This document shows, piece after piece, positions 1-64,000 of a stretch of DNA of 64,000 nt; the first letter of the stretch is position 1, and each line of letters starts with the position of its first letter. Source of the stretch: an uncultured Desulfovibrio sp. (GTDB lineage Bacteria; Desulfobacterota; Desulfovibrionia; Desulfovibrionales; Desulfovibrionaceae). Location: assembly GCA_947038175.1 (NCBI GenBank), contig CAMQVJ010000002.1, positions 11,246 through 75,245 on the forward strand. The letters run 5' to 3'. A model generated the notes under the pieces. That model had not been told where the DNA came from. It was given only the letters and a program-made list of their open reading frames with translations, and did not search any database. A program made the translations under genes and the position numbers.

Positions 1-56
1 CAGTATATGAAAAAAATTGCTTCGTGAGAAACTATTTTCACTAGAGTCTTGTTATT

Positions 57-215
57 ACACGTTATTTGAATTTATTTTTTTTGGGGGAGTTGAACTCCCC
101 ATCTGAGCTCTCTATTTACGTATTTACTCGTACCTCGTAAACGTAAACGACGGTGTCGCCCTTGGGGTAGGCAAACCCCCAGATTATGTATTTCTTGTAA
201 ATAAAGTTTACAAAA
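57..215 (-). repeat. Mosaic intergenic repeat, copy A (end module T, hairpin H1 GGGGAGTTGAACTCCCC, module M3, degenerate M2)
   Basis: 83..180 is the reverse complement of 5093..5190 with one mismatch (hand alignment). Flanks 57..82 and 181..215 align loosely to the flanks of copy B. Confidence 0.85.
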
Positions 216-280
216 AATACGAACAGGCTTTTGTGTTCCTTTAAAAATAATAATCTAATAAACTTCTATGAGAGCAATTT

Positions 281-772
281 ATGTCAGATGAACGAATTTC
301 TTGGCAACAATATTTCATGAGCATTGCTTTTATGGTGTCTGAGCGATCTACTTGCACACGCCGTAAAGTGGGAGCGCTTGCTGTGAAAGACAGGCATATT
401 TTAGCCACTGGTTATAATGGAGTGCCGAGCAAAATTACGCATTGTCTTGAGCGGGGTTGCATACGAACGCAACTGAATATCCCATCTGGAGAGCGCCATG
501 AAATCTGTCGTGGTCTACACGCAGAACAAAATGTAATAATTCAAGCGGCGGTTCACGGTGCTTCTTTAGAAGGCGCTGATATTTTTTGCACAACGCAACC
601 TTGTTTAATTTGTAGTAAAATGCTTATTAATTGTAATATTAAACGCATTTACCATGCGGAAAAATACCCCGATACTTTGGCGATTGAAATGCTTAAAGAA
701 GCGGGTATTGAGCTTATAAATATTGAATTTGAAGCCTCCTCTCTTATACCGACAATGCATAAAGGTGTATAA
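281..772 (+). CDS. dCMP (deoxycytidylate) deaminase, cytidine/deoxycytidylate deaminase fold
   Basis: Zinc-binding motifs HAEQN and PCLICSKM. Size 163 aa. Directly abuts ribD. Confidence 0.85.
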
Positions 773-2047
773 ATGACACATGAGATATTCATGGAAAAAG
801 CCATTGAACTTGCTCAAAAAGGTAAATGGCACACAGTACCAAACCCTTGCGTTGGCGCTGTTTTAACGTACAAAGATGCGATTATTGCAGAAGGTTACCA
901 TACGCAGTACGGGCAAGCTCATGCTGAAATTGAATGCTTATTAGACGCCATTAGAAAAGGTTTTTTTGATAATATTGATGTACATTTTTCCAATCCTTTG
1001 CTTTCTAAAGCTTGTGAGAAGAAAAGAGATTTGAAGAATGTAAGTAACAAAAATACAGTAGATTTTTCAAATAACGCAAGCCCATATACACTTGCGGATT
1101 GCACATTATATGTCACCTTAGAGCCTTGCAACCACGCAGGAAAAACACCTCCATGTAGCAAGGCTATTGTGGAATCAGGTATTAAGCATGTGGTTATTGG
1201 TATGCTTGACCCAAATCCTAAAGCCGCAGGTGGCATTGAGTTTTTAGAAAAAAATGATATCAAGGTTGAGGTCGGTATATTAGAAAAAGCCTGTAAGGAT
1301 TTATTAGCAGATTTTCTAGTGTGGCAACAACAAAAACGTCCCTATGTTATTTTGAAAATGGCGTGTAGTCTTGATGGGCGTATTGGGCCAAGTTATGGGG
1401 ATAATCATCGAATCAGCGGAACAGAATCCCATAACGTTTTAATGCAATTACGAGAAAATATTGGTAATGCAGGCGGAGCTGTTTTAGTTGGGGCGAATAC
1501 TTTTTTTAAAGATAATCCAAAACTCACAGCAAGAACAAAAACAGCCACCAAACAACCCTATGCTGTTATTATCAGCTCAAAATTACCACCATTATCTCCA
1601 TTGAATAAATCTAAATTTACGTGTATTGAAGAAAGGGCGCAGGAAACATTTTTTTATTGCTCAAAAGGGCAAGCTGTTTCCCCCACGGCGATAAACTTAG
1701 AAAATAAGGGATTGCGTATTAAAGGTATTTCTCAGAATACCAATGGAAAAGGACTGAATATTCAAGAAGTACTTGAGGATTTGTTTTTAGCGAAATCCTG
1801 TCATTATGTTCTGTGTGAAGGGGGAGCTCGCCTTGGGCTTAATCTCTTAAAATCTGCTTTTGTTGATGAACTTATTTTGTATATGGCACCCATGATTATG
1901 GGGGACGAAACCGCTAAACCTGTGTTTCTAGGGAATATAATGCATACAATGAATGATGCTCTTCGTTATACTATAAAAAACACGGTACTTGTGGGTAGTG
2001 ATTTACATATACATTTAAAACCGGAGCCAATATGTTTACAGGATTAG
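773..2047 (+). CDS. ribD: Bifunctional riboflavin biosynthesis protein RibD (pyrimidine deaminase / uracil reductase)
   Basis: HAEIE and TLEPCNHAGKTPPC deaminase motifs, C-terminal reductase domain, position in the rib operon. Carries an insertion of about 40 aa in the deaminase domain. Confidence 0.9.
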   Translation: MTHEIFMEKAIELAQKGKWHTVPNPCVGAVLTYKDAIIAEGYHTQYGQAHAEIECLLDAIRKGFFDNIDVHFSNPLLSKACEKKRDLKNVSNKNTVDFSNNASPYTLADCTLYVTLEPCNHAGKTPPCSKAIVESGIKHVVIGMLDPNPKAAGGIEFLEKNDIKVEVGILEKACKDLLADFLVWQQQKRPYVILKMACSLDGRIGPSYGDNHRISGTESHNVLMQLRENIGNAGGAVLVGANTFFKDNPKLTARTKTATKQPYAVIISSKLPPLSPLNKSKFTCIEERAQETFFYCSKGQAVSPTAINLENKGLRIKGISQNTNGKGLNIQEVLEDLFLAKSCHYVLCEGGARLGLNLLKSAFVDELILYMAPMIMGDETAKPVFLGNIMHTMNDALRYTIKNTVLVGSDLHIHLKPEPICLQD

Positions 2048-2694
2048 TTGCAGGGCAGGGGGAAATCGTTTTTTTTGATAAAAACAATCATCAAAACTCT
2101 CATGATGCAAGGCTTGGTATTAAACCAAAATTTATTTTTGAGAATCCTGTGCTTGGCGAATCTGTAGCCATAAATGGTGCGTGCCTTACTGTGGAATCCT
2201 TTGATAATGGTATCCTTACATTTTATACTTCTGAAGAAACCTTATCTTGTTCTACCCTTGGCTTGCTTAGTTTAGGCGATAAAGTGAACATGGAAAGGGC
2301 TCTTGCTTTAGGGGACAGGCTAGGTGGACATCTCGTCAGCGGACATATTGACTGCGTCGGTAAGCTCTCTAAAATCCAGAATGTGGGTGATTCAAAATGT
2401 TTTAGAATTACTTTTTCTGAGGAAATAGCGCCCTGTATTATTCCAAAGGGTTCAATTGCCCTTGACGGAATTAGTCTAACGGTAAACACTTGCGATAATA
2501 ATTTTTTAGAGGTAAATGTTATACCTGAAACATGGAAAGTAACCAATATCTCACTTTGGAAAGAGGGACAGTTGATTAATATAGAAACCGATATGATCGG
2601 AAAATATATTCTTCGCTCTACAACTATACAACAAACGACTAAGAATATAAGCCGTATAGATACTCATTTTTTACATGAGAATGGCTTTTTATAA
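2032..2694 (+). CDS. ribE: Riboflavin synthase alpha chain
   Basis: N-terminus [12 protein letters not shown], internally duplicated lumazine-binding halves, rib operon context, 16-nt overlap with ribD. Confidence 0.9.
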
Positions 2695-2702
2695 AAGGAT
2701 AT

Positions 2703-3944
2703 ATGATGTCAATTTCAACAACTGAAAGTGCTATAGAAGACTACCGCCAAGGTAAAATGATTATTTTGGTGGACGATGAAGATCGAGAAAATGAAGGTGA
2801 CCTCACCATCGCAGCAGAATTTGTAACCCCTGAAGTTATCAATTTTATGGCAAAATACGGACGAGGACTTATTTGCATGCCCATGGATGTGGAAATGGCA
2901 GATCGTCTTGATTTACCACTTATGACACAAAGAAATGCTTCTCGTTTTGGCACAAATTTCACGGTTTCCATTGAAGCACGTGAAGGGGTGACAACGGGTA
3001 TTTCTGCAAAAGATAGAGCGCATACTATTTTAACTGCGGTTGCGGATAATGCAAAAGCGGGCGATGTAGTTACTCCTGGGCATATTTTCCCCTTGAGAGC
3101 AAGGCAGGGCGGCGTTTTAATCCGTGCTGGACAAACGGAAGGTAGTGTCGATTTTTCAAGACTTTCAGGCCTTAAACCTGCTGCTGTTATTTGCGAAATA
3201 ATGCGTGATGATGGTGAAATGGCACGTATGCCTGATTTAGAAATTTTCGCTAAAGAACATAATTTAAAAATCGCCACAGTGAAAGATTTAATAAAATATC
3301 GTATGAAGAAAGGCGAAGTTGCTGTAACACGTGTTGCTGAAGCAAAAATGCCAACTCAGTTTGGAACATTTGATATTGTTGCTTACGAAAATTCCTTAGA
3401 TAATTGCACACATATTGCTCTTGTAAAAGGCGATGTAAGTACTGGCGATCCTGTGCTTGTTCGAGTGCATAGCGAATGTTTAACAGGCGATGTTTTTGCT
3501 TCTATGCGTTGCGATTGTGGTGGGCAACTACATAGCGCCATGATGCAAATCGAAAAAGAAGGTCGTGGAATCATTCTTTATTTGCGTCAAGAAGGGCGTG
3601 GTATTGGGCTTGTTAATAAAATAAAGGCCTATGCTTTGCAAGATGAAGGTTTGGACACAGTTGAAGCGAACCTTAAGTTAGGCTTTAAAGCTGACTTAAG
3701 AGATTACGGATTAGGAGCGCAAATCCTTGTGGATTTAGGCGCACGTAGCCTTAAAATTATGACTAATAATCCTAAAAAAATCATCGGTCTAGAAGGCTAT
3801 GGTATTGAAATTGTAGAACGTATCCCCCTTGAAGAAGCTTCTTCTCACTACAATGAAAAATATCTAAATACCAAAAAAGAAAAACTTGGGCATTTATTTG
3901 GAAATAATTGTAGTATTTATACTAGTGACAGTTCCAAAGATTAG
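2703..3944 (+). CDS. ribBA: Bifunctional 3,4-dihydroxy-2-butanone-4-phosphate synthase / GTP cyclohydrolase II
   Basis: [11 protein letters not shown] (DHBP synthase) and [17 protein letters not shown] (GTP cyclohydrolase II) motifs. Confidence 0.93.
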
Positions 3945-4020
3945 TATTATAGTAACGAACATTGTTTTTAATAAAGATATAAATTAATATAAAGATATCA
4001 AGTTATTTTAAGGAGAACAT

Positions 4021-4491
4021 ATGTATCATATAAAAACCATTGAAGGACTCATGGAAGCAAAAGGGCTGAAAATTGCCATTATTGCTACTCGTTTTAATGA
4101 CTTTGTTGTCAATCCCCTTATTGGTGGTGCTGTTGATTACTTAGTTCGCCACGGTGCAAACAGAGATGATCTCACGATTATCCGTATTCCTGGTGCTTTT
4201 GAAATGCCTATTATCGCTCAAAAAGTCGCTAATAGTAAAAAATATGACGGTATTCTTGCTCTTGGAGCGGTTATCCGTGGAGCTACACCTCATTTTGATT
4301 TTGTAGCTTCAGAAGCAACAAAGGGCCTTGCTCATGTTGCGCTTGCATCAGGTGTGCCTGTTGGGTTTGGGCTTCTTACTACTGATAATATTGAACAAGC
4401 CATTGAACGTGCAGGAAGTAAAGCAGGAAATAAAGGGGTAGAATCTGCCGCTGCTCTTTTAGAAACTTTACGTGTTATGGCACAACTCTAG
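4021..4491 (+). CDS. ribH: 6,7-dimethyl-8-ribityllumazine synthase
   Basis: 156 aa, [12 protein letters not shown] and GAFEMP motifs, AGGAG RBS upstream, operon context. Confidence 0.93.
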
Positions 4492-4498
4492 GATATCT

Positions 4499-5029
4499 AT
4501 GCAAACGAATACAAAAACTCCACAAGCTGCCACAAAAGCTCCACCGCGTCGTTTGTCACGCATGAAGGCTTTTCAATTTCTCTACGGACAAGCCTTTGCA
4601 GAGGCTAAAACAGGACTGGAATTGGAAGAGTCTTTTTGTGCTTTTCCAGCGCAAGATATCAGTGAAATTGAAAACGCTACTTGTGAAGGCTTTGCCTGGG
4701 AACTTGTTTCTGGGGTATGGAGCCATTCAAAAAAGATTGACGTTGTGATTGAACAATTTGCGCAAAATTGGAAAATTGATCGTGTTGGTCGTGTTGAACT
4801 TGGGCTTTTACGCATCGCAGTATATGAAATGCTTTATAGAACCGATGTTCCCTTTAAAGTTGCTATCAATGAAGCTTTAGAGTTGAATAAATTATTCGGT
4901 GAAGAAAAATCACAAGCGTTTTTAAATGGTATTTTAGATACAATTTCAAAAGCAGCTGATGCTGGTACTTTGACAGGTCATTCTGATTCGAGAGGCTTTG
5001 CCTCTCAAACTCTCCACCAAAGGACATGA
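4499..5029 (+). CDS. nusB: Transcription antitermination factor NusB (C-terminal tail and stop codon lie inside repeat copy B)
   Basis: RRLSRMKAFQFLYG and FLNGILD NusB-type segments, conserved ribH-nusB order. I prefer the ATG at 4499 with AGGA upstream over the GTG at 4472, which overlaps ribH. Confidence 0.85.
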   Translation: MQTNTKTPQAATKAPPRRLSRMKAFQFLYGQAFAEAKTGLELEESFCAFPAQDISEIENATCEGFAWELVSGVWSHSKKIDVVIEQFAQNWKIDRVGRVELGLLRIAVYEMLYRTDVPFKVAINEALELNKLFGEEKSQAFLNGILDTISKAADAGTLTGHSDSRGFASQTLHQRT

Positions 5030-5216
5030 TGTCCTTTGGAAACCTCATATTCATGTGTTTAGTGTAAACTTTGTCATAATAAACACATATGTGGGGGCTT
5101 GCCTACCCCAAGGGCGACACCGTCGTTTACGTTTACGAGGTACGAGTAAATACGTAAATAGAGAGCTCAGATGGGGAGTTCAACTCCCCCAAAAAAAGCA
5201 ATTTGGAATGACGTGG
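4990..5216 (+). repeat. Mosaic intergenic repeat, copy B (modules P, M2, M3, H1, T)
   Basis: P is GAGAGGCTTTGCCTCTC plus the palindrome CCAAAGGACATGATGTCCTTTGG (4990..5050). 5093..5190 is an inverted near-identical match to 83..180. It ends with GGAATGAC. Confidence 0.9.
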
Positions 5217-5291
5217 ATATTTTAAAAAGTTAAGCTTCTTTAAAATATGACTATTCAATTATTATAAACCGTTAAAGTTTTGAGGTATATT

Positions 5292-7829
5292 ATGGCATTC
5301 CCTAGCCGCTATGATGCAGAAAGTATTGAATTAAAATGGCAAAAATTCTGGACAGATAATAAGTCTTTTGATTGTGAAATTGATACCACTAGACCAAAGT
5401 ACTATGTGCTTGAAATGTTTCCGTATCCTTCTGGAAACATTCATATGGGGCATGTACGTAATTACTCCATTGGTGATGTGGTCGCACGCTTTCGTCGTAT
5501 GCAAGGCTATAATGTTATGCACCCAATTGGGTGGGATGCCTTTGGCTTACCTGCGGAAAATGCAGCGATTAAGCATAATGTACAACCCGCTTCTTGGACG
5601 TATTCTAATATTGATGATATGCGTGATCAGCTAAAAAGACTGGGTTATTCTTATGATTGGCGCAGAGAAGTGGCCACATGCCACCCGAAATATTATCGCT
5701 GGGAACAAGAGTTTTTCTTGAAATGGATTGAGAAAGGACTTATTTATCGCAAAAAAGCTCCTCAAAACTGGTGTGAAGCGTGTCACACGGTGCTTGCCAA
5801 TGAGCAAGTTATAGATGGTTGTTGTTGGCGTTGCGATAGCCTTGTTGAACAAAAAGAATTAACGCAGTGGTTTTTAAAAATTACAGCGTACGCAGATGAA
5901 TTATTAGAAGACCTCAAAACCCTTGAAGGTGCTTGGCCTGACCGTGTTCTTGCAATGCAAAATAACTGGATAGGTAAATCTATCGGTGCTGAAGTTGCGT
6001 TTCCTCTTGATGGGGCTCTCGTAAATGAGGGGACTACGGATAATGCAGACGATGAAATTCGTGTTTTTACTACTCGCCCCGATACTCTGTTTGGTGTGAC
6101 CTTTATGACCTTAGCGCCTGAGCATCCACTTGTGGAAACGCTTATCAAGGGTAAAGAGAACGAAGCAGAATCACGAGCTTTTATTGAAAGAATTCGTAAT
6201 ATGGATCGCATGGCGCGCCAGTCAGACACTTTGGAAAAAGAAGGTGTTTTTACTGGGGCTTATTGTCTCAATCCCTTTACAGGCGATCAAATTCCAATAT
6301 GGCTTGGTAACTTTGTTTTAGCGGAATATGGCACAGGCGCTGTTATGGCTGTTCCTGCCCATGATCAAAGAGATTTTGATTTTGCCAAAAAATATGGAAT
6401 GAAGCTTAAAGCGGTTATATCCGCTGACGGGCATGACCTTGATGTGAATACATTAGAAGCGGCTTACACAGACGCTGGTATTATGATAAATTCTGGTGAA
6501 TTTTCAGGCCAATCTAATGAAGAAGGTAAAGCCAAGATTATCGCAAGTCTTGAAAGCAAAGGCAAAGGCAAGCAAACCGTTAATTGGCGTTTGAGAGATT
6601 GGAATATTTCTCGTCAACGCTATTGGGGCGCTCCTATCCCTGTTGTCTATTGTGATAAATGCGGTATGGTACCTGTAAAAAAAGAGGATTTACCCGTCCT
6701 TTTGCCTACCCATGTTCAACCTCAAGAGGATGGACGTTCTTCTTTAGCTGATTGTGAAGAATTTGTGAAAACTTCTTGCCCTACATGTGGGGGAGAAGCT
6801 CGCAGAGAAACCGATACTATGGATACATTTGTTGAATCCTCATGGTATTTTGCACGCTATACAGACGCTCGCAATGAAGACGCACCTTTCTCTAAAGAAG
6901 CTCTTTCTTATTGGTTGCCTGTTGACCAATATATTGGGGGCGTAGAACACGCTATTTTACATCTTTTATACGCAAGATTTTTCATGAAAGTTCTTCGTGA
7001 TCTTGACTATATTCCTGCTGATATTTCTGAACCTTTTGCGAATCTTTTAACGCAAGGCATGGTTCTTAAAGATGGCGTTAAAATGTCAAAGTCAAAAGGG
7101 AATGTTGTAGACCCAACGGATATGATTGCCACTTATGGTGCTGATACTGTTCGCCTTTTCTGTTTATTTGCCGCTCCACCTGAACGTGATTTTGACTGGA
7201 GTGATTCTGGCATAGAAGGGTCAGCAAGATTCTTACAAAGAGTTTGGCGTTTATATCAAGAATTACGTCCTGTTATTGTTTCAGGTGCGGCATGTTTTTC
7301 AAGTGCACAACACGCTGAAACGGACAAGGCAAAAGCTTTACGTTTTCGTGAACATAGCACAGTGAAAAAAGTGGGCGAAGATGTAGGAAATCGTTATCAA
7401 TTCAATACCGCTATTGCGGCGATTATGGAATTGGTAAATGAGATCTATATTGTGAAAGAAGAATTGATGCAAACAGAAAACGGCAAAATCATTCTTTCTT
7501 CTGCTATAGCAACTGTTATTACCTTGTTGACTCCTATTACTCCTCATATTTGTGAAGAGTTTTGGCATGATCTTGGAAATGCGGGAACTATTGGAGAACA
7601 AGCGTGGCCTGTTTGGAGCGAAGACGCTTTACAAAAAGATGTGCTCACTATTGTCATTCAGATTAATGGCAAGCTTAGAGGCAAAATTGAAGTTTCCTCA
7701 AAAGCCACAAAAGAAGAAATCGAAAAAGAAGCATTAGCTGAATCAAATATAGCGAAACACTTGGAAGGGCTAACGTTACGTAAAGTTATTGTTATTCCAG
7801 GAAAACTTGTAAATATTGTTGCGAACTAA
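5292..7829 (+). CDS. leuS: Leucyl-tRNA synthetase
   Basis: HMGHVRNY (HIGH) and KMSKSKGN (KMSKS) motifs. The ATG at 5292 is preceded by GAGG; the track ORF starts at a TTG at 5280. Confidence 0.97.
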   Translation: MAFPSRYDAESIELKWQKFWTDNKSFDCEIDTTRPKYYVLEMFPYPSGNIHMGHVRNYSIGDVVARFRRMQGYNVMHPIGWDAFGLPAENAAIKHNVQPASWTYSNIDDMRDQLKRLGYSYDWRREVATCHPKYYRWEQEFFLKWIEKGLIYRKKAPQNWCEACHTVLANEQVIDGCCWRCDSLVEQKELTQWFLKITAYADELLEDLKTLEGAWPDRVLAMQNNWIGKSIGAEVAFPLDGALVNEGTTDNADDEIRVFTTRPDTLFGVTFMTLAPEHPLVETLIKGKENEAESRAFIERIRNMDRMARQSDTLEKEGVFTGAYCLNPFTGDQIPIWLGNFVLAEYGTGAVMAVPAHDQRDFDFAKKYGMKLKAVISADGHDLDVNTLEAAYTDAGIMINSGEFSGQSNEEGKAKIIASLESKGKGKQTVNWRLRDWNISRQRYWGAPIPVVYCDKCGMVPVKKEDLPVLLPTHVQPQEDGRSSLADCEEFVKTSCPTCGGEARRETDTMDTFVESSWYFARYTDARNEDAPFSKEALSYWLPVDQYIGGVEHAILHLLYARFFMKVLRDLDYIPADISEPFANLLTQGMVLKDGVKMSKSKGNVVDPTDMIATYGADTVRLFCLFAAPPERDFDWSDSGIEGSARFLQRVWRLYQELRPVIVSGAACFSSAQHAETDKAKALRFREHSTVKKVGEDVGNRYQFNTAIAAIMELVNEIYIVKEELMQTENGKIILSSAIATVITLLTPITPHICEEFWHDLGNAGTIGEQAWPVWSEDALQKDVLTIVIQINGKLRGKIEVSSKATKEEIEKEALAESNIAKHLEGLTLRKVIVIPGKLVNIVAN

Positions 7830-7834
7830 TTATC

Positions 7835-8353
7835 ATGAAATTTATCTATAAAAAAATACCAATGGTGTTGTGTGCTGTGTTTGTTCTTTTTTCACTCAGT
7901 GCTTGTGGCTACACCCTACAGGGTACTCGTGCCGACACAAGAAACTCAGTGCTTGGAACGGGCGACAAAACTATTGCCATTACCAAAATTGAACAATCTT
8001 CCCTTTTTCCGTGGTTATCCTACAGCTTGCGTACAGAATTACATACTGAAATGAATATGCGTCGACTAGCAAAATGGGTTGATGTTGAGAAAGCAGATTA
8101 TACCATGGAAGCAGTATTGACCTCTTTTGAAAAACGAGCGTACATTAGTGGTGACGATGATGAAACTTTGCTGAATCTTGTTGCCGCACAATTGACAGTC
8201 ACCGTTTATGATAAAGAACACAAAACTGTTTGGACTTCTGGGCCTGTAACCTATTCAGAAAATTATGAAAATATTCGAGAAGAAGAAGCTATCCACGAAA
8301 TTATTCGTGAGCTTGTTTACATCGTTTATGATAGGATGCAAAGTACTTTTTAG
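7835..8353 (+). CDS. lptE: LPS-assembly lipoprotein LptE-like
   Basis: Lipobox LSAC-G after a hydrophobic signal, about 170 aa, conserved leuS-lptE-holA position. Confidence 0.6.
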   Translation: MKFIYKKIPMVLCAVFVLFSLSACGYTLQGTRADTRNSVLGTGDKTIAITKIEQSSLFPWLSYSLRTELHTEMNMRRLAKWVDVEKADYTMEAVLTSFEKRAYISGDDDETLLNLVAAQLTVTVYDKEHKTVWTSGPVTYSENYENIREEEAIHEIIRELVYIVYDRMQSTF

Positions 8354-8446
8354 TTTAGCATAAACTTTATAATAGAGATTTCTGTCTATATTGAAGGGAG
8401 AAAAGTTGTCACAAATTTTTCTCCCTAAAATATAATAAATACTCAC

Positions 8447-8524
8447 ATACGAGGTTTCCAAAGGACATCATGTCCTTTGGTGGAGAGTGAGAGAGGCAAA
8501 GCCTCTTTCATTGGAATAACGTAG
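8447..8524 (-). repeat. Mosaic intergenic repeat, copy C (module P inverted, followed by a T-like CATTGGAATAACG)
   Basis: The reverse complement of 8447..8506 matches 4990..5050 and 20233..20293 (GAGAGGC-loop-GCCTCTC and CCAAAGGACATGATGTCCTTTGG hairpins). Confidence 0.85.
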
Positions 8525-8561
8525 AGAGAAGTACTTTTATTAAAGTTTGGTTAAGGAAAAC

Positions 8562-9605
8562 ATGATGGAAATACCAGGATTTTATTTTTGTACTTGCCCT
8601 GATGCTCTTTTATCAAAACAGCATCTTGAATCCTTCGTGGAGTCTTTTGATAATACATGGCACGGAGATAATGCAAAAAGGCATGTCTTTTGGCCAGACG
8701 AACTAGGGAGCGATCCATTTTGGAATGCACTCACACTACAAAATCTGAGTGCTACCCCTAAAATTATTATTGTGCGAGCGGCACATACAATTCTTGCAGC
8801 GGACTGGAAAAAGATTTCTAGTGCGCTTGCCACTCCTCGCACAGCGATTTTTCCTGTCTTCTTTTTAGAGTGTGCGTGGGAAAAAGGGCAAGCAAAAATC
8901 CCTGCCCATATTGCGAAATTAAAATGTTTTGAATTTGCGAAAAAGAAAAATTGGACATACGATAATATTGGTATCAATGAGAGGACTATTTCTCAGTATA
9001 TCGGTCAAGAAGCACGAAAATTTAATTTGCAGCTGGATAAAAACACACTGTATACGCTTTGTGAAACTGCTATTCCTGATGCACAATTTATTCAAACGCT
9101 TTTATCTCAACTTTCTCTTTTTGCAGAAGATGGAAAGATCACCCCAGAAATCATTTCTCAAATAACTGCATATGCGCCTGAAATGGTGATTTTTGACTTG
9201 ATTAAAGATATGGAAAACTGCAATTTTCAAAAAATTTGGCGACGCCTTTCTCTAGAGAATGATAATGGTGAAAGCTTCCTTTTTCCTCTCATGGCTTTAC
9301 TTGCTCGTGATGCAAGAATTCTTTGGCAAATATGTGCAAAGGAAAATCCGTATATTCACCCTAGTGCGAAAGATTTTAAAATACGCCAAGCGAAGAAGTT
9401 AGGCTTTTCAGGTATAACGAAAATATTTAATATTATTTTAGAAGCCGATTTGTCTGTAAAATCTGGCAAAAACGACACCCTGCAAGCCCTAGAAAAAGTA
9501 ATTATTGATTACTCTAGTTTATTTGCTAGTAAACCATTATTTGCCTCTAAGATACTCATTAATGATATTATCATTGAATCAGAGCAAGCGAGTCGCTATG
9601 ACTAA
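8562..9605 (+). CDS. holA: DNA polymerase III delta subunit
   Basis: About 345 aa, position after leuS-lptE. ATG at 8562 with AAGGA upstream (track start is a TTG at 8547). Family call rests mainly on synteny and size. Confidence 0.6.
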   Translation: MMEIPGFYFCTCPDALLSKQHLESFVESFDNTWHGDNAKRHVFWPDELGSDPFWNALTLQNLSATPKIIIVRAAHTILAADWKKISSALATPRTAIFPVFFLECAWEKGQAKIPAHIAKLKCFEFAKKKNWTYDNIGINERTISQYIGQEARKFNLQLDKNTLYTLCETAIPDAQFIQTLLSQLSLFAEDGKITPEIISQITAYAPEMVIFDLIKDMENCNFQKIWRRLSLENDNGESFLFPLMALLARDARILWQICAKENPYIHPSAKDFKIRQAKKLGFSGITKIFNIILEADLSVKSGKNDTLQALEKVIIDYSSLFASKPLFASKILINDIIIESEQASRYD

Positions 9606-10407
9606 CATTACTGATTCAGGTCACAATGAAGAAGAAAACACAAACGCTACTGAGACCTTAGACTCACCGAGTGAAACACCCAAAAAAGAGAAGCCTCATT
9701 TTCATGGTCACAGAACTCGTCTACGAGAGCGTGTGTTAAGTAATATTCATGGTGTGGAATCTTATGAGCTTTTGGAGCTATTGTTGGGCTATGTTCATGG
9801 GCGTTCCGACACGAAGCCAATAGCAAAAGGGCTTCTTAAAAATTTTGGTTCTTTATGGGGAGTATTAAACGCACACCCAACAGAACTGGATAGTGTTGAT
9901 AATATTGGCCCGTCTTCTAAAGTTTTTTTCACATTACTCAGAGAACTTGTAGCAAGGTACTTTGTTGAGCCCATTAAAGCAAAAAAGATAGTCTCTCTCG
10001 ACGATATTGCTATGCTTGCAAGATGTATGATGGATGGTTTACCGCATGAAGAAGTTTGGATTGCTTTATTAGATAATAACAATAGGTTATTAAGTTTTGA
10101 GTGCGTTAATACTGGTTTTGCAGAAAATGTTGACTGCACTCCTCGAATGGTTGCAGAAATTGCGCTGGCAAAAAAAGCAAAGGGAATTGTCCTTGTACAT
10201 AATCACCCTGGCGGAGTGACAAAAGCATCATGGGCAGATACCGAAATTACAAGACATATTCAATCAGTGCTTTTGCATATGGGTATTCGACTGCTTGATC
10301 ATTTTATTCTTGCCGATGGAAAAATTATAAGCCTCGTTAATAATCATTTGCTCACGCAAGATGACAGCTCTGATTCCTTTTTTAAAGACAAGAATAACTT
10401 GCTTTAG
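9598..10407 (+). CDS. radC: RadC-family JAB/MPN domain protein
   Basis: HNHPGG motif in the C-terminal JAB domain, HhH-like N-terminal part. The ATG at 9598 overlaps the holA stop (ATGACTAA). Confidence 0.8.
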   Translation: MTNITDSGHNEEENTNATETLDSPSETPKKEKPHFHGHRTRLRERVLSNIHGVESYELLELLLGYVHGRSDTKPIAKGLLKNFGSLWGVLNAHPTELDSVDNIGPSSKVFFTLLRELVARYFVEPIKAKKIVSLDDIAMLARCMMDGLPHEEVWIALLDNNNRLLSFECVNTGFAENVDCTPRMVAEIALAKKAKGIVLVHNHPGGVTKASWADTEITRHIQSVLLHMGIRLLDHFILADGKIISLVNNHLLTQDDSSDSFFKDKNNLL

Positions 10408-10508
10408 TAAAAAATATTGCCAAACAATCAATAAAAGAGTAATATTTTTTTAGTTATGCTTAATAATTTTCGCCTTTTCTCACCCCTAACTCCTACGGAG
10501 AAAATAGT

Positions 10509-13168
<2,660 letters not shown>

Positions 13169-13170
13169 TG

Positions 13171-13355
13171 TTTTTTTGAGGGAAATGATTTCCCCCAACC
13201 CCCCTCATTAGCGTTTTTTTTACAAACTTTGTTTGCAAAAAAAACGCAATTTATGGGGCTTGTAGCCACCCAACGGGCGACCTATGAGATACAAACAAAT
13301 ACTGAAATAAAGTGTAGAGGCCGAGTCTCCCAAATTGGAACGACATGCCTCTACA
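13171..13355 (+). repeat. Mosaic intergenic repeat, copy D (divergent: H1 variant GGGAAATGATTTCCC, M2 core CAAACTTTGTTTGCAAAAAA, GGGGCTTGTAGCCACCCAACGGGCGACC, T module enclosed by an AGAGGC/GCCTCT stem)
   Basis: Shares ordered sequence blocks with copies B, E, F and G by hand alignment. More diverged than the other copies. Confidence 0.65.
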
Positions 13356-13362
13356 TTTTGTT
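13313..13362. terminator. Putative bidirectional intrinsic terminator between convergent lon and the response regulator gene
   Basis: 9-bp stem TGTAGAGGC/GCCTCTACA with a 25-nt loop, followed by TTTTGTTTG on the + strand and a T-rich run on the - strand. Confidence 0.45.
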
Positions 13363-13393
13363 TGTCTATCTATGATTTTAAATAATAGAAGTC

Positions 13394-14728
13394 TTAATTC
13401 TCATATTGTTTAAGCTTTGTATGCAAGGTTTTTCTTGAAATACCAAGTTGTTTTGCAGCTTCGCTTTTATTATCTTTGAGTGCTTTGAGTGTTTTTAGAA
13501 TGAAAATTTTCTCCATATCTTCAAGTGTTTGCACTTGTGGCATGTAGTCTTCTTCTACGTGTTCTGTATATTTATTTGTTATATTTTGAGGTAATTCACT
13601 CACGTCAATATAATCATTTCTTAGTAAAATTGTCGCACGCTCAATAACATTTTCAAGCTCTCGCACATTACCTGGCCAATTGTACTTAACGAGGTAATCC
13701 ATCGCTTGAGGGCTAAAGCCCTTTACAATTTTACTATTTTTAGTCGCAAATTTTTCAAGGAAATATTGAGCTAAAAGAGGTATATCTCCGCTTCTTTCTT
13801 CTAAACTTGGTACGGGTACAGTGACCACATTTAAGCGATAATATAAATCTTCTCTAAAATTTCCATTTTCCATTTCCTGCTCAAGATTTCTGTTTGTTGC
13901 TGTAACAATACGCACATCAACATGTAATGTTTCATCACTGCCCACTCTTTGTATTTCTTTTTGTTGTAGAACTCGCAGTAATTTGACTTGCATATGAGGG
14001 GATATTTCCCCTATTTCATCTAGAAAAAGAGTACCGCCATCGGCTTGTAAAAAGCGTCCGTCTCGCCGTTTATCTGCGCCTGTAAACGCTCCTTTTTCAT
14101 GTCCAAAAAGCTCCGATTCTAATAAGCTTTCTGAGAGAGCAGCACAATTCACAGCAACTAAATGTTTTAGTTTTCTTTGACTTTGATCGTGTATGGATTT
14201 TGCAACGAGTTCTTTACCTGTCCCAGATTTTCCTCGTATAAGAATAGTCGCTTCACTTGGGGCAACCATACTAATTAGATCCTTCAAATTGAGAATAACA
14301 GAGCTATTACCAATAATATCGGAGGAATGGCTGCTGCGCAGTTCTTGCATTTCCTTTTTTAGTTGGCAATGTTCAAGACTTCTCGTAAGGGTTATCTTTA
14401 ATCTATCAAAATCCAGCGGTTTCGTCAGATAATCATACGCACCAATCTTCACAGCCTCAACAGCATTTTCAATATCAGAATATGCCGTCATCATAATAAT
14501 TGGTATAGCGGGATTATATTCATGAATTTTGCTGAGCGCGAGCATGCCATCCATTTCAGGCATACGAATATCCATAAGTATGGTGTCAAAGGGCGTTTCT
14601 TGCACCATTTCAACGGCTTCTAAGCCATTTTTTGCTGAGCTTATTTGAAATTTCCATTTTTTGAGAAGAACCTCAAGCATCATACGATGCCCATTATCAT
14701 CATCAACGATAAGTATATGATTATTCAT
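13394..14728 (-). CDS. Sigma-54-dependent response regulator (NtrC/ZraR family)
   Basis: Receiver domain (DDD..D..K), AAA+ Walker A GKSGTGKE, GAFTGA sigma-54 contact motif, C-terminal Fis-type HTH. Confidence 0.92.
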   Translation of the reverse strand: MNNHILIVDDDNGHRMMLEVLLKKWKFQISSAKNGLEAVEMVQETPFDTILMDIRMPEMDGMLALSKIHEYNPAIPIIMMTAYSDIENAVEAVKIGAYDYLTKPLDFDRLKITLTRSLEHCQLKKEMQELRSSHSSDIIGNSSVILNLKDLISMVAPSEATILIRGKSGTGKELVAKSIHDQSQRKLKHLVAVNCAALSESLLESELFGHEKGAFTGADKRRDGRFLQADGGTLFLDEIGEISPHMQVKLLRVLQQKEIQRVGSDETLHVDVRIVTATNRNLEQEMENGNFREDLYYRLNVVTVPVPSLEERSGDIPLLAQYFLEKFATKNSKIVKGFSPQAMDYLVKYNWPGNVRELENVIERATILLRNDYIDVSELPQNITNKYTEHVEEDYMPQVQTLEDMEKIFILKTLKALKDNKSEAAKQLGISRKTLHTKLKQYEN

Positions 14729-14739
14729 TTTTTATTCCT

Positions 14740-16656
14740 TTATTGTGGCATACGTAGGGTTATTTTTGTTCCAACATTTTCTTTGCTTTCAATACTCACC
14801 GTTCCGTTATGGGCTTGAATTATTTTTTGCACCATAACAAGCCCTAGCCCTGTTCCGTCGGCCTTATCTGTATAATAAGGAGTGAAGAGGTTCTTAATAT
14901 TTTTTTCTGCAATACCTTTTCCATTATCGGATATGGTAATTTCTAAAACATTATCGTGGTATCGTTCATTTTTGTCTATGTTTGTGTTATTTATGTTTGA
15001 GCTGTCTTCGTCTTGTATTATGTTTTCTTCTTGTATATAGGTGCTTTCGACATGAATCACGCCCCCTTTTGGCATGCCTTGAATGGCGTTTAGGAAAAGA
15101 TTTTGTAATACTTGTATCATTCTATCTTCATCTAAAAAAACATCCTCACACTGCTCACAAAAGTTTTCAATAAAAGATATATTATTCTCACTTTGATGTA
15201 AAACTGTGTTTTTTCCTTTTTCGATAAGCTGCTTTAAATTTACTTTTTGTATGGAAATAGTGTTAGGTTTTGATAATTCTAAAAGATCACTCACCACTTT
15301 ATCTACTCGCATAACTTCTTGTGTCATAATAGTCGCTAATTTGGCATCTTCGCTGTCTTTTTCTGCGCTTTCTTCAAATAAACGAGCAAGGCCTTTAATA
15401 GAGCCCAAAGGGTTTCTAATTTCATGAGCAATTCCAGCGGCTAATTTACCAATGGACGCAAGTCTTTCTTGTCTATGTAATTCTTCCTGAAGATTTTGAA
15501 TTTCACGCAAATCTCTTAATATAATACCAAGCCCATTATTTTCATCATTTGCAATAATAGGGAATGTGTTCACTTCCACACAAATCGGATTTTCATTAAT
15601 AGGATGTAAGGTAATAGTCATATTTTTGAGATTAGTATCAACCGTTTTATTTGACAATTGAGGAATCAACTCCGTTATATTTTTACCAACACTCTCAACT
15701 TCTTTATGTTTTGTTATTAACTCTGAATTTTGGTTCATGGTCAGAATAGTGTTTTTTTGATCGAGGGTGATAATTCCAAGGGGTAAGGCGTCCATTAAAG
15801 ATAAAATATACGCCCTTCCTTCTTGTGTCATGGTATAGGATTTTTGGTATGCTCTCAAAATAAAGAAAGAAAAGATAGCAAGGAAAGATAAGAAAAGAAA
15901 ACTTATCTGCTGAATGGTGTTTTTTTCATCATCTGCAATTTGAGCGTCTTCAATATCTTTGGTGTTAAAACCTGCAATCATGGAAAACTCTTTTTTTTGC
16001 TTCAATAATTTTCTAATATTCCATAAAGTATCATCTGAAGTGAGCATACGAGAATTGGAATCAGGTCTATTATGCCCGTAAACGGCATGGCTGTTTCTTT
16101 CATTATGCATTTTAGAGGAATATCTATGCCGACGCATCATATTATTCTGATTGTTTTTACGGGTAATGGAAGTTGTTGCGACAAATAATTGTTTATTAAC
16201 AAGGTATACTTTTTTCTTTTCCATTTTTTTATTAATAGGAAAAATCAAGTCTTTCATTTTTCCATTTACCAAAGAAGAAGGAACTCTTTCTTTATCTACT
16301 TCTAGAAGTTTTTTCCCAATCAGGTTGCTATCACTAGCAACTACGGCTATGCCATCTTTGTCTACAATGGCAAGAAAATGAATATCGTCTCTATTGGCTT
16401 GCTCAATAAGTATATTTTCTACCTCTTCATTTGTCCAAATTATAGAGCTATATAATGTTGCTTCAAAAGAGTGTATAAGCGATGCGCCTTTTTCTTTTGT
16501 CAAATAGGTTACAGTATTTGTTTCCTTTTCTAAGGAATCAGACTCGGACAGGATAAAAACACCCAAGGAAAAAACACAAACTAAAAGTATCCAAGGGGCA
16601 AACCTAAGAGCAGTTGGCATTTTTCTGAGTGTATTTTGTTTGAAAAGTTTATTCAT
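14740..16656 (-). CDS. Sensor histidine kinase (two TM segments, periplasmic domain, PAS, HisKA, HATPase)
   Basis: H-box HEIRNPL, DNGKGI and GTGLGL ATP-lid motifs. Lies immediately upstream of the response regulator on the same strand. Confidence 0.9.
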   Translation of the reverse strand: MNKLFKQNTLRKMPTALRFAPWILLVCVFSLGVFILSESDSLEKETNTVTYLTKEKGASLIHSFEATLYSSIIWTNEEVENILIEQANRDDIHFLAIVDKDGIAVVASDSNLIGKKLLEVDKERVPSSLVNGKMKDLIFPINKKMEKKKVYLVNKQLFVATTSITRKNNQNNMMRRHRYSSKMHNERNSHAVYGHNRPDSNSRMLTSDDTLWNIRKLLKQKKEFSMIAGFNTKDIEDAQIADDEKNTIQQISFLFLSFLAIFSFFILRAYQKSYTMTQEGRAYILSLMDALPLGIITLDQKNTILTMNQNSELITKHKEVESVGKNITELIPQLSNKTVDTNLKNMTITLHPINENPICVEVNTFPIIANDENNGLGIILRDLREIQNLQEELHRQERLASIGKLAAGIAHEIRNPLGSIKGLARLFEESAEKDSEDAKLATIMTQEVMRVDKVVSDLLELSKPNTISIQKVNLKQLIEKGKNTVLHQSENNISFIENFCEQCEDVFLDEDRMIQVLQNLFLNAIQGMPKGGVIHVESTYIQEENIIQDEDSSNINNTNIDKNERYHDNVLEITISDNGKGIAEKNIKNLFTPYYTDKADGTGLGLVMVQKIIQAHNGTVSIESKENVGTKITLRMPQ

Positions 16657-17158
16657 ATATATGTTCTCGAATTTATAGTAATGGAAAGGGAATTATAATA
16701 ACAATAATTTATGCAAAAAATATGCCGACACGAAAATTAGCTTATTCTATGTGTAAAGATACAAACGTATATTTACATTTTTTTTATTCGTTTTTCCCTA
16801 TAAATGTCCGTTTCTAGGGTTTTTGGGCTCCATATCCTTTATATATACTTTCTCTTTATTTTTTTGAGCTTCATATAAAATGCGTAAAAAATATTATTTC
16901 TTTGATATATTCTAATCTAAGCTCAAGAGTGTGTCAAAGTTACCCAAATACCAAAAGAACAGTGTAACTTTTTTACCCATATTCTATATTTTTATATCAC
17001 AATACTTCTATTTGATTTTAGTACATTTATATTAAAAGATTAACTTTTATATTATTTCCTTATTATTTTCTCTTTTTCCGTGATTTTTTATCCATTATAT
17101 GCCGATTTTAACATAAAAAGACAAATATTTTTTAACACTGTATATGGGAATATTTTTT

Positions 17159-17174
17159 TGGCATGATACTTGCT
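17159..17174 (+). promoter_or_regulatory. Sigma-54 (-24/-12) promoter TGGCAT-N5-TTGCT
   Basis: Read as TGGCATGATACTTGCT with GG and GC at the canonical spacing, 34 nt upstream of the ATG at 17208. An adjacent divergent sigma-54 activator gene is present. Confidence 0.8.
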
Positions 17175-17207
17175 ATGAGTATTAATACTACTTTATAGGA
17201 GATTACC

Positions 17208-17753
17208 ATGAAAATTAGAAATATTATCGCTTCTTTAACTGTTATCGGTGTTTTAATTGCAGGATCAGCATTCGCTATGCCAAATGGTGCCACCCAATCA
17301 GCACAAAGCATGGAAAGTCTAAGTCTTGAACAACGTGACCAGTGGAACACACTCCATGAAGAACATATAAAAAAGGTGAGACCACTGCGTAGCAGCCTAA
17401 AAGCAAAACGCATGGAATATAAAGCTCTTATGGGGAACACGGAAGTAAGTCCTGATTATATCAGTGACCTTACAAGCGAAATAGTTGACCTTGAAAACCG
17501 AATTGAAGACAGAAATGAAGAATTTCTAAAAATATCAGAAGATAAATTTAATATAGATTTTTCATCTATGACACATAACGGTATGCGATCACACCCTAAC
17601 ACAAGGGGACATGGCAACATGAGTAATAAGCACCACGGCATGCAAAGCTCTGGTTGCATGATGCAAGAAAAGCAAATGTGTGGAAGAATGTCTGCACCTC
17701 AAAATAATGCTGAAGACAACAAAAATGATAACGCACCACAACACAACATGTAA
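17208..17753 (+). CDS. Periplasmic CpxP/Spy/ZraP-family protein with a His/Met/Cys-rich C-terminal tail
   Basis: Signal peptide ending AFA, an LSLEQ (LTXXQ-like) motif, helical heptad-like core, tail HPNTRGHGNMSNKHHGMQSSGCMMQEKQMCGRM. Arranged divergently from an HK/NtrC pair as in zraP-zraSR. Confidence 0.55.
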   Translation: MKIRNIIASLTVIGVLIAGSAFAMPNGATQSAQSMESLSLEQRDQWNTLHEEHIKKVRPLRSSLKAKRMEYKALMGNTEVSPDYISDLTSEIVDLENRIEDRNEEFLKISEDKFNIDFSSMTHNGMRSHPNTRGHGNMSNKHHGMQSSGCMMQEKQMCGRMSAPQNNAEDNKNDNAPQHNM

Positions 17754-17840
17754 GCAAAATAAAACGATAAGTTTCTTTAGCTCAATTTGTTTTTAACATA
17801 GTTTTATCTCAAACACATTTAGAATAACGCATTTAAAAGA

Positions 17841-17884
17841 ATAGAGTCACTATTTACAAAACGTAAATAAGTGACTCTATTTTT
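17841..17884. terminator. Bidirectional intrinsic terminator between convergent zraP-like and ppk2 genes
   Basis: 17-18 bp stem ATAGAGTCACTATTTAC / GTAAATAAGTGACTCTAT, loop AAAAC, followed by TTTT and preceded by an A-rich run. Confidence 0.75.
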
Positions 17885-17916
17885 ATAAGTGTGGCTAAGG
17901 CTGAAGTTTTCTAAGA

Positions 17917-19578
17917 TTACTTCTTGTCTGTCTTTTCAGCCGTTTCTGCTTTTTCTGCCTTGTCTTTTTTGTCTGTCTTTTCAGCTTTATCTTTTTTATC
18001 TTTCTTGTCTTTTTTGGCTACTTTTGCCGCTTTATTTTTATTCGCTTTATTCATTTCCTTCAAAGAAATAAGCTCTGGGACAGCATCATGGTCAGACTTT
18101 TCTTTTCCTAACGCCTTTTGAAGCGCATCTCGATACACTTTTAAAACTTCTATGCGAGCGTAAATTTTTGACTCCGCAGGTATAATCACCCAAGGGGCAT
18201 TTATTGTGTTGGTTCTCATAAACATTTCATCGGCAGCCACCTTATAAAGGGGTGTCTTTTCACGATTACGCCAATCATCTTCCGTTATTTTATAATTTTT
18301 CCAAGGAGTTTCTTCTCTATTTTTGAATCGTGTTAATTGCTCTTCAGAAGAAATATGCAACCAGAACTTGATAAGAATATTTTTATTATCAACGAGTTGT
18401 TCTTCAAAATCATTGATTTCAGAGTACGCTCGTTTCCAATCTTCAGGTTTAGCATAATTTTCTACTCTTTCAACAAGCACACGGCCATACCATGATCTAT
18501 CATAAATCGTGACATAACCCGATTTAGGAACATGTCGCCAAAAACGCCATAAATAATGATGAGCTAATTCCTCATCTGTTGGTGAACTAATAGGAATAAT
18601 TCGAGTTATTCTAGCATCAATACCCGAGGCTAGGCGTCTAATTGTTCCGCCTTTACCTCCAGCGTCCCAACCTTCAAAAATAAGAGTAGTAGATATTCCC
18701 TTAGTATAGGCTTCAAAGGTGAGTTTAAACACTTCATTTTGCAAGGCAACAAGTTGTTTTTTATATTCATTCTTTGAAATATCTTGAGAGAGGTCAACTC
18801 TATCTAGTATAGAAACACACCCGTCAGTATTTTCTGTGGCTGGTTTCATTGCAGGGGAAGCAGAAGTGAGTTTTTTATTGATTGCATGCTCGATATTATC
18901 AATCAAAGTGCGTGCAACGGCGATGTCTCTAAATTTTTTATCATACGCATCGATAATACACCAAGGCGCAAACTCCCTGTCAGACATAGGAATTGCTTTT
19001 GATACCGTGTCAATAAATTCCGTATAATTTGCGTCACTTTTTTCATCATAAGGTGTAAAGTGATAAGACATCTTATTTTTTTTGCGCTGTTCACGACGAA
19101 GTGCGTGCTCTTCCTCACTAATATGTAGCCAAAGCTTTATGATGACGCAACCTGAATCAGCAAGCGTTCTTTCAAGTTCCACTCTTTTATTCAGTGTTGT
19201 ATAGAGTTCTTCTTCTGTCATTTCGCCAGTAGAGGCCTTACGAAGAGGTTCACTATACCAACCCCCACTAAAAACACCCACCTCACCATGTTTTGGCAAG
19301 CTCATCCAATAACGCCAAGACTCTGGTCGGCTTTTGTCTTCTTCTGAGGGGTTCCAAAATGTATGATTTCGCATTTTTTTAGCGTCAAGCCAAGAGGAAA
19401 GCATGTTAACAACTTCACCTCTCCCCGCACCATCAACGCCTGTAATCGTAACGAGTACAGAAATTTTATGTTCCTCACAAGCTCTTTGTAAATCGAAAAG
19501 CTTCATATGTAATTCACTTTCGATTTTTTTGTATTCTTTTGAAGTATAGCTCTGTCCTAAAGTCATTGATCCAAACAT
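17917..19578 (-). CDS. ppk2: Two-domain polyphosphate kinase 2 family protein (polyphosphate:AMP/NDP phosphotransferase type) with a Lys-rich C-terminal tail
   Basis: Two PPK2 P-loop motifs (GVDGAGRGE and GWDAGGKGG), two tandem PPK2 halves. The ATG at 19578 is preceded by GAGGAG (track ORF starts at an upstream TTG). Confidence 0.85.
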   Translation of the reverse strand: MFGSMTLGQSYTSKEYKKIESELHMKLFDLQRACEEHKISVLVTITGVDGAGRGEVVNMLSSWLDAKKMRNHTFWNPSEEDKSRPESWRYWMSLPKHGEVGVFSGGWYSEPLRKASTGEMTEEELYTTLNKRVELERTLADSGCVIIKLWLHISEEEHALRREQRKKNKMSYHFTPYDEKSDANYTEFIDTVSKAIPMSDREFAPWCIIDAYDKKFRDIAVARTLIDNIEHAINKKLTSASPAMKPATENTDGCVSILDRVDLSQDISKNEYKKQLVALQNEVFKLTFEAYTKGISTTLIFEGWDAGGKGGTIRRLASGIDARITRIIPISSPTDEELAHHYLWRFWRHVPKSGYVTIYDRSWYGRVLVERVENYAKPEDWKRAYSEINDFEEQLVDNKNILIKFWLHISSEEQLTRFKNREETPWKNYKITEDDWRNREKTPLYKVAADEMFMRTNTINAPWVIIPAESKIYARIEVLKVYRDALQKALGKEKSDHDAVPELISLKEMNKANKNKAAKVAKKDKKDKKDKAEKTDKKDKAEKAETAEKTDKK

Positions 19579-19709
19579 AAAACGCTCCTCGGTTATACAG
19601 ATTTCTTTCGTAACCAATACTAAACGCCATGAATCTAAGAAAAGGAAGGGAGTAAAAAGGACATGTAAATATTTATTCTGTCATATTTTTGGTGAGATTT
19701 TCCAGTGTG

Positions 19710-20132
19710 TTATTTCAATTCACCTGCATCTATTAGTAACTCAAAATCCTTGCTTTTACCTATACCCGTTTGGATGCATGCATTTTCGCCACAGAAATTA
19801 ACAATAGACCATGCAGATTTACCCGCAGATAGAAAATCAAAGTAATAAACACCACTTGCACGAAGTTTTAGGTTATAACCACCATAGGCTCTCATAATTG
19901 CTTCCGCAAATTGCTTAATTTCGACATAGTGTACGGGCATAATTTTATAGGAAAAACTTGCGGTATCTGTATTATTTTTAATGGTAAAATCTTTTTCATT
20001 TTTCTTCACCACTTCCCAGCCGTACGGTAATTCTAAAACTAAAAAGTTAAAATCCTCTTTGAATGCGTATGCTTTTTGAGAAGGAAAGAAAAACAAAGAG
20101 GAAAGGAGAATAATTAATAAAGCTCGTTTCAT
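19710..20132 (-). CDS. Secreted hypothetical protein
   Basis: An internal ATG at 20132 preceded by AGGAG gives MKRALLIILLSSLFFFPSQKAYA as the signal peptide. No family recognised. Confidence 0.5.
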   Translation of the reverse strand: MKRALLIILLSSLFFFPSQKAYAFKEDFNFLVLELPYGWEVVKKNEKDFTIKNNTDTASFSYKIMPVHYVEIKQFAEAIMRAYGGYNLKLRASGVYYFDFLSAGKSAWSIVNFCGENACIQTGIGKSKDFELLIDAGELK

Positions 20133-20232
20133 GGTAACTCCTGTGGAATATTGATTGAATATAACTGAATTTTTGAGAGTAATCAAGATAAAATACATAT
20201 TTTCCCTTTAATGGCATCTTCAATCCTAATAT

Positions 20233-20458
20233 GAGAGGATTTGCCTCTCACACTCTCCACCAAAGGACATGATGTTCTTTGGAAACCTCATATTTATGTA
20301 TTTTTATAAATTTTATTTGCAAAAAACACATAATATAGGAGGGGCTGCCAGAGGCTATCAAAGGTCGTTTGCGTTCAGGAAAAATGAATAAATACGCAAA
20401 TAGAGAACCAAGGTGGAGAGTTCAACTCCACCTAAAAAAAGCAACTCAGAATGACATG
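20233..20458 (+). repeat. Mosaic intergenic repeat, copy E (P, M2, M3, H1 variant GGTGGAGAGTTCAACTCCACC, T)
   Basis: Same module order as copy B with many substitutions and indels. Ends with CAGAATGAC. Confidence 0.85.
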
Positions 20459-20673
20459 ATTTAATGCAGAGTCAAGCCCGTTTTAAAGAATATTATAAAA
20501 AAGAAGCGTCACCAGTTCAGAAAGAAGACAACTTTTTTATTATTTAAATGAAAATTTGCGTTAATCTTGTTGTCAGTTGGCGTACTTTCAGATAAAAGAT
20601 TGAGAAATGCTTACATAATATGGTAATAGATGAGAAATATAATTACACTTTCTATATAGATTAGGAGTTAAAT

Positions 20674-20907
20674 ATGCCTCTTTTTGAATTTCAATGCAAA
20701 AACTGTGAAAATATTTTTGAAGACCTTGTGCTTTCAAACGAAATCCCCAAATGCCCTCAATGCCAATCTGAAAAAACGGAAAAACTTATTTCTCGTCCTT
20801 GCCGCAATAAAGGCGCTGGTGGAAGCGACAATGATGTATCCACAAGCAGTTCTTCTTCTGCGTGTGGTTCTTGTCGTGGTGGTTCTTGTTCCACTTGTGG
20901 TAGTTGA
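20674..20907 (+). CDS. FmdB-family zinc-ribbon protein
   Basis: N-terminal FEFQCKNCENIFE..CPQC (CxxC-N-CxxC) and a Ser/Gly/Cys-rich tail, 77 aa, AGGAG RBS. Confidence 0.8.
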   Translation: MPLFEFQCKNCENIFEDLVLSNEIPKCPQCQSEKTEKLISRPCRNKGAGGSDNDVSTSSSSSACGSCRGGSCSTCGS

Positions 20908-20984
20908 TATAAATAGATAGTAATATCGATATAATAGCTCTCTTTTATAATCCGTATAGCTAACGGTATAGGAAAGGTTTAAAT

Positions 20985-21923
20985 ATGAAAAAAATTACCA
21001 TTGCAACACGTGGAAGCGCTCTTGCCCTTTGGCAAGCAGAACATATAAAAGCTAGATTACAAGAAACTTACGACGGGCTTGAAGTGGATCTGCTTGTTCT
21101 AAAAACAAAAGGTGACATTATTCTCGATGTTCCTTTGGCAAAAGTTGGCGGCAAAGGTCTCTTTGTTAAAGAAATTGAAGAGGCTCTTTTGTCTAAAAAA
21201 GCAGACATCGCCGTACATAGTATGAAAGATGTACCAATGCTTTTGCCTGAAGGACTTATCTTAGGCGCAATTCCTGAACGGGAAGTTTTATCTGACCTTT
21301 TCCTTTCTCGTACTTACAAATCGTTGGAAGATTTACCGCATGGTGCGACTCTTGGCACAAGTAGTTTACGTCGACAAGCACAGGTTTTATCACTACGCCC
21401 AGACCTTAATATCACTTTCTTACGTGGTAACGTAGGAACACGTCTACAAAAAATGATGGACGGACAATACGACGCCATTATTTTGGCTTCTGCTGGCATA
21501 AAACGCCTTGGGCTTTCTGCCCCTTTTGAGAAAGAGCTTGCTCCACCTCAATTTTTGCCAGCCGTTGGGCAGGGTGCATTAGGCATTGAAATTCGTGAAG
21601 ATGATACAGAAATAGCTGAACTTATTTCCTTCCTAAATCATGAAGAAACACGGGTTTGTGTTGAAGCAGAAAGGGCCTTTTTGTCTGCCTTAAATGGTGG
21701 TTGTCAAGTCCCTATTGCTGGCATTGCAAAGCTACAAGGTTCAGAAATTACACTTGAAGGCCTTGTGGCAGAACCTAATGCCTCCCTTGTTTTACGTCAA
21801 AGCTTGAAAGGTTCTTCAGAGAATCGCATCGAACTTGGAAAAGAGCTCGCACAAAAACTTTTGGACAGCGGAGCAAAAGACATACTTGACCGTCTTTATA
21901 ACGAAAATCCTTTACAGGATTAA
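20985..21923 (+). CDS. hemC: Porphobilinogen deaminase (hydroxymethylbilane synthase)
   Basis: [20 protein letters not shown]-like and GGCQVPIAG (cofactor Cys) motifs, 312 aa. Confidence 0.95.
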
Positions 21924-22061
21924 AAACCTTTCACATACCTGTTTAGTATCTCATGAATACATAAGGTACTATTATATAAAAATATCTAACATCTCTACAT
22001 AAAGATACATATGTGGAATTTGGATATTAAAATTTAAAATTCCATATTTACGAGGAAAAGC

Positions 22062-24647
22062 ATGACATTGAAACTCGTTCAGGCCTTACCAGTTGAAAAA
22101 TTATACGCTCATTGGGACGCAAATCGCATTCCATGGGAAAACAGTAATGATATACCAAAAAATACACAAAAAAAGCCAGCACAACCACGTGCTCTTAGTG
22201 CGTTAACTCTTGCTTTAACTATAAAAAACAACGGATACAATGTTTATTTAGCAGGTGAAAGCGACCTTGGTAGAACCTATATGCTTTCTCATTATTTATC
22301 GCCATTAGCTAAAAAAGCAGAAACACCGCCTGACCTTATTTATATTAATAATTTTGAAAATCTAGATAAGCCTTTATTATTAAAACTTCCTGCAGGACAA
22401 GGGAAATCTTTAAAATCTTCCTTATCAAAAGCTTTGCAACAAGTACGTAAGGAACTTCCTGCTCGCTTTGAAACAGAAGCCTACGAAAAGAAAAAAGGGG
22501 AGCTTCTTAAAAAGTTTCAAGTTATTAGAGAACAACTCATTAAAAAGATGGATAACGTCGCAGAAAGTCAAGGCTTTAATCTTGATATGGACGACCAGGG
22601 CAGCCTTACTCTTTATCCTCTTGTGGAAGGAAAACGCCTCTCTGAAGATGAATTTGAAAAGCTAGACACAAGCTTCCGTGCTAGTTTAAAACATAAAGGT
22701 GATAGCCTTTTACAAGCCATGACAGGCCCTGTAAGAAAACTCACACACGCAGAACGTGACTTCAAAAACAATCAAAGAGGACTTGAACGTGAGGTGGTGA
22801 GTAACCTTCTCAATCGTTTTCTTTCTCCTTTAGCTGAAAAAGCGTGCAAACAAGCCAATGGTTGCGCTGTGCCTTTACAACGTTTTTTTGATGCCATGCG
22901 AGCTGATATTTTAGAAAATATTGATTTATTTTTACCAAAAGATACCATGCCTTCCATTTCTTTTTCCGATTTAACGGGCGGAATGAGTGCCCCTCAAGAA
23001 AATTCTATGTATCGCTATGATATTAACCTTTTTGTTGATAATTCAGAGACTAAAGGTGCGCCTATTGTTTCCGATCCTCACCCAACTTTTGCCAACCTTC
23101 TTGGCTGTGTAGAACGAGAATCAGAAATGGGTGCGTTAGTGACGAACTTCACCCTTATTAAGGCAGGCTCTCTTCATAAAGCGAATGGTGGTTATCTCTT
23201 TTTACATGTGGAAGATATTTTAACAAACCCAAATGCGTGGGAAGGGCTTATGCGAGCCCTACGGTCTTCTTGCTTAAGAGTGGAAGACCCCACCGATGGG
23301 CTTGAATTTGTTCGTACCAAAGGCATTGAACCTGAAGCTCTTGAGCTAAATCTCAAGGTTATTCTTATTGGGCAAAATGCTATCTACGAAAGCTTACTTG
23401 AAAATGACGACCGTTTTGCTAAATTGTTTAAAATGAAAGCACAAATGAGCGGTGAAACAGATCGCACAGCTCCAAATGTTAAAGCATGGCTTTTAAACCT
23501 TGCACCCATCATTTTAGAAGCAGGATTACTGCCTTTCAACCGTGACGCCATGGCGGCTCTTGTGGATTATGGAACGTTACTTTGTGAAGATCATAAAAAG
23601 CTTTCTCTAAAATTTCCCCTTGTGCGTGAAGCCATGATAGAAGCCTCCGCTATTGCACAAATGGAAGGCTTAAAGCTTGTTGATAAAGCGATCATTGATA
23701 AAGCTCTTGCTGAACGCATGTATCGTTCTGCGTATATTGAAGAGCTTTTCATGGAAGAGTACGACAGGGATATTATAAAAATTCAAACTTCAGGGACAGC
23801 CATCGGCCAAGTTAATGGGCTTTCCATTACGTCCACTGGGCATTTTGAATTTGGGCTTCCACATCAAATATCATGCACCGTTGGTGTTGGACATGGCGGT
23901 ATTATTGACCTTGAGCGTGAAGCAGAGCTTGGTGGCCCTATTCATACGAAAGCTATGATGATTTTAAAAAGCTATCTTGTCGATCAATTCGCCCATAATA
24001 AACCGTTGGTACTTACGGGAAGCTTGTGTTTTGAGCAAAGTTATAATGGTATTGAGGGTGATTCCGCTTCTGGAGCGGAACTTGTGAGTCTTTTATCCGC
24101 AATTGCGCAAGTACCTATCAAACTTAGCCTTTCTATTACAGGTGCTATTAGCCAAGCAGGAGCTATCTTGCCGGTGGGTGGTGTTACTCGTAAAATTGAG
24201 GGCTATTTCAATCTTTGCAATAGACGTGGGCTGACAGGAGAACAAGGGGTTATTATTCCAAAGGATAATATCGAACACCTTATGCTCAGCAAAAAAGTTA
24301 TGGACGCTGTTGCAGAAAATAAGTTTTCTATTTATGCGGTCAAACATATCACAGAAGCGCTGGAATTATTGACGAATATGCCAACGGGCAAACGCCGTAA
24401 AAATGGTACATTCCCAGAAGGCACACTCTTTCACGCAGTTGATACGCAGTTACACGAACTTGGATGGCTTGCTGAAAACTCCTTCAAAACAAGAAGAAAG
24501 AAAAAGCCAACTAAAGCCAAAACGACTGGAAAAAGCACCGAGAAAGCCACAGAAAAAACGACTGGAAAAAGCACGGAAAAAACGGTCAAAAAACCAGCTA
24601 AAAATGTAAATGAGATAGCGAATACCACAGAAGATAAAAACGAATAA
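22062..24647 (+). CDS. Lon-related (S16 family) protease with AAA-like N-terminal region and a Lys/Thr-rich repetitive C-terminal tail
   Basis: C-terminal Lon proteolytic domain (GDSASGAELVSLLSA Ser, PVGGVTRKIEG Lys). Large N-terminal region without a clear Walker A that I could see. Confidence 0.75.
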   Translation: MTLKLVQALPVEKLYAHWDANRIPWENSNDIPKNTQKKPAQPRALSALTLALTIKNNGYNVYLAGESDLGRTYMLSHYLSPLAKKAETPPDLIYINNFENLDKPLLLKLPAGQGKSLKSSLSKALQQVRKELPARFETEAYEKKKGELLKKFQVIREQLIKKMDNVAESQGFNLDMDDQGSLTLYPLVEGKRLSEDEFEKLDTSFRASLKHKGDSLLQAMTGPVRKLTHAERDFKNNQRGLEREVVSNLLNRFLSPLAEKACKQANGCAVPLQRFFDAMRADILENIDLFLPKDTMPSISFSDLTGGMSAPQENSMYRYDINLFVDNSETKGAPIVSDPHPTFANLLGCVERESEMGALVTNFTLIKAGSLHKANGGYLFLHVEDILTNPNAWEGLMRALRSSCLRVEDPTDGLEFVRTKGIEPEALELNLKVILIGQNAIYESLLENDDRFAKLFKMKAQMSGETDRTAPNVKAWLLNLAPIILEAGLLPFNRDAMAALVDYGTLLCEDHKKLSLKFPLVREAMIEASAIAQMEGLKLVDKAIIDKALAERMYRSAYIEELFMEEYDRDIIKIQTSGTAIGQVNGLSITSTGHFEFGLPHQISCTVGVGHGGIIDLEREAELGGPIHTKAMMILKSYLVDQFAHNKPLVLTGSLCFEQSYNGIEGDSASGAELVSLLSAIAQVPIKLSLSITGAISQAGAILPVGGVTRKIEGYFNLCNRRGLTGEQGVIIPKDNIEHLMLSKKVMDAVAENKFSIYAVKHITEALELLTNMPTGKRRKNGTFPEGTLFHAVDTQLHELGWLAENSFKTRRKKKPTKAKTTGKSTEKATEKTTGKSTEKTVKKPAKNVNEIANTTEDKNE

Positions 24648-24715
24648 CTCATACAGAACAGGTGTTTATAATAATATATCTAATAAACACCTTGTTTGAA
24701 ATAAAAGGATAAAAC

Positions 24716-25153
24716 GTGAATGCGATGATAATTTGGTTTACTATTGGGGCAATATTGATTTTGTTAGAGCTTTTTACCCCAATGTTTATATTCCTTTTTT
24801 TTGGAATAGGCGCATGGGCAGCGGCACTTGTGGCGATAATATTCCCAGGGCTTCAGCAGGAAATTATTGCGTTTATAACGGTGACCCTCCTTTCTTTATT
24901 CTTTTTACGTCAAAAAATGATTGAGACTTTTCAAGGAAAAAAATCAAAACTCAACCCAAACCTTTTTCCTCATATAGGAAAGCAAGCGGAAGTTACGAAA
25001 GATATTAGCCCAACGCAAGAGGGTGAAATTTCTGTTGGGGGTAGCTATTGGCGTGCGACAGCAACAACATTTATTGCAAAAGATAGTATTGTTATTGTAC
25101 GTAGTTGTGCACCTGATGATGAGCTTTTACTCATCGTTGAATCAAGTTCGTAG
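24716..25153 (+). CDS. NfeD-family membrane protein (short form, no protease domain)
   Basis: Two or three N-terminal TM helices plus a C-terminal OB-like segment GEISVGGSYWRATA. Lies upstream of an SPFH gene. GTG start with AAGGA RBS. Confidence 0.7.
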   Translation: MNAMIIWFTIGAILILLELFTPMFIFLFFGIGAWAAALVAIIFPGLQQEIIAFITVTLLSLFFLRQKMIETFQGKKSKLNPNLFPHIGKQAEVTKDISPTQEGEISVGGSYWRATATTFIAKDSIVIVRSCAPDDELLLIVESSS

Positions 25154-25370
25154 CAAATAGCTTATTTTCAAATACAAATGATAAACACTATTTGTATCAG
25201 CATCTTTATTATTCCGTGTCTCATATATATTTGAGAGCATGAGCATAGGCACGTCATTTATGTTCGATTTATATTTAGTTCTGATGGCTATCGTGGGCAT
25301 TCTATGTTTTTTTGATTTTAGCATTTTTTAATCCGTCTTTCATATATAACATTTTTATAGGGAGTTTATA

Positions 25371-26477
25371 ATGGATATGTATTTAGTTGTTTTGGTTATT
25401 TTGTCTATTTTACTTATTATCATTTTGATGAAAACTGCAAAAATAGTGCCTAACCAACAAGCTTTTGTTGTAGAGCGCCTTGGAAAATTTCATACAGTAT
25501 TATACGCTGGTTTTCATATTCTCATTCCATTTCTTGATATTGTTGCTTACAAGCGTTCTTTAAAAGAACTTGTTTATGATGTTCCAAAGCAAACGTGTAT
25601 CACAAAAGATAACGTGAGCGTTGATATTGATGGCGTCCTTTATATGCAAGTGATTAATCCTGAAAAGTCTTCTTACGGAATTAGTGATTTTCTTATAGGT
25701 TCTGTACAGTTAGCGCAAACGGCTTTACGTTCTGCTATTGGTAAATTGGAACTTGATCGCACTTTTGAAGAAAGAAACACTATTAATCAAGAAGTTATAG
25801 CAGCCCTTGATGCAGCTACTGGCCCCTGGGGTATTAAAGTTTTGCGTTATGAAATTCGTGATATCGCACCTCCTGCTTCTGTTATGCAAGCAATGGAAAA
25901 GCAAATGCGTGCAGAACGTGAAAAACGTGCTGTGATTGCCCAATCTGAAGGGGAAATGCAATCTCAAATTAATAGAGCAGAAGGACAAAAATCCGCCACT
26001 ATAGCTGAATCTGAAGGGAATATGCAAGCCCTTAAAAACCAAGCACAAGGTGAAGCTGCTTTAATTGAAGCGGTTGCTAAAGCCACAGCGGAAGGTTTAC
26101 ATATGGTTTCAAGCGAAGTGAGCACAGAATATGGCGTTATCGCTGCGAATTTGCGTGTCGCTGAGTCTTGGATTAGCCAATACGGTAATATTGCAAAAGC
26201 AGGAACAACTATGATTATTCCTCAAGATATGGCAAATATTGGTGGTATCGTGGCAAGTCTTTCCCATGTTATCAGTTCTCCTGCTATAAAAAATATGGGG
26301 AAAGCTCTTGATGTAAATGGTTTTTGTGAGCAAGAAAATACACCTAAGGCTCAAGCAGGTGATCTTGCATCACAACAAAAACAAGTGCAAAAAAATCAAA
26401 GCTCATACCAAGATGACTCCAATAATTCACACGAAGAAACTCGACGTCCTTCTATTCCAGGTTTTGGCTCAGAATAA
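25371..26477 (+). CDS. SPFH/Band 7 (stomatin/paraslipin-like) membrane protein with a Q/N/S-rich tail
   Basis: N-terminal TM anchor, SPFH core (VVERLGKF.., DVPKQTCITKDNV), coiled-coil AEREKRA repeats. Confidence 0.85.
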   Translation: MDMYLVVLVILSILLIIILMKTAKIVPNQQAFVVERLGKFHTVLYAGFHILIPFLDIVAYKRSLKELVYDVPKQTCITKDNVSVDIDGVLYMQVINPEKSSYGISDFLIGSVQLAQTALRSAIGKLELDRTFEERNTINQEVIAALDAATGPWGIKVLRYEIRDIAPPASVMQAMEKQMRAEREKRAVIAQSEGEMQSQINRAEGQKSATIAESEGNMQALKNQAQGEAALIEAVAKATAEGLHMVSSEVSTEYGVIAANLRVAESWISQYGNIAKAGTTMIIPQDMANIGGIVASLSHVISSPAIKNMGKALDVNGFCEQENTPKAQAGDLASQQKQVQKNQSSYQDDSNNSHEETRRPSIPGFGSE

Positions 26478-26558
26478 GAAATAAGAAAGAAAATAACAGG
26501 TGTATAAATAATTTTATAACAAAGATATTTATAACAAAGATCATAGGAATACAGCATT

Positions 26559-27734
26559 ATGAATATAAAATATTTCGGGAAAACATTAGAACAAACCAAA
26601 CACTTTGGTAAAGTTCTTTTATGCACAGGGCTTATATTAGCCATGGCGCAAAGCAGTTTTGCTAAAGGTTCTGTACCGCAGCCTAAAGATGACAGTGCAT
26701 TAGCTGCCATTGATGGTAATTTATCTGCCATGGTTGGGCAAATGCTTCTTCTTGGTTTTAGAGGCTTGGATTTATCTGAAGACCCTGCCATGATTAAAGT
26801 TTTGCAAGAAGGCAGAATTGGGGGTGTTATTTTATTTTACACCCATGGTAGAATAGTGCCTTATAATCTTGCTAACCCAGAACAAATTGTTAAGCTAACA
26901 AAAGAATTGAATACCTATTCAAAATATCCTCTCTTTATTGGTGTTGACCAAGAGGGTGGACAAGTTCAACGTATTTCCTCAAAAAATGGCTTTAAAGACT
27001 GGCCATCAGCAGAAGTATTAGGAAAAGGCACACCTGAAAACACATTTTCACAAGCGAGTGAAATGGGCAACACTTTGGCAAGTCTTGGCTTCAATTTGAA
27101 CTTTGCGCCATCTGTTGATTTGCTTGATTCAACAAGTGCAGCAATAGGTTCACGAGGAAGATCTTTTCATAGTACCGCTCTTGTGACCATTGATCACGCT
27201 ACTGCATTTTCAAAAGCAATGGAAAAAGCGGGGATTATTCCTACCCTTAAACATTTCCCAGGGCATGGAAGCGCAAAGAAAGATACTCACCTTGGATTTA
27301 CTGATATTACAACCACATGGAGAGATAAAGAATTACTCCCTTATAAAGAGATGATTGCAGATGGTTACAAAGGAATGATTATGACAAGTCATGTGTATCA
27401 TGCTGATTTTGATGATAAACCTGCAAGCCTTTCTTCTGCTATTATCACAAAGTTATTACGGGAAAAGATTGGCTTTAAAGGGGTCGTTGTGACCGATGAT
27501 ATGCAAATGGGTGCTATTGTTAAACATTATTCATTAAAAGAAAGTATATTGCTCACTATCCAATCGGGTACGGATATTCTTCTTTTTGGTAATAATCTTA
27601 AATACGATCCTGATTTGCCGAATAAAATTTACAATCATATTATGGAACTTATTGCTGAAGGCAAAATTTCCGAAGAACGTATTGAAGAATCATGGAAACG
27701 AATTAGAGCAATGAAAGAATATTATCTTTTATAA
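26559..27734 (+). CDS. Glycoside hydrolase family 3 N-terminal-domain protein (NagZ-like beta-N-acetylhexosaminidase) with a signal peptide
   Basis: GVDQEGGQVQR, KHFPGHG and VVTDDMQMGA motifs. Hydrophobic N-terminus ending SSFAKG. Confidence 0.85.
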   Translation: MNIKYFGKTLEQTKHFGKVLLCTGLILAMAQSSFAKGSVPQPKDDSALAAIDGNLSAMVGQMLLLGFRGLDLSEDPAMIKVLQEGRIGGVILFYTHGRIVPYNLANPEQIVKLTKELNTYSKYPLFIGVDQEGGQVQRISSKNGFKDWPSAEVLGKGTPENTFSQASEMGNTLASLGFNLNFAPSVDLLDSTSAAIGSRGRSFHSTALVTIDHATAFSKAMEKAGIIPTLKHFPGHGSAKKDTHLGFTDITTTWRDKELLPYKEMIADGYKGMIMTSHVYHADFDDKPASLSSAIITKLLREKIGFKGVVVTDDMQMGAIVKHYSLKESILLTIQSGTDILLFGNNLKYDPDLPNKIYNHIMELIAEGKISEERIEESWKRIRAMKEYYLL

Positions 27735-27782
27735 GAAAAATCCTTTCCTAGAAAATAATACAGCGCTCATAAATAAAATGAG

Positions 27783-28706
27783 TTAGCTTTTAATAAAAGG
27801 CTTTGATGCTTGCAGAACATGAGATTTTGCAGAATCAAGGTCTTTTATTGTATTCATGTTTTGAAAGAAAATTTCTTGGGCGGCAGTATAGGGAAGTAAT
27901 TTACTCAGCTCTTCGGGCAACATTTTTTGCAAAGGAATTTTTTTGGGAAGGCTTGCCGTTAAATAGGGGAGTGCTTTTTGCGTGTATATGGCAATAAGAC
28001 TTTGTTTTTTTTGATTCTCATCGATAAAAACATAGCTGGCGTATGCATCATGAAATGTAATGTTTTTAGAACTTACATCTTTATCCCATGCGTCTATAAG
28101 CTCTTGCAAGAGTTGCAGAGTTAAAAAGGGAACGTCGCAGGGAATAAACAAACAGGCGGATTGAGTTTTTTCTAGGCACAGAGAAATAGCTTCACAAACG
28201 CCAAGACCATCATCGAGTATTAATTCAAAATTAACATCATTCAGATTCTCTATATTGCTTTGCATTTCATATGCTTGTAGTTTATCAACACGGTTTTTCA
28301 TAAACTCGTATTGATTTGCTCGGCAGCTTACTTTGATTTCTGTAGCGATGTGAGGATTTGCTTTTGAAAGAGAATATAAAAGAAAAAGTGCGTGTGCAAA
28401 AAACTCTTTATCTTCAGCAATATTAAGAAGTTTTTTATTTTCACAAGAAGAACGTGTATGTTGGGTAGACGATATGGTAGATTTATTTGATATATTTTGG
28501 GATAAGGCGTGATGACTAGAGAACTCGTCCTCAAACGAAGTATGATTAGATAGTACTTCATTGCAAGATAAGGCGTCGCTATTCGCTAAGATATCATCAC
28601 TCGATATGTTATGGGACAAGACAGAAAGCTTTAATGCGCTTTTATCTTGCCTCATTCTTGAACTTTTTCCACCAACTAATAAGACCAAACTAAGCTTTTT
28701 TTGCAT
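27783..28706 (-). CDS. MobA-like molybdenum cofactor guanylyltransferase with a Ser-rich insertion of about 60 aa
   Basis: LLVGGKSSRM..DK N-terminal motif and PCDVPF motif. Adjacent to a molybdopterin-binding gene. Confidence 0.6.
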   Translation of the reverse strand: MQKKLSLVLLVGGKSSRMRQDKSALKLSVLSHNISSDDILANSDALSCNEVLSNHTSFEDEFSSHHALSQNISNKSTISSTQHTRSSCENKKLLNIAEDKEFFAHALFLLYSLSKANPHIATEIKVSCRANQYEFMKNRVDKLQAYEMQSNIENLNDVNFELILDDGLGVCEAISLCLEKTQSACLFIPCDVPFLTLQLLQELIDAWDKDVSSKNITFHDAYASYVFIDENQKKQSLIAIYTQKALPYLTASLPKKIPLQKMLPEELSKLLPYTAAQEIFFQNMNTIKDLDSAKSHVLQASKPFIKS

Positions 28707-28832
28707 AGATTGTCTCCTTACTTATAAAATGGAAGATATAAAAACATGTCAATCCGCTTTTAGGAGCAAGCTTTTTATAAGAGGCTCTCATAAAGCGAGC
28801 GGCCTTTCTAAAAACGGATTGGCATAAAAAAA

Positions 28833-30602
28833 CTAAACCGCAAAACGACATTTAGGATAGGTGCATGTCTTGCAATTTTCACAAAGTCCACCATTACTTC
28901 GGAGTGCAAAAAACTCTCTATCAACAGGAGCATTGCTTAAAGTAAGTGGTAAAAGCATATCGAACGCCGTTACTTTATGGAAAAGGGCACAGGCAGGAAC
29001 TCCAATAACTTTACAGAAAGCTTTATCTTGGGAGGCTGGAAAATCTCCCACAAGGCTCATACTTCCAGGTAAAATTGGCATACCATATAAAATATTTTCT
29101 AAGCCAGCATCAAGCAAAGCTTTTCGAGTAACATCATCAGGGTCAACAGAAAGCCCAGCGGTTGTGATAATAAGGTTTACCCCTTTGTCACGAAGCGCAT
29201 TTACCTTTCGAGTGATTTCTTCTTTATCATCTGGTACGATGACTGTTTCTACTAGCTCACAGGAATATTGTTCAAGCTTTTCTTTAATGATTGGCTCGAA
29301 ACGATCCTCAATAATACCATTAAAAACTTCCGACCCTGTAATGAGAATACCCACTTTTGTGGCAGATAAAGGTAGCACAGAAAAAAGTGGTGCTTTACGT
29401 AAAATATTTTCGCCTCTAAGCCATTGCTGCTTAGTTATATAAAGAGGAATAGCACGAGCGGAAGCTACTATTTCGCCTTTCTTTACAAGAGTAGCTTGCT
29501 TACGAGTAACCGCAACCATGCTTCCTAGGCGGTTAAAGTCCGTAAGGCGTTTTTCATCAAGCCATAAAAGCCCATCGTTCTCAGCTACAAAGGAAATTTT
29601 TCCTTCTCTGATTTGGTCGACAGCTTTTACGTTTTTACCACCAAGTAAACACGCCATACGTGCTGCGCAATCATTCTCATGCATCGCTTGAGAGCTTGTG
29701 CTTGTATAGGCAACATTGTGGTATGCGCTTCTTTCTAAGTTTGTGCTTGAGTTTGTGTTTGAAAGAGTGTTTGTGCTTGCCATATTTGGATTGTCAATTG
29801 TGGCAGAATCGGCAATATCATCAGAATCATCGGCAAGATAAATATTATTCTTTCCAATACGTTGCAAATCACACATATCGCCAATGCTAATAACTTGCCC
29901 AGCTTTTACCTGCACACCTTTAAATTCTTTTGGGGCGATGCGTGTCATATCATGCAGGGCTTTTCTACCAATAGCATCTTCAAGTGGGACAGAGCGAAGT
30001 TTTGGGGCTTCTTCGTCAACGCTGACATAAGGCGTATTTCCATTACAAGCGTCACAAATAAGACCATTTCGACTTGGAATAGGCTCACCACATAAAGCAC
30101 ATGTTGCGATTCCGCCCTTACCATGTTTTCCAAAAAATTCATCTTTAGCTTGGATTTCTTGAACGCTCAAAATCGCTGTTTTTGCTTGACGAATTTCTTC
30201 TTGCAAAAGTGCGGTGTTTTGTTCTCTTTTTGGGCGTAACTTCATAAGCCATTCTTTAATGGTGGGATACGCATCAAGTTTATTAATATCTAAATAAACT
30301 CGAACGCCTGCGCCATTATACTTATTGAATAAGCTCATAGCGTAGCGACCATTATCGCAGATTTTAAGCCAGCTATTTCCTACTGTACAAGGGGTGAGCA
30401 TTTGAATTGCATCAGGTAAGCATTGCCCTGTTTCACTAATGGCATTATAAAGACCATGATCCTCTAGCATTGGCTTGACATGTTCTTTTGCAAATTCCGT
30501 CATGTATGCACCGATAATAATACCAGGAGCAGGGTAGCCATGAAACGTGGTGGCAAGATCCATAAATTCGTCGTGAGTATGAGAACCTAAAAGCATATGC
30601 AC
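28833..30602 (-). CDS. FmdE-domain / molybdopterin-binding (MoeA/MoCF_BD-type) fusion protein
   Basis: N-terminal FHGYPAPGIIIG FmdE-like motif plus a CxxC..CxxC zinc ribbon. C-terminal KVGILITGSEV MoCF-binding-like domain and a terminal Cys cluster CENCKTCTYPKC. Confidence 0.65.
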   Translation of the reverse strand: MHMLLGSHTHDEFMDLATTFHGYPAPGIIIGAYMTEFAKEHVKPMLEDHGLYNAISETGQCLPDAIQMLTPCTVGNSWLKICDNGRYAMSLFNKYNGAGVRVYLDINKLDAYPTIKEWLMKLRPKREQNTALLQEEIRQAKTAILSVQEIQAKDEFFGKHGKGGIATCALCGEPIPSRNGLICDACNGNTPYVSVDEEAPKLRSVPLEDAIGRKALHDMTRIAPKEFKGVQVKAGQVISIGDMCDLQRIGKNNIYLADDSDDIADSATIDNPNMASTNTLSNTNSSTNLERSAYHNVAYTSTSSQAMHENDCAARMACLLGGKNVKAVDQIREGKISFVAENDGLLWLDEKRLTDFNRLGSMVAVTRKQATLVKKGEIVASARAIPLYITKQQWLRGENILRKAPLFSVLPLSATKVGILITGSEVFNGIIEDRFEPIIKEKLEQYSCELVETVIVPDDKEEITRKVNALRDKGVNLIITTAGLSVDPDDVTRKALLDAGLENILYGMPILPGSMSLVGDFPASQDKAFCKVIGVPACALFHKVTAFDMLLPLTLSNAPVDREFFALRSNGGLCENCKTCTYPKCRFAV

Positions 30603-30653
30603 TCCTAAACTTTCATGAGAAAAATTTTGTATATGGTTTATTTGTATATGGTT

Positions 30654-30707
30654 TAAAAAAATAGGGGAAACATGACCTTGTTATTCGACAAAGCTTCCGT
30701 TTCCCCT
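30654..30707 (-). terminator. Putative intrinsic terminator downstream of the rumA-like gene
   Basis: On the - strand, stem AGGGGAAAC/GTTTCCCCT (large loop) is followed by ATTTTTTT. Confidence 0.5.
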
Positions 30708-30713
30708 TTCGTT

Positions 30714-32267
30714 TTATTTTTGAGAAAGTAAAACCACTGTTTCAACATGAGAAGTATGTGGAAACAAATCAACAGGTTGCACAGCACATATTTTATATTT
30801 ATCAGAAAGAATTTCTAAATCACGTGCGAGTGTTGTTGGGTTACAAGAAACGAGAATACAATAAGGAACAACATTTTTAAGTAAAGCTTCTGCTGTTTTA
30901 TCGTCGAGTCCTGCACGAGGAGGATCAAGCACAATAAGATCTGGTGCGCCGTATTTTTTGAAATATTGCCCAAGATACTTTGATTGCGCTGTTTCAAATA
31001 CAGCAAATTCACAGCTTCCTGCATTTCTTTTAGCTAAAGCAATAGCAGAGGAAACATTCTCGATACCAAAAAGGAAAGGGTATGGATTTTTATCTTGTTT
31101 CTTCTTGTCATCTTTCATGTCGCAGACTTTATCAAGGACTTTCTTATTAAGGGTACCAATGGCAGGCACATTCGCTTTATTGCTCACAGCAAGTGAGGAA
31201 AGGCTGAGTGCTATAGAACCAACGCCACAATAAATATCCCATATCTTATTATTTTTTTCTCTAAGTACATGAGATGCAAAGGAATAGATAACCGAATAAA
31301 GCAATTCTGTCATAGCTGTATTCACTTGAAAAAAGGCTTTATTTCCAAGAGCAAAGGAACGAGCCTTTTCAAAAACATTGAGTTTGATATTTTCAGTCAA
31401 CTCAGTTTCGCCCCATTCACGCATAATACGTTCGCCATAGGCAACATCGGCTTTATCCGCACGCACGCTATGTAAAAAACCGTCCACGCCAGTTATGGCA
31501 AGCACTGTTTTTGCAAGGTCTAAAACACAATTTGACTCAATTTCAGCATGGCTTTTGCTTTGCGCTAAAGGCCATGTAATAAGCTCAACAGTGACTCTTC
31601 CTGTGCTTGGAGTTCTGATGACAAGATATCGCAAAAATGCAAATTCTTTATGCTTACAATAAGCTTGAACTGCTTCTAAGATGCCCATACTAATAGGTTT
31701 TTGCAATTTACAAGATGTGACATCAATGATATCATGGGAAGCACGTTTTTTCAAACCTACTCTTGTTGTGACTGAAGCTCTTGCAAAAAGAGGATTCAAC
31801 GTTTCCACACCAAAGGCAAATTCCATTTTATTGCGATAACCTGTGAGTACTTTTTCTTTTGTTTCTTCATGGTAATGCATTAAATCCATAGGAGATAAAA
31901 TAGGCAAAAGTTTATAATCCCATTTATCTTCAAATTCCTTGAAATGTCCTATACGAATAAGGGCATTACGGACAAGAGCTGTTTTTTCTTCTAACTGCTT
32001 GTCGTAAGAAAGAGGCATCCAAGGACAGCCGCCACACTCAAGGGCATGCTCACAATAAGGCTCTACTTCAAAAGGTGATTTCTTAATAAGATCAGAAAAA
32101 ATCGCTTCTATCATACGCTTTTTCACAGAAACAACTTCCGCTTCTACGGTTTGTCCTATAAGTCCACCTTGAACAAATACAGTAATTCCACTATCTAAAC
32201 GTCCAACCGCTCTACCATCATGGCTCATACCATGTAGCACTACTTCAATAATATCGCCTTGTTCCAT
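30714..32267 (-). CDS. 23S rRNA (uracil-5-)-methyltransferase, RumA/RlmD family (TRAM + Fe-S + SAM MTase)
   Basis: TRAM-like N-terminus, CEHALECGGCPW cluster, DIYCGVGSIAL, DPPRAGL, VSCNPTTLARD, DLFPHTSHVE. Has an internal Lys-rich insert after motif I. Confidence 0.85.
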   Translation of the reverse strand: MEQGDIIEVVLHGMSHDGRAVGRLDSGITVFVQGGLIGQTVEAEVVSVKKRMIEAIFSDLIKKSPFEVEPYCEHALECGGCPWMPLSYDKQLEEKTALVRNALIRIGHFKEFEDKWDYKLLPILSPMDLMHYHEETKEKVLTGYRNKMEFAFGVETLNPLFARASVTTRVGLKKRASHDIIDVTSCKLQKPISMGILEAVQAYCKHKEFAFLRYLVIRTPSTGRVTVELITWPLAQSKSHAEIESNCVLDLAKTVLAITGVDGFLHSVRADKADVAYGERIMREWGETELTENIKLNVFEKARSFALGNKAFFQVNTAMTELLYSVIYSFASHVLREKNNKIWDIYCGVGSIALSLSSLAVSNKANVPAIGTLNKKVLDKVCDMKDDKKKQDKNPYPFLFGIENVSSAIALAKRNAGSCEFAVFETAQSKYLGQYFKKYGAPDLIVLDPPRAGLDDKTAEALLKNVVPYCILVSCNPTTLARDLEILSDKYKICAVQPVDLFPHTSHVETVVLLSQK

Positions 32268-32320
32268 TTTAGCCTCACTTATAAAAAAGAGATAACACGA
32301 AGCTATCCCTCATAAAAATA

Positions 32321-33634
32321 TTATAAAATATACTGACTTAAATCCGCATCAGCACGTACATCTTCTAAATGTTCATTCACATAATCGGTATCGATAACAA
32401 TTTTTTGGTACTCTCGTTCAGGTGCTTCAAAAGAAATATCTGCTAATATTTTTTCTAAAATTGTATACAAACGACGGGCTCCAATATTTTCACTCCGAGC
32501 GTTTGTTTCTTCTGCGAACGATGCCACTTCACGAAGTCCTGCTTCCGTAAAAGATAAACTCACGTTTTCAGTTTCAAGGAGTGCCATATATTGTTTTTCA
32601 AGAGAATTATCAGGTTCTGTCAAAATACGATAAAATTCTTCTTTACCAAGAGCTTGCAGCTCAACTCGTAAAGGAAAACGCCCTTGTAATTCAGGGATAA
32701 GATCTGACGGTTTACTAAAGTGAAAGGCACCCGCAGCGATAAACAAAATATGATCGGTTTTCACCATGCCATATTTCGTATTAACCGTACTGCCTTCAAC
32801 AATAGGAAGCAAATCTCGCTGAACACCTTCTCTCGATACATCAGAATTACGTTGAGAACTCCCCGATGTAGCGACCTTATCAATTTCGTCAATAAACACA
32901 ATACCGCTTTGTTCAACCCGTTCTTTTGCTTTTTCAAGCATTTTGTCTTCATCAATCAGTTTATCTGATTCTTGTTGCAAAAGAATATCAAAGGCAGCTC
33001 TTGTTTTTAAGCGTTTTCGATTATTTTTAGGGGGGTTCAGTCTCCCCATCATGGTTTTTATTTGATCCCCAAATTGATCCATGCCAGGCATACCAAACAT
33101 ATCAATTTGTGGTCCACTTTCTTTAACTTCAAGCTCTACTTCATGAGTATCAAGGTGTCCTAATTTCCACAAATTACGCAGCTTATCCCTTGTGGATTCA
33201 CGGCTGCCTTCACTTGGACTTGTGGGCAATAATAATTCTAATAATCTTTCTTCGGCGGCTTTTTCTGCCTGTTCTTTAACAGAACTTGCTTCTTCATCAC
33301 GAATAAGTTTAATAGAAATATCAAGTAAATCACGAATCATGGATTCTACATCACGCCCAACATAGCCAACTTCAGTGTACTTTGTTGCTTCTACTTTTAT
33401 AAAGGGAGCGCCCGTAAGCTTTGCAAGTCTTCTTGCTATTTCCGTTTTTCCAACGCCAGTAGGCCCCATAAGTATAATGTTTTTAGGCGCAATCTCATCA
33501 CGCATAAGAGGCTCAAGCTTTTGTCTACGCCAGCGATTTCGCACAGCAATAGCAACCATACGTTTAGCCTGTTCTTGACCAACTATATATTTATCTAATT
33601 CAATAACAATTTCACGAGGGGTGAGAGCGTTCAT
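32321..33634 (-). CDS. hslU: ATP-dependent protease ATPase subunit HslU
   Basis: [15 protein letters not shown], Walker [19 protein letters not shown], full-length 437 aa. Confidence 0.96.
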
Positions 33635-33780
33635 ATATAACCTCTTTCTAACATTTTAAACATAAACAAATTTTTATAAACATAGCTTATTTAAATAAGC
33701 AAAAATAAGATAGCTTAAATCCATTTTTTTCTCAAGGTATAAGAACACTTTCTTATTATTTTTTACTGGGATTTAAGTTT

Positions 33781-33947
33781 ACTTTTTTTGGGGGAGTTGA
33801 ACTCCCCCAAGCCCCCACATATGTGTTTTGTGTAAACACTAATATATGAGGTTTCCGTCACCCCCGACGGGCGGCGTACCTGTTTACGCTTACAAGCATA
33901 ACGAGTAATTACGCAAAGAGAAAGCAACTTCTCTCAAATTGGAATGA
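33781..33947. repeat. Mosaic intergenic repeat, copy F (H1, M2 inverted, M3 forward, T), flanked by 29-bp direct repeats 33752..33780 and 33948..33976
   Basis: GGGGGAGTTGAACTCCCCC. AAGCCCCCACATATGTG..TGTAAAC..ATATGAGGTTTCC is the reverse complement of copy B M2. GTTTACGCTTAC..AGTAATTACGCAAAGAGA matches M3. Ends CAAATTGGAATGA. The flanking repeats are 27/29 identical. Confidence 0.85.
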
Positions 33948-34035
33948 CTTATTATTTTTTACAGGGATTTAATTTTCAAAAATTTAAAAATGTGAACTTT
34001 TTTAAAAAGGAAAATAAAAAATTGTATGTCTTTTC

Positions 34036-34064
34036 TTGACCCAAATATCATTCTTCTATATTAT
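34036..34064 (+). promoter_or_regulatory. Putative sigma-70 promoter for the EamA transporter gene (TTGACC-N17-TATTAT)
   Basis: Hexamers read directly from the sequence, about 40 nt upstream of the ATG at 34103. Confidence 0.4.
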
Positions 34065-34102
34065 TAAATTATAATTGAAAAAAGGTGTAATAAGGTATAA
34101 TC

Positions 34103-34999
34103 ATGACTATTAATAGAAAATGTGCGGGTGTCTTAGAGGCCCTTTTGTCTGCTGGACTTTTTGGACTAATTCCATTTTTCTTTTTACCCTTGTACAATAC
34201 GGGGTTTACGACAGAATCATCTATTTTCTTTCGTTTTCTTTTTGCAACGCTCATAATGATGCTTATAGCACTTGTTAAAAAACAAAATATACGAATTTCA
34301 TTCAAAAACCTTGTGTCTATTTCAGTAATTGCTTTCACCTATTATGTCGCAGCCTTAGGTCTTTTTTCTGCCCTTACCTATATGCCAAGTGGAATCGTGA
34401 CTACTATTTTCTTCACAAACCCTATATTTGTGATGATACTCGCCATCTTCTTTTTGAAGGAAAGATTAGAACCTTATAAAGTTGTTTTTAGCCTAATAAC
34501 CTGTGGGGGAGTTGCTCTTTTATCTGGTTTTTTTGACAACATGGAGCACGTAGATATTACAGGCATTTTTCTAAGCACCTTCGCAGGCATTGCGTATGCG
34601 TTTTATATAATGGGGCTTTATAAAATTCAAGTTGATAATGTCTCTAAAGAAATTCTTTCTTTTTATTTATTTATCGTGTCTACCAGTCTAGCTGGTATGT
34701 ATGCGTTTAGTACCGATACTTTTATGCTGCCACGATCTAGTTATGACTGGTTCATGCTTGCGTCATCAGGGCTTGTCACCGCTGTTATGGCTAATATACT
34801 TCTTATGTCTGCTATCGTAAAAATTGGCTCCGTGCTAAGCTCTATATTAGGAGCAATGGAACCTATCACCGCTGTGGTTGTAGGGATTATTGTTTTCCAT
34901 GAAGCCGTCAATGCTCATGTAATTATTGGAATTGTCATCGTTATTGTCTCTGTGGTTTTACTCACAGTCATTCCCATGTTCCGTCACAGACAACAATAA
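34103..34999 (+). CDS. EamA/DMT-superfamily transporter (10 TM)
   Basis: 298 aa, two EamA-like five-helix halves, highly hydrophobic throughout. Confidence 0.75.
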   Translation: MTINRKCAGVLEALLSAGLFGLIPFFFLPLYNTGFTTESSIFFRFLFATLIMMLIALVKKQNIRISFKNLVSISVIAFTYYVAALGLFSALTYMPSGIVTTIFFTNPIFVMILAIFFLKERLEPYKVVFSLITCGGVALLSGFFDNMEHVDITGIFLSTFAGIAYAFYIMGLYKIQVDNVSKEILSFYLFIVSTSLAGMYAFSTDTFMLPRSSYDWFMLASSGLVTAVMANILLMSAIVKIGSVLSSILGAMEPITAVVVGIIVFHEAVNAHVIIGIVIVIVSVVLLTVIPMFRHRQQ

Positions 35000-35085
35000 T
35001 CTTTTTTTATATACATGCATTCACTCTAAACAAACATGCAAAGTGTTTATTTCAGAGAATTACTTCTATCGCTTGCTCTTGAAAT

Positions 35086-37023
35086 CTATTCCCGACTTAG
35101 CGCATCGATGGGATTTAAAAGTGCTGCATTTCGAGCAGGCATAAAGCCAAATAAAACTCCCACCACGGTGGAACATGTCATGGCCAAAATTACGGAATTC
35201 ATGGAAAAAAGCATAGCCACATCGGGAGCAAATTTTTCCATAATTAAACCAATTCCATAGGCTAAACCAACCCCAATAACTCCGCCAATAATACAAATAA
35301 GAATAGCTTCAATGAGAAATTGTTGTAGTATATTATAAGGTCTTGCGCCAATTGCCATGCGAATACCAATTTCTTTTGTGCGCTCAGTAACAGAAACAAG
35401 CATAATATTCATAACGCCAATACCACCCACAACTAAAGAAATAAAAGCAATGCCAGATATAAGCAAAGTCATGGTTGCTGAAGCGGCTTTAACATTTTGT
35501 CGAATCGAATCAAAATTGAGAGTATAAAAATCTTTTGTTCCATGACGTGACGTGATTAAACTGGTTAGGTTTTTTTCTGCCATCGCAGGGGGAATATCAT
35601 CGGTGATTTTTACCGTAATGGACGTAATATTTCTTGAGCCTGTAATGCGGTTCATAACAACAGTATAGGGCGCGTAAATCCTCAAAGTATCAGAATTATC
35701 CCTTGCTGATTTTGCAGCAATACCAATAATCGTAAGAGGTTGCCTATTAAACAAAATAAGCTCCCCTATGGGGTTTTCACCGTTTGGGAAAAACTCGTCA
35801 TACATAGGTTTATCGATAACAATAAGAGGATCACCGTTTAGCACTTCCTCTTTCGTGTACAATCTCCCCACAGCCATAGTTAGCCCACGAACATCAAAAT
35901 AGTGTTCGCCTGTACCAAGAAGTAGCGCCTTTGAGGAGAGGTTTTTATAAATAACATTACCTGAAGAACTTGAAATAGGGCTCACACTTTCAATGTAGCT
36001 TTGACTAGCAAGCGCATTTGCATCATCAACTACAAGCGTTTTAATGGTGCGTGCTGTTCTGTCACCAAAGCCTTTACCGGGCCTAATATCAATAGTACTT
36101 GTGCCCATGGCTGTAATATTTTCTAATATTTGTGCTTGTGAACCATTGCCAAGCGCCACCACACTGATAACAGAAGCTATACCAATGATAATGCCAAGCA
36201 TTGTTAGTATTGACCTTAGCTTATGCGCATAAATCGCTTGCACAGACATTTTTAAGGATTCAATCAGTTGATCTCGTTGATAAAGAAAAGGGGTTCGTTT
36301 ATTTTTCTTAAGAATTTCAGCCTCAATGGTTTTGAACTCACCGTTTCTTGTGTCGGAAAGAATTTGACCATCTTTAATTTCAATAACCCGCTTTGCATAA
36401 CTTGCAACATGCGGATCATGTGTAACAACAATAATAGTATGCCCTTTTGCATGCAAGTCTAATAATATTTGCATAACATTCACGCCACTTTTAGAGTCAA
36501 GCGCTCCCGTTGGCTCATCGGCTAAAATAGCTTCGCCCCCATTCATGAGGGCCCTTGCAATACTCACACGTTGTTGCTGTCCACCCGAAAGCTCGGTTGG
36601 CTTATTCTTTATTTTGCCTTTAAGACCTAGTGTTTCAAGTATTTCTTGCGCTCTGTGCTTACGTTGAAAGGGAGAAATACCCGCATAAATGGCAGGCAAG
36701 CATACATTATCAAGAGCAGATAATGCATTCATTAAATTATAGCGTTGAAAAATAAAACCAATTTTTTCACCCCGAAGTTTTGCAAGCGCATTTGGGGATA
36801 AGTTCTTAGTATCGTGGCCATCAATAGCATAATAACCCGAGCTTGGTTTATCTAAACATCCTAAAATATTCATGAGGGTTGATTTACCAGAACCAGATTG
36901 ACCAGTTATAGCAACAAAATCCCCCCGTTTAATTTTAAGGCTCACATCTTTAAGAACACGAATACTATTTTCACCTTGTCCATAAATTTTATTAATATTA
37001 TGGACTTCTATGATATTAGGCAT
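35086..37023 (-). CDS. macB: MacB-type ABC transporter (fused ATPase and FtsX-like permease)
   Basis: Walker A GQSGSGKST, signature LSGGQQQR, Walker B ILADEPT. C-terminal 4-TM FtsX domain with a large periplasmic loop. Confidence 0.9.
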   Translation of the reverse strand: MPNIIEVHNINKIYGQGENSIRVLKDVSLKIKRGDFVAITGQSGSGKSTLMNILGCLDKPSSGYYAIDGHDTKNLSPNALAKLRGEKIGFIFQRYNLMNALSALDNVCLPAIYAGISPFQRKHRAQEILETLGLKGKIKNKPTELSGGQQQRVSIARALMNGGEAILADEPTGALDSKSGVNVMQILLDLHAKGHTIIVVTHDPHVASYAKRVIEIKDGQILSDTRNGEFKTIEAEILKKNKRTPFLYQRDQLIESLKMSVQAIYAHKLRSILTMLGIIIGIASVISVVALGNGSQAQILENITAMGTSTIDIRPGKGFGDRTARTIKTLVVDDANALASQSYIESVSPISSSSGNVIYKNLSSKALLLGTGEHYFDVRGLTMAVGRLYTKEEVLNGDPLIVIDKPMYDEFFPNGENPIGELILFNRQPLTIIGIAAKSARDNSDTLRIYAPYTVVMNRITGSRNITSITVKITDDIPPAMAEKNLTSLITSRHGTKDFYTLNFDSIRQNVKAASATMTLLISGIAFISLVVGGIGVMNIMLVSVTERTKEIGIRMAIGARPYNILQQFLIEAILICIIGGVIGVGLAYGIGLIMEKFAPDVAMLFSMNSVILAMTCSTVVGVLFGFMPARNAALLNPIDALSRE

Positions 37024-37026
37024 TTT

Positions 37027-38217
37027 TTACCTGCCTATAGAATTACGTTTAAAACGTTTAGGAACTTGATCTGTCGCTTTGGATATTTCGCCAAGTGTCA
37101 TTTGAGAAATAATAATTTCTTTACCTGCGGGTATACCGTCTTTAATTTCTGTGTAAATACCATCACTGAGACCTGTAACGACTTCATAACTTTTAATAGT
37201 GTCATTCTCTTCAAGTACTCGGATAAAGCTCTTATCATTAATTTTTTCAATAGCTAAGCTAGGGGCAAGAACAACGTTTTTTGCCGCAGCTATAAGAATA
37301 GAACTTTGCACCGTCATACCTATGCGTAAAAGTTCATCCGTGTTTTCAATCAGGGCATTGGCGTAATAATAAACAGCTTCTGTTGAGCTGCTGCTTTTAG
37401 AATAGGCACCATTACTCATAATTGTGTAGGCAGGATCAATATTAACAAGTTTTGTATTATAGATTCTAGTAGGTTCAGATAAAATGTTAAATTCAACATC
37501 CATACCTGGTTTTACTTTTGTGATATCACCTTCAGAAATTTCAATCTTGATTTCCATAAAGGATAAATCCACAATTTGTAGCAGGGTAGGAGCGGTTTGA
37601 ACAGCATTAACTGTTTGCCCTTCTTCTACAACAACAGCAACCACGATACCGCTTTTAGGTGCAGAAATATGTGTATAATCAAGGTCAGTTTGTGCGTTTT
37701 CAACGGCAAGTTTTGCTTGAAGGATTAACGCTTCCATTTCTGCAACCGCTGCTCTTGCTGTAGCGAGTTCATTTGCAACAAGTTCAAAAGCTTCTTTAGA
37801 GCTTGCGTTTTCTTTTCTAAGGCGACTTTCACGAGTATACCGCAGCTGCACAGTTTTTAGAGCAGTTTGCGTGGCAAGGAGCTGTGCTTTGTAGGAATTG
37901 AGTTTGAGTTTTGATGTTTGCAGGTCGTTTTGACGAGTTGAGGAATCAATTTCCACCAAAGCATCGCCTTTTTTAACAAATTGGCCTAATTTGATATGAA
38001 TTTTTTTTATCTGCCCAGAAACTTGCGCTCCAATATCAATCAGATTAAGAGGGCGTATTTGCCCCGTGGCATTCACACGTTTTACAATAGAGCCAAGAAA
38101 GGCTTTCTCTGTAATATAATGGACCTCCATATTGGGGTCACTCTTAAGAAAAGTATATGTATAGTAGGCAGAAACTATCATTATGATAAGAATCACCCAT
38201 TTTAGATAAGGCCTCAT
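37027..38217 (-). CDS. macA: MacA / HlyD-family periplasmic adaptor (membrane fusion protein)
   Basis: N-terminal TM anchor, coiled-coil hairpin, barrel-sandwich motifs. Immediately upstream of macB. Confidence 0.8.
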   Translation of the reverse strand: MRPYLKWVILIIMIVSAYYTYTFLKSDPNMEVHYITEKAFLGSIVKRVNATGQIRPLNLIDIGAQVSGQIKKIHIKLGQFVKKGDALVEIDSSTRQNDLQTSKLKLNSYKAQLLATQTALKTVQLRYTRESRLRKENASSKEAFELVANELATARAAVAEMEALILQAKLAVENAQTDLDYTHISAPKSGIVVAVVVEEGQTVNAVQTAPTLLQIVDLSFMEIKIEISEGDITKVKPGMDVEFNILSEPTRIYNTKLVNIDPAYTIMSNGAYSKSSSSTEAVYYYANALIENTDELLRIGMTVQSSILIAAAKNVVLAPSLAIEKINDKSFIRVLEENDTIKSYEVVTGLSDGIYTEIKDGIPAGKEIIISQMTLGEISKATDQVPKRFKRNSIGR

Positions 38218-38384
38218 TTTTACTCCAACAGTATTCGTATTTATTACTTAATATATTAAAAAAGAAGAAAAATGCATACATTTATATCAAATAAATACAT
38301 GACAAATAATTATAAGTAAACATAGCAAAAAAAAGAGAGAAAGTATACATACTCTCTCCCTCGGATTGAAATAATTTAAAAACA

Positions 38385-39131
38385 TTAAATAATTTGTTTA
38401 TCGAGGCTCTCAAAAATTTCACCTAAATCATCAGCATGAAAGCATGCGTGAGAATCAAGAGATGTCGCAGAAGCGTTGACAATAGCCACTTTTGCACCAT
38501 TTTGAAGGGCTATCCTTGGAACATCGGCAGCAGGGTGTACCGTGAGGCTTGTTCCTAATATAAGCATCAAATCTGCTTTTTGCGCATGTTGTTCTGCCAT
38601 CGACAAAGCATATGTTGGAAGTTGCTCGCCGAAAAACACAATATTAGGTTTTATAACGCCTTGACATTCAACACAATGTGGAACTTGTTCTTTTTCAAGC
38701 ATGGCAAGTACATCGTCAAAAGCGTATTCTTTACGACAAGACAAGCACGTATGAACAAGAGGGGAGCCGTGAAGTTCAAAAACCTCTTTTGATCCTGCCT
38801 TTTGATGAAGAATATCTACGTTTTGAGTGATAATAGCTTTTATGTATTTTCCTTCCATTTTCGCTAGAACATCATGAACGATATTAGGTCTTGCTGCTTT
38901 TTCATATAAAAAATCGCGAGAGTGAATATAATAATAGGAAGGATCTTTACGAAAAGCGCCTATATCAAAAAGTCTATTCGCATCGATATCTTTTCGATTA
39001 TATAAACCACCAACACCCCTAAAATCAGGAATACCTGACAGGGTTGAAATCCCTGCGCCCGTAAGCACAACACAGTGTTTTGCGTTTTTTATCAAATTCC
39101 ATAACTCTACTGCTTTTTGATTTGTTTCCAT
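38385..39131 (-). CDS. cobB: NAD-dependent protein deacylase (sirtuin, CobB type)
   Basis: GAGISTLSGIPDFRG, TQNVDILH, Zn ribbon CLSC..CVEC, 248 aa. Confidence 0.9.
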   Translation of the reverse strand: METNQKAVELWNLIKNAKHCVVLTGAGISTLSGIPDFRGVGGLYNRKDIDANRLFDIGAFRKDPSYYYIHSRDFLYEKAARPNIVHDVLAKMEGKYIKAIITQNVDILHQKAGSKEVFELHGSPLVHTCLSCRKEYAFDDVLAMLEKEQVPHCVECQGVIKPNIVFFGEQLPTYALSMAEQHAQKADLMLILGTSLTVHPAADVPRIALQNGAKVAIVNASATSLDSHACFHADDLGEIFESLDKQII

Positions 39132-39249
39132 ATTATATATTCCTTTTTTCTTTATTTTAAAAATAGAAAGTCTAACATAACAATCAGATTTTATATTAGC
39201 AAGACAATATAAGAGTTTTACCTCATTTATTCTTTAAGCTCTTTAGTAT

Positions 39250-39284
39250 ACGTGTTTGACTAATTATAAAGAACACGTTATTAT
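39250..39284 (+). promoter_or_regulatory. Putative sigma-70 promoter (TTGACT-N17-TATTAT) overlapped by the inverted repeat ACGTGTT-N15-AACACGT, a candidate TetR operator
   Basis: Hexamers at 39256..39261 and 39279..39284. Inverted-repeat arms at 39250..39256 and 39272..39278. About 80 nt upstream of the tetR-family gene. Confidence 0.45.
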
Positions 39285-39364
39285 CAAATAATATTATGAT
39301 GATAGCAGTCATGTGAGATGTTATTTTTTTTAACTATTATAACTATAATATTTAGGATGTGCCT

Positions 39365-40054
39365 ATGAACTCTCAAGCTTCAAAGAATCAGCCCAAAATA
39401 GATCGACGCAAGCTAAAAGGTGAAGCCACAAGAGAACGCCTCATTATTGAAGCCATTCGACTTTTTGGACAAAGAGGGTATGACGGCACAAACACAAGGG
39501 CTCTTGCTGAAGCAGCACAATGTAATTTAGGGCTTATCACCTTCCATTTTGGAGGTAAATTAGGGCTTTATTCTATTGCAATGACACGTGTAAAAAATCG
39601 TTTGAATGAGCTTATTAACCCCACCATTCTCTCCCTCGATAAATCTACCAGTGATGAGAATCTTTCAAAAAAAGAACTTTACGAAATCATAAAAAAAAGC
39701 ATTGAAAACCTTTCCTTACAATTAGTTGGCTTGGAACAACTGGCAGGGCATGCCCTCCTTCTCCTTCGTGATTTACAAGATAAATCCGACGATTCAAATA
39801 TTACATATAAAACGGTGTTTCTCCCCTTGGTCACCTCTTTAGAAAAGGCGATTGACAAGGCAACTTCATACAAAGACCCTTCACATGCGAGACTTTCTGC
39901 TTTTATGGTTGTTAACGCTAGTATCGAATTTTTACGTAGCTATCCTATTTTTTATCCAGAAACACAGGACCTCACAATTCCAACCCCGACCATGCCCCAT
40001 GTTGTGCATTTACTAACGAGTTGTTTGCTTACTGATCACGATGAACCAAAATAA
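39365..40054 (+). CDS. TetR/AcrR-family transcriptional regulator
   Basis: N-terminal HTH segment RERLIIEAIRLFGQRGYDGTNTRALAEAAQCNLGLITFHFG. About 230 aa. Confidence 0.8.
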   Translation: MNSQASKNQPKIDRRKLKGEATRERLIIEAIRLFGQRGYDGTNTRALAEAAQCNLGLITFHFGGKLGLYSIAMTRVKNRLNELINPTILSLDKSTSDENLSKKELYEIIKKSIENLSLQLVGLEQLAGHALLLLRDLQDKSDDSNITYKTVFLPLVTSLEKAIDKATSYKDPSHARLSAFMVVNASIEFLRSYPIFYPETQDLTIPTPTMPHVVHLLTSCLLTDHDEPK

Positions 40055-40270
40055 TTTTTTTCTTAGATATTCAATATGTATCAGTATATTCGTACATTCT
40101 ACTTATTAGAATGCACATAAGAGAAGCGCTTCTCTTTTTCATTTGCATAAACTTTACGGGTATTTGTTTAAAAGATAAAGATATAATAAAAGGCAGTATT
40201 ATTGAATACTGCCTTTTATTATATCTTTCAAAGAGAAAGTTATTCACTCTCTAAAATCATTTAATGCAAT

Positions 40271-41014
40271 TTATTTTGCACCAAACCATTTTTCATTAAT
40301 TTCTTTTTCTTTACCATTTTCTAAAATCTTCTTATATCCAGCGTTTAATTCTTCCATAAGCGCTTGATTTTCCTTAAGCATAACAAAACCAATATATTCT
40401 TTTTCTTCCATCATGAAAGCAACTTTCATTTTGTCACTATAGCCTTCTTTTCTACCAGCATAGTAAAGAGCGACTGGATCATCACACATAACAGCATCAA
40501 CACGTCCGTTGGCAAGGTCTTCAAGAGCAAGGCCAACATCGTCATAAGTTGCGATGTCAAGATCTTTATCAATTTTATTAAGTGCTATTATTGCCGTTGT
40601 ACCAATTTGTACACCAATGCGTTTTCCTTTCAAATCTTTTGGTCCAGCAATGGTGCTCTCTTCAGGAACAACAAGCGCTTGTACAAAACCATAGGTTGGT
40701 TCAGAAAAAAGATAGCGCTTTTTACGTGCGTCCGTAATTGTCACACAAGAAGCAACAATGTCACTGTTTTTAGATTCTAAAGTAGCAAAAATACCATCCC
40801 ATGCGGTATTCATGAACTCTACTTTATAGCCACTTTCAGCGGCGATAGCTTTCATAAGATCCACTTCATAGCCAACAATATTTTTATCCAAATCTACCAT
40901 TTGCATAGGAGGCCAAGTTGGATTTGTAGCAATAACAAGAGTTTTATCATTAGCGTAAGCTTGCCCTGTAAATGCGGCAAGGCAAAGTAATAAAGAAGAT
41001 ACAATCTTTTTCAT
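40271..41014 (-). CDS. Amino-acid ABC transporter substrate-binding protein (family 3)
   Basis: Signal peptide MKKIVSSLLLCLAAFTGQAYA from the internal ATG at 41014 with a GGAG RBS. PBP type-2 motifs (WPPMQM, GYEVDL, DIVASCVTIT). Confidence 0.8.
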   Translation of the reverse strand: MKKIVSSLLLCLAAFTGQAYANDKTLVIATNPTWPPMQMVDLDKNIVGYEVDLMKAIAAESGYKVEFMNTAWDGIFATLESKNSDIVASCVTITDARKKRYLFSEPTYGFVQALVVPEESTIAGPKDLKGKRIGVQIGTTAIIALNKIDKDLDIATYDDVGLALEDLANGRVDAVMCDDPVALYYAGRKEGYSDKMKVAFMMEEKEYIGFVMLKENQALMEELNAGYKKILENGKEKEINEKWFGAK

Positions 41015-41288
41015 CTTAACTCCATACTGTTTATCAGTAGAAAAAATTAATGAAGCTATGTACGTAATCATCAAAAACAACGACGTATATAGGTAACAAC
41101 AAGGTGTATAAAAATACACTCACGAAAAATTACACGATAACTTATAAATTGTCTACATTGAAAATGCCTATATAAGGATAAAAAAGAGACTAAAGGCTTT
41201 GTGTTGACTGAAACTTAGAGCTATCCTATAGTACTTTAAGAAAAAATACCTCTCAATAATTTAAATAACACCTTATGATGGACACTGT

Positions 41289-42017
41289 ATGAATGCTTTT
41301 TATGTAGAGCCAAAATGTTGGACTTCTCCTTTACTCACACTTAACACAGCGGAATCACATCATTTATCGAAGGTATTGCGCTTAAAAATAAATGAAAAAG
41401 TTTGTGTACTCGATGGGGAGGGACGGGAAGCCACCTGCCTCATTAATGAAATAAAAAAAAATGAAACTATCTTAGAAATAATTCATACAGAAATACACGA
41501 AAAACCTCTTTCTCGTATTACCCTAGCAGCAGGCTGGGGGAAAGCCGCAAGACGAGGTTTTATTTTAGAAAAATGCGTTGAGCTTGAAGCACATGCCCTT
41601 TGGTTTTGGCAAGCAGAAAGAAGTCAATTTCCCCTTGCGCAAGAAGTAAAAAACACGTGGCAAGAGCAACTCATAGCAGGGGCTAAACAGTGCCACAATC
41701 CTTTTATTCCTCAGCTTGCAAGCATGCCAAACGGGGCAAAAGAAATTATTGAAGCGACAAAAAACTTTGACCACAAGCAACTTTTGGTGGAAAAAGGTTT
41801 TATGCATGAAGAGTTTATGAGCGTAGACCACCTTGGAAACATCGGAGATACTATTTGTGTTGTTGGTCCTGAGGGTGGATTTACGGAAAAAGAAGTTGAT
41901 CTTTTTATAAAAAATGGATTTAAAACATTGAGCATGGGAGATAGAATCTTAAGATGGGAAACAGCAGCACTCATGGCATTAGGCTTACATTGGTGGAAGA
42001 AACAGGCAAACCAATGA
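41289..42017 (+). CDS. rsmE: 16S rRNA (uracil1498-N3)-methyltransferase RsmE
   Basis: PUA-like N-terminus, C-terminal SPOUT knot VVGPEGGFTEKE, 242 aa. Confidence 0.8.
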   Translation: MNAFYVEPKCWTSPLLTLNTAESHHLSKVLRLKINEKVCVLDGEGREATCLINEIKKNETILEIIHTEIHEKPLSRITLAAGWGKAARRGFILEKCVELEAHALWFWQAERSQFPLAQEVKNTWQEQLIAGAKQCHNPFIPQLASMPNGAKEIIEATKNFDHKQLLVEKGFMHEEFMSVDHLGNIGDTICVVGPEGGFTEKEVDLFIKNGFKTLSMGDRILRWETAALMALGLHWWKKQANQ

Positions 42018-43225
42018 TTCGCCCCTTGCCCGAAGATTTTCGCCCAAAAGATATAAATGATTTTGTGGGGCAAGAACATCTCAAAGAAAGAATTGAAACA
42101 CTTTACAACTCAAAAAGAATGCCAAGTCTTTTGCTTTTTGGCCCTCCAGGCTGTGGAAAATCAAGCCTTGCCTTGCTTTTAGCAAAACACCATAGCAAGC
42201 ATATACTGAGGCTCAGCGCACCAGAAGTGGGTTTGCAACAGTTACGCAAACAACTGCAAGGTGTTGAGATACTTGTGCTTGATGAACTTCATCGTTTTTC
42301 AAAGTCTCAGCAGGACTTTTTCTTGCCCATTCTTGAAACAGGTGAAATCACCATGATAGCAACAACTACAGAGAACCCCTCTTTTAGTGTTACAAAACAG
42401 TTGCTTTCTCGTCTACATGTTTTGCGTTTAAAACCTCTTTTACGTGAAAATTTAAAAATCCTTGCTACTAATGTTTGTAGTACAAAAGAAGAGCATTTAG
42501 AAAATGACGTGATTGATTTTCTAACAACGATTGCACATGGTGACGCAAGAACCATGCTCAACCTTTTAGAATACGTTTTCGCCTTACCAGCTGAAAAAAG
42601 AGACCTTGGTACTGTGAGCAGTTCCATGCCTGAAATCATTGGTAGACATGATAAAGACGGTGACAGTCACTACGAGCTTGCCTCTGCACTCATAAAATCT
42701 ATCCGAGGAAGTGACCCAGACGCTGCACTTTATTATCTTGCATGTTTATTAGAAGGAGGCGAAGACCCTCGTTTTATAACACGCAGGCTTATTATTTCCG
42801 CATCAGAAGATATTGGCCTTGGAGATTCACAGGCTTTATCTGTAGCGGTATCATGTCAGCAGGCGGTTGAGTTTATAGGCATGCCTGAAGGTTTTATTCC
42901 TCTTGCGCAAACCGTTGTTTATTTAGCACTTGCACCAAAGAGCAACAGTACCTATAATGCTTATCACATGGCATTCAAAGAGGTGAAAAGCCAAGGAGCT
43001 CAACCTGTTCCCATGCACCTCAGAAATGCATCCACAAAATTACAAAAAGAATGGGGATATGGCCAAGGCTACAAATACCCTCACAGTTTTCCAGGGTCTT
43101 ATGTAGAACAAGATTATTTTCCAGATTCTGTTGAAAATCGTGAGTTTTATCACGCAAAACCAGAAGGCGATGAACTGCGTCTTTTCAATAATTGGAAACG
43201 CTTGACACGAACACGAAATAAATAA
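42014..43225 (+). CDS. rarA: Replication-associated recombination protein A (RarA/MgsA)
   Basis: RP..DFVGQEHL, Walker A GPPGCGKSS, LDELHRF, C-terminal MgsA domain (DPDAALYYLA, RRLIISASEDIG). ATGA overlap with the rsmE stop. Confidence 0.9.
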   Translation: MIRPLPEDFRPKDINDFVGQEHLKERIETLYNSKRMPSLLLFGPPGCGKSSLALLLAKHHSKHILRLSAPEVGLQQLRKQLQGVEILVLDELHRFSKSQQDFFLPILETGEITMIATTTENPSFSVTKQLLSRLHVLRLKPLLRENLKILATNVCSTKEEHLENDVIDFLTTIAHGDARTMLNLLEYVFALPAEKRDLGTVSSSMPEIIGRHDKDGDSHYELASALIKSIRGSDPDAALYYLACLLEGGEDPRFITRRLIISASEDIGLGDSQALSVAVSCQQAVEFIGMPEGFIPLAQTVVYLALAPKSNSTYNAYHMAFKEVKSQGAQPVPMHLRNASTKLQKEWGYGQGYKYPHSFPGSYVEQDYFPDSVENREFYHAKPEGDELRLFNNWKRLTRTRNK

Positions 43226-43337
43226 TTGTTTTTAACTTTTCTTTATTTCGTATCTATTAGAAAACGAGTATCAACTATGGTATCTATACCTTTCAAGGTA
43301 AAACTTAAAGTACCACTTTAATAAATAGGACATTGAT

Positions 43338-44114
43338 ATGCAATATATAAATCATTACGCTAGAAACTATAATGAAAAATACACAAAAAAGGCTTGTTTT
43401 CCTAACTTTCAATTTTATTGTAAAGCGTTTAAAATCGTAACAAGTGCCGCCATGGTAGTTAGAAAGGGAAAATATGACGCAAGCGATTGGGTCAAAGATA
43501 GCTATCTCATCGGACAAGCCTTGGAAAGTGTTGGAACTGATATTATGGTTGAAGGCTATGAACATGTAGAGAATCTTGATAAACCTTGCATATTTATTTC
43601 AAATCACATGAGCACCCTTGAAACTTTTCTTTTACCAAGTATGATTCAACCAACCAAAGACGTCACTTTTATTGTTAAGGACTCTCTTTTGAAATATCCA
43701 TGGCTTGGAGCTGTTTTACGCACAAGAGACCCTATAGCTCTCACAAGGACAGATCCACGTAAAGACTTGGCAAACGTGCTTGAAACGGGGAAAAGAATTT
43801 TAGAAAGTGGACGCTCCATCATTCTTTTTCCACAAGGCACTCGCTTTTCTGATGTGAATGCAAGTGACTTTAGTTCACTTGGTGTTAAATTAGCTAAAAA
43901 GGCGGGTGTACCCATTATTCCATTAGCGCTCAAAACAGACGCTTGGGGAATCAATAAAATCACGAAAAACTTTGGATGTATTTCTCCAAACATTCCCGTA
44001 CGTTTTCGCTTCAGTGCTCCCCTTGAAATCACGGGGAATGGTAAAGAAGAACACGCTAAATGTATGGAGTTTATAATACAAACTTTTCAAGAATTTTCTA
44101 GGGAATCATCCTAA
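43338..44114 (+). CDS. 1-acyl-sn-glycerol-3-phosphate acyltransferase family protein
   Basis: NHMSTLE (HX4D/E-type motif), FPQGTR motif, VPIIPLAL block. Confidence 0.7.
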   Translation: MQYINHYARNYNEKYTKKACFPNFQFYCKAFKIVTSAAMVVRKGKYDASDWVKDSYLIGQALESVGTDIMVEGYEHVENLDKPCIFISNHMSTLETFLLPSMIQPTKDVTFIVKDSLLKYPWLGAVLRTRDPIALTRTDPRKDLANVLETGKRILESGRSIILFPQGTRFSDVNASDFSSLGVKLAKKAGVPIIPLALKTDAWGINKITKNFGCISPNIPVRFRFSAPLEITGNGKEEHAKCMEFIIQTFQEFSRESS

Positions 44115-44252
44115 AGAAACCTCTGCTGATGCAAACAAGAGATAAATATACAATGACACGTATTTAAAATAATGATGCACACTTAGTCGTGCATGCTTTT
44201 ATTTTCTTATTGGATACGTTCCAAAACAAACAATTTCAAAGAGGTTTTAACC

Positions 44253-45170
44253 ATGAATAAAAAAACAGACATGCTGAAAATTCAAGAAGAAGAAGCTGAC
44301 ATGAGCTCAACATATACTCCTATTGAATCCATGAAAACAGGTACTAAAAAAAGTAAAAAAATTCATCATGCAACGCGTACACTCAACATACAAAACTTGG
44401 GTGAAATGTGCTCTGGCGCTGGTTTTATTCTCAGCACTCAGCAAATACAACACGTAACAGACTATCTTTTTCTCTTGCAAAAATGGAACCAGTCGATGAA
44501 TTTGGTTGGTAAGAAATTCTGGCAAGACGTTCTTTCTGACCTTATTATGGATAGTATGCACTTAGCAAAATATCTTGAAGAAAATCCACGCATTAAAAAA
44601 GACGCTTTATTTGATACTGATAAGCCGGTAATCTCAAAGAAAAAATATACTTTTCAGAGTAATACAGATGTTTTCCCCGCTAATCCTCTTCTCAGTATAG
44701 ATGCTCCTTCATTCGAAATTTGGGATTTAGGCGCAGGCGCAGGTATTCCAGGTATTCCTCTTCGCATTTTATGGCAATTAGGCGTGTACACAATGATTGA
44801 AGTAAGGCAAAAGCGTTGCTTCTTTCTAAACACAGCCCTTGCCTCCTTAAGATTACCAGAAACATTTGTATTCCATGGTAAAGCAGAAGACTTTATGGAT
44901 AAGAAAAAGGAAAAAGGCATATACGCAGACCTTATTCTAAGTCGTGCATTTATGCCTTTTGAGAAAATGCTTCCCTTTGTTGCGCCTTATCTTCGCAAAG
45001 AAAATAAAGAAGAAAACACTCAAAGAGGTTCTATTATCTTTTTAACTTTGGAAGAATTACACGCAGATAGATACAATTCTGATGAATTACAATGGGAAAC
45101 AAAACAGATTTATCCTTATCAAACAAGAGGGCAAGACAAGTTTTTATGTGAAGTTTGCTTGAAAAATTAG
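44253..45170 (+). CDS. rsmG: 16S rRNA (guanine527-N7)-methyltransferase RsmG (GidB) with N-terminal extension and internal insert
   Basis: LLQKWNQSMNLVG and DLGAGAGIPGIPL SAM motif. I prefer the ATG at 44253 (AGAGG upstream), but the start is uncertain (track ORF begins at 44193). Confidence 0.75.
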   Translation: MNKKTDMLKIQEEEADMSSTYTPIESMKTGTKKSKKIHHATRTLNIQNLGEMCSGAGFILSTQQIQHVTDYLFLLQKWNQSMNLVGKKFWQDVLSDLIMDSMHLAKYLEENPRIKKDALFDTDKPVISKKKYTFQSNTDVFPANPLLSIDAPSFEIWDLGAGAGIPGIPLRILWQLGVYTMIEVRQKRCFFLNTALASLRLPETFVFHGKAEDFMDKKKEKGIYADLILSRAFMPFEKMLPFVAPYLRKENKEENTQRGSIIFLTLEELHADRYNSDELQWETKQIYPYQTRGQDKFLCEVCLKN

Positions 45171-45415
45171 CTCTTAAAATTTGTGACAGCACAGCAATCT
45201 TATATGATAATATTGATCACCTTAGTGTTCTCTAGAAAAAAGATCTTTGTCGTTTTTCTGTATTTTTCCCATGTTCTTCATCATCATACAAGAGAACAGT
45301 TCAAAACACATACATATAACTTTTATAATACCAAAGAAAATATTCACACAAATACTTGAGATTAAAAAAGAAAAAATATAAATGGAAAAATATTGAAAAA
45401 ACTTTGAAAAAACGC

Positions 45416-45443
45416 TTGCTTTTTTTTTCAAATCATTTATAAC
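45416..45443 (+). promoter_or_regulatory. Putative sigma-70 promoter for tRNA-Phe (TTGCTT-N16-TATAAC)
   Basis: The -10 hexamer ends about 10 nt before the mature tRNA 5' end. Confidence 0.35.
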
Positions 45444-45453
45444 TATCTTCGTT

Positions 45454-45529
<76 letters not shown>

Positions 45530-45537
45530 CAAATTTT

Positions 45538-45564
45538 GGCTTAGTCATTGACTAAGCCTTTTTT
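45538..45564 (+). terminator. Intrinsic terminator after tRNA-Phe
   Basis: GGCTTAGTCA-T-TGACTAAGCC followed by TTTTTT. Confidence 0.75.
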
Positions 45565-45759
45565 GCGTCTTTTTTTTGACAAAGTATGAAAAAGGGGGTC
45601 TTAACCAAAGAAAGGGGCAATCAAGGTTTAGTCAATTCTTCCGACGCTTAGTGATTAAGTATTTTCGGGGTGGCTTTATACATTTGACGGTGTAAATTTC
45701 TAGCACCAGGGCACAGAATTCACAATGAGAATACGTTGCAATAAAAACAGATAAAAAAC

Positions 45760-46431
45760 CTAGTTTTGAGTACGTAGTGCGTACCTATTAAAAATACCAA
45801 GTTGAGACATCAGATTACCTGTTAAACGATAAAAGAGTGTATGGTTTTGAGGCTCGTCAAACATATGATAAGAATATTTCACAGCATAGGGCGTAATAGA
45901 TTCTTTTTCTATATTTTCTAAATTCGCATTATTCTCTAAAATAAGAAAAGATATTTCTTGATGAGGGAATTTTCGTGAAAGCAAAATCTGAGCATTAATG
46001 ATTTCTTGGTTTATAGTTTTATTATGTTGGCAGAACCATAAAAAAACAACTTTCTTTGATGCGTGTATTTTATTGTATAACCTTGTTATACGGCGTTGAT
46101 ATTTTTCTTTCACACTATCAAAAACATCATCAAAACTACACTTATTAGAAAAATCATGATGAAAGATTAGTTTTGTTCTATTATTTTGGTAAGATTGATA
46201 TTTATTATTATTGGGTGGGATTTTATTCAATATTAAAAAATCTTCTTTATTACAAAAATCTTTAAAATTGTTCATTAGCAACGCAATACGAATCTCAAAC
46301 GAATCGGAAGAGAGCCAGTCAAACGGAAGGGCTTCTTGTTGTAGCTCAACATTACGTAAGCAAACGGTCCCTGCACAATCATTTCCTAAACTCACGAAAA
46401 GGTCATATTCTTCTTTAATAATAGAACTCAT
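45760..46431 (-). CDS. Hypothetical protein, possibly DUF1796 (putative papain-like cysteine peptidase) family
   Basis: N-terminal FVSLGNDCAGT..LPFDW and later FHHDF blocks resemble DUF1796 as I remember it. ATG at 46431 with GGAG 7 nt upstream. Confidence 0.45.
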   Translation of the reverse strand: MSSIIKEEYDLFVSLGNDCAGTVCLRNVELQQEALPFDWLSSDSFEIRIALLMNNFKDFCNKEDFLILNKIPPNNNKYQSYQNNRTKLIFHHDFSNKCSFDDVFDSVKEKYQRRITRLYNKIHASKKVVFLWFCQHNKTINQEIINAQILLSRKFPHQEISFLILENNANLENIEKESITPYAVKYSYHMFDEPQNHTLFYRLTGNLMSQLGIFNRYALRTQN

Positions 46432-46527
46432 TCCATACTCCAAACAATGAAATTTATTTCAATAATCTAATTGATTATATGTTTTTTGTAAAATAGCTAT
46501 TTATAAATAAAAAAGGATTCATGATAA

Positions 46528-47739
46528 TTATTTAACGGGAGTTTCTGTAGGTTCATCACTCAAAAATACATTTCTTCCTGCAAACCAAGCAGCAATCCCT
46601 TGGAAAAGCGCTACCCCAACAAGACAATACAGAGCAATATCCCATGTTCCATTGATAGAATATATTTGCCCAATGACCCATGGCCAAACAGCAGCAATGG
46701 TATACCCAATGGCCTGAGACATGGCAGAAAGGCTAATGAGCTGCGAATACGAGCGCACACGAACCATCATTATATAGAGGGAGTAACTTAAAGTCCCACC
46801 AGAGGCCATGCCTCCTAAAATAATCCATAAAAGGGGATATGTTTTAGGGAAAAAACCAAAACCAATCCAAACACTTGCATAACCAATAGTCAAAATAGGC
46901 GCTATCCAACTTTGCGATGAGAATCGAGTACAAAGCCAAGGAAGCAAGTATCTTGAAAAAATACTGACAATATTAATTAAAGTAAGTACATTCCCAGCGT
47001 AAAGTTTTGAGAAACCAGCATCTGCTAATATAGCAGGTAACCACGCCACGAGTGTATAGAATAAGCCTGACTGCAAGCCCATTGTAAAAGTGACCATCCA
47101 TGCAAGTGGATTTCGTAAAAGAGAAACTCGTTCGATATTAACTTTACTCGGTTTTTCTAATATTGATTTTCGTACAGAAAGTAAAATAAGCCATAAAATA
47201 AGTGCAAGTGCCGCTAGAACACCCCAAAAGATAAACGCAGCATTCCATTGCCCTGTACCTTCCGTTAGGGGAACAGCTATAAAAGCCCCCGTCGTTGCGC
47301 TTAGACCAATGCATACAGCATAAAGTCCCATCATTTTTTGAATATGATTACTGAACAATTCGCGAATAATCCCAGGCAGAAGCACATTAAGAATAGCAAT
47401 ACCAGAACCTAGAAATACAGTACCTAAAAAGACTATGGGGTAATGGGCAACACATCGTAAAACACAGCCTATAACGATCAAGAAAATCGCCACAAAAACA
47501 ATAATACCAGAGGAAAAAACTCGGCTCAGCCTAGGTACACAAATACCAACTAAACCAAAACAAACAAGAGGCAAGGAGCTTATAATGCTAAATTGCGACA
47601 CAGATATATCAAGTATGGATCGTAAGGATTCTATGAGCGGACTCAATGAAACAAGGCTACCACGCATATTAAGCGCTATCAGGAGTACGCAAATAGCTGA
47701 AAAAAATTGAATCGAATGTCTTTTTATGTGAATAACCAT
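46528..47739 (-). CDS. MFS transporter (12 TM; CynX/YeaN-like by size)
   Basis: 403 aa, uniformly hydrophobic with about 12 predicted helices. Subfamily assignment is tentative. Confidence 0.75.
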   Translation of the reverse strand: MVIHIKRHSIQFFSAICVLLIALNMRGSLVSLSPLIESLRSILDISVSQFSIISSLPLVCFGLVGICVPRLSRVFSSGIIVFVAIFLIVIGCVLRCVAHYPIVFLGTVFLGSGIAILNVLLPGIIRELFSNHIQKMMGLYAVCIGLSATTGAFIAVPLTEGTGQWNAAFIFWGVLAALALILWLILLSVRKSILEKPSKVNIERVSLLRNPLAWMVTFTMGLQSGLFYTLVAWLPAILADAGFSKLYAGNVLTLINIVSIFSRYLLPWLCTRFSSQSWIAPILTIGYASVWIGFGFFPKTYPLLWIILGGMASGGTLSYSLYIMMVRVRSYSQLISLSAMSQAIGYTIAAVWPWVIGQIYSINGTWDIALYCLVGVALFQGIAAWFAGRNVFLSDEPTETPVK

Positions 47740-48205
47740 GAAAACCTCTTGTTTAATATAAAAAACACTTTCTCGCTGAAAAAGGTATTCTTTGTAAAAG
47801 ATGAAGTCAAGCCGTGATTATATACCCTATAAAATGATAACTTAGGTTCATCTAGTATTTTAAAATAGAATTATTAAAAATATTTACATATAAATTACAG
47901 TTAGATAAATAACTATACACACTTTATTCTAAGGATATGAACAAAAAAAACGATTGTCTTTATTGGAAAGAAATCCTTCACATCCAGATTCACAAGTGAA
48001 TATGGATGAAAAGGATTTCAATTTAAAACCTATTTAAAATATGTATTACTAAATTTACTCTTTTTAGAAAGATGATACCGCTCAATTATTTCTTAAAGTG
48101 AAAAGAATACTCATTATTGATTTTTTAAAAAAATAAAGCAAACAATTGAGGCTCTAGACATGTAACAATTTTTTTTGTATATACATTAAGGACATAGCAA
48201 ACAGA

Positions 48206-48541
48206 TTAAATTCGCAATAAAATAATCCCACATATAAGAAGCGCAATGCCAAGAAATGCAGTAGGGCGCATACGTTGCCCCAAGAGTATCCAGCCAGAAG
48301 CGCTTGTTCCTAAAATACCAAAACATCCCCATAAGGCATAGGCAACAGCTAAATCTAGATCTTTAACCGCTATTGAAAGAAGCCCAAAAGCAATAGCAAC
48401 AAGCATTAAAGCAATAATACCAAGCTTCTTATTTTTGAAACCTTGCGACTTTGCCAAAAGGATATTTGCAATAATATCAAGAATAGCAGACATTAATATT
48501 AAAAAAACAGAAAACGAAAACATATTTCTCATAAATTCCAT
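48206..48541 (-). CDS. mdtI: SMR-family transporter, MdtI-like subunit
   Basis: 111 aa, 4 TM. DLAVAYALWGCFGILGTSASGWILLGQRM closely resembles my recollection of E. coli MdtI ([29 protein letters not shown]). Confidence 0.7.
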   Translation of the reverse strand: MEFMRNMFSFSVFLILMSAILDIIANILLAKSQGFKNKKLGIIALMLVAIAFGLLSIAVKDLDLAVAYALWGCFGILGTSASGWILLGQRMRPTAFLGIALLICGIILLRI

Positions 48542-48654
48542 AATCTATATTCTCCATTTATTGATATATTTAGACAATCAATAAACAATGTAGGGTTAAA
48601 ATCTCAATGTATGTATTATACATTCTAAACAATCTTATTATGGTATAGAAAAAA

Positions 48655-49026
48655 TTAGTGTGCTTCTGTTTCGCTCAAACTAGTGCCGTGATGTACTAAA
48701 AAACCGCCCATAAGAACGCAAGTAAGCCCTAGTATTATTTTCAAAGAAAGTACTTCACCAAGAAAAAAGAAAGAAAAGGCCACTATAAGAAGAAGTCCTA
48801 TAGAGTCCCATAATGCAAATGCTACTCCAATAGGTATCGCCATAGATGCTTTTGCAAGACAAAAATAGGAAAAGCCTAAGCAAGCCCACATAATAACAAG
48901 CCCAAGCTCTGATCCGAATGCAAAACCCCAACTATGTGAGAGCTTCATAATAGAAGTTCCTGAAACTTCACACAATATAGACATCATTAAAAATAACCAA
49001 TGATATATTGTAACTTTCTTTTGCAT
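48655..49026 (-). CDS. mdtJ: SMR-family transporter, MdtJ-like subunit
   Basis: 123 aa, 4 TM, conserved TM1 Glu (LCEVSGTSIMK). GEVLSLKIILGLT resembles MdtJ DESLSLMKIAGLT. Lies upstream of mdtI, matching the E. coli mdtJI order. Confidence 0.65.
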   Translation of the reverse strand: MQKKVTIYHWLFLMMSILCEVSGTSIMKLSHSWGFAFGSELGLVIMWACLGFSYFCLAKASMAIPIGVAFALWDSIGLLLIVAFSFFFLGEVLSLKIILGLTCVLMGGFLVHHGTSLSETEAH

Positions 49027-49027
49027 G

Positions 49028-49558
49028 TTAAATCCTAGAATTATTTAATATGTTACATAAAATTGAATACGCTTCTGAAGAACAATTATTTTTTTCAAAG
49101 CTATTTGGATTCTTGTCTTTGTCATCTCGATGTGTGGAATCATAGTTCTTTTTATGCTCCATCATTTCTTCTAATATATGAATAGCTTGCTCAATATGTT
49201 CAACCCATACCGTTCCAGCACCATAAAGCATAAGCCCCGGAGACTCAAGCGGCCCACGAATGCCAAGAACAGGGACACCATATCCATAGGCAATTCCTAC
49301 TTCAACCCCTGCATCTTGCCCTGACGTGCCTAGATAGATAAGAAAGTCAGCGTCTTTACAAGCCTTTGCACAAAAGGAGAAAACCTCTCCGCCGTGGTCT
49401 GTGTCCATCCATTCTCGTCTTTGCGCAGAATTCAAACCTTCTGGTGGCGTGGCTTTTTCTGTCCAGTCTAAAATAGTATAACCCATTGTTCGCATGGTTT
49501 TTGCGAGCAATCGAACAGCGTGGATATTTTTAAAAGAAGATGCAATATAGACGCGCAC
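49028..49558 (-). CDS. Nucleoside 2-deoxyribosyltransferase-like (Rossmann-like) protein
   Basis: VYIASSF N-terminus and GQDAGVEVGIAYGYGVPVLGI block typical of the NDT-like fold. GTG start with AAGGA RBS. Its stop TAA is 1 nt from the mdtJ ATG. Confidence 0.5.
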   Translation of the reverse strand: MRVYIASSFKNIHAVRLLAKTMRTMGYTILDWTEKATPPEGLNSAQRREWMDTDHGGEVFSFCAKACKDADFLIYLGTSGQDAGVEVGIAYGYGVPVLGIRGPLESPGLMLYGAGTVWVEHIEQAIHILEEMMEHKKNYDSTHRDDKDKNPNSFEKNNCSSEAYSILCNILNNSRI

Positions 49559-49813
49559 AATTTGTTCCTTTTTCTTTTTATGTTGTCTTGCAGAAATACG
49601 AATACACTTTAATTATATAATGTAAAACTTGGTATAAGAAGTTCTACACAGAAGCACAAGGAAAAACAATGTTTTCCTTACACAAAAAACTTTTAATAAA
49701 AAAGTTTTAATTTAGAGGAGAAGTATAAATGTAATTATTTTAGTATAATATATGTTTTTAATGAGTATCTTTTCATTTCTTAAATGTCTTATTTTTTGTA
49801 TTTCTCAACGTTC

Positions 49814-51550
49814 CTAAAAGAAACTTTGTGTATCTAAACTCTTACGTGATTTTTTTATTGCATAAATTTCATCTCGTAAAACAATAAGATTACTATATTT
49901 TTTCCGAATAGCTAGACCTGTTTCCGTAAGCGTACTTTCTTGTTTTTCGATATAATTTTTACGTAAATATCTATCATTTAAAATAGCATCAATAACAAAA
50001 AGCACACTTTCGGCTATATGATCAAAATAATGCACAAGTTCAAAACGAAGTTCTTTCACAATAGCCACAGCTTCTGTCATCATACGAACATAGGTTAATC
50101 GTTCACCTTTATATTTTCGTAAGTGAATTTCTTCTAATGCACGAACTTTTCTTGCTTGTTGAATAAAGCTAAAGCGTGTTTTATTCTCAATAATGAGTTC
50201 TCGAATATGTGAATTATCTTCATCATTTTCATTTACTTTATCAAAATAATCACCAAGAATTTTACAAACACTTAGGAAAAATTCATCACCATAACCAACG
50301 ACTCGTCTTTGATGTTTGGCAAACCAAGCGTTAAGCATTTTGAGGCGTTTTTCCTCTGTGTCGGTATTTTCTATGACCTCGTTGCGTTTATAGATAATCC
50401 GACCAAAAAATTCACCACGGGCAATATCGTTCAAGCGTAAAATAAGGTTGGTAGAGTCTTTAATAATATTAATGCCTTCAATATTTTCCCCTGTAAGAGG
50501 GTGAATAATATATTGGCTTTCTACAGATAAAGCTCTATCTTGACGAATGTTTGCATAGTCAAAAGCATGCTGTATATAAGAGACTTTAACAATAACCACA
50601 TGTTTCTTTTGGTCAAAAAATCCATCAACTTTATTAATAGCGTCAATGAGATCTGTCTGTTCTTTATCTATTTTAATAAGAGCAATTTTTTCCACATAAG
50701 GATAACGCCCTGCGGTGCCATCGTTCCAAATAGTAGTAATCGTTCTATCCGATTGACCAAGCACTCGAATAATAAATTTTTCGCCCATTTTATGAAGACG
50801 TCGTGAAAAAAGAGCTGCCGAGGTTCGTCTTTCTGCGGCGACGGGAAATCCATACAATTCCATAAGAAATTGCATAACAAAGTTTCTATTTCTTTCGTAT
50901 AGTTCATTTTCACCAATGGCAAATTTTCCCATACGAAGTCCAAATCGCTTCATTTCTCCGTCAATATCAGAAGGTAAAGACGCAAATATTCCAGATAACT
51001 GAAAATGGTCGTGTATTGACCTTGTGATAAGATGTGACCTATCCATTTCTAACAAGTAGGGCAGTACGTCAGGGTATTGTTCTATGGCTGTGATATCTGC
51101 ACGTTGGAAGCGTCTTCTATACTCTTCATGCATGAAACGTGGCATACGCGCAAGCATCGAAAGAGCGTTTGATTGAGCTACATGTCCCTCCAATGGGCAA
51201 CATGGGCCATCCGCTCCAGCAGAAAAATCTGAGAGAGGGTGTAACATATCATATTGGAAAATTTCCTGAAAAGAGGAAAGAGGGCGATCGAGAGCTACAA
51301 GAGTAAACCCAGGTAACTGTTTGTATTCAAACACATCTGCTTCAAAAGAGGGGAGTAAGGACCGTGCTTCTACACAGGGATATTTTTTTGTTTCGCAATA
51401 AGGCTGCAACAAAGCAGTACGCACATGTACAAGATCTAGAAAGTTCTTAAGTCCTTTTAGATTTTCTACAGAAAGCGTGTCGTAGTAGCCGAGATTTTTT
51501 TTCTTATGTGGCCACTTGCTTGCAGAAAATGCGTCTCTCCAGTCCAACAC
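49814..51550 (-). CDS. Large hypothetical protein (about 579 aa), no recognised domain
   Basis: Long uninterrupted ORF. The only in-frame starts near the 5' end are TTG (51592) and GTG (51550, preceded by AAGGA). I recognised no motifs. Confidence 0.6.
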   Translation of the reverse strand: MLDWRDAFSASKWPHKKKNLGYYDTLSVENLKGLKNFLDLVHVRTALLQPYCETKKYPCVEARSLLPSFEADVFEYKQLPGFTLVALDRPLSSFQEIFQYDMLHPLSDFSAGADGPCCPLEGHVAQSNALSMLARMPRFMHEEYRRRFQRADITAIEQYPDVLPYLLEMDRSHLITRSIHDHFQLSGIFASLPSDIDGEMKRFGLRMGKFAIGENELYERNRNFVMQFLMELYGFPVAAERRTSAALFSRRLHKMGEKFIIRVLGQSDRTITTIWNDGTAGRYPYVEKIALIKIDKEQTDLIDAINKVDGFFDQKKHVVIVKVSYIQHAFDYANIRQDRALSVESQYIIHPLTGENIEGINIIKDSTNLILRLNDIARGEFFGRIIYKRNEVIENTDTEEKRLKMLNAWFAKHQRRVVGYGDEFFLSVCKILGDYFDKVNENDEDNSHIRELIIENKTRFSFIQQARKVRALEEIHLRKYKGERLTYVRMMTEAVAIVKELRFELVHYFDHIAESVLFVIDAILNDRYLRKNYIEKQESTLTETGLAIRKKYSNLIVLRDEIYAIKKSRKSLDTQSFF

Positions 51551-51853
51551 AAATATCCTTATTTTAGTGTGAAAATTTAGCAATAAAACCAAAAATACAA
51601 ATCAATATCTTTTTATATACTTTATTCTAATAATTTTCAAGTAGTTGAACAAAATAAAATAAAATAAATGAAAAAACTATCATGGATAATCGAATAATCA
51701 ATTTCCATAACTTCCATAAATAAGAATTTATAAATTATTATCCATTCAGCCGTAGACTTACGAGTCATAAATAATAATTTTTAAATAAATGTGTTGCCTT
51801 AAACGCTTAGGTTTTGTTATAAATTCAAAAACAATCACTAATTGGGACTTCAT

Positions 51854-52864
51854 ATGACACATACAGATAAAGCGTTTCCCGTTGAGCATGCTGCGACTAG
51901 CATTCTAAACGATTTTTTAGCCCTTGTCGCAAGCACTTTTGATGCTCATTCCGTAGTTTTCTTTCAGCCAAACTCTGAAAATAGTCACGCCAATTTATTA
52001 GCACATTTTAGTATGAGCGATAGTATTGACAAAAATGCCATCATAGCACAAGGCAAAGGGCTTGTTGGCTGGGTTTTACGCAACAAAGAGCCCTTACTTT
52101 ATAATGTGGCAGAATATAATCAACCGAATCTTGGCTATTATACCGATGAAACAGAAGATTATATCCGATCTTTTATGGGCGCTCCTGTTCCTGGTGGTGG
52201 CGTGCTTTGTATGGATAGTAAAAAAGCTCATTTTTTCCATGAAAATAAACAACATCTCTTACACTTATTCGCAAAACTCATTCCGCAAATTCAAGAAATT
52301 ATAAAACAGTCAACCTGTTCAGATAACGTCGAAAGTTATTTCCGTGTACTTGAACAATTGGCGGATTTAAAAAAACGCTATAGCGGTTGGTCTTCTTACT
52401 TACGTAAGCTTTTGCGTATACTATCAGTAGGATGTGGATTTGAATATGTTGCTTTTGCCTCTTTATCCAGTAAACAAAACTATTATCTTGTGGAAGGTGA
52501 GTATCCGCCCTTGTTAACAGAAAAAGAGTTTTCTTTTTCGGGGGGCATTGTCGGTTGGGTCTTTAGAAATGAAGAAGTTGTGCAATCTGACGGCAAGGGA
52601 AGCGCTCCAACAACTCCAATATTTGGAAAAGTAGACTCCTTTCCTGCTTTTTGTTCTTCTATTTGTTTACCCATTAGAGTGGAAAAAAATACAGTTGCCG
52701 TCTTAACTCTTGCGTCAACAACACCAAAAGACCTAAATAATGAGCTAAAACTCCTTACAAGACTCATAAGCGAAGATTTAGCTCAATTCTTGGAAGTGGT
52801 TTCTCTTCGTTATCAGGTATATAAAGGGAAAAATAAGGGCGTAAGTGAAGACTCTACTCAATAA
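51854..52864 (+). CDS. GAF-domain protein (probably two GAF-like halves, no output domain)
   Basis: GLVGWVLRNKEPLLYNV and GIVGWVFRNEEVVQSD repeats typical of GAF ligand-binding folds. ATG at 51854. Confidence 0.6.
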   Translation: MTHTDKAFPVEHAATSILNDFLALVASTFDAHSVVFFQPNSENSHANLLAHFSMSDSIDKNAIIAQGKGLVGWVLRNKEPLLYNVAEYNQPNLGYYTDETEDYIRSFMGAPVPGGGVLCMDSKKAHFFHENKQHLLHLFAKLIPQIQEIIKQSTCSDNVESYFRVLEQLADLKKRYSGWSSYLRKLLRILSVGCGFEYVAFASLSSKQNYYLVEGEYPPLLTEKEFSFSGGIVGWVFRNEEVVQSDGKGSAPTTPIFGKVDSFPAFCSSICLPIRVEKNTVAVLTLASTTPKDLNNELKLLTRLISEDLAQFLEVVSLRYQVYKGKNKGVSEDSTQ

Positions 52865-52922
52865 AATATTTATTTTATCATTCACTCAAACAGATTTAAT
52901 TTTAGAATGATACAAGAATAAA

Positions 52923-53387
52923 TTATTTTTGGCACGGCATAAGACAACGCTCTTTATTCAAGTATTGCTTGAAGTGTTCAATGGCAATATCATGATCAAA
53001 GCAGAGCGGAGGAATATCGGCAATTTTATAAAACCGAGCTGCGCCAGCGTCATCACCTGCTTGTAGTAGGCGTATATCAAGAGCTTTTGCTACAAAAGTC
53101 ACCGTAAGGGTATGATAACGAGGGTCACGCTTCGGATCAGAATACACACCAAGAACACCTAAAAGCTCAACGTCAAGCCCCGTTTCTTCTTTCATTTCAC
53201 GAATCGCTGCATGTTCAACGCTTTCACCTGTATCAATAAATCCACCTGGAAGAGCAAGCCCGTGCGGCTCATTATTGCGCTCAATAAGCACAATACCTTT
53301 TGCATCATCATAAATGATGCAATCAGCGGTAGGATAAGGGTTATCGTACTTAGAAATATCTTTTTGGCAATGTGGGCATTTTTTCAT
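52923..53387 (-). CDS. NUDIX hydrolase with N-terminal CxxC
   Basis: Nudix box GGFIDTGESVEHAAIREMKEETGL. Confidence 0.9.
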   Translation of the reverse strand: MKKCPHCQKDISKYDNPYPTADCIIYDDAKGIVLIERNNEPHGLALPGGFIDTGESVEHAAIREMKEETGLDVELLGVLGVYSDPKRDPRYHTLTVTFVAKALDIRLLQAGDDAGAARFYKIADIPPLCFDHDIAIEHFKQYLNKERCLMPCQK

Positions 53388-53489
53388 ATAAACTCCCTTA
53401 TTTAATATTTACAGGAAAGAATCCCATTTTATTTAATGATTCTTGTAAAACTTATTCATTCCAATTCACAAAAAAGAAAGAAAATTCTA

Positions 53490-54116
53490 TTATTCTGTGC
53501 AGATAAAACCACAGTTTCTTATGCGCTCTAAATCCACGGAACCTTTGCGATGCACAAGCACTTCTTTATTGCCCCTTGGTTCAATAATGGTAGAGGCTAA
53601 ACCGCCATTTGGAGCAGGGGCAAGGTCAAGCACAGCGCCTATACTTTCCATAAAGGTCGTATCCATCTCCGTGATTTTGGTAACGGGCAAAATACCGCTT
53701 ATATTGGCACTACTAGAAACAAGAGGCTCTCCTAATTTTTGAGCAAGTTCCGTCGCCACAGGGTGGGAGCTTTGCCTAATAGCTATTCTTCCCGTGCCAC
53801 CTGTCAATAATGGCGAAAGTGTCACTCTAGCAGGTAAAATAAGAGATAATGGGCCAGGCCAAAATTCTTTAGCCAAGAGCTCCACATCATCTTGTAGTGA
53901 ACTTGAAAGTAAAGCCACCAGGGGAACTTGATTTATATTTGCAATAATAACAGGTAAGGGCATAGCGAGAAGGCGTTTTTTAAATTTAAAAACATCAGCT
54001 ATCGCCTGTTCAGAACTTATTTTGCAACCAAGAGCAAAAAAAGTTTCTGTTGGGTATATGAGTAGTTGATTATTTTTTAGTATATCAATTGCGTGATTTA
54101 TATCTTGCAAAAACAT
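53490..54116 (-). CDS. tsaC: L-threonylcarbamoyladenylate synthase (TsaC/YrdC family)
   Basis: YPTETFFALGC, SLILP, SSANISG motifs. 208 aa (short YrdC form). Confidence 0.85.
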   Translation of the reverse strand: MFLQDINHAIDILKNNQLLIYPTETFFALGCKISSEQAIADVFKFKKRLLAMPLPVIIANINQVPLVALLSSSLQDDVELLAKEFWPGPLSLILPARVTLSPLLTGGTGRIAIRQSSHPVATELAQKLGEPLVSSSANISGILPVTKITEMDTTFMESIGAVLDLAPAPNGGLASTIIEPRGNKEVLVHRKGSVDLERIRNCGFICTE

Positions 54117-54221
54117 ATATACCTCATTTATTTTATATTTTTATTTTAGTAATTTATTTCTAAAGTATACGCTTTTTTGCAGATTTAATACAATGGAAAA
54201 AACAATAGAAAAATTAAGATT

Positions 54222-55436
54222 TTACTCCCAAGGTAAACCCATACCGCTATGTTCCACGGGCCCATCAAGCCCTTTGCCGAGCTGATTATCTTTTGGAACA
54301 CCTATTTCTAAAGCAGAATCTGGTACCACGCTATTACCTGGAACAATTTCTGTTTCTGGATTATGAGCTGCCCAGCTGTACCAAAAGGAATAAATTCCAA
54401 AAATTTCTTGTACATAAGCACCAAGATAATTACCAGAAAGACAGACCCCATCCATGCTCCATGTGCTTTTTGTATGAAAATCTAAGAGTTTTTTATCTAC
54501 AATTTTAAAAATTAGAGGGTCCTTACCATCCCATACTGATCGTTTAAACACCCGTACAACTCCAAGACGGTCATCGTAAATAGCAACAAGAGGATGTTCA
54601 CCAAAGAAAAAATTAACACTTTTCTTTTTCTTTATATATTCAATCTCTATTGCCATAAACTTGTTATCCATCTCAATACCAATAATTTGAGATTTCAATC
54701 CTAAACGAGTGTCGACCTTTGAAACAGGATAGATTAAGGAATCATTATGGTAAAAACTCTCTTTATCTAAAAACGATCCATAGGGGTCTTTTCCATAACG
54801 CTGCCCTCCACGAGGAGTGCTGAGAACTTTTGCATTTTTTTGACGAGTAAAAAAAACTCTCGCCTTATCCCATGTGGTCCAATAGCAAGGTAATATTTCA
54901 AGTCCTACCCCCTGTAATGTTCCAAAAAAAGACAAGCCATACATTTGAGACCATAAACTATTTGTATTATTATCGATTAAAACACTATTGGCATTATACT
55001 GTGAACCATTATATTGCAGTTGCAAAAAATACTCTTTTTTTCGTGTATTATAAACAGCCAAAGAACCTGAAACAGGACTATATGTCACCGCAAAGGCTTT
55101 ATCTTTTCTAATAATATTCATGACCTCATGCCAAACCATAATTTTTTGAGGTATAATTAAAACATCTCGTTCCTTTAAGGGTTTTTCTGGCCCTATAGGA
55201 ATAATAAAAACAATATCATCATCATCTAAAGACATGGAAGCTGCGCCCACCTCAATAAACCGTTGGTTATTGAGTGCAGGAAATTCGGCAGCGCCTAGAC
55301 CAGTAGCAACAATGGATTCAACCACCAGCTCTAAATCTGCTTTTGTTTGTGGAAATGCTCCTGCAAAAGGGACATAAAACAAAGACAAGGCGAATACAAA
55401 TATTTGGAAATATTTCTTTTTGTCAAAAATAAACAT
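54222..55436 (-). CDS. Secreted DUF3179-like protein
   Basis: Signal peptide. Blocks HEVMN..AVTYSPVSGS and NSLWSQ resemble DUF3179 (HEVVND..VTYCPLCGS, SLWSQ) from memory. The family Cys residues are replaced here. Confidence 0.5.
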   Translation of the reverse strand: MFIFDKKKYFQIFVFALSLFYVPFAGAFPQTKADLELVVESIVATGLGAAEFPALNNQRFIEVGAASMSLDDDDIVFIIPIGPEKPLKERDVLIIPQKIMVWHEVMNIIRKDKAFAVTYSPVSGSLAVYNTRKKEYFLQLQYNGSQYNANSVLIDNNTNSLWSQMYGLSFFGTLQGVGLEILPCYWTTWDKARVFFTRQKNAKVLSTPRGGQRYGKDPYGSFLDKESFYHNDSLIYPVSKVDTRLGLKSQIIGIEMDNKFMAIEIEYIKKKKSVNFFFGEHPLVAIYDDRLGVVRVFKRSVWDGKDPLIFKIVDKKLLDFHTKSTWSMDGVCLSGNYLGAYVQEIFGIYSFWYSWAAHNPETEIVPGNSVVPDSALEIGVPKDNQLGKGLDGPVEHSGMGLPWE

Positions 55437-55600
55437 GATAACTCCGTAGACTTAATCCGATAACGACGTGCTTTCAATATAATTTAAATATGTATAATTT
55501 CAAAGAGTATTTTTATACAATAAAAATACATAGTTAAATAAAAACAAAGAGAAGGGGAGTGCTATAGCTTACTTTTCTTAAAAATGGCGCCACTATTAAC

Positions 55601-55638
55601 AAAAAAACGAGCTTATGTTAAAACACAAGCTCGTTTTT
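55601..55638 (-). terminator. Intrinsic (bidirectional-looking) terminator downstream of the DUF465 gene
   Basis: Stem AACGAGCTT/AAGCTCGTT, 12-nt loop, A7 upstream and T5 downstream on the + strand. Confidence 0.75.
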
Positions 55639-55661
55639 ACTGAATATTTATCCCTTCAAGC

Positions 55662-55880
55662 TTAAGATAACTCTTCAATTCTATCGTGTAAGTTCGTTTT
55701 AATTTCGAGTTTTTCTTTCTTTAAGGTTTTCATCTCTTGTTCTTCTTGCGGCGTATAGAATTTTTTTGATTCCATCTTATCAATTTGTTTTTTAAGTAAA
55801 GTATGCTTATCCCATAATTCTTGTAATTCTGGGTGATTAGGGGCTAAACTTTCGAGTACTTTCAATTCTTGTTCGTCCAT
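55662..55880 (-). CDS. DUF465 (YdcH-like) small coiled-coil protein
   Basis: 72 aa from the internal ATG at 55880: MDEQELKVLES..HPELQELWDKHTLLKKQIDKME... The longer track ORF overlaps yggT and is unlikely to be real. Confidence 0.6.
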   Translation of the reverse strand: MDEQELKVLESLAPNHPELQELWDKHTLLKKQIDKMESKKFYTPQEEQEMKTLKKEKLEIKTNLHDRIEELS

Positions 55881-55948
55881 AACATACACTCCATTTTTGT
55901 GGTTAATCAAAGATAATTTAAAACAAAATCTTCGAATGAGACAAAATA

Positions 55949-56251
55949 TTAGAATCCTGTAGCAAGTTGGTACAAACTTTGAACAACAACACCTTTTACC
56001 AGTTGTATCGCAATTATAAGCACGATTGGAGATAAATCCAAACCGCCTATAAAAACAAAAGGTAACCATTTACGGATACGATAAAAAACAGGCTCTGTAA
56101 GAACACGCAGCGTTCTCACAATAGGGTTGTAAGGGTCAGCGTTTACCCAAGTCACAAGGCATGCCACAAGTACAACTATAGAATAAACTGTTAGTAATGA
56201 ATCGAGTATTCCTGCTACTGTAAGCAAGAAATTTCCTAAAACAAAAGACAT
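55949..56251 (-). CDS. yggT: YggT-family membrane protein
   Basis: 100 aa, two hydrophobic halves, W(V/I)..DPYNPIVR..L..LTEP motif typical of YggT. Confidence 0.7.
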   Translation of the reverse strand: MSFVLGNFLLTVAGILDSLLTVYSIVVLVACLVTWVNADPYNPIVRTLRVLTEPVFYRIRKWLPFVFIGGLDLSPIVLIIAIQLVKGVVVQSLYQLATGF

Positions 56252-56353
56252 ATAACCTCCGTGTCCTAAAACACGCTTTTCTAATATAGACTATACTATA
56301 CATTGTTTTAAGAGATAAAGTCAAGATAGAACTTTATCTCTATTTATTCCTAA

Positions 56354-56875
56354 TTAGGAACATTGACAACGTAAAGACTTTATTCCCTCTTCAAAAAGAA
56401 TATCTACTTTATTAGGAGGAAAAACATCAATAACCATCCCCATACCAAAAACAGGGTGATCAACAAGATTTGCAAGGAAAAGTTCAGATGTCATAGAATA
56501 TGCGACAGGTGTTGCTGGATTTGAAGCGACTGCTTTCTGCCATTTTTGCTGTAATTCTTCTGCTGTTTTTGCAGAGATTTTTCCAGCTTTTGTAGTAGTT
56601 GCTTTTTTTGCAGCAGTGGTGCTGCTTGTACGAGACGTTTTCGCAACTTTTTCTTTCACCGCATCAGAACGTTCTTCACCTGCTCGCACACGCAAAGCTT
56701 TGGCTTGTTTTGGTTCTTTCTTTTGAGCTGGTGGATAATATTTATGAACACTACCACACGCGCAACATTCTACCTTCGCAATTTCACCGTCTAACATGGA
56801 TACAATAATATGTCCCAAAATGTCTTTGCATCTTGTACAACGTGACTCTAATCTTTCACCTGGTGTAAATCCCAT
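56354..56875 (-). CDS. Zinc-ribbon protein with a Lys/Ala/Thr-rich linker and a C-terminal small beta-barrel-like segment
   Basis: CTRC..CCACG zinc ribbon, linker AKTSRTSSTTAAKKATTTKAGK, C-terminus VDHPVFGMGMVIDVF..VDILFEEGIKSL. ATG at 56875 with GAGG upstream. Confidence 0.5.
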   Translation of the reverse strand: MGFTPGERLESRCTRCKDILGHIIVSMLDGEIAKVECCACGSVHKYYPPAQKKEPKQAKALRVRAGEERSDAVKEKVAKTSRTSSTTAAKKATTTKAGKISAKTAEELQQKWQKAVASNPATPVAYSMTSELFLANLVDHPVFGMGMVIDVFPPNKVDILFEEGIKSLRCQCS

Positions 56876-57096
56876 TATGTCCTCTCTCACAGCTAAAACA
56901 TTATTAAACTATATTAAAAACCAATAACAAAGTATCTTATACGTACCTGTGTATAAACACACTATATAGCAAAGTTTCCCATAATACAATTTTTATTAAA
57001 TAAATTTATTTATTCAATGAATATTAGACATATAAATCAAATAAATTCAATTAATTAAACGTGTTTTTTATATTAGAAATTTTTATTTATAAACTT

Positions 57097-57125
57097 TTGA
57101 CTATATTGCTTTCTAAGTATAGTAT
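57097..57125 (+). promoter_or_regulatory. Putative sigma-70 promoter for ilvBN (TTGACT-N17-TAGTAT)
   Basis: Hexamers read directly, about 90 nt upstream of the ilvB ATG. Confidence 0.35.
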
Positions 57126-57212
57126 GCATGAATGAATTTGATTCGTATTCCGCTCTATACATTATATAGGGATGTGAACACAAAGGCTTTAACGGAGTAA
57201 AAGGACGCAATT

Positions 57213-58913
57213 ATGGAAATGACAGGCGCAGCGATATTAATGGAGTGTTTAAAGCGAGAAGGCGTTGATGTACTTTTTGGCTATCCTGGAGGGGCTGTTC
57301 TAGACCTTTACCATGAAATGCCTAATCATCCTGAAATTCATCACGTTCTTGTTCGCCACGAACAAGGTGCAGCGCATGCCGCCGATGGATACGCAAGAGC
57401 TTCAGGCAAAGTCGGTGTATGCATAGCAACAAGTGGCCCTGGTGCAACAAATACCGTTACAGGTCTTGCCACTGCCTATGCTGACTCTATACCTATGGTG
57501 CTTGTAACTGGTCAAGTTCATACGCATTTAATAGGTAATGACGCTTTCCAAGAAGTGGATATTGTGGGTATCACTCGCCCATGCACAAAGCATAATTATC
57601 TTGTGAAAGATTTAGCTCTCCTACCAAGAATAGTACGAGAAGCTTTTCATTTGGCTCGTTCTGGTCGTCCTGGTCCTGTTCTTGTGGATTTTCCAAAAGA
57701 CCTTATGACGCAAAAAATAGAATTTGTATGGCCACAAGAAATTCGCATGCGAAACTATAACCCCACCTATCGCCCAAACCTGAATCAATTACGCCGTGCG
57801 GCTGATTGTATTTTACAGGCGAAACGCCCTATTATTTTAGCAGGTGGTGGTGTTATTTCAGCGAATTGCTCGGACATACTTCGTGCCTTTATCAATACCT
57901 ATCAAATACCTGTCACATCTACACTTATGGGTATGGGCGCTATTTCCACCAAAGACGAATTATTTCTTGGGATGCTTGGTATGCATGGTACATACGCTGC
58001 AAATAAAGCGATTAGCGATACTGACCTTATTGTTGCCATCGGCGCACGCTTTGATGACCGTGTTACAGGTCGCCTTGATACGTTTGCAAAGAACGCAAAA
58101 ATTGTACATATCGATGTTGACCCAACGTCGATTCGTAAAAATGTGCATGTTGACGTTCCTGTTGTGGGTAACTGTTTGCCTGCACTTCAAGAACTTAATG
58201 AAGTGCTCACGGCTCGTTTAGAAGCAAATCCTATGGATATTCCTAGCGAACGAAAAGAGTGGCTTGATAAACTTATGTTGTGGAAAAAGACACATCCGCT
58301 TTGCTATAACGCAAAAAAGGAAGATTTACGCCCACAGCAAGTGCTTGAAGCCGTCGCAAAAATTATTCCTAACGATTATATCATTACCACCGAAGTTGGA
58401 CAGCATCAAATGTGGGCAGCGCAGTTCTTAGAATACAAAGAACCTCGCACACTTATCACCTCTGGTGGCCTAGGTACTATGGGCTATGGTCTTCCTGCTG
58501 CTATCGGTGCGCAATTCGCTTATCCTAACAAAAAGGTTATTTGCGTTGCTGGAGATGGTTCTATTCAAATGAATAGTCAAGAACTTATGACAGCCGTCGC
58601 CAATAAATTACCTATCAAAATTCTTATTCTGAATAATGGGTATTTAGGCATGGTGCGTCAATGGCAAGAATTCTTCTATGAAAAAAATTATAGCCACACC
58701 GACATGCTTGCACAACCTGATTTTGTGAAATTAGCAGAAGCCTATGGTGCACAAGGTTATAGAATCAAAACAGAAGAAGATTTAGCCACAATTCTGCCAG
58801 AAGCTTTATTGTCACCTCATACAGCCGTAATTGATGTTGCCGTTGAAAGAGAAGAAAATGTTTATCCCATGGTGCCTGCTGGGGCTGCTTTGGGTGATAT
58901 GCTTTTAGTATAG
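57213..58913 (+). CDS. ilvB: Acetolactate synthase (acetohydroxyacid synthase) large subunit
   Basis: ThDP enzyme: GYPGGA, GPGATN, GGLGTMGYGLPAAIGA, GDGSIQMN. 566 aa. Confidence 0.95.
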   Translation: MEMTGAAILMECLKREGVDVLFGYPGGAVLDLYHEMPNHPEIHHVLVRHEQGAAHAADGYARASGKVGVCIATSGPGATNTVTGLATAYADSIPMVLVTGQVHTHLIGNDAFQEVDIVGITRPCTKHNYLVKDLALLPRIVREAFHLARSGRPGPVLVDFPKDLMTQKIEFVWPQEIRMRNYNPTYRPNLNQLRRAADCILQAKRPIILAGGGVISANCSDILRAFINTYQIPVTSTLMGMGAISTKDELFLGMLGMHGTYAANKAISDTDLIVAIGARFDDRVTGRLDTFAKNAKIVHIDVDPTSIRKNVHVDVPVVGNCLPALQELNEVLTARLEANPMDIPSERKEWLDKLMLWKKTHPLCYNAKKEDLRPQQVLEAVAKIIPNDYIITTEVGQHQMWAAQFLEYKEPRTLITSGGLGTMGYGLPAAIGAQFAYPNKKVICVAGDGSIQMNSQELMTAVANKLPIKILILNNGYLGMVRQWQEFFYEKNYSHTDMLAQPDFVKLAEAYGAQGYRIKTEEDLATILPEALLSPHTAVIDVAVEREENVYPMVPAGAALGDMLLV

Positions 58914-58922
58914 GAGAAGACC

Positions 58923-59411
58923 ATGCGACGTGTATTATCCATTCTTGTAGAAAACGAACCTGGCGTTCTTTCCCGTGTAGCTGGTCTTTTTAGTGGACGA
59001 GGCTTCAATATTGAATCTTTAAATGTTGCTCCTACCCTTGAAGAAGGGGTGTCCCTTATGACAGTAACCACCTACGGCGATGAGCAAATTGTTGAACAAA
59101 TTGTTAAACAACTCCGCAAGGTTGTGAGTGTTATCAAGGTTGTTGACTTCAAAGATCATTCTCATGTTGACCGTGAAATGATGCTTATGAAAGTAAACGC
59201 TGAAGAAACAAAGCGTGAAGAGATTCTACGAATTGTTGATATTTTTCGCTGTAAAGTTGTGGATGTTAGTGTCAATGAATTCACCATTGAAGCAACTGGA
59301 ACACACGACAAATTACAAGCAATAGTCAGCCTGCTCATGCGTTTTGGCATTAAAGAAATCGCTCGTACTGGAACAGTCGCCATGAAACGTGCTATGCAAT
59401 TTGAACAATAA
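58923..59411 (+). CDS. ilvN: Acetolactate synthase small (regulatory) subunit
   Basis: ACT domain LSILVENEPGVLSRVAGLFSGRGFNIESL. 162 aa. Follows ilvB. Confidence 0.92.
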   Translation: MRRVLSILVENEPGVLSRVAGLFSGRGFNIESLNVAPTLEEGVSLMTVTTYGDEQIVEQIVKQLRKVVSVIKVVDFKDHSHVDREMMLMKVNAEETKREEILRIVDIFRCKVVDVSVNEFTIEATGTHDKLQAIVSLLMRFGIKEIARTGTVAMKRAMQFEQ

Positions 59412-59423
59412 CAGCAGGGCATT

Positions 59424-60167
59424 GTGGATCTTACAGAAAATAGTATAGTACTGCGAACGGGCAAATTTCGTGAATCGGATGTATGGGTAAAAATGCTCAC
59501 CGCCAATCATGGAATGCTGACGGTTTTCGCCTTTGGTGGAAGCCGTAGTCGCAAGCGCTTTACGGGCTGTCTCGATTCGTACAATTATATTCTTTCACGT
59601 GTAAGCTCTTCAAAAAATGGACAGTTTCTTAATTTACAGGAAGCGTCTTTATTGGAAAGTTATTCCAATATTAGAGTGGACTGGAAAAAACAAGGCCTTG
59701 TCGCTAATTGCATACGTTTTTTAGAAGCTCTTGGCGTCAACCCTGTAGATGCTGACAAAATATTTTTAATCACAAAAGCATTACTCCTTTTTATTAATAA
59801 AGCGGAAAGTGTGCACCCTATGATACCTCTTTTATATCGATTTCGTATGGCCGCTGAATACGGCTATGCACTTGATGCAAGTCGTTGTTATACATGTGGG
59901 CAAAGCTTAGATGCTGGTGCATTTTTCCTTGTTACTGATGGGTATTGTGTTTGTAAGTCATGCAAACCACAAGGCATTATGAGCTTATACGCCTCAAAAG
60001 AATGCCTTGATATTCTTGTACATATTCAAGAATATTCCCCCGAATACTGGGGAGAATATAAGCCGTCAACCGAAGTTTGGCGGGAAATGGGACGTATTAT
60101 TGATGCGTTAGTTCGCTATCATTTAGGTTTAGAATGGGCCGATGGGCGTTTTAAAAAAATGTATTAA
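59424..60167 (+). CDS. recO: DNA repair protein RecO
   Basis: OB-fold N-terminus (IVLRTGKFRESD), C-terminal CxxC..CxxC zinc motif. GTG start. Upstream of glyQS. Confidence 0.8.
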   Translation: MDLTENSIVLRTGKFRESDVWVKMLTANHGMLTVFAFGGSRSRKRFTGCLDSYNYILSRVSSSKNGQFLNLQEASLLESYSNIRVDWKKQGLVANCIRFLEALGVNPVDADKIFLITKALLLFINKAESVHPMIPLLYRFRMAAEYGYALDASRCYTCGQSLDAGAFFLVTDGYCVCKSCKPQGIMSLYASKECLDILVHIQEYSPEYWGEYKPSTEVWREMGRIIDALVRYHLGLEWADGRFKKMY

Positions 60168-60206
60168 TACCTTTATATTGAAACTGTTGAAACGTAGGAG
60201 TTAGGT

Positions 60207-61091
60207 ATGAATTTTCAAGATGTTATACTAACATTGCAAAATTACTGGGCAAAACAAGGTTGTGTTATTATGCAACCTATGGACATTGAATGTGGTGCAG
60301 GGACGTTTAATCCTTCCACTTTTTTACGTGTATTAGGCCCAGAGCCTTGGGATGCTGCGTATGTTGAACCTTCTCGCCGTCCAACCGATGGGCGCTATGG
60401 TGATAATCCAAACCGCTTACAACATTATTTTCAATTTCAAGCTATTATGAAGCCATCACCTGACAATATTCAAGATCTTTATCTTGATAGTCTAAGAGCT
60501 CTAGGGCTTGACCTTACCAAACATGATATCCGCTTTGTCGAAGACGATTGGGAATCTCCAACTCTTGGCGCATGGGGACTTGGTTGGGAAGTTTGGCTAA
60601 ACGGTATGGAAGTGACACAGTTCACCTATTTCCAACAAGTTGGCGGTGTTGAACTCAACCCAATCACCGTTGAACTTACCTATGGCCTTGAAAGACTTGT
60701 TATGTATTTACAAGATAAAGATTCCGTTTATGACATCATGTGGAATGATAAAGTCACCTACGGACAAGTATATCATCAAAACGAAGTAGAGCAGTCTCGC
60801 TATAATTTTGAAGTAAGCGATGCAGCCATGCATTTACAACATTTCAATGATTTTGAGGCGGAGTGTAAAACCCTTATCGACCTCAAACTCCCACTCCCTG
60901 CTTATGATTATTGCATGAAATGTTCACATACCTTCAATCTCTTAGATGCGAGAAATGCCATTTCTATCACAGAAAGAGCAGGGTATATTGGCCGAGTAAG
61001 AACACTTGCTTCTGGGATTTCCAAACTTTACGTTGAACAACGTGAAACCCTTGGTTTCCCTCTTATGCCACAAAATAAGAAAAATTCGTAA
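60207..61091 (+). CDS. glyQ: Glycyl-tRNA synthetase alpha subunit
   Basis: Highly conserved [34 protein letters not shown] motifs. Confidence 0.97.
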
Positions 61092-61105
61092 GTAAGGAAA
61101 TAAAC

Positions 61106-63232
61106 ATGAGTCACTTTATACTTGAAATCGGAACAGAAGAATTACCTGCGCGCTTTCTAAGCTCAGTGGAAAAAGAATTAGTCACTCGCTTTAGCGAAAA
61201 ACTAGACGAACTCAAATTATCCTATAAATCCATAGAATCCCATAGCACACCTCGTCGTTGCATATTACACATATATGACCTTGAAAAAATACAAGAAAAA
61301 CACGAAGAAATTGCCATGGGGCCTTCTGTTAATATCGCCTACGGTGCAGACGGAAATCTCACAAAAGCAGGAGAAGGCTTTGTTCGTGGACAAAAAGCCT
61401 CCCTTGATGATATTTTCAAAACAAGCAATGAAAAAGGTGAATATATAGCCGTTCGCAAACAAGTTGGCGGTAAAATGGCAACAGAAGTTTTGGCGGAAAT
61501 TTGCCCTCTCATCATAAACGCACTCCCATTTCCAAAACGTATGCGCTGGGGCAAAGAATCCTTCGCCTATGCAAGACCATTGCATTGGATTGTCGCTATG
61601 CTTGACGATGAACCTATCAAATTCACCGTTGGAAAAATCGAATCCTCAACTCAAACGTTTGGACACCGTATCCATGGTATTGGTCCATTCAATGTTAAAC
61701 ACGCTGACGAGCTTGAAACATTACTCTTTGAAAAAAGCCAAATCGTTTGCGATGCAAAAAAACGAAGGGCTATTATAATTCAGGATAGTGATAAAGCAGC
61801 ACATGAACTTCAAAGCGATGCCTCTATCATATGGAATGAAAGACTTCTCGATGAAGTGCAAGGCCTCGTGGAAAAACCAGTGCCTCTCATCGGTAACTTT
61901 GAAAATGACTTTTTAGAACTTCCAAAAGAAGTTTTGCTCACAAGCATGGAACATCACCAAAAATGCTTTGGGCTTGAAGACGCAAATAAAGCCCTTTTAC
62001 CAAAATTTCTCACCGTTCTTAATATTGAGCCAGAAAGCAGGGAAGTTGTACGTGAAGGTTGGGAACGTGTCTTACGTGCTCGCCTTGAAGACGCACGCTT
62101 CTACTGGAAAGAAGATTTAAAAGATGGCTTTTCTCAATGGTTAGAAATGCTTGATAAAGTTATCTTTCTAGGCCCTTTAGGCTCAATGGGCGATAAATCT
62201 CGTCGTCTTGAAAAACTCTGCGGCTGGCTTGCAGAAAAGATTGACCTCAAAAGTAAAACAAAACTTGATAACGCCATCGAACTCGCACAACGTGCAGGAC
62301 GTTTTTCAAAAGCGGATCTTATGTCAAAAATGGTGGGCGAATTCGACACCTTACAAGGCATAATGGGCGGTATCTACGCTCAAAAAGATGGTTTTGAAGC
62401 TCCTTACACCACAGCCCTACGTGAACAATATTTGCCAACAGGCCCAGAAAGCATGTTGCCATCAAACGATTTAGGCGCAATTCTCTCCATTTCTGACAAA
62501 GTAGATACACTCATCGGTTGCTTTGGGCTTGGCAATATCCCAACAGGAACAGCCGACCCCTACGCACTTCGACGTGCAGCTCTTGGTATTTCAAGAATAT
62601 TAATAGAATACGGTTATCAAATTTCCCTCTCTGAATTATTTGAAAAAGCCTATTCCTTCTATTCACCCGAAATCAAATGGAAATTCAAAAAAGAAGAAAC
62701 CCTTGAAAAAGTAAGTGAATTTTGCGCCGCACGACTCAAAAACCTCTTTGTAGGTGAAGGCTCAGAAACCCTAGTGGCAGAAGCCATTATGAGCGCAAAA
62801 GACAAAGGCAAACTTGAATCAGACATGATTTGGGAAACAGCGCAACGTCTCAACGCTCTAAAAGAAGCAATGACGCAAGCGGATTTTGCCGACAATGCAC
62901 AAGCACTCAAGCGCATCACAAATATACTCGCAAAATCAACAAGCACCCTTGCCGATTCCTTCAGCGAGTCCCTATTTGAAGCCGATTGTGAACACGCTCT
63001 TGGAAAATCCATCAAGGAATTTGCAACTGAATTTGATAAGCACTGGAACAACCACGCATACAATCAAGTTATGCCACTCATGAACAAAGTGCTTCCTCAA
63101 CTAGAAGCATTCTTTGAAGGCGTTATGATTATGGCAGAAGATGAAAAAGTTCGCCAAAATCGCATGAACATGCTCTCTATACTCATGACTCGCATGGGTA
63201 AATTAGCCGACTTCGCCGTTTTACAAATGTAA
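61106..63232 (+). CDS. glyS: Glycyl-tRNA synthetase beta subunit
   Basis: LEIGTEELPA N-terminus, 708 aa, follows glyQ. Confidence 0.95.
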   Translation: MSHFILEIGTEELPARFLSSVEKELVTRFSEKLDELKLSYKSIESHSTPRRCILHIYDLEKIQEKHEEIAMGPSVNIAYGADGNLTKAGEGFVRGQKASLDDIFKTSNEKGEYIAVRKQVGGKMATEVLAEICPLIINALPFPKRMRWGKESFAYARPLHWIVAMLDDEPIKFTVGKIESSTQTFGHRIHGIGPFNVKHADELETLLFEKSQIVCDAKKRRAIIIQDSDKAAHELQSDASIIWNERLLDEVQGLVEKPVPLIGNFENDFLELPKEVLLTSMEHHQKCFGLEDANKALLPKFLTVLNIEPESREVVREGWERVLRARLEDARFYWKEDLKDGFSQWLEMLDKVIFLGPLGSMGDKSRRLEKLCGWLAEKIDLKSKTKLDNAIELAQRAGRFSKADLMSKMVGEFDTLQGIMGGIYAQKDGFEAPYTTALREQYLPTGPESMLPSNDLGAILSISDKVDTLIGCFGLGNIPTGTADPYALRRAALGISRILIEYGYQISLSELFEKAYSFYSPEIKWKFKKEETLEKVSEFCAARLKNLFVGEGSETLVAEAIMSAKDKGKLESDMIWETAQRLNALKEAMTQADFADNAQALKRITNILAKSTSTLADSFSESLFEADCEHALGKSIKEFATEFDKHWNNHAYNQVMPLMNKVLPQLEAFFEGVMIMAEDEKVRQNRMNMLSILMTRMGKLADFAVLQM

Positions 63233-63257
63233 CATATAAAATATAGCCTTATGAAAA

Positions 63258-63289
63258 AGCCACTTGCGTTACAACAAGTGGCTTTTTTT
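63258..63289 (+). terminator. Intrinsic terminator of glyQS
   Basis: AGCCACTTG-CGTTACAA-CAAGTGGCT followed by T7. Confidence 0.85.
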
Positions 63290-63311
63290 ATTTCTTTTTC
63301 TTCTCTTTTTA

Positions 63312-63436
63312 TTTTTTTTGGGGAGTTGAACTCCCCAAACCCCACATTTCTTTATCAAACTTTGTTTGAAAAAGTGAGATTTATTACAAGATGTGTCTTG
63401 CTTAGTTAATATTCAAACTCCGTTTGAAATAGTGAG
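63312..63436. repeat. Mosaic intergenic repeat, copy G (T-run, H1 GGGGAGTTGAACTCCCC, M2 core duplicated with a 58-bp period)
   Basis: H1 at 63320..63336. TCAAACTTTGTTTGAAAAAGTGAG (63355..63378) and TCAAACTCCGTTTGAAATAGTGAG (63413..63436) match each other 21/24 and resemble the M2 core of copy D. Confidence 0.7.
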
Positions 63437-63447
63437 CTTGTTAAGAA

Positions 63448-63517
63448 AAATACAGTTCTAGATAGTAAAAAACAGCCATCAAATTAGGGCTGTTTTTTAC
63501 TATCTAGAACTGTATTT
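63448..63517. repeat. Perfect 30-bp-arm inverted repeat (10-nt loop), possibly a strong terminator for the convergent - strand gene
   Basis: AAATACAGTTCTAGATAGTAAAAAACAGCC (63448..63477) is the exact reverse complement of 63488..63517. Confidence 0.9.
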
Positions 63518-63544
63518 GCGGAGTCAATTATTTTGGAACTTTAT

Positions 63545-63994
63545 CTATTTCGTCTGCTTGGATAGGGATGTCAAGTCGAAAACGTGCTCTGTTGGAACTT
63601 TATCTATTTTAACATCTTGTTTAATACCAAGTTTAAAAAGATGTCTATTTTGCTTTGCCACTTCAGAGACCATTTCTTGAATATGTTTTGGAACATCTAA
63701 TGTCCTTTCTATACTCTTTTCCTTGACCATTTTATTATAAACTAAACATTCAATTTGTTTTTCTTGATAATCGACAAGCATTGAATTAGTAAATATTTGT
63801 AATTCTGTATAAAATTCGATATCCTCTTTATTACCCTTTGTGATCCTCAAAGGAATACTAAATTTATTATAATTAGCTACCAATGTTTTTGTAACAACAT
63901 CACTAGGAAGAGGATTCTTATATTCAAAATTAGGGCGGTTATTTAGTAATATTGCAGAATATAGTGATGGGTTAATTATACACTTGTTTACCAT
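63545..63994 (-). CDS. Hypothetical protein (149 aa), no recognised family
   Basis: ORF only. It lies at the window edge, so the upstream context is unseen. Confidence 0.4.
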   Translation of the reverse strand: MVNKCIINPSLYSAILLNNRPNFEYKNPLPSDVVTKTLVANYNKFSIPLRITKGNKEDIEFYTELQIFTNSMLVDYQEKQIECLVYNKMVKEKSIERTLDVPKHIQEMVSEVAKQNRHLFKLGIKQDVKIDKVPTEHVFDLTSLSKQTK

Positions 63995-64000
63995 ATCATG

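Follow-up and report, generated by a model that had tools for sequence, protein, structure and literature searches.

Repeats of the REP, REPIN and BIME kinds are mobilised by RAYT transposases, which are Y1 enzymes (Nunvar et al., 2010, PMC2817692; Bertels and Rainey, 2011, PMC3116915), and the REP reference sequences carry the motif GTAG (PMC2817692). The other described systems closest to the repeats reported here are the foldback MITEs ERIC/IRU and Correia, and the IS200/IS605 elements with PATEs. For a MITE of the DDE type, a target-site duplication is expected.

Here we report a previously undescribed family of small non-coding hairpin repeats from an uncultured Desulfovibrio sp., found in a stretch of 64,000 nt (hereafter, the window); the sequence family is new, and the kind of element is ordinary. 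The family is non-coding, multi-copy, built of hairpins and bounded by inverted repeats. We consider it probable that the copies constitute a non-autonomous interspersed repeat family, similar to MITEs, REPINs and BIMEs, that has inserted into intergenic DNA. Their movement would depend on an enzyme that acts in trans and whose gene would lie at another genomic location, and the exchange of segments among copies by ectopic gene conversion would give rise to mosaics. As some copies are situated inside operons, they would be co-transcribed and fold in the mRNA.

The sequence-only reading of this DNA had listed seven intergenic sites with common sequence blocks, and direct inspection of each site bore this out. 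A pairwise repeat search of the window matches positions 58–184 with 5089–5215 (127 nt, 94% complementary), 4980–5060 with 20223–20303 (89%), 4977–5066 with 8431–8520 (82%), and 8437–8517 with 20223–20303 (85%), along with several further pairs of the hairpin H1 and of the long hairpin M2 among the sites. The H1 sequence GGGGAGTTSAACTCCCC is matched five times at two mismatches or fewer, against 0.01 expected, and the P palindrome occurs at three sites, against 0 expected. When each copy was compared with the window by sensitive blastn, the seven sites were recovered and nothing else convincing; copies E and B are 75% identical over 261 nt.

The count of at least seven copies, which the sequence-only reading had staked on further ones being found, has since grown by two extra sites located on the same scaffold beyond the ends of the window (-8349..-8093 and +70699..+70780 in window coordinates) and by three copies elsewhere in public data, detected as spurious ORFs; kin elements are present in five other genomes. 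The window and both of its flanks form 83 kb of continuous sequence (ENA ERZ28620936, scaffold_71, 107 kb), in which nine sites were found, all between called genes. The seven sites of the window are likewise all intergenic, with the sole exception of copy B, whose leftmost 56 nt are fused to the nusB ORF. The copies range in size from 84 to 242 nt. The gene content of the window includes nusB, leuS, lptE, holA, radC, lon, a sigma-54 response regulator, hemC, and hslU. The encoded LeuS is 73% identical to that of Candidatus Mailhella, 70% to that of M. massiliensis, and 78–84% to those of closer relatives; such comparisons place the host lineage, which is low in GC, among the Desulfovibrionaceae near Mailhella.

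In the basic unit of the family, about 45 nt long, an A/T-run leads into a GC-rich hairpin of palindromic sequence, after which come AAR and a C-run (AAGCCCCCTCAT or AAACCTCATAT). In an alignment of 18 hairpins from six genomes, the lead is A/T-rich or C-rich, the C-run takes the form AAGCCCCCTCAT, AAGCCCCCACAT or AAACCTCATAT, and the centre of the hairpin is invariant, T-G-A (T-G/A-A in this alignment). H1 and P, initially described as separate blocks, both align there as a single unit type. The palindromes are perfect save for a single central base (8+1+8, 9+1+9, 11+1+11). The C-run is also echoed, the 3' arm being followed by AAR and then by a second C-run, e.g., GCCTCTC AAA CTCTCC and CTCCCCC AAG CCCCC, or GCCCCA C ACCCCG in the metagenomic contig L012. 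A reading of this echo as a triple helix or mirror repeat was not retained; the pattern, which stands as an observation, is exact in hp1 of the window and in L012, partial in H1, and absent in the P palindrome.

Two inverted units around the long hairpin M2 make up a foldback element. M2 varies in sequence among copies, and its arms remain complementary. A clean full foldback element of 340 bp, with inverted ends of about 45 nt, lies at 17300–17640 of the related contig L010, and inverted doublets of units are present in copies B and E, in L009-B and L009-D, and in L010, L011, and L019. Elements of the B type have in addition terminal inverted repeats of 14–18 nt (the T block), a left-arm hairpin, hp1, and the 71-nt module M3, placed exactly where the right-arm hairpin has its foot. 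M3 is a separate module and always abuts a hairpin foot: in copies A, B, E, and N it is situated between GGGGGYTTG and H1, and at its other end in copies F and N it abuts GGAAACCTCATAT, in place of the P palindrome.

Copy B (4974..5215, + strand, 242 nt) is the most complete element. Its left arm comprises the terminal inverted repeat (4974–4989), hp1 GAGAGGCTTTGCCTCTC (4990–5006), and a C-rich echo (5007–5016). The P palindrome (5017–5039), AAACCTCATAT (5040–5050), the M2 hairpin (5051–5090), and GTGGGGGCTTG (5091–5101) follow, and the right arm consists of M3 (5102–5172), H1 (5173–5189), an A-run (5191–5197), and the terminal repeat GCAATTTGGAATGACGTG (5198–5215). The T block had been taken for an end block. 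Copy B also carries it in inverted orientation at its left end (CAGGTCATTCTGATTC, 4974–4989), as it is found at both ends of the element in L009 (CACGCCATG...ATGGCGTG), and it is therefore a terminal inverted repeat, the pair of which can be written as CACGTCATTCCAA...TTGGAATGACGTG. The termini of copy B are CAGGTCATTCTGA at 4974 and, as reverse complement, CACGTCATTCCAA at 5215, and the left end agrees with the reverse-complemented right end at 11 of 14 positions. Searched for as a loose 14-mer with three mismatches, the T block is not enriched (10 matches against 11.9 expected), and the evidence for it is limited to copies with 0–1 mismatch and to aligned ends.

Copy E (20219..20458, + strand) follows the same plan, with a degenerate left end (20219–20232), hp1 (20233–20249), echo (20250–20259), P palindrome (20260–20282), AAACCTCATAT (20283–20293), M2 (20294–20339), GGAGGGGCT (20338–20346), M3 (20347–20411), an H1 variant GGTGGAGAGTTCAACTCCACC (20412–20432), an A-run (20434–20440), and the T block GCAACTCAGAATGACATG (20441–20458). 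Two substitutions in its H1, as read from the sequence, create a new perfect stem of 7 bp in a shifted register. Copy A (58..225, - strand) has, in the order of the + strand, the T block CACGTTATTTGAATTTA (58–74), a T-run (75–82), the H1 hairpin (83–100), M3 as its reverse complement (101–171), and CAAACCCCCAGAT followed by the M2 hairpin (172–225).

Copy D (13171..13358, + strand) starts with a T-run (13171–13177), the hairpin GAGGGAAATGATTTCCCCC (13178–13196), and AACCCCCCTCATTA (13197–13210), and continues with the long M2 hairpin to 13262 and a partial M3 from 13263; its T block (13331–13344) is enclosed by the hairpin GTAGAGGC..GCCTCTAC. Copy G (63312..63436, + strand) is a half element composed of a T-run (63312–63319), H1 (63320–63336), AAACCCCACAT, and an M2-like hairpin TCAAACTTTGTTTGA; it is placed just 3' of the canonical glyS terminator.

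Two copies bear on how freely the blocks combine. Copy C (8440..8523, - strand) had been described as an inverted P block joined to T. These parts are present, i.e., ATACGAGGTTT (8447–8457), the P palindrome (8458–8480), TGGAGAGTGA, hp1 (8491–8507), and the T block TCATTGGAATAACGT (8508–8523) on the + strand, but nothing in them is shuffled: this is a B-type left arm alone, with T block, hp1, and P palindrome, in reverse. Copy F (33776..33948, + strand) contains a T-run (33784–33790), H1 (33791–33807), AAGCCCCCACATATGTG with an arm of M2, ATATGAGGTTTCC to 33857, M3 (33858–33920), the hairpin AGAGAAAGCAACTTCTCT, and the T block (33935–33948), and its supposedly inverted M2 is nothing but the opposite arm of that long hairpin. 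Much of the shuffling is thereby explained away. The family is indeed a mosaic one, as had been proposed, but the free combination and orientation of blocks reduce largely to a foldback element with terminal inverted repeats, to half-elements, and to the nesting of M3. Odd direct repeats of about 28 nt flank copy F at 33745–33775 and 33948–33977.

The stems covary. Pairing within the palindrome is retained in 95.5% of cells, and 8 of 11 stem pairs are changed on both sides, in 45 cells; none of 500 shuffles reaches the observed covariation, and the value collapses when the partner is slid. The stem changes are thus compensatory, e.g., GGAC/GTCC, GGGT/ACCC, and GGAA/TTCC in the P palindrome and GAGTT/AACTC, GAAAT/ATTTC, and GAGAT/ATCTC in H1. 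The predicted folds are far more stable than those of shuffled sequences and have both ends paired, with z of -5.9 for copy B (its two ends paired), -4.2 for copy E, and -9.4 for the L010 element.

This behaviour bears on the possibility that the palindromes are symmetric double-stranded sites for a host protein (a nucleoid protein, gyrase, a recombinase, or a regulator), as has been proposed for the BIMEs of E. coli, which bind IHF and gyrase (PMC2817692). The perfection of the palindromes up to a single central base would suit such sites, the adjoining A/T runs could bend DNA, and the sequence of the unit is maintained in genomes that range from 31 to 45% GC. However, the arm positions vary between lineages (GGAC/GTCC, GGGT/ACCC, GGAA/TTCC) and always do so on both sides together, which is the signature of base pairing rather than of independent contacts with half-sites. 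The innermost T-A pair shows no variation, so that a conserved T-G-A triloop accounts for the palindrome equally well, and our own reading of the perfect palindrome as a double-stranded site was withdrawn. By eye, the T block matches no IHF, sigma-54, or sigma-70 consensus, nor does M3, and no promoter-like match was found inside M3. Binding sites of this kind are, in our judgement, a highly improbable explanation.

Even less credible is that the hairpins are terminators, or decayed terminators, that merely resemble a repeat family. H1 does resemble a true terminator stem (GGGGAGCTTAGCTCCCC followed by T8) on the same scaffold at window +70641, and many units are situated just 3' of gene ends. 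At that, the T-run of every copy lies 5' of the stem on one strand, which is an A-run 3' of it on the other, so the earlier statement that H1 is not a canonical terminator stands. An intrinsic terminator has a GC-rich stem-loop with a 3' T-run of the transcribed strand 0–2 nt behind it; a scan of window positions 1–20000, which cover copies A–D, yielded 28 terminator-like sites, none of them a family hairpin and no copy reaching a terminator-like score, whereas genuine terminators with a 3' T-run adjoin several copies. Besides, the similarity between copies extends over 100–240 nt and includes blocks that are not hairpins.

Coding functions were considered as well. Short ORFs in the copies, e.g., those starting with MWGL... 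and MGSSTPPKK..., lie in frames that shift between copies and hence are not coding; their variable codons are the ones that compensate within the palindrome. A tRNA-like T-arm in H1 was rejected too, since its 52–62 pair would be A-C (by eye), and ARAGORN reports only tRNA-Phe.

The family varies between strains and species and inserts between genes. In relatives, the spacing between nusB and leuS is 14 nt (L011), 15 nt (L019), 53 nt (L010), and 64 nt (M. massiliensis, L018), and the site of copy B is empty in all four; in the window the spacing is about 260 nt with copy B included. The first 56 nt of copy B are in place of the nusB stop codon, with the consequence that the public NusB model ends in 17 residues encoded by the element. 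The genes lptE and holA abut or overlap (0–2 nt) in L010, L011, and L019, and in the window the gap is about 200 nt and holds copy C. The closest relative, L009 (84% identity in LeuS), has kin elements in the nusB–leuS gap and in the gap between lon and the regulator gene; their slightly different position and different stems suggest independent insertions.

Turnover is seen at a finer scale in the strain contig L016, which is 97.5% identical to the window and contains copy A lacking exactly M3 (101–171), with H1 joined directly to CTAACCCCCACAT. In the window strain, copies A and B agree throughout the tract of M3, H1, and A-run, about 100 nt, and are strongly diverged in the adjoining M2 and T block; the T block of copy A resembles that of the upstream copy N. 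These patterns indicate recent copying between dispersed copies, either by transposition of modules or by gene conversion.

Among 185,579 species-representative genomes, the pattern of H1 with its A-run was matched solely in the CAYJIB01 MAG. No matches to the H1 pattern were found in JGI metagenomes, none in pattern scans of viral contigs, and there was no DNA match in plasmid and phage collections. A spurious 75-residue ORF across copy B, used as a query against about 15 billion proteins, retrieved just three other ORFs with M3 and H1, and the B-type element is hence lineage-restricted; four candidates from the exhaustive ORF search (P0143–P0146) were discarded as unrelated low-complexity tandem repeats. 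We found nothing relevant on similar repeats in the literature on Desulfovibrio and the Desulfovibrionaceae.

Units of the form TTTTTTT GGGGGAAATGATTTCCCCC AAGCCCCCTCA, with 88–95% identity, are shared by L010 (45% GC), L011 (31% GC), and the MAG (44% GC), and the unit of copy D has the same 88–95% identity to them. A third type of palindrome, built by the same logic, is found in L019 (30% GC) and L011. A unit is located downstream of lon in the window species and in L009, L010, L011, and L019, and the gene that follows it differs among relatives, marking a synteny breakpoint. In M. massiliensis (61% GC), no unit was found in 22.5 kb, and the slot downstream of lon holds a gene for an IS200-type Y1 transposase (TnpA, PF01797). 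The pattern of the P unit has a single match in JGI metagenomes, on contig L012, which is closely related to a Verrucomicrobia MAG (57% GC). The unit there lies 3' of the serA stop codon and has the order seen in the window, i.e., hp1, C-run, palindrome, AAACCTCAT, and long hairpin; we estimate the probability of such a match by chance at about 0.02 or less.

The position downstream of lon is one of several observations that could be ascribed to selection by the host on a structured RNA, whereby hairpins in operons and untranslated regions would govern the stability or processing of mRNA, or make the expression of neighbouring genes differ, with spread being secondary. Strong folding (z from -4.2 to -9.4) and compensatory stem changes around an invariant loop centre are consistent with this explanation, as is the recurrence of a unit 3' of lon in five species. 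Transcription of the nusB-leuS-lptE-holA string has to pass through copies B and C, which are located in it; on the other hand, four relatives have no element at these sites, and so the genes concerned do not need it. Similarly, M3 points to a gene start in five of the seven window-scaffold copies and in both copies of the MAG, where two M3-like modules occur in tandem just upstream of dsrA, yet the family is found in both orientations relative to transcription, copy C being reversed and copy A facing the end of a gene. No consistent strand signal of G-U versus A-C emerges from mismatches in the M2 stems. Rfam, searched with the window and eight loci at gathering and E-value thresholds, provided no family match: only tRNAs and a TPP riboswitch pass the gathering threshold, and in E-value mode nothing over a copy exceeds chance, the best values there, BTnc231 (E = 9.8) and CrcZ (E = 0.38), both being far below gathering. 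We regard an origin in RNA-level selection as unlikely.

For the preferred reading, a mobile intergenic repeat family, some observations are less favourable, including those given below on target-site duplication, GTAG, and the Mailhella IS200 ends. Firstly, neither a parent element nor a mobilising gene was found in the 83 kb. Secondly, the strain difference in copy A fits gene conversion as well as it fits transposition. Thirdly, the occurrence of units with 88–95% identity downstream of lon in several species, at 31–45% GC, could reflect selection at the level of the host instead of selfish spread. The absence of a transposase from the window, already remarked upon in the sequence-only reading, extends to the whole 83 kb, where no called gene has a transposase domain, and to the loci of relatives, apart from the unrelated IS200 of L018.

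As to the type of enzyme, our preferred proposal, a tentative one, is that a Y1/HUH enzyme, similar to RAYT or to IS200/IS605 transposases, and not a DDE transposase, would recognise the hairpins in single-stranded DNA and cleave them at their foot. Module junctions lie exactly at the hairpin foot, the loop and the motif adjacent to the foot are conserved above covarying stems, REPs show the same compensatory behaviour (PMC2817692), and the sister genus has a Y1 transposase gene in the same intergenic slot. The defined ends have no target-site duplication: none was found for B, L009-B, A, N, and C, where the flanks are AT-rich and the ends are placed to within 2–3 nt, so that a 2-bp duplication could escape. 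Against such an enzyme, there is no GTAG and no RAYT was seen in the 83 kb, and the ends of the Mailhella IS200 have no clear similarity to the units. Its hairpins, CCCCCAGCTAGGCTGGGGG and CCACCGGCTATGCCGGTGG, start with the C-arm and cannot be aligned with the units, and a link to these ends was accordingly rejected. The alternative is a classical MITE of the DDE type. The copies are non-coding, fall in the MITE size range of about 50–500 bp, and have terminal inverted repeats; the missing target-site duplication counts against this class, as does the failure to find a parent IS in the 83 kb and in the relatives' loci. We know of no related full-length IS.

A more specific proposal, which we regard as rather doubtful, is that the units are recognition hairpins of a single-stranded DNA system of the REP/RAYT type, or of another HUH type, outside the Gammaproteobacteria, in gut Desulfovibrionaceae. 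Such a system would have TGWGGGGGYTT as its own foot motif and would cut and join at the hairpin foot, where modules such as M3 could be captured. Near-identical units in genomes of 31–45% GC, together with the P-type unit in L012, would be in keeping with an enzyme that is conserved, moves horizontally, and constrains its sites.

If the density of nine copies in 83 kb is uniform, it amounts to a few hundred copies per genome, where REP families are expected to exceed 100, and, should it hold genome-wide, the family would be a major unannotated component of this uncultured lineage of gut sulfate reducers. Metagenome assembly is interrupted at the repeats, as in contig L006, whose end falls within copy F, and gene prediction suffers as well: the last 17 codons of the public NusB model belong to copy B, and two identical contigs have different starts for Tex. 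Synteny breaks coincide with the repeats too, each relative having other genes 3' of lon. In annotation, masking and strain typing would become possible with models built for the unit, M3, and the T block. The family also offers a compact test case for the assembly of mosaic repeats from hairpin units.

Compared with known systems, the family fails one defining feature of each class, i.e., GTAG of REPs and the target duplication of MITEs. With IS200/IS605 and PATEs it shares subterminal hairpins and the lack of target duplication; recognition of hairpins on single-stranded DNA would explain the conserved loop and the covarying stem, and in Mailhella massiliensis a TnpA gene (PF01797) occupies the slot downstream of lon that holds units in five relatives. 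In contrast, the ends of IS200/IS605 are not inverted repeats, whereas the elements described here are inverted.

ERIC/IRU and Correia have, to our knowledge, no sequence similarity to these repeats. Longer ERIC variants reportedly arose, according to Wilson and Sharp in 2006, from internal insertions of about 70 bp, which parallels M3. The likeness to these foldback MITEs (PMC10969869) includes a length of 80–350 bp, the non-coding and multi-copy character, terminal inverted repeats, long hairpins, intergenic and co-transcribed positions, a copy number that differs between related genomes, and an occasional in-frame fusion to a neighbouring ORF, here nusB. The family differs from them in having no detectable target-site duplication and in arms that are made of discrete small hairpin units, not of one continuous imperfect palindrome.

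The resemblance to BIMEs and REPINs that the sequence-only reading had suggested is upheld by inverted doublets, mosaics, and compensatory palindromy, and it is one of resemblance only, as the palindrome is present and the GTAG (or GTGG) motif, conserved at the 5' foot of the imperfect 20–40-nt palindrome of REPs, was not found. The foot motif here is TGWGGGGGYTT (AARCCCCCWCA on the other strand). Further differences are the A/T run in the units, the 14–18-nt terminal inverted repeats outside the hairpins of B-type copies, and the host, which belongs to the Desulfovibrionaceae and not to the Gammaproteobacteria; no RAYT gene flanked by units was seen in the 83 kb. Common to both are short GC-rich palindromic units with a conserved motif at the hairpin foot, the occurrence of units singly, as inverted doublets around a spacer (the foldback), and in mosaics with other motifs, the extragenic location, compensatory palindromy, the lack of target duplication, and unit sequences that are specific to lineages. 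Were a Y1/HUH enzyme indeed responsible, biology of the REP/RAYT type would extend to a new phylum-level group.

The original stop codon of nusB is overwritten by copy B of the hairpin-rich repeat family, and the NusB open reading frame extends 17 codons into the element (window 4974-5029; GHSDSRGFASQTLHQRT), as it does in the public gene call.

The slot downstream of lon is variable among relatives. In the window, a perfect (AAT)x15.3 microsatellite (13123-13168) has its first base at the lon stop codon, hence the run of TAA triplets that follows the gene; at the matching position in the closest relative, L009, the AAT units number just 2–3. Directly after the lon terminator of Mailhella massiliensis (LT706951.1, 17795-18510) lies an IS200-type element encoding a Y1 transposase of 152 aa (PF01797), and this insertion occupies the same intergenic slot that carries hairpin units in five low-GC relatives, including the window species.

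Copy F (33776..33948) is bordered by direct repeats of about 28 nt (33745-33775 and 33948-33977; TTATTATTTTTTAC[T/A]GGGATTTAA[G/T]TTT), a length far beyond that of a normal target duplication, and a portion of the repeat looks like a degenerate inverted T block, the terminal inverted repeat of the family. A strain contig covering this region, L006, terminates within copy F (its position 17 corresponds to window 33828), an example of how family repeats disrupt metagenome assemblies.

Units and modules are also present in other genomes. In the MAG contig CAYJIB010000002.1, two tandem modules similar to M3, the 71-nt module of the family, are situated directly upstream of dsrA (3530-3830), the second containing an assembly gap (N run), and immediately after the stop of dsrB-dsrD comes a unit of the T-run/hairpin kind (6835-6940). 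A P-type unit was observed after the serA stop in OFJB01000003.1 (8488-8595), in the order hairpin, CACCCCG, CCAAAGGAAATGATTTCCTTTGG, AAACCTCAT, long hairpin. The GC content of this contig is 57%, and its proteins group with those of Verrucomicrobia bacterium Tous-C9LFEB; this is an occurrence across phyla.

A contig overlapping the upstream flank of the window, L013, contains a 77-nt inverted pair, 92% identical (1286-1362 and 2195-2271; about -8434..-7449 in window coordinates), in which both members are built alike, with a long and perfect palindrome (GAGGGGGAAAACC...GGTTTTCCCCCTC) and, after it, AAACTCCCCC. Since the pair encloses one family element copy and an EVE-domain gene, the whole may represent a composite unit. 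The same inverted pair accounts for the discordant calls of the Tex gene start in two identical contigs.

Several neighboring repeats were also recorded. A 9-nt-period array (17912-18046; units such as TTTGTCTGT / CTTTTCAGC, with periods 27 and 45 scored too) at the stop-codon end of a PPK2-family gene (17917..19617, minus strand) presumably codes for a lysine-rich C-terminal repeat of the protein. Just downstream of a minus-strand gene whose 251-aa product matches no Pfam family is a perfect 30-nt inverted repeat with a 10-nt spacer (63448-63517). At its core, this repeat resembles a bidirectional terminator (AAAAAACAGCC...GGCTGTTTTTT), which is lengthened by 19 further perfectly paired bases; its weak Rfam matches to miRNA precursors are surely spurious. 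Finally, a canonical terminator in the downstream flank (+70641..+70665; 80361-80385 in extended coordinates), with a family unit some 40 nt downstream of it, has a stem (GGGGAGCTTAGCTCCCC) nearly identical to the H1 hairpin of the family, yet its T8 run is located 3' of the stem.
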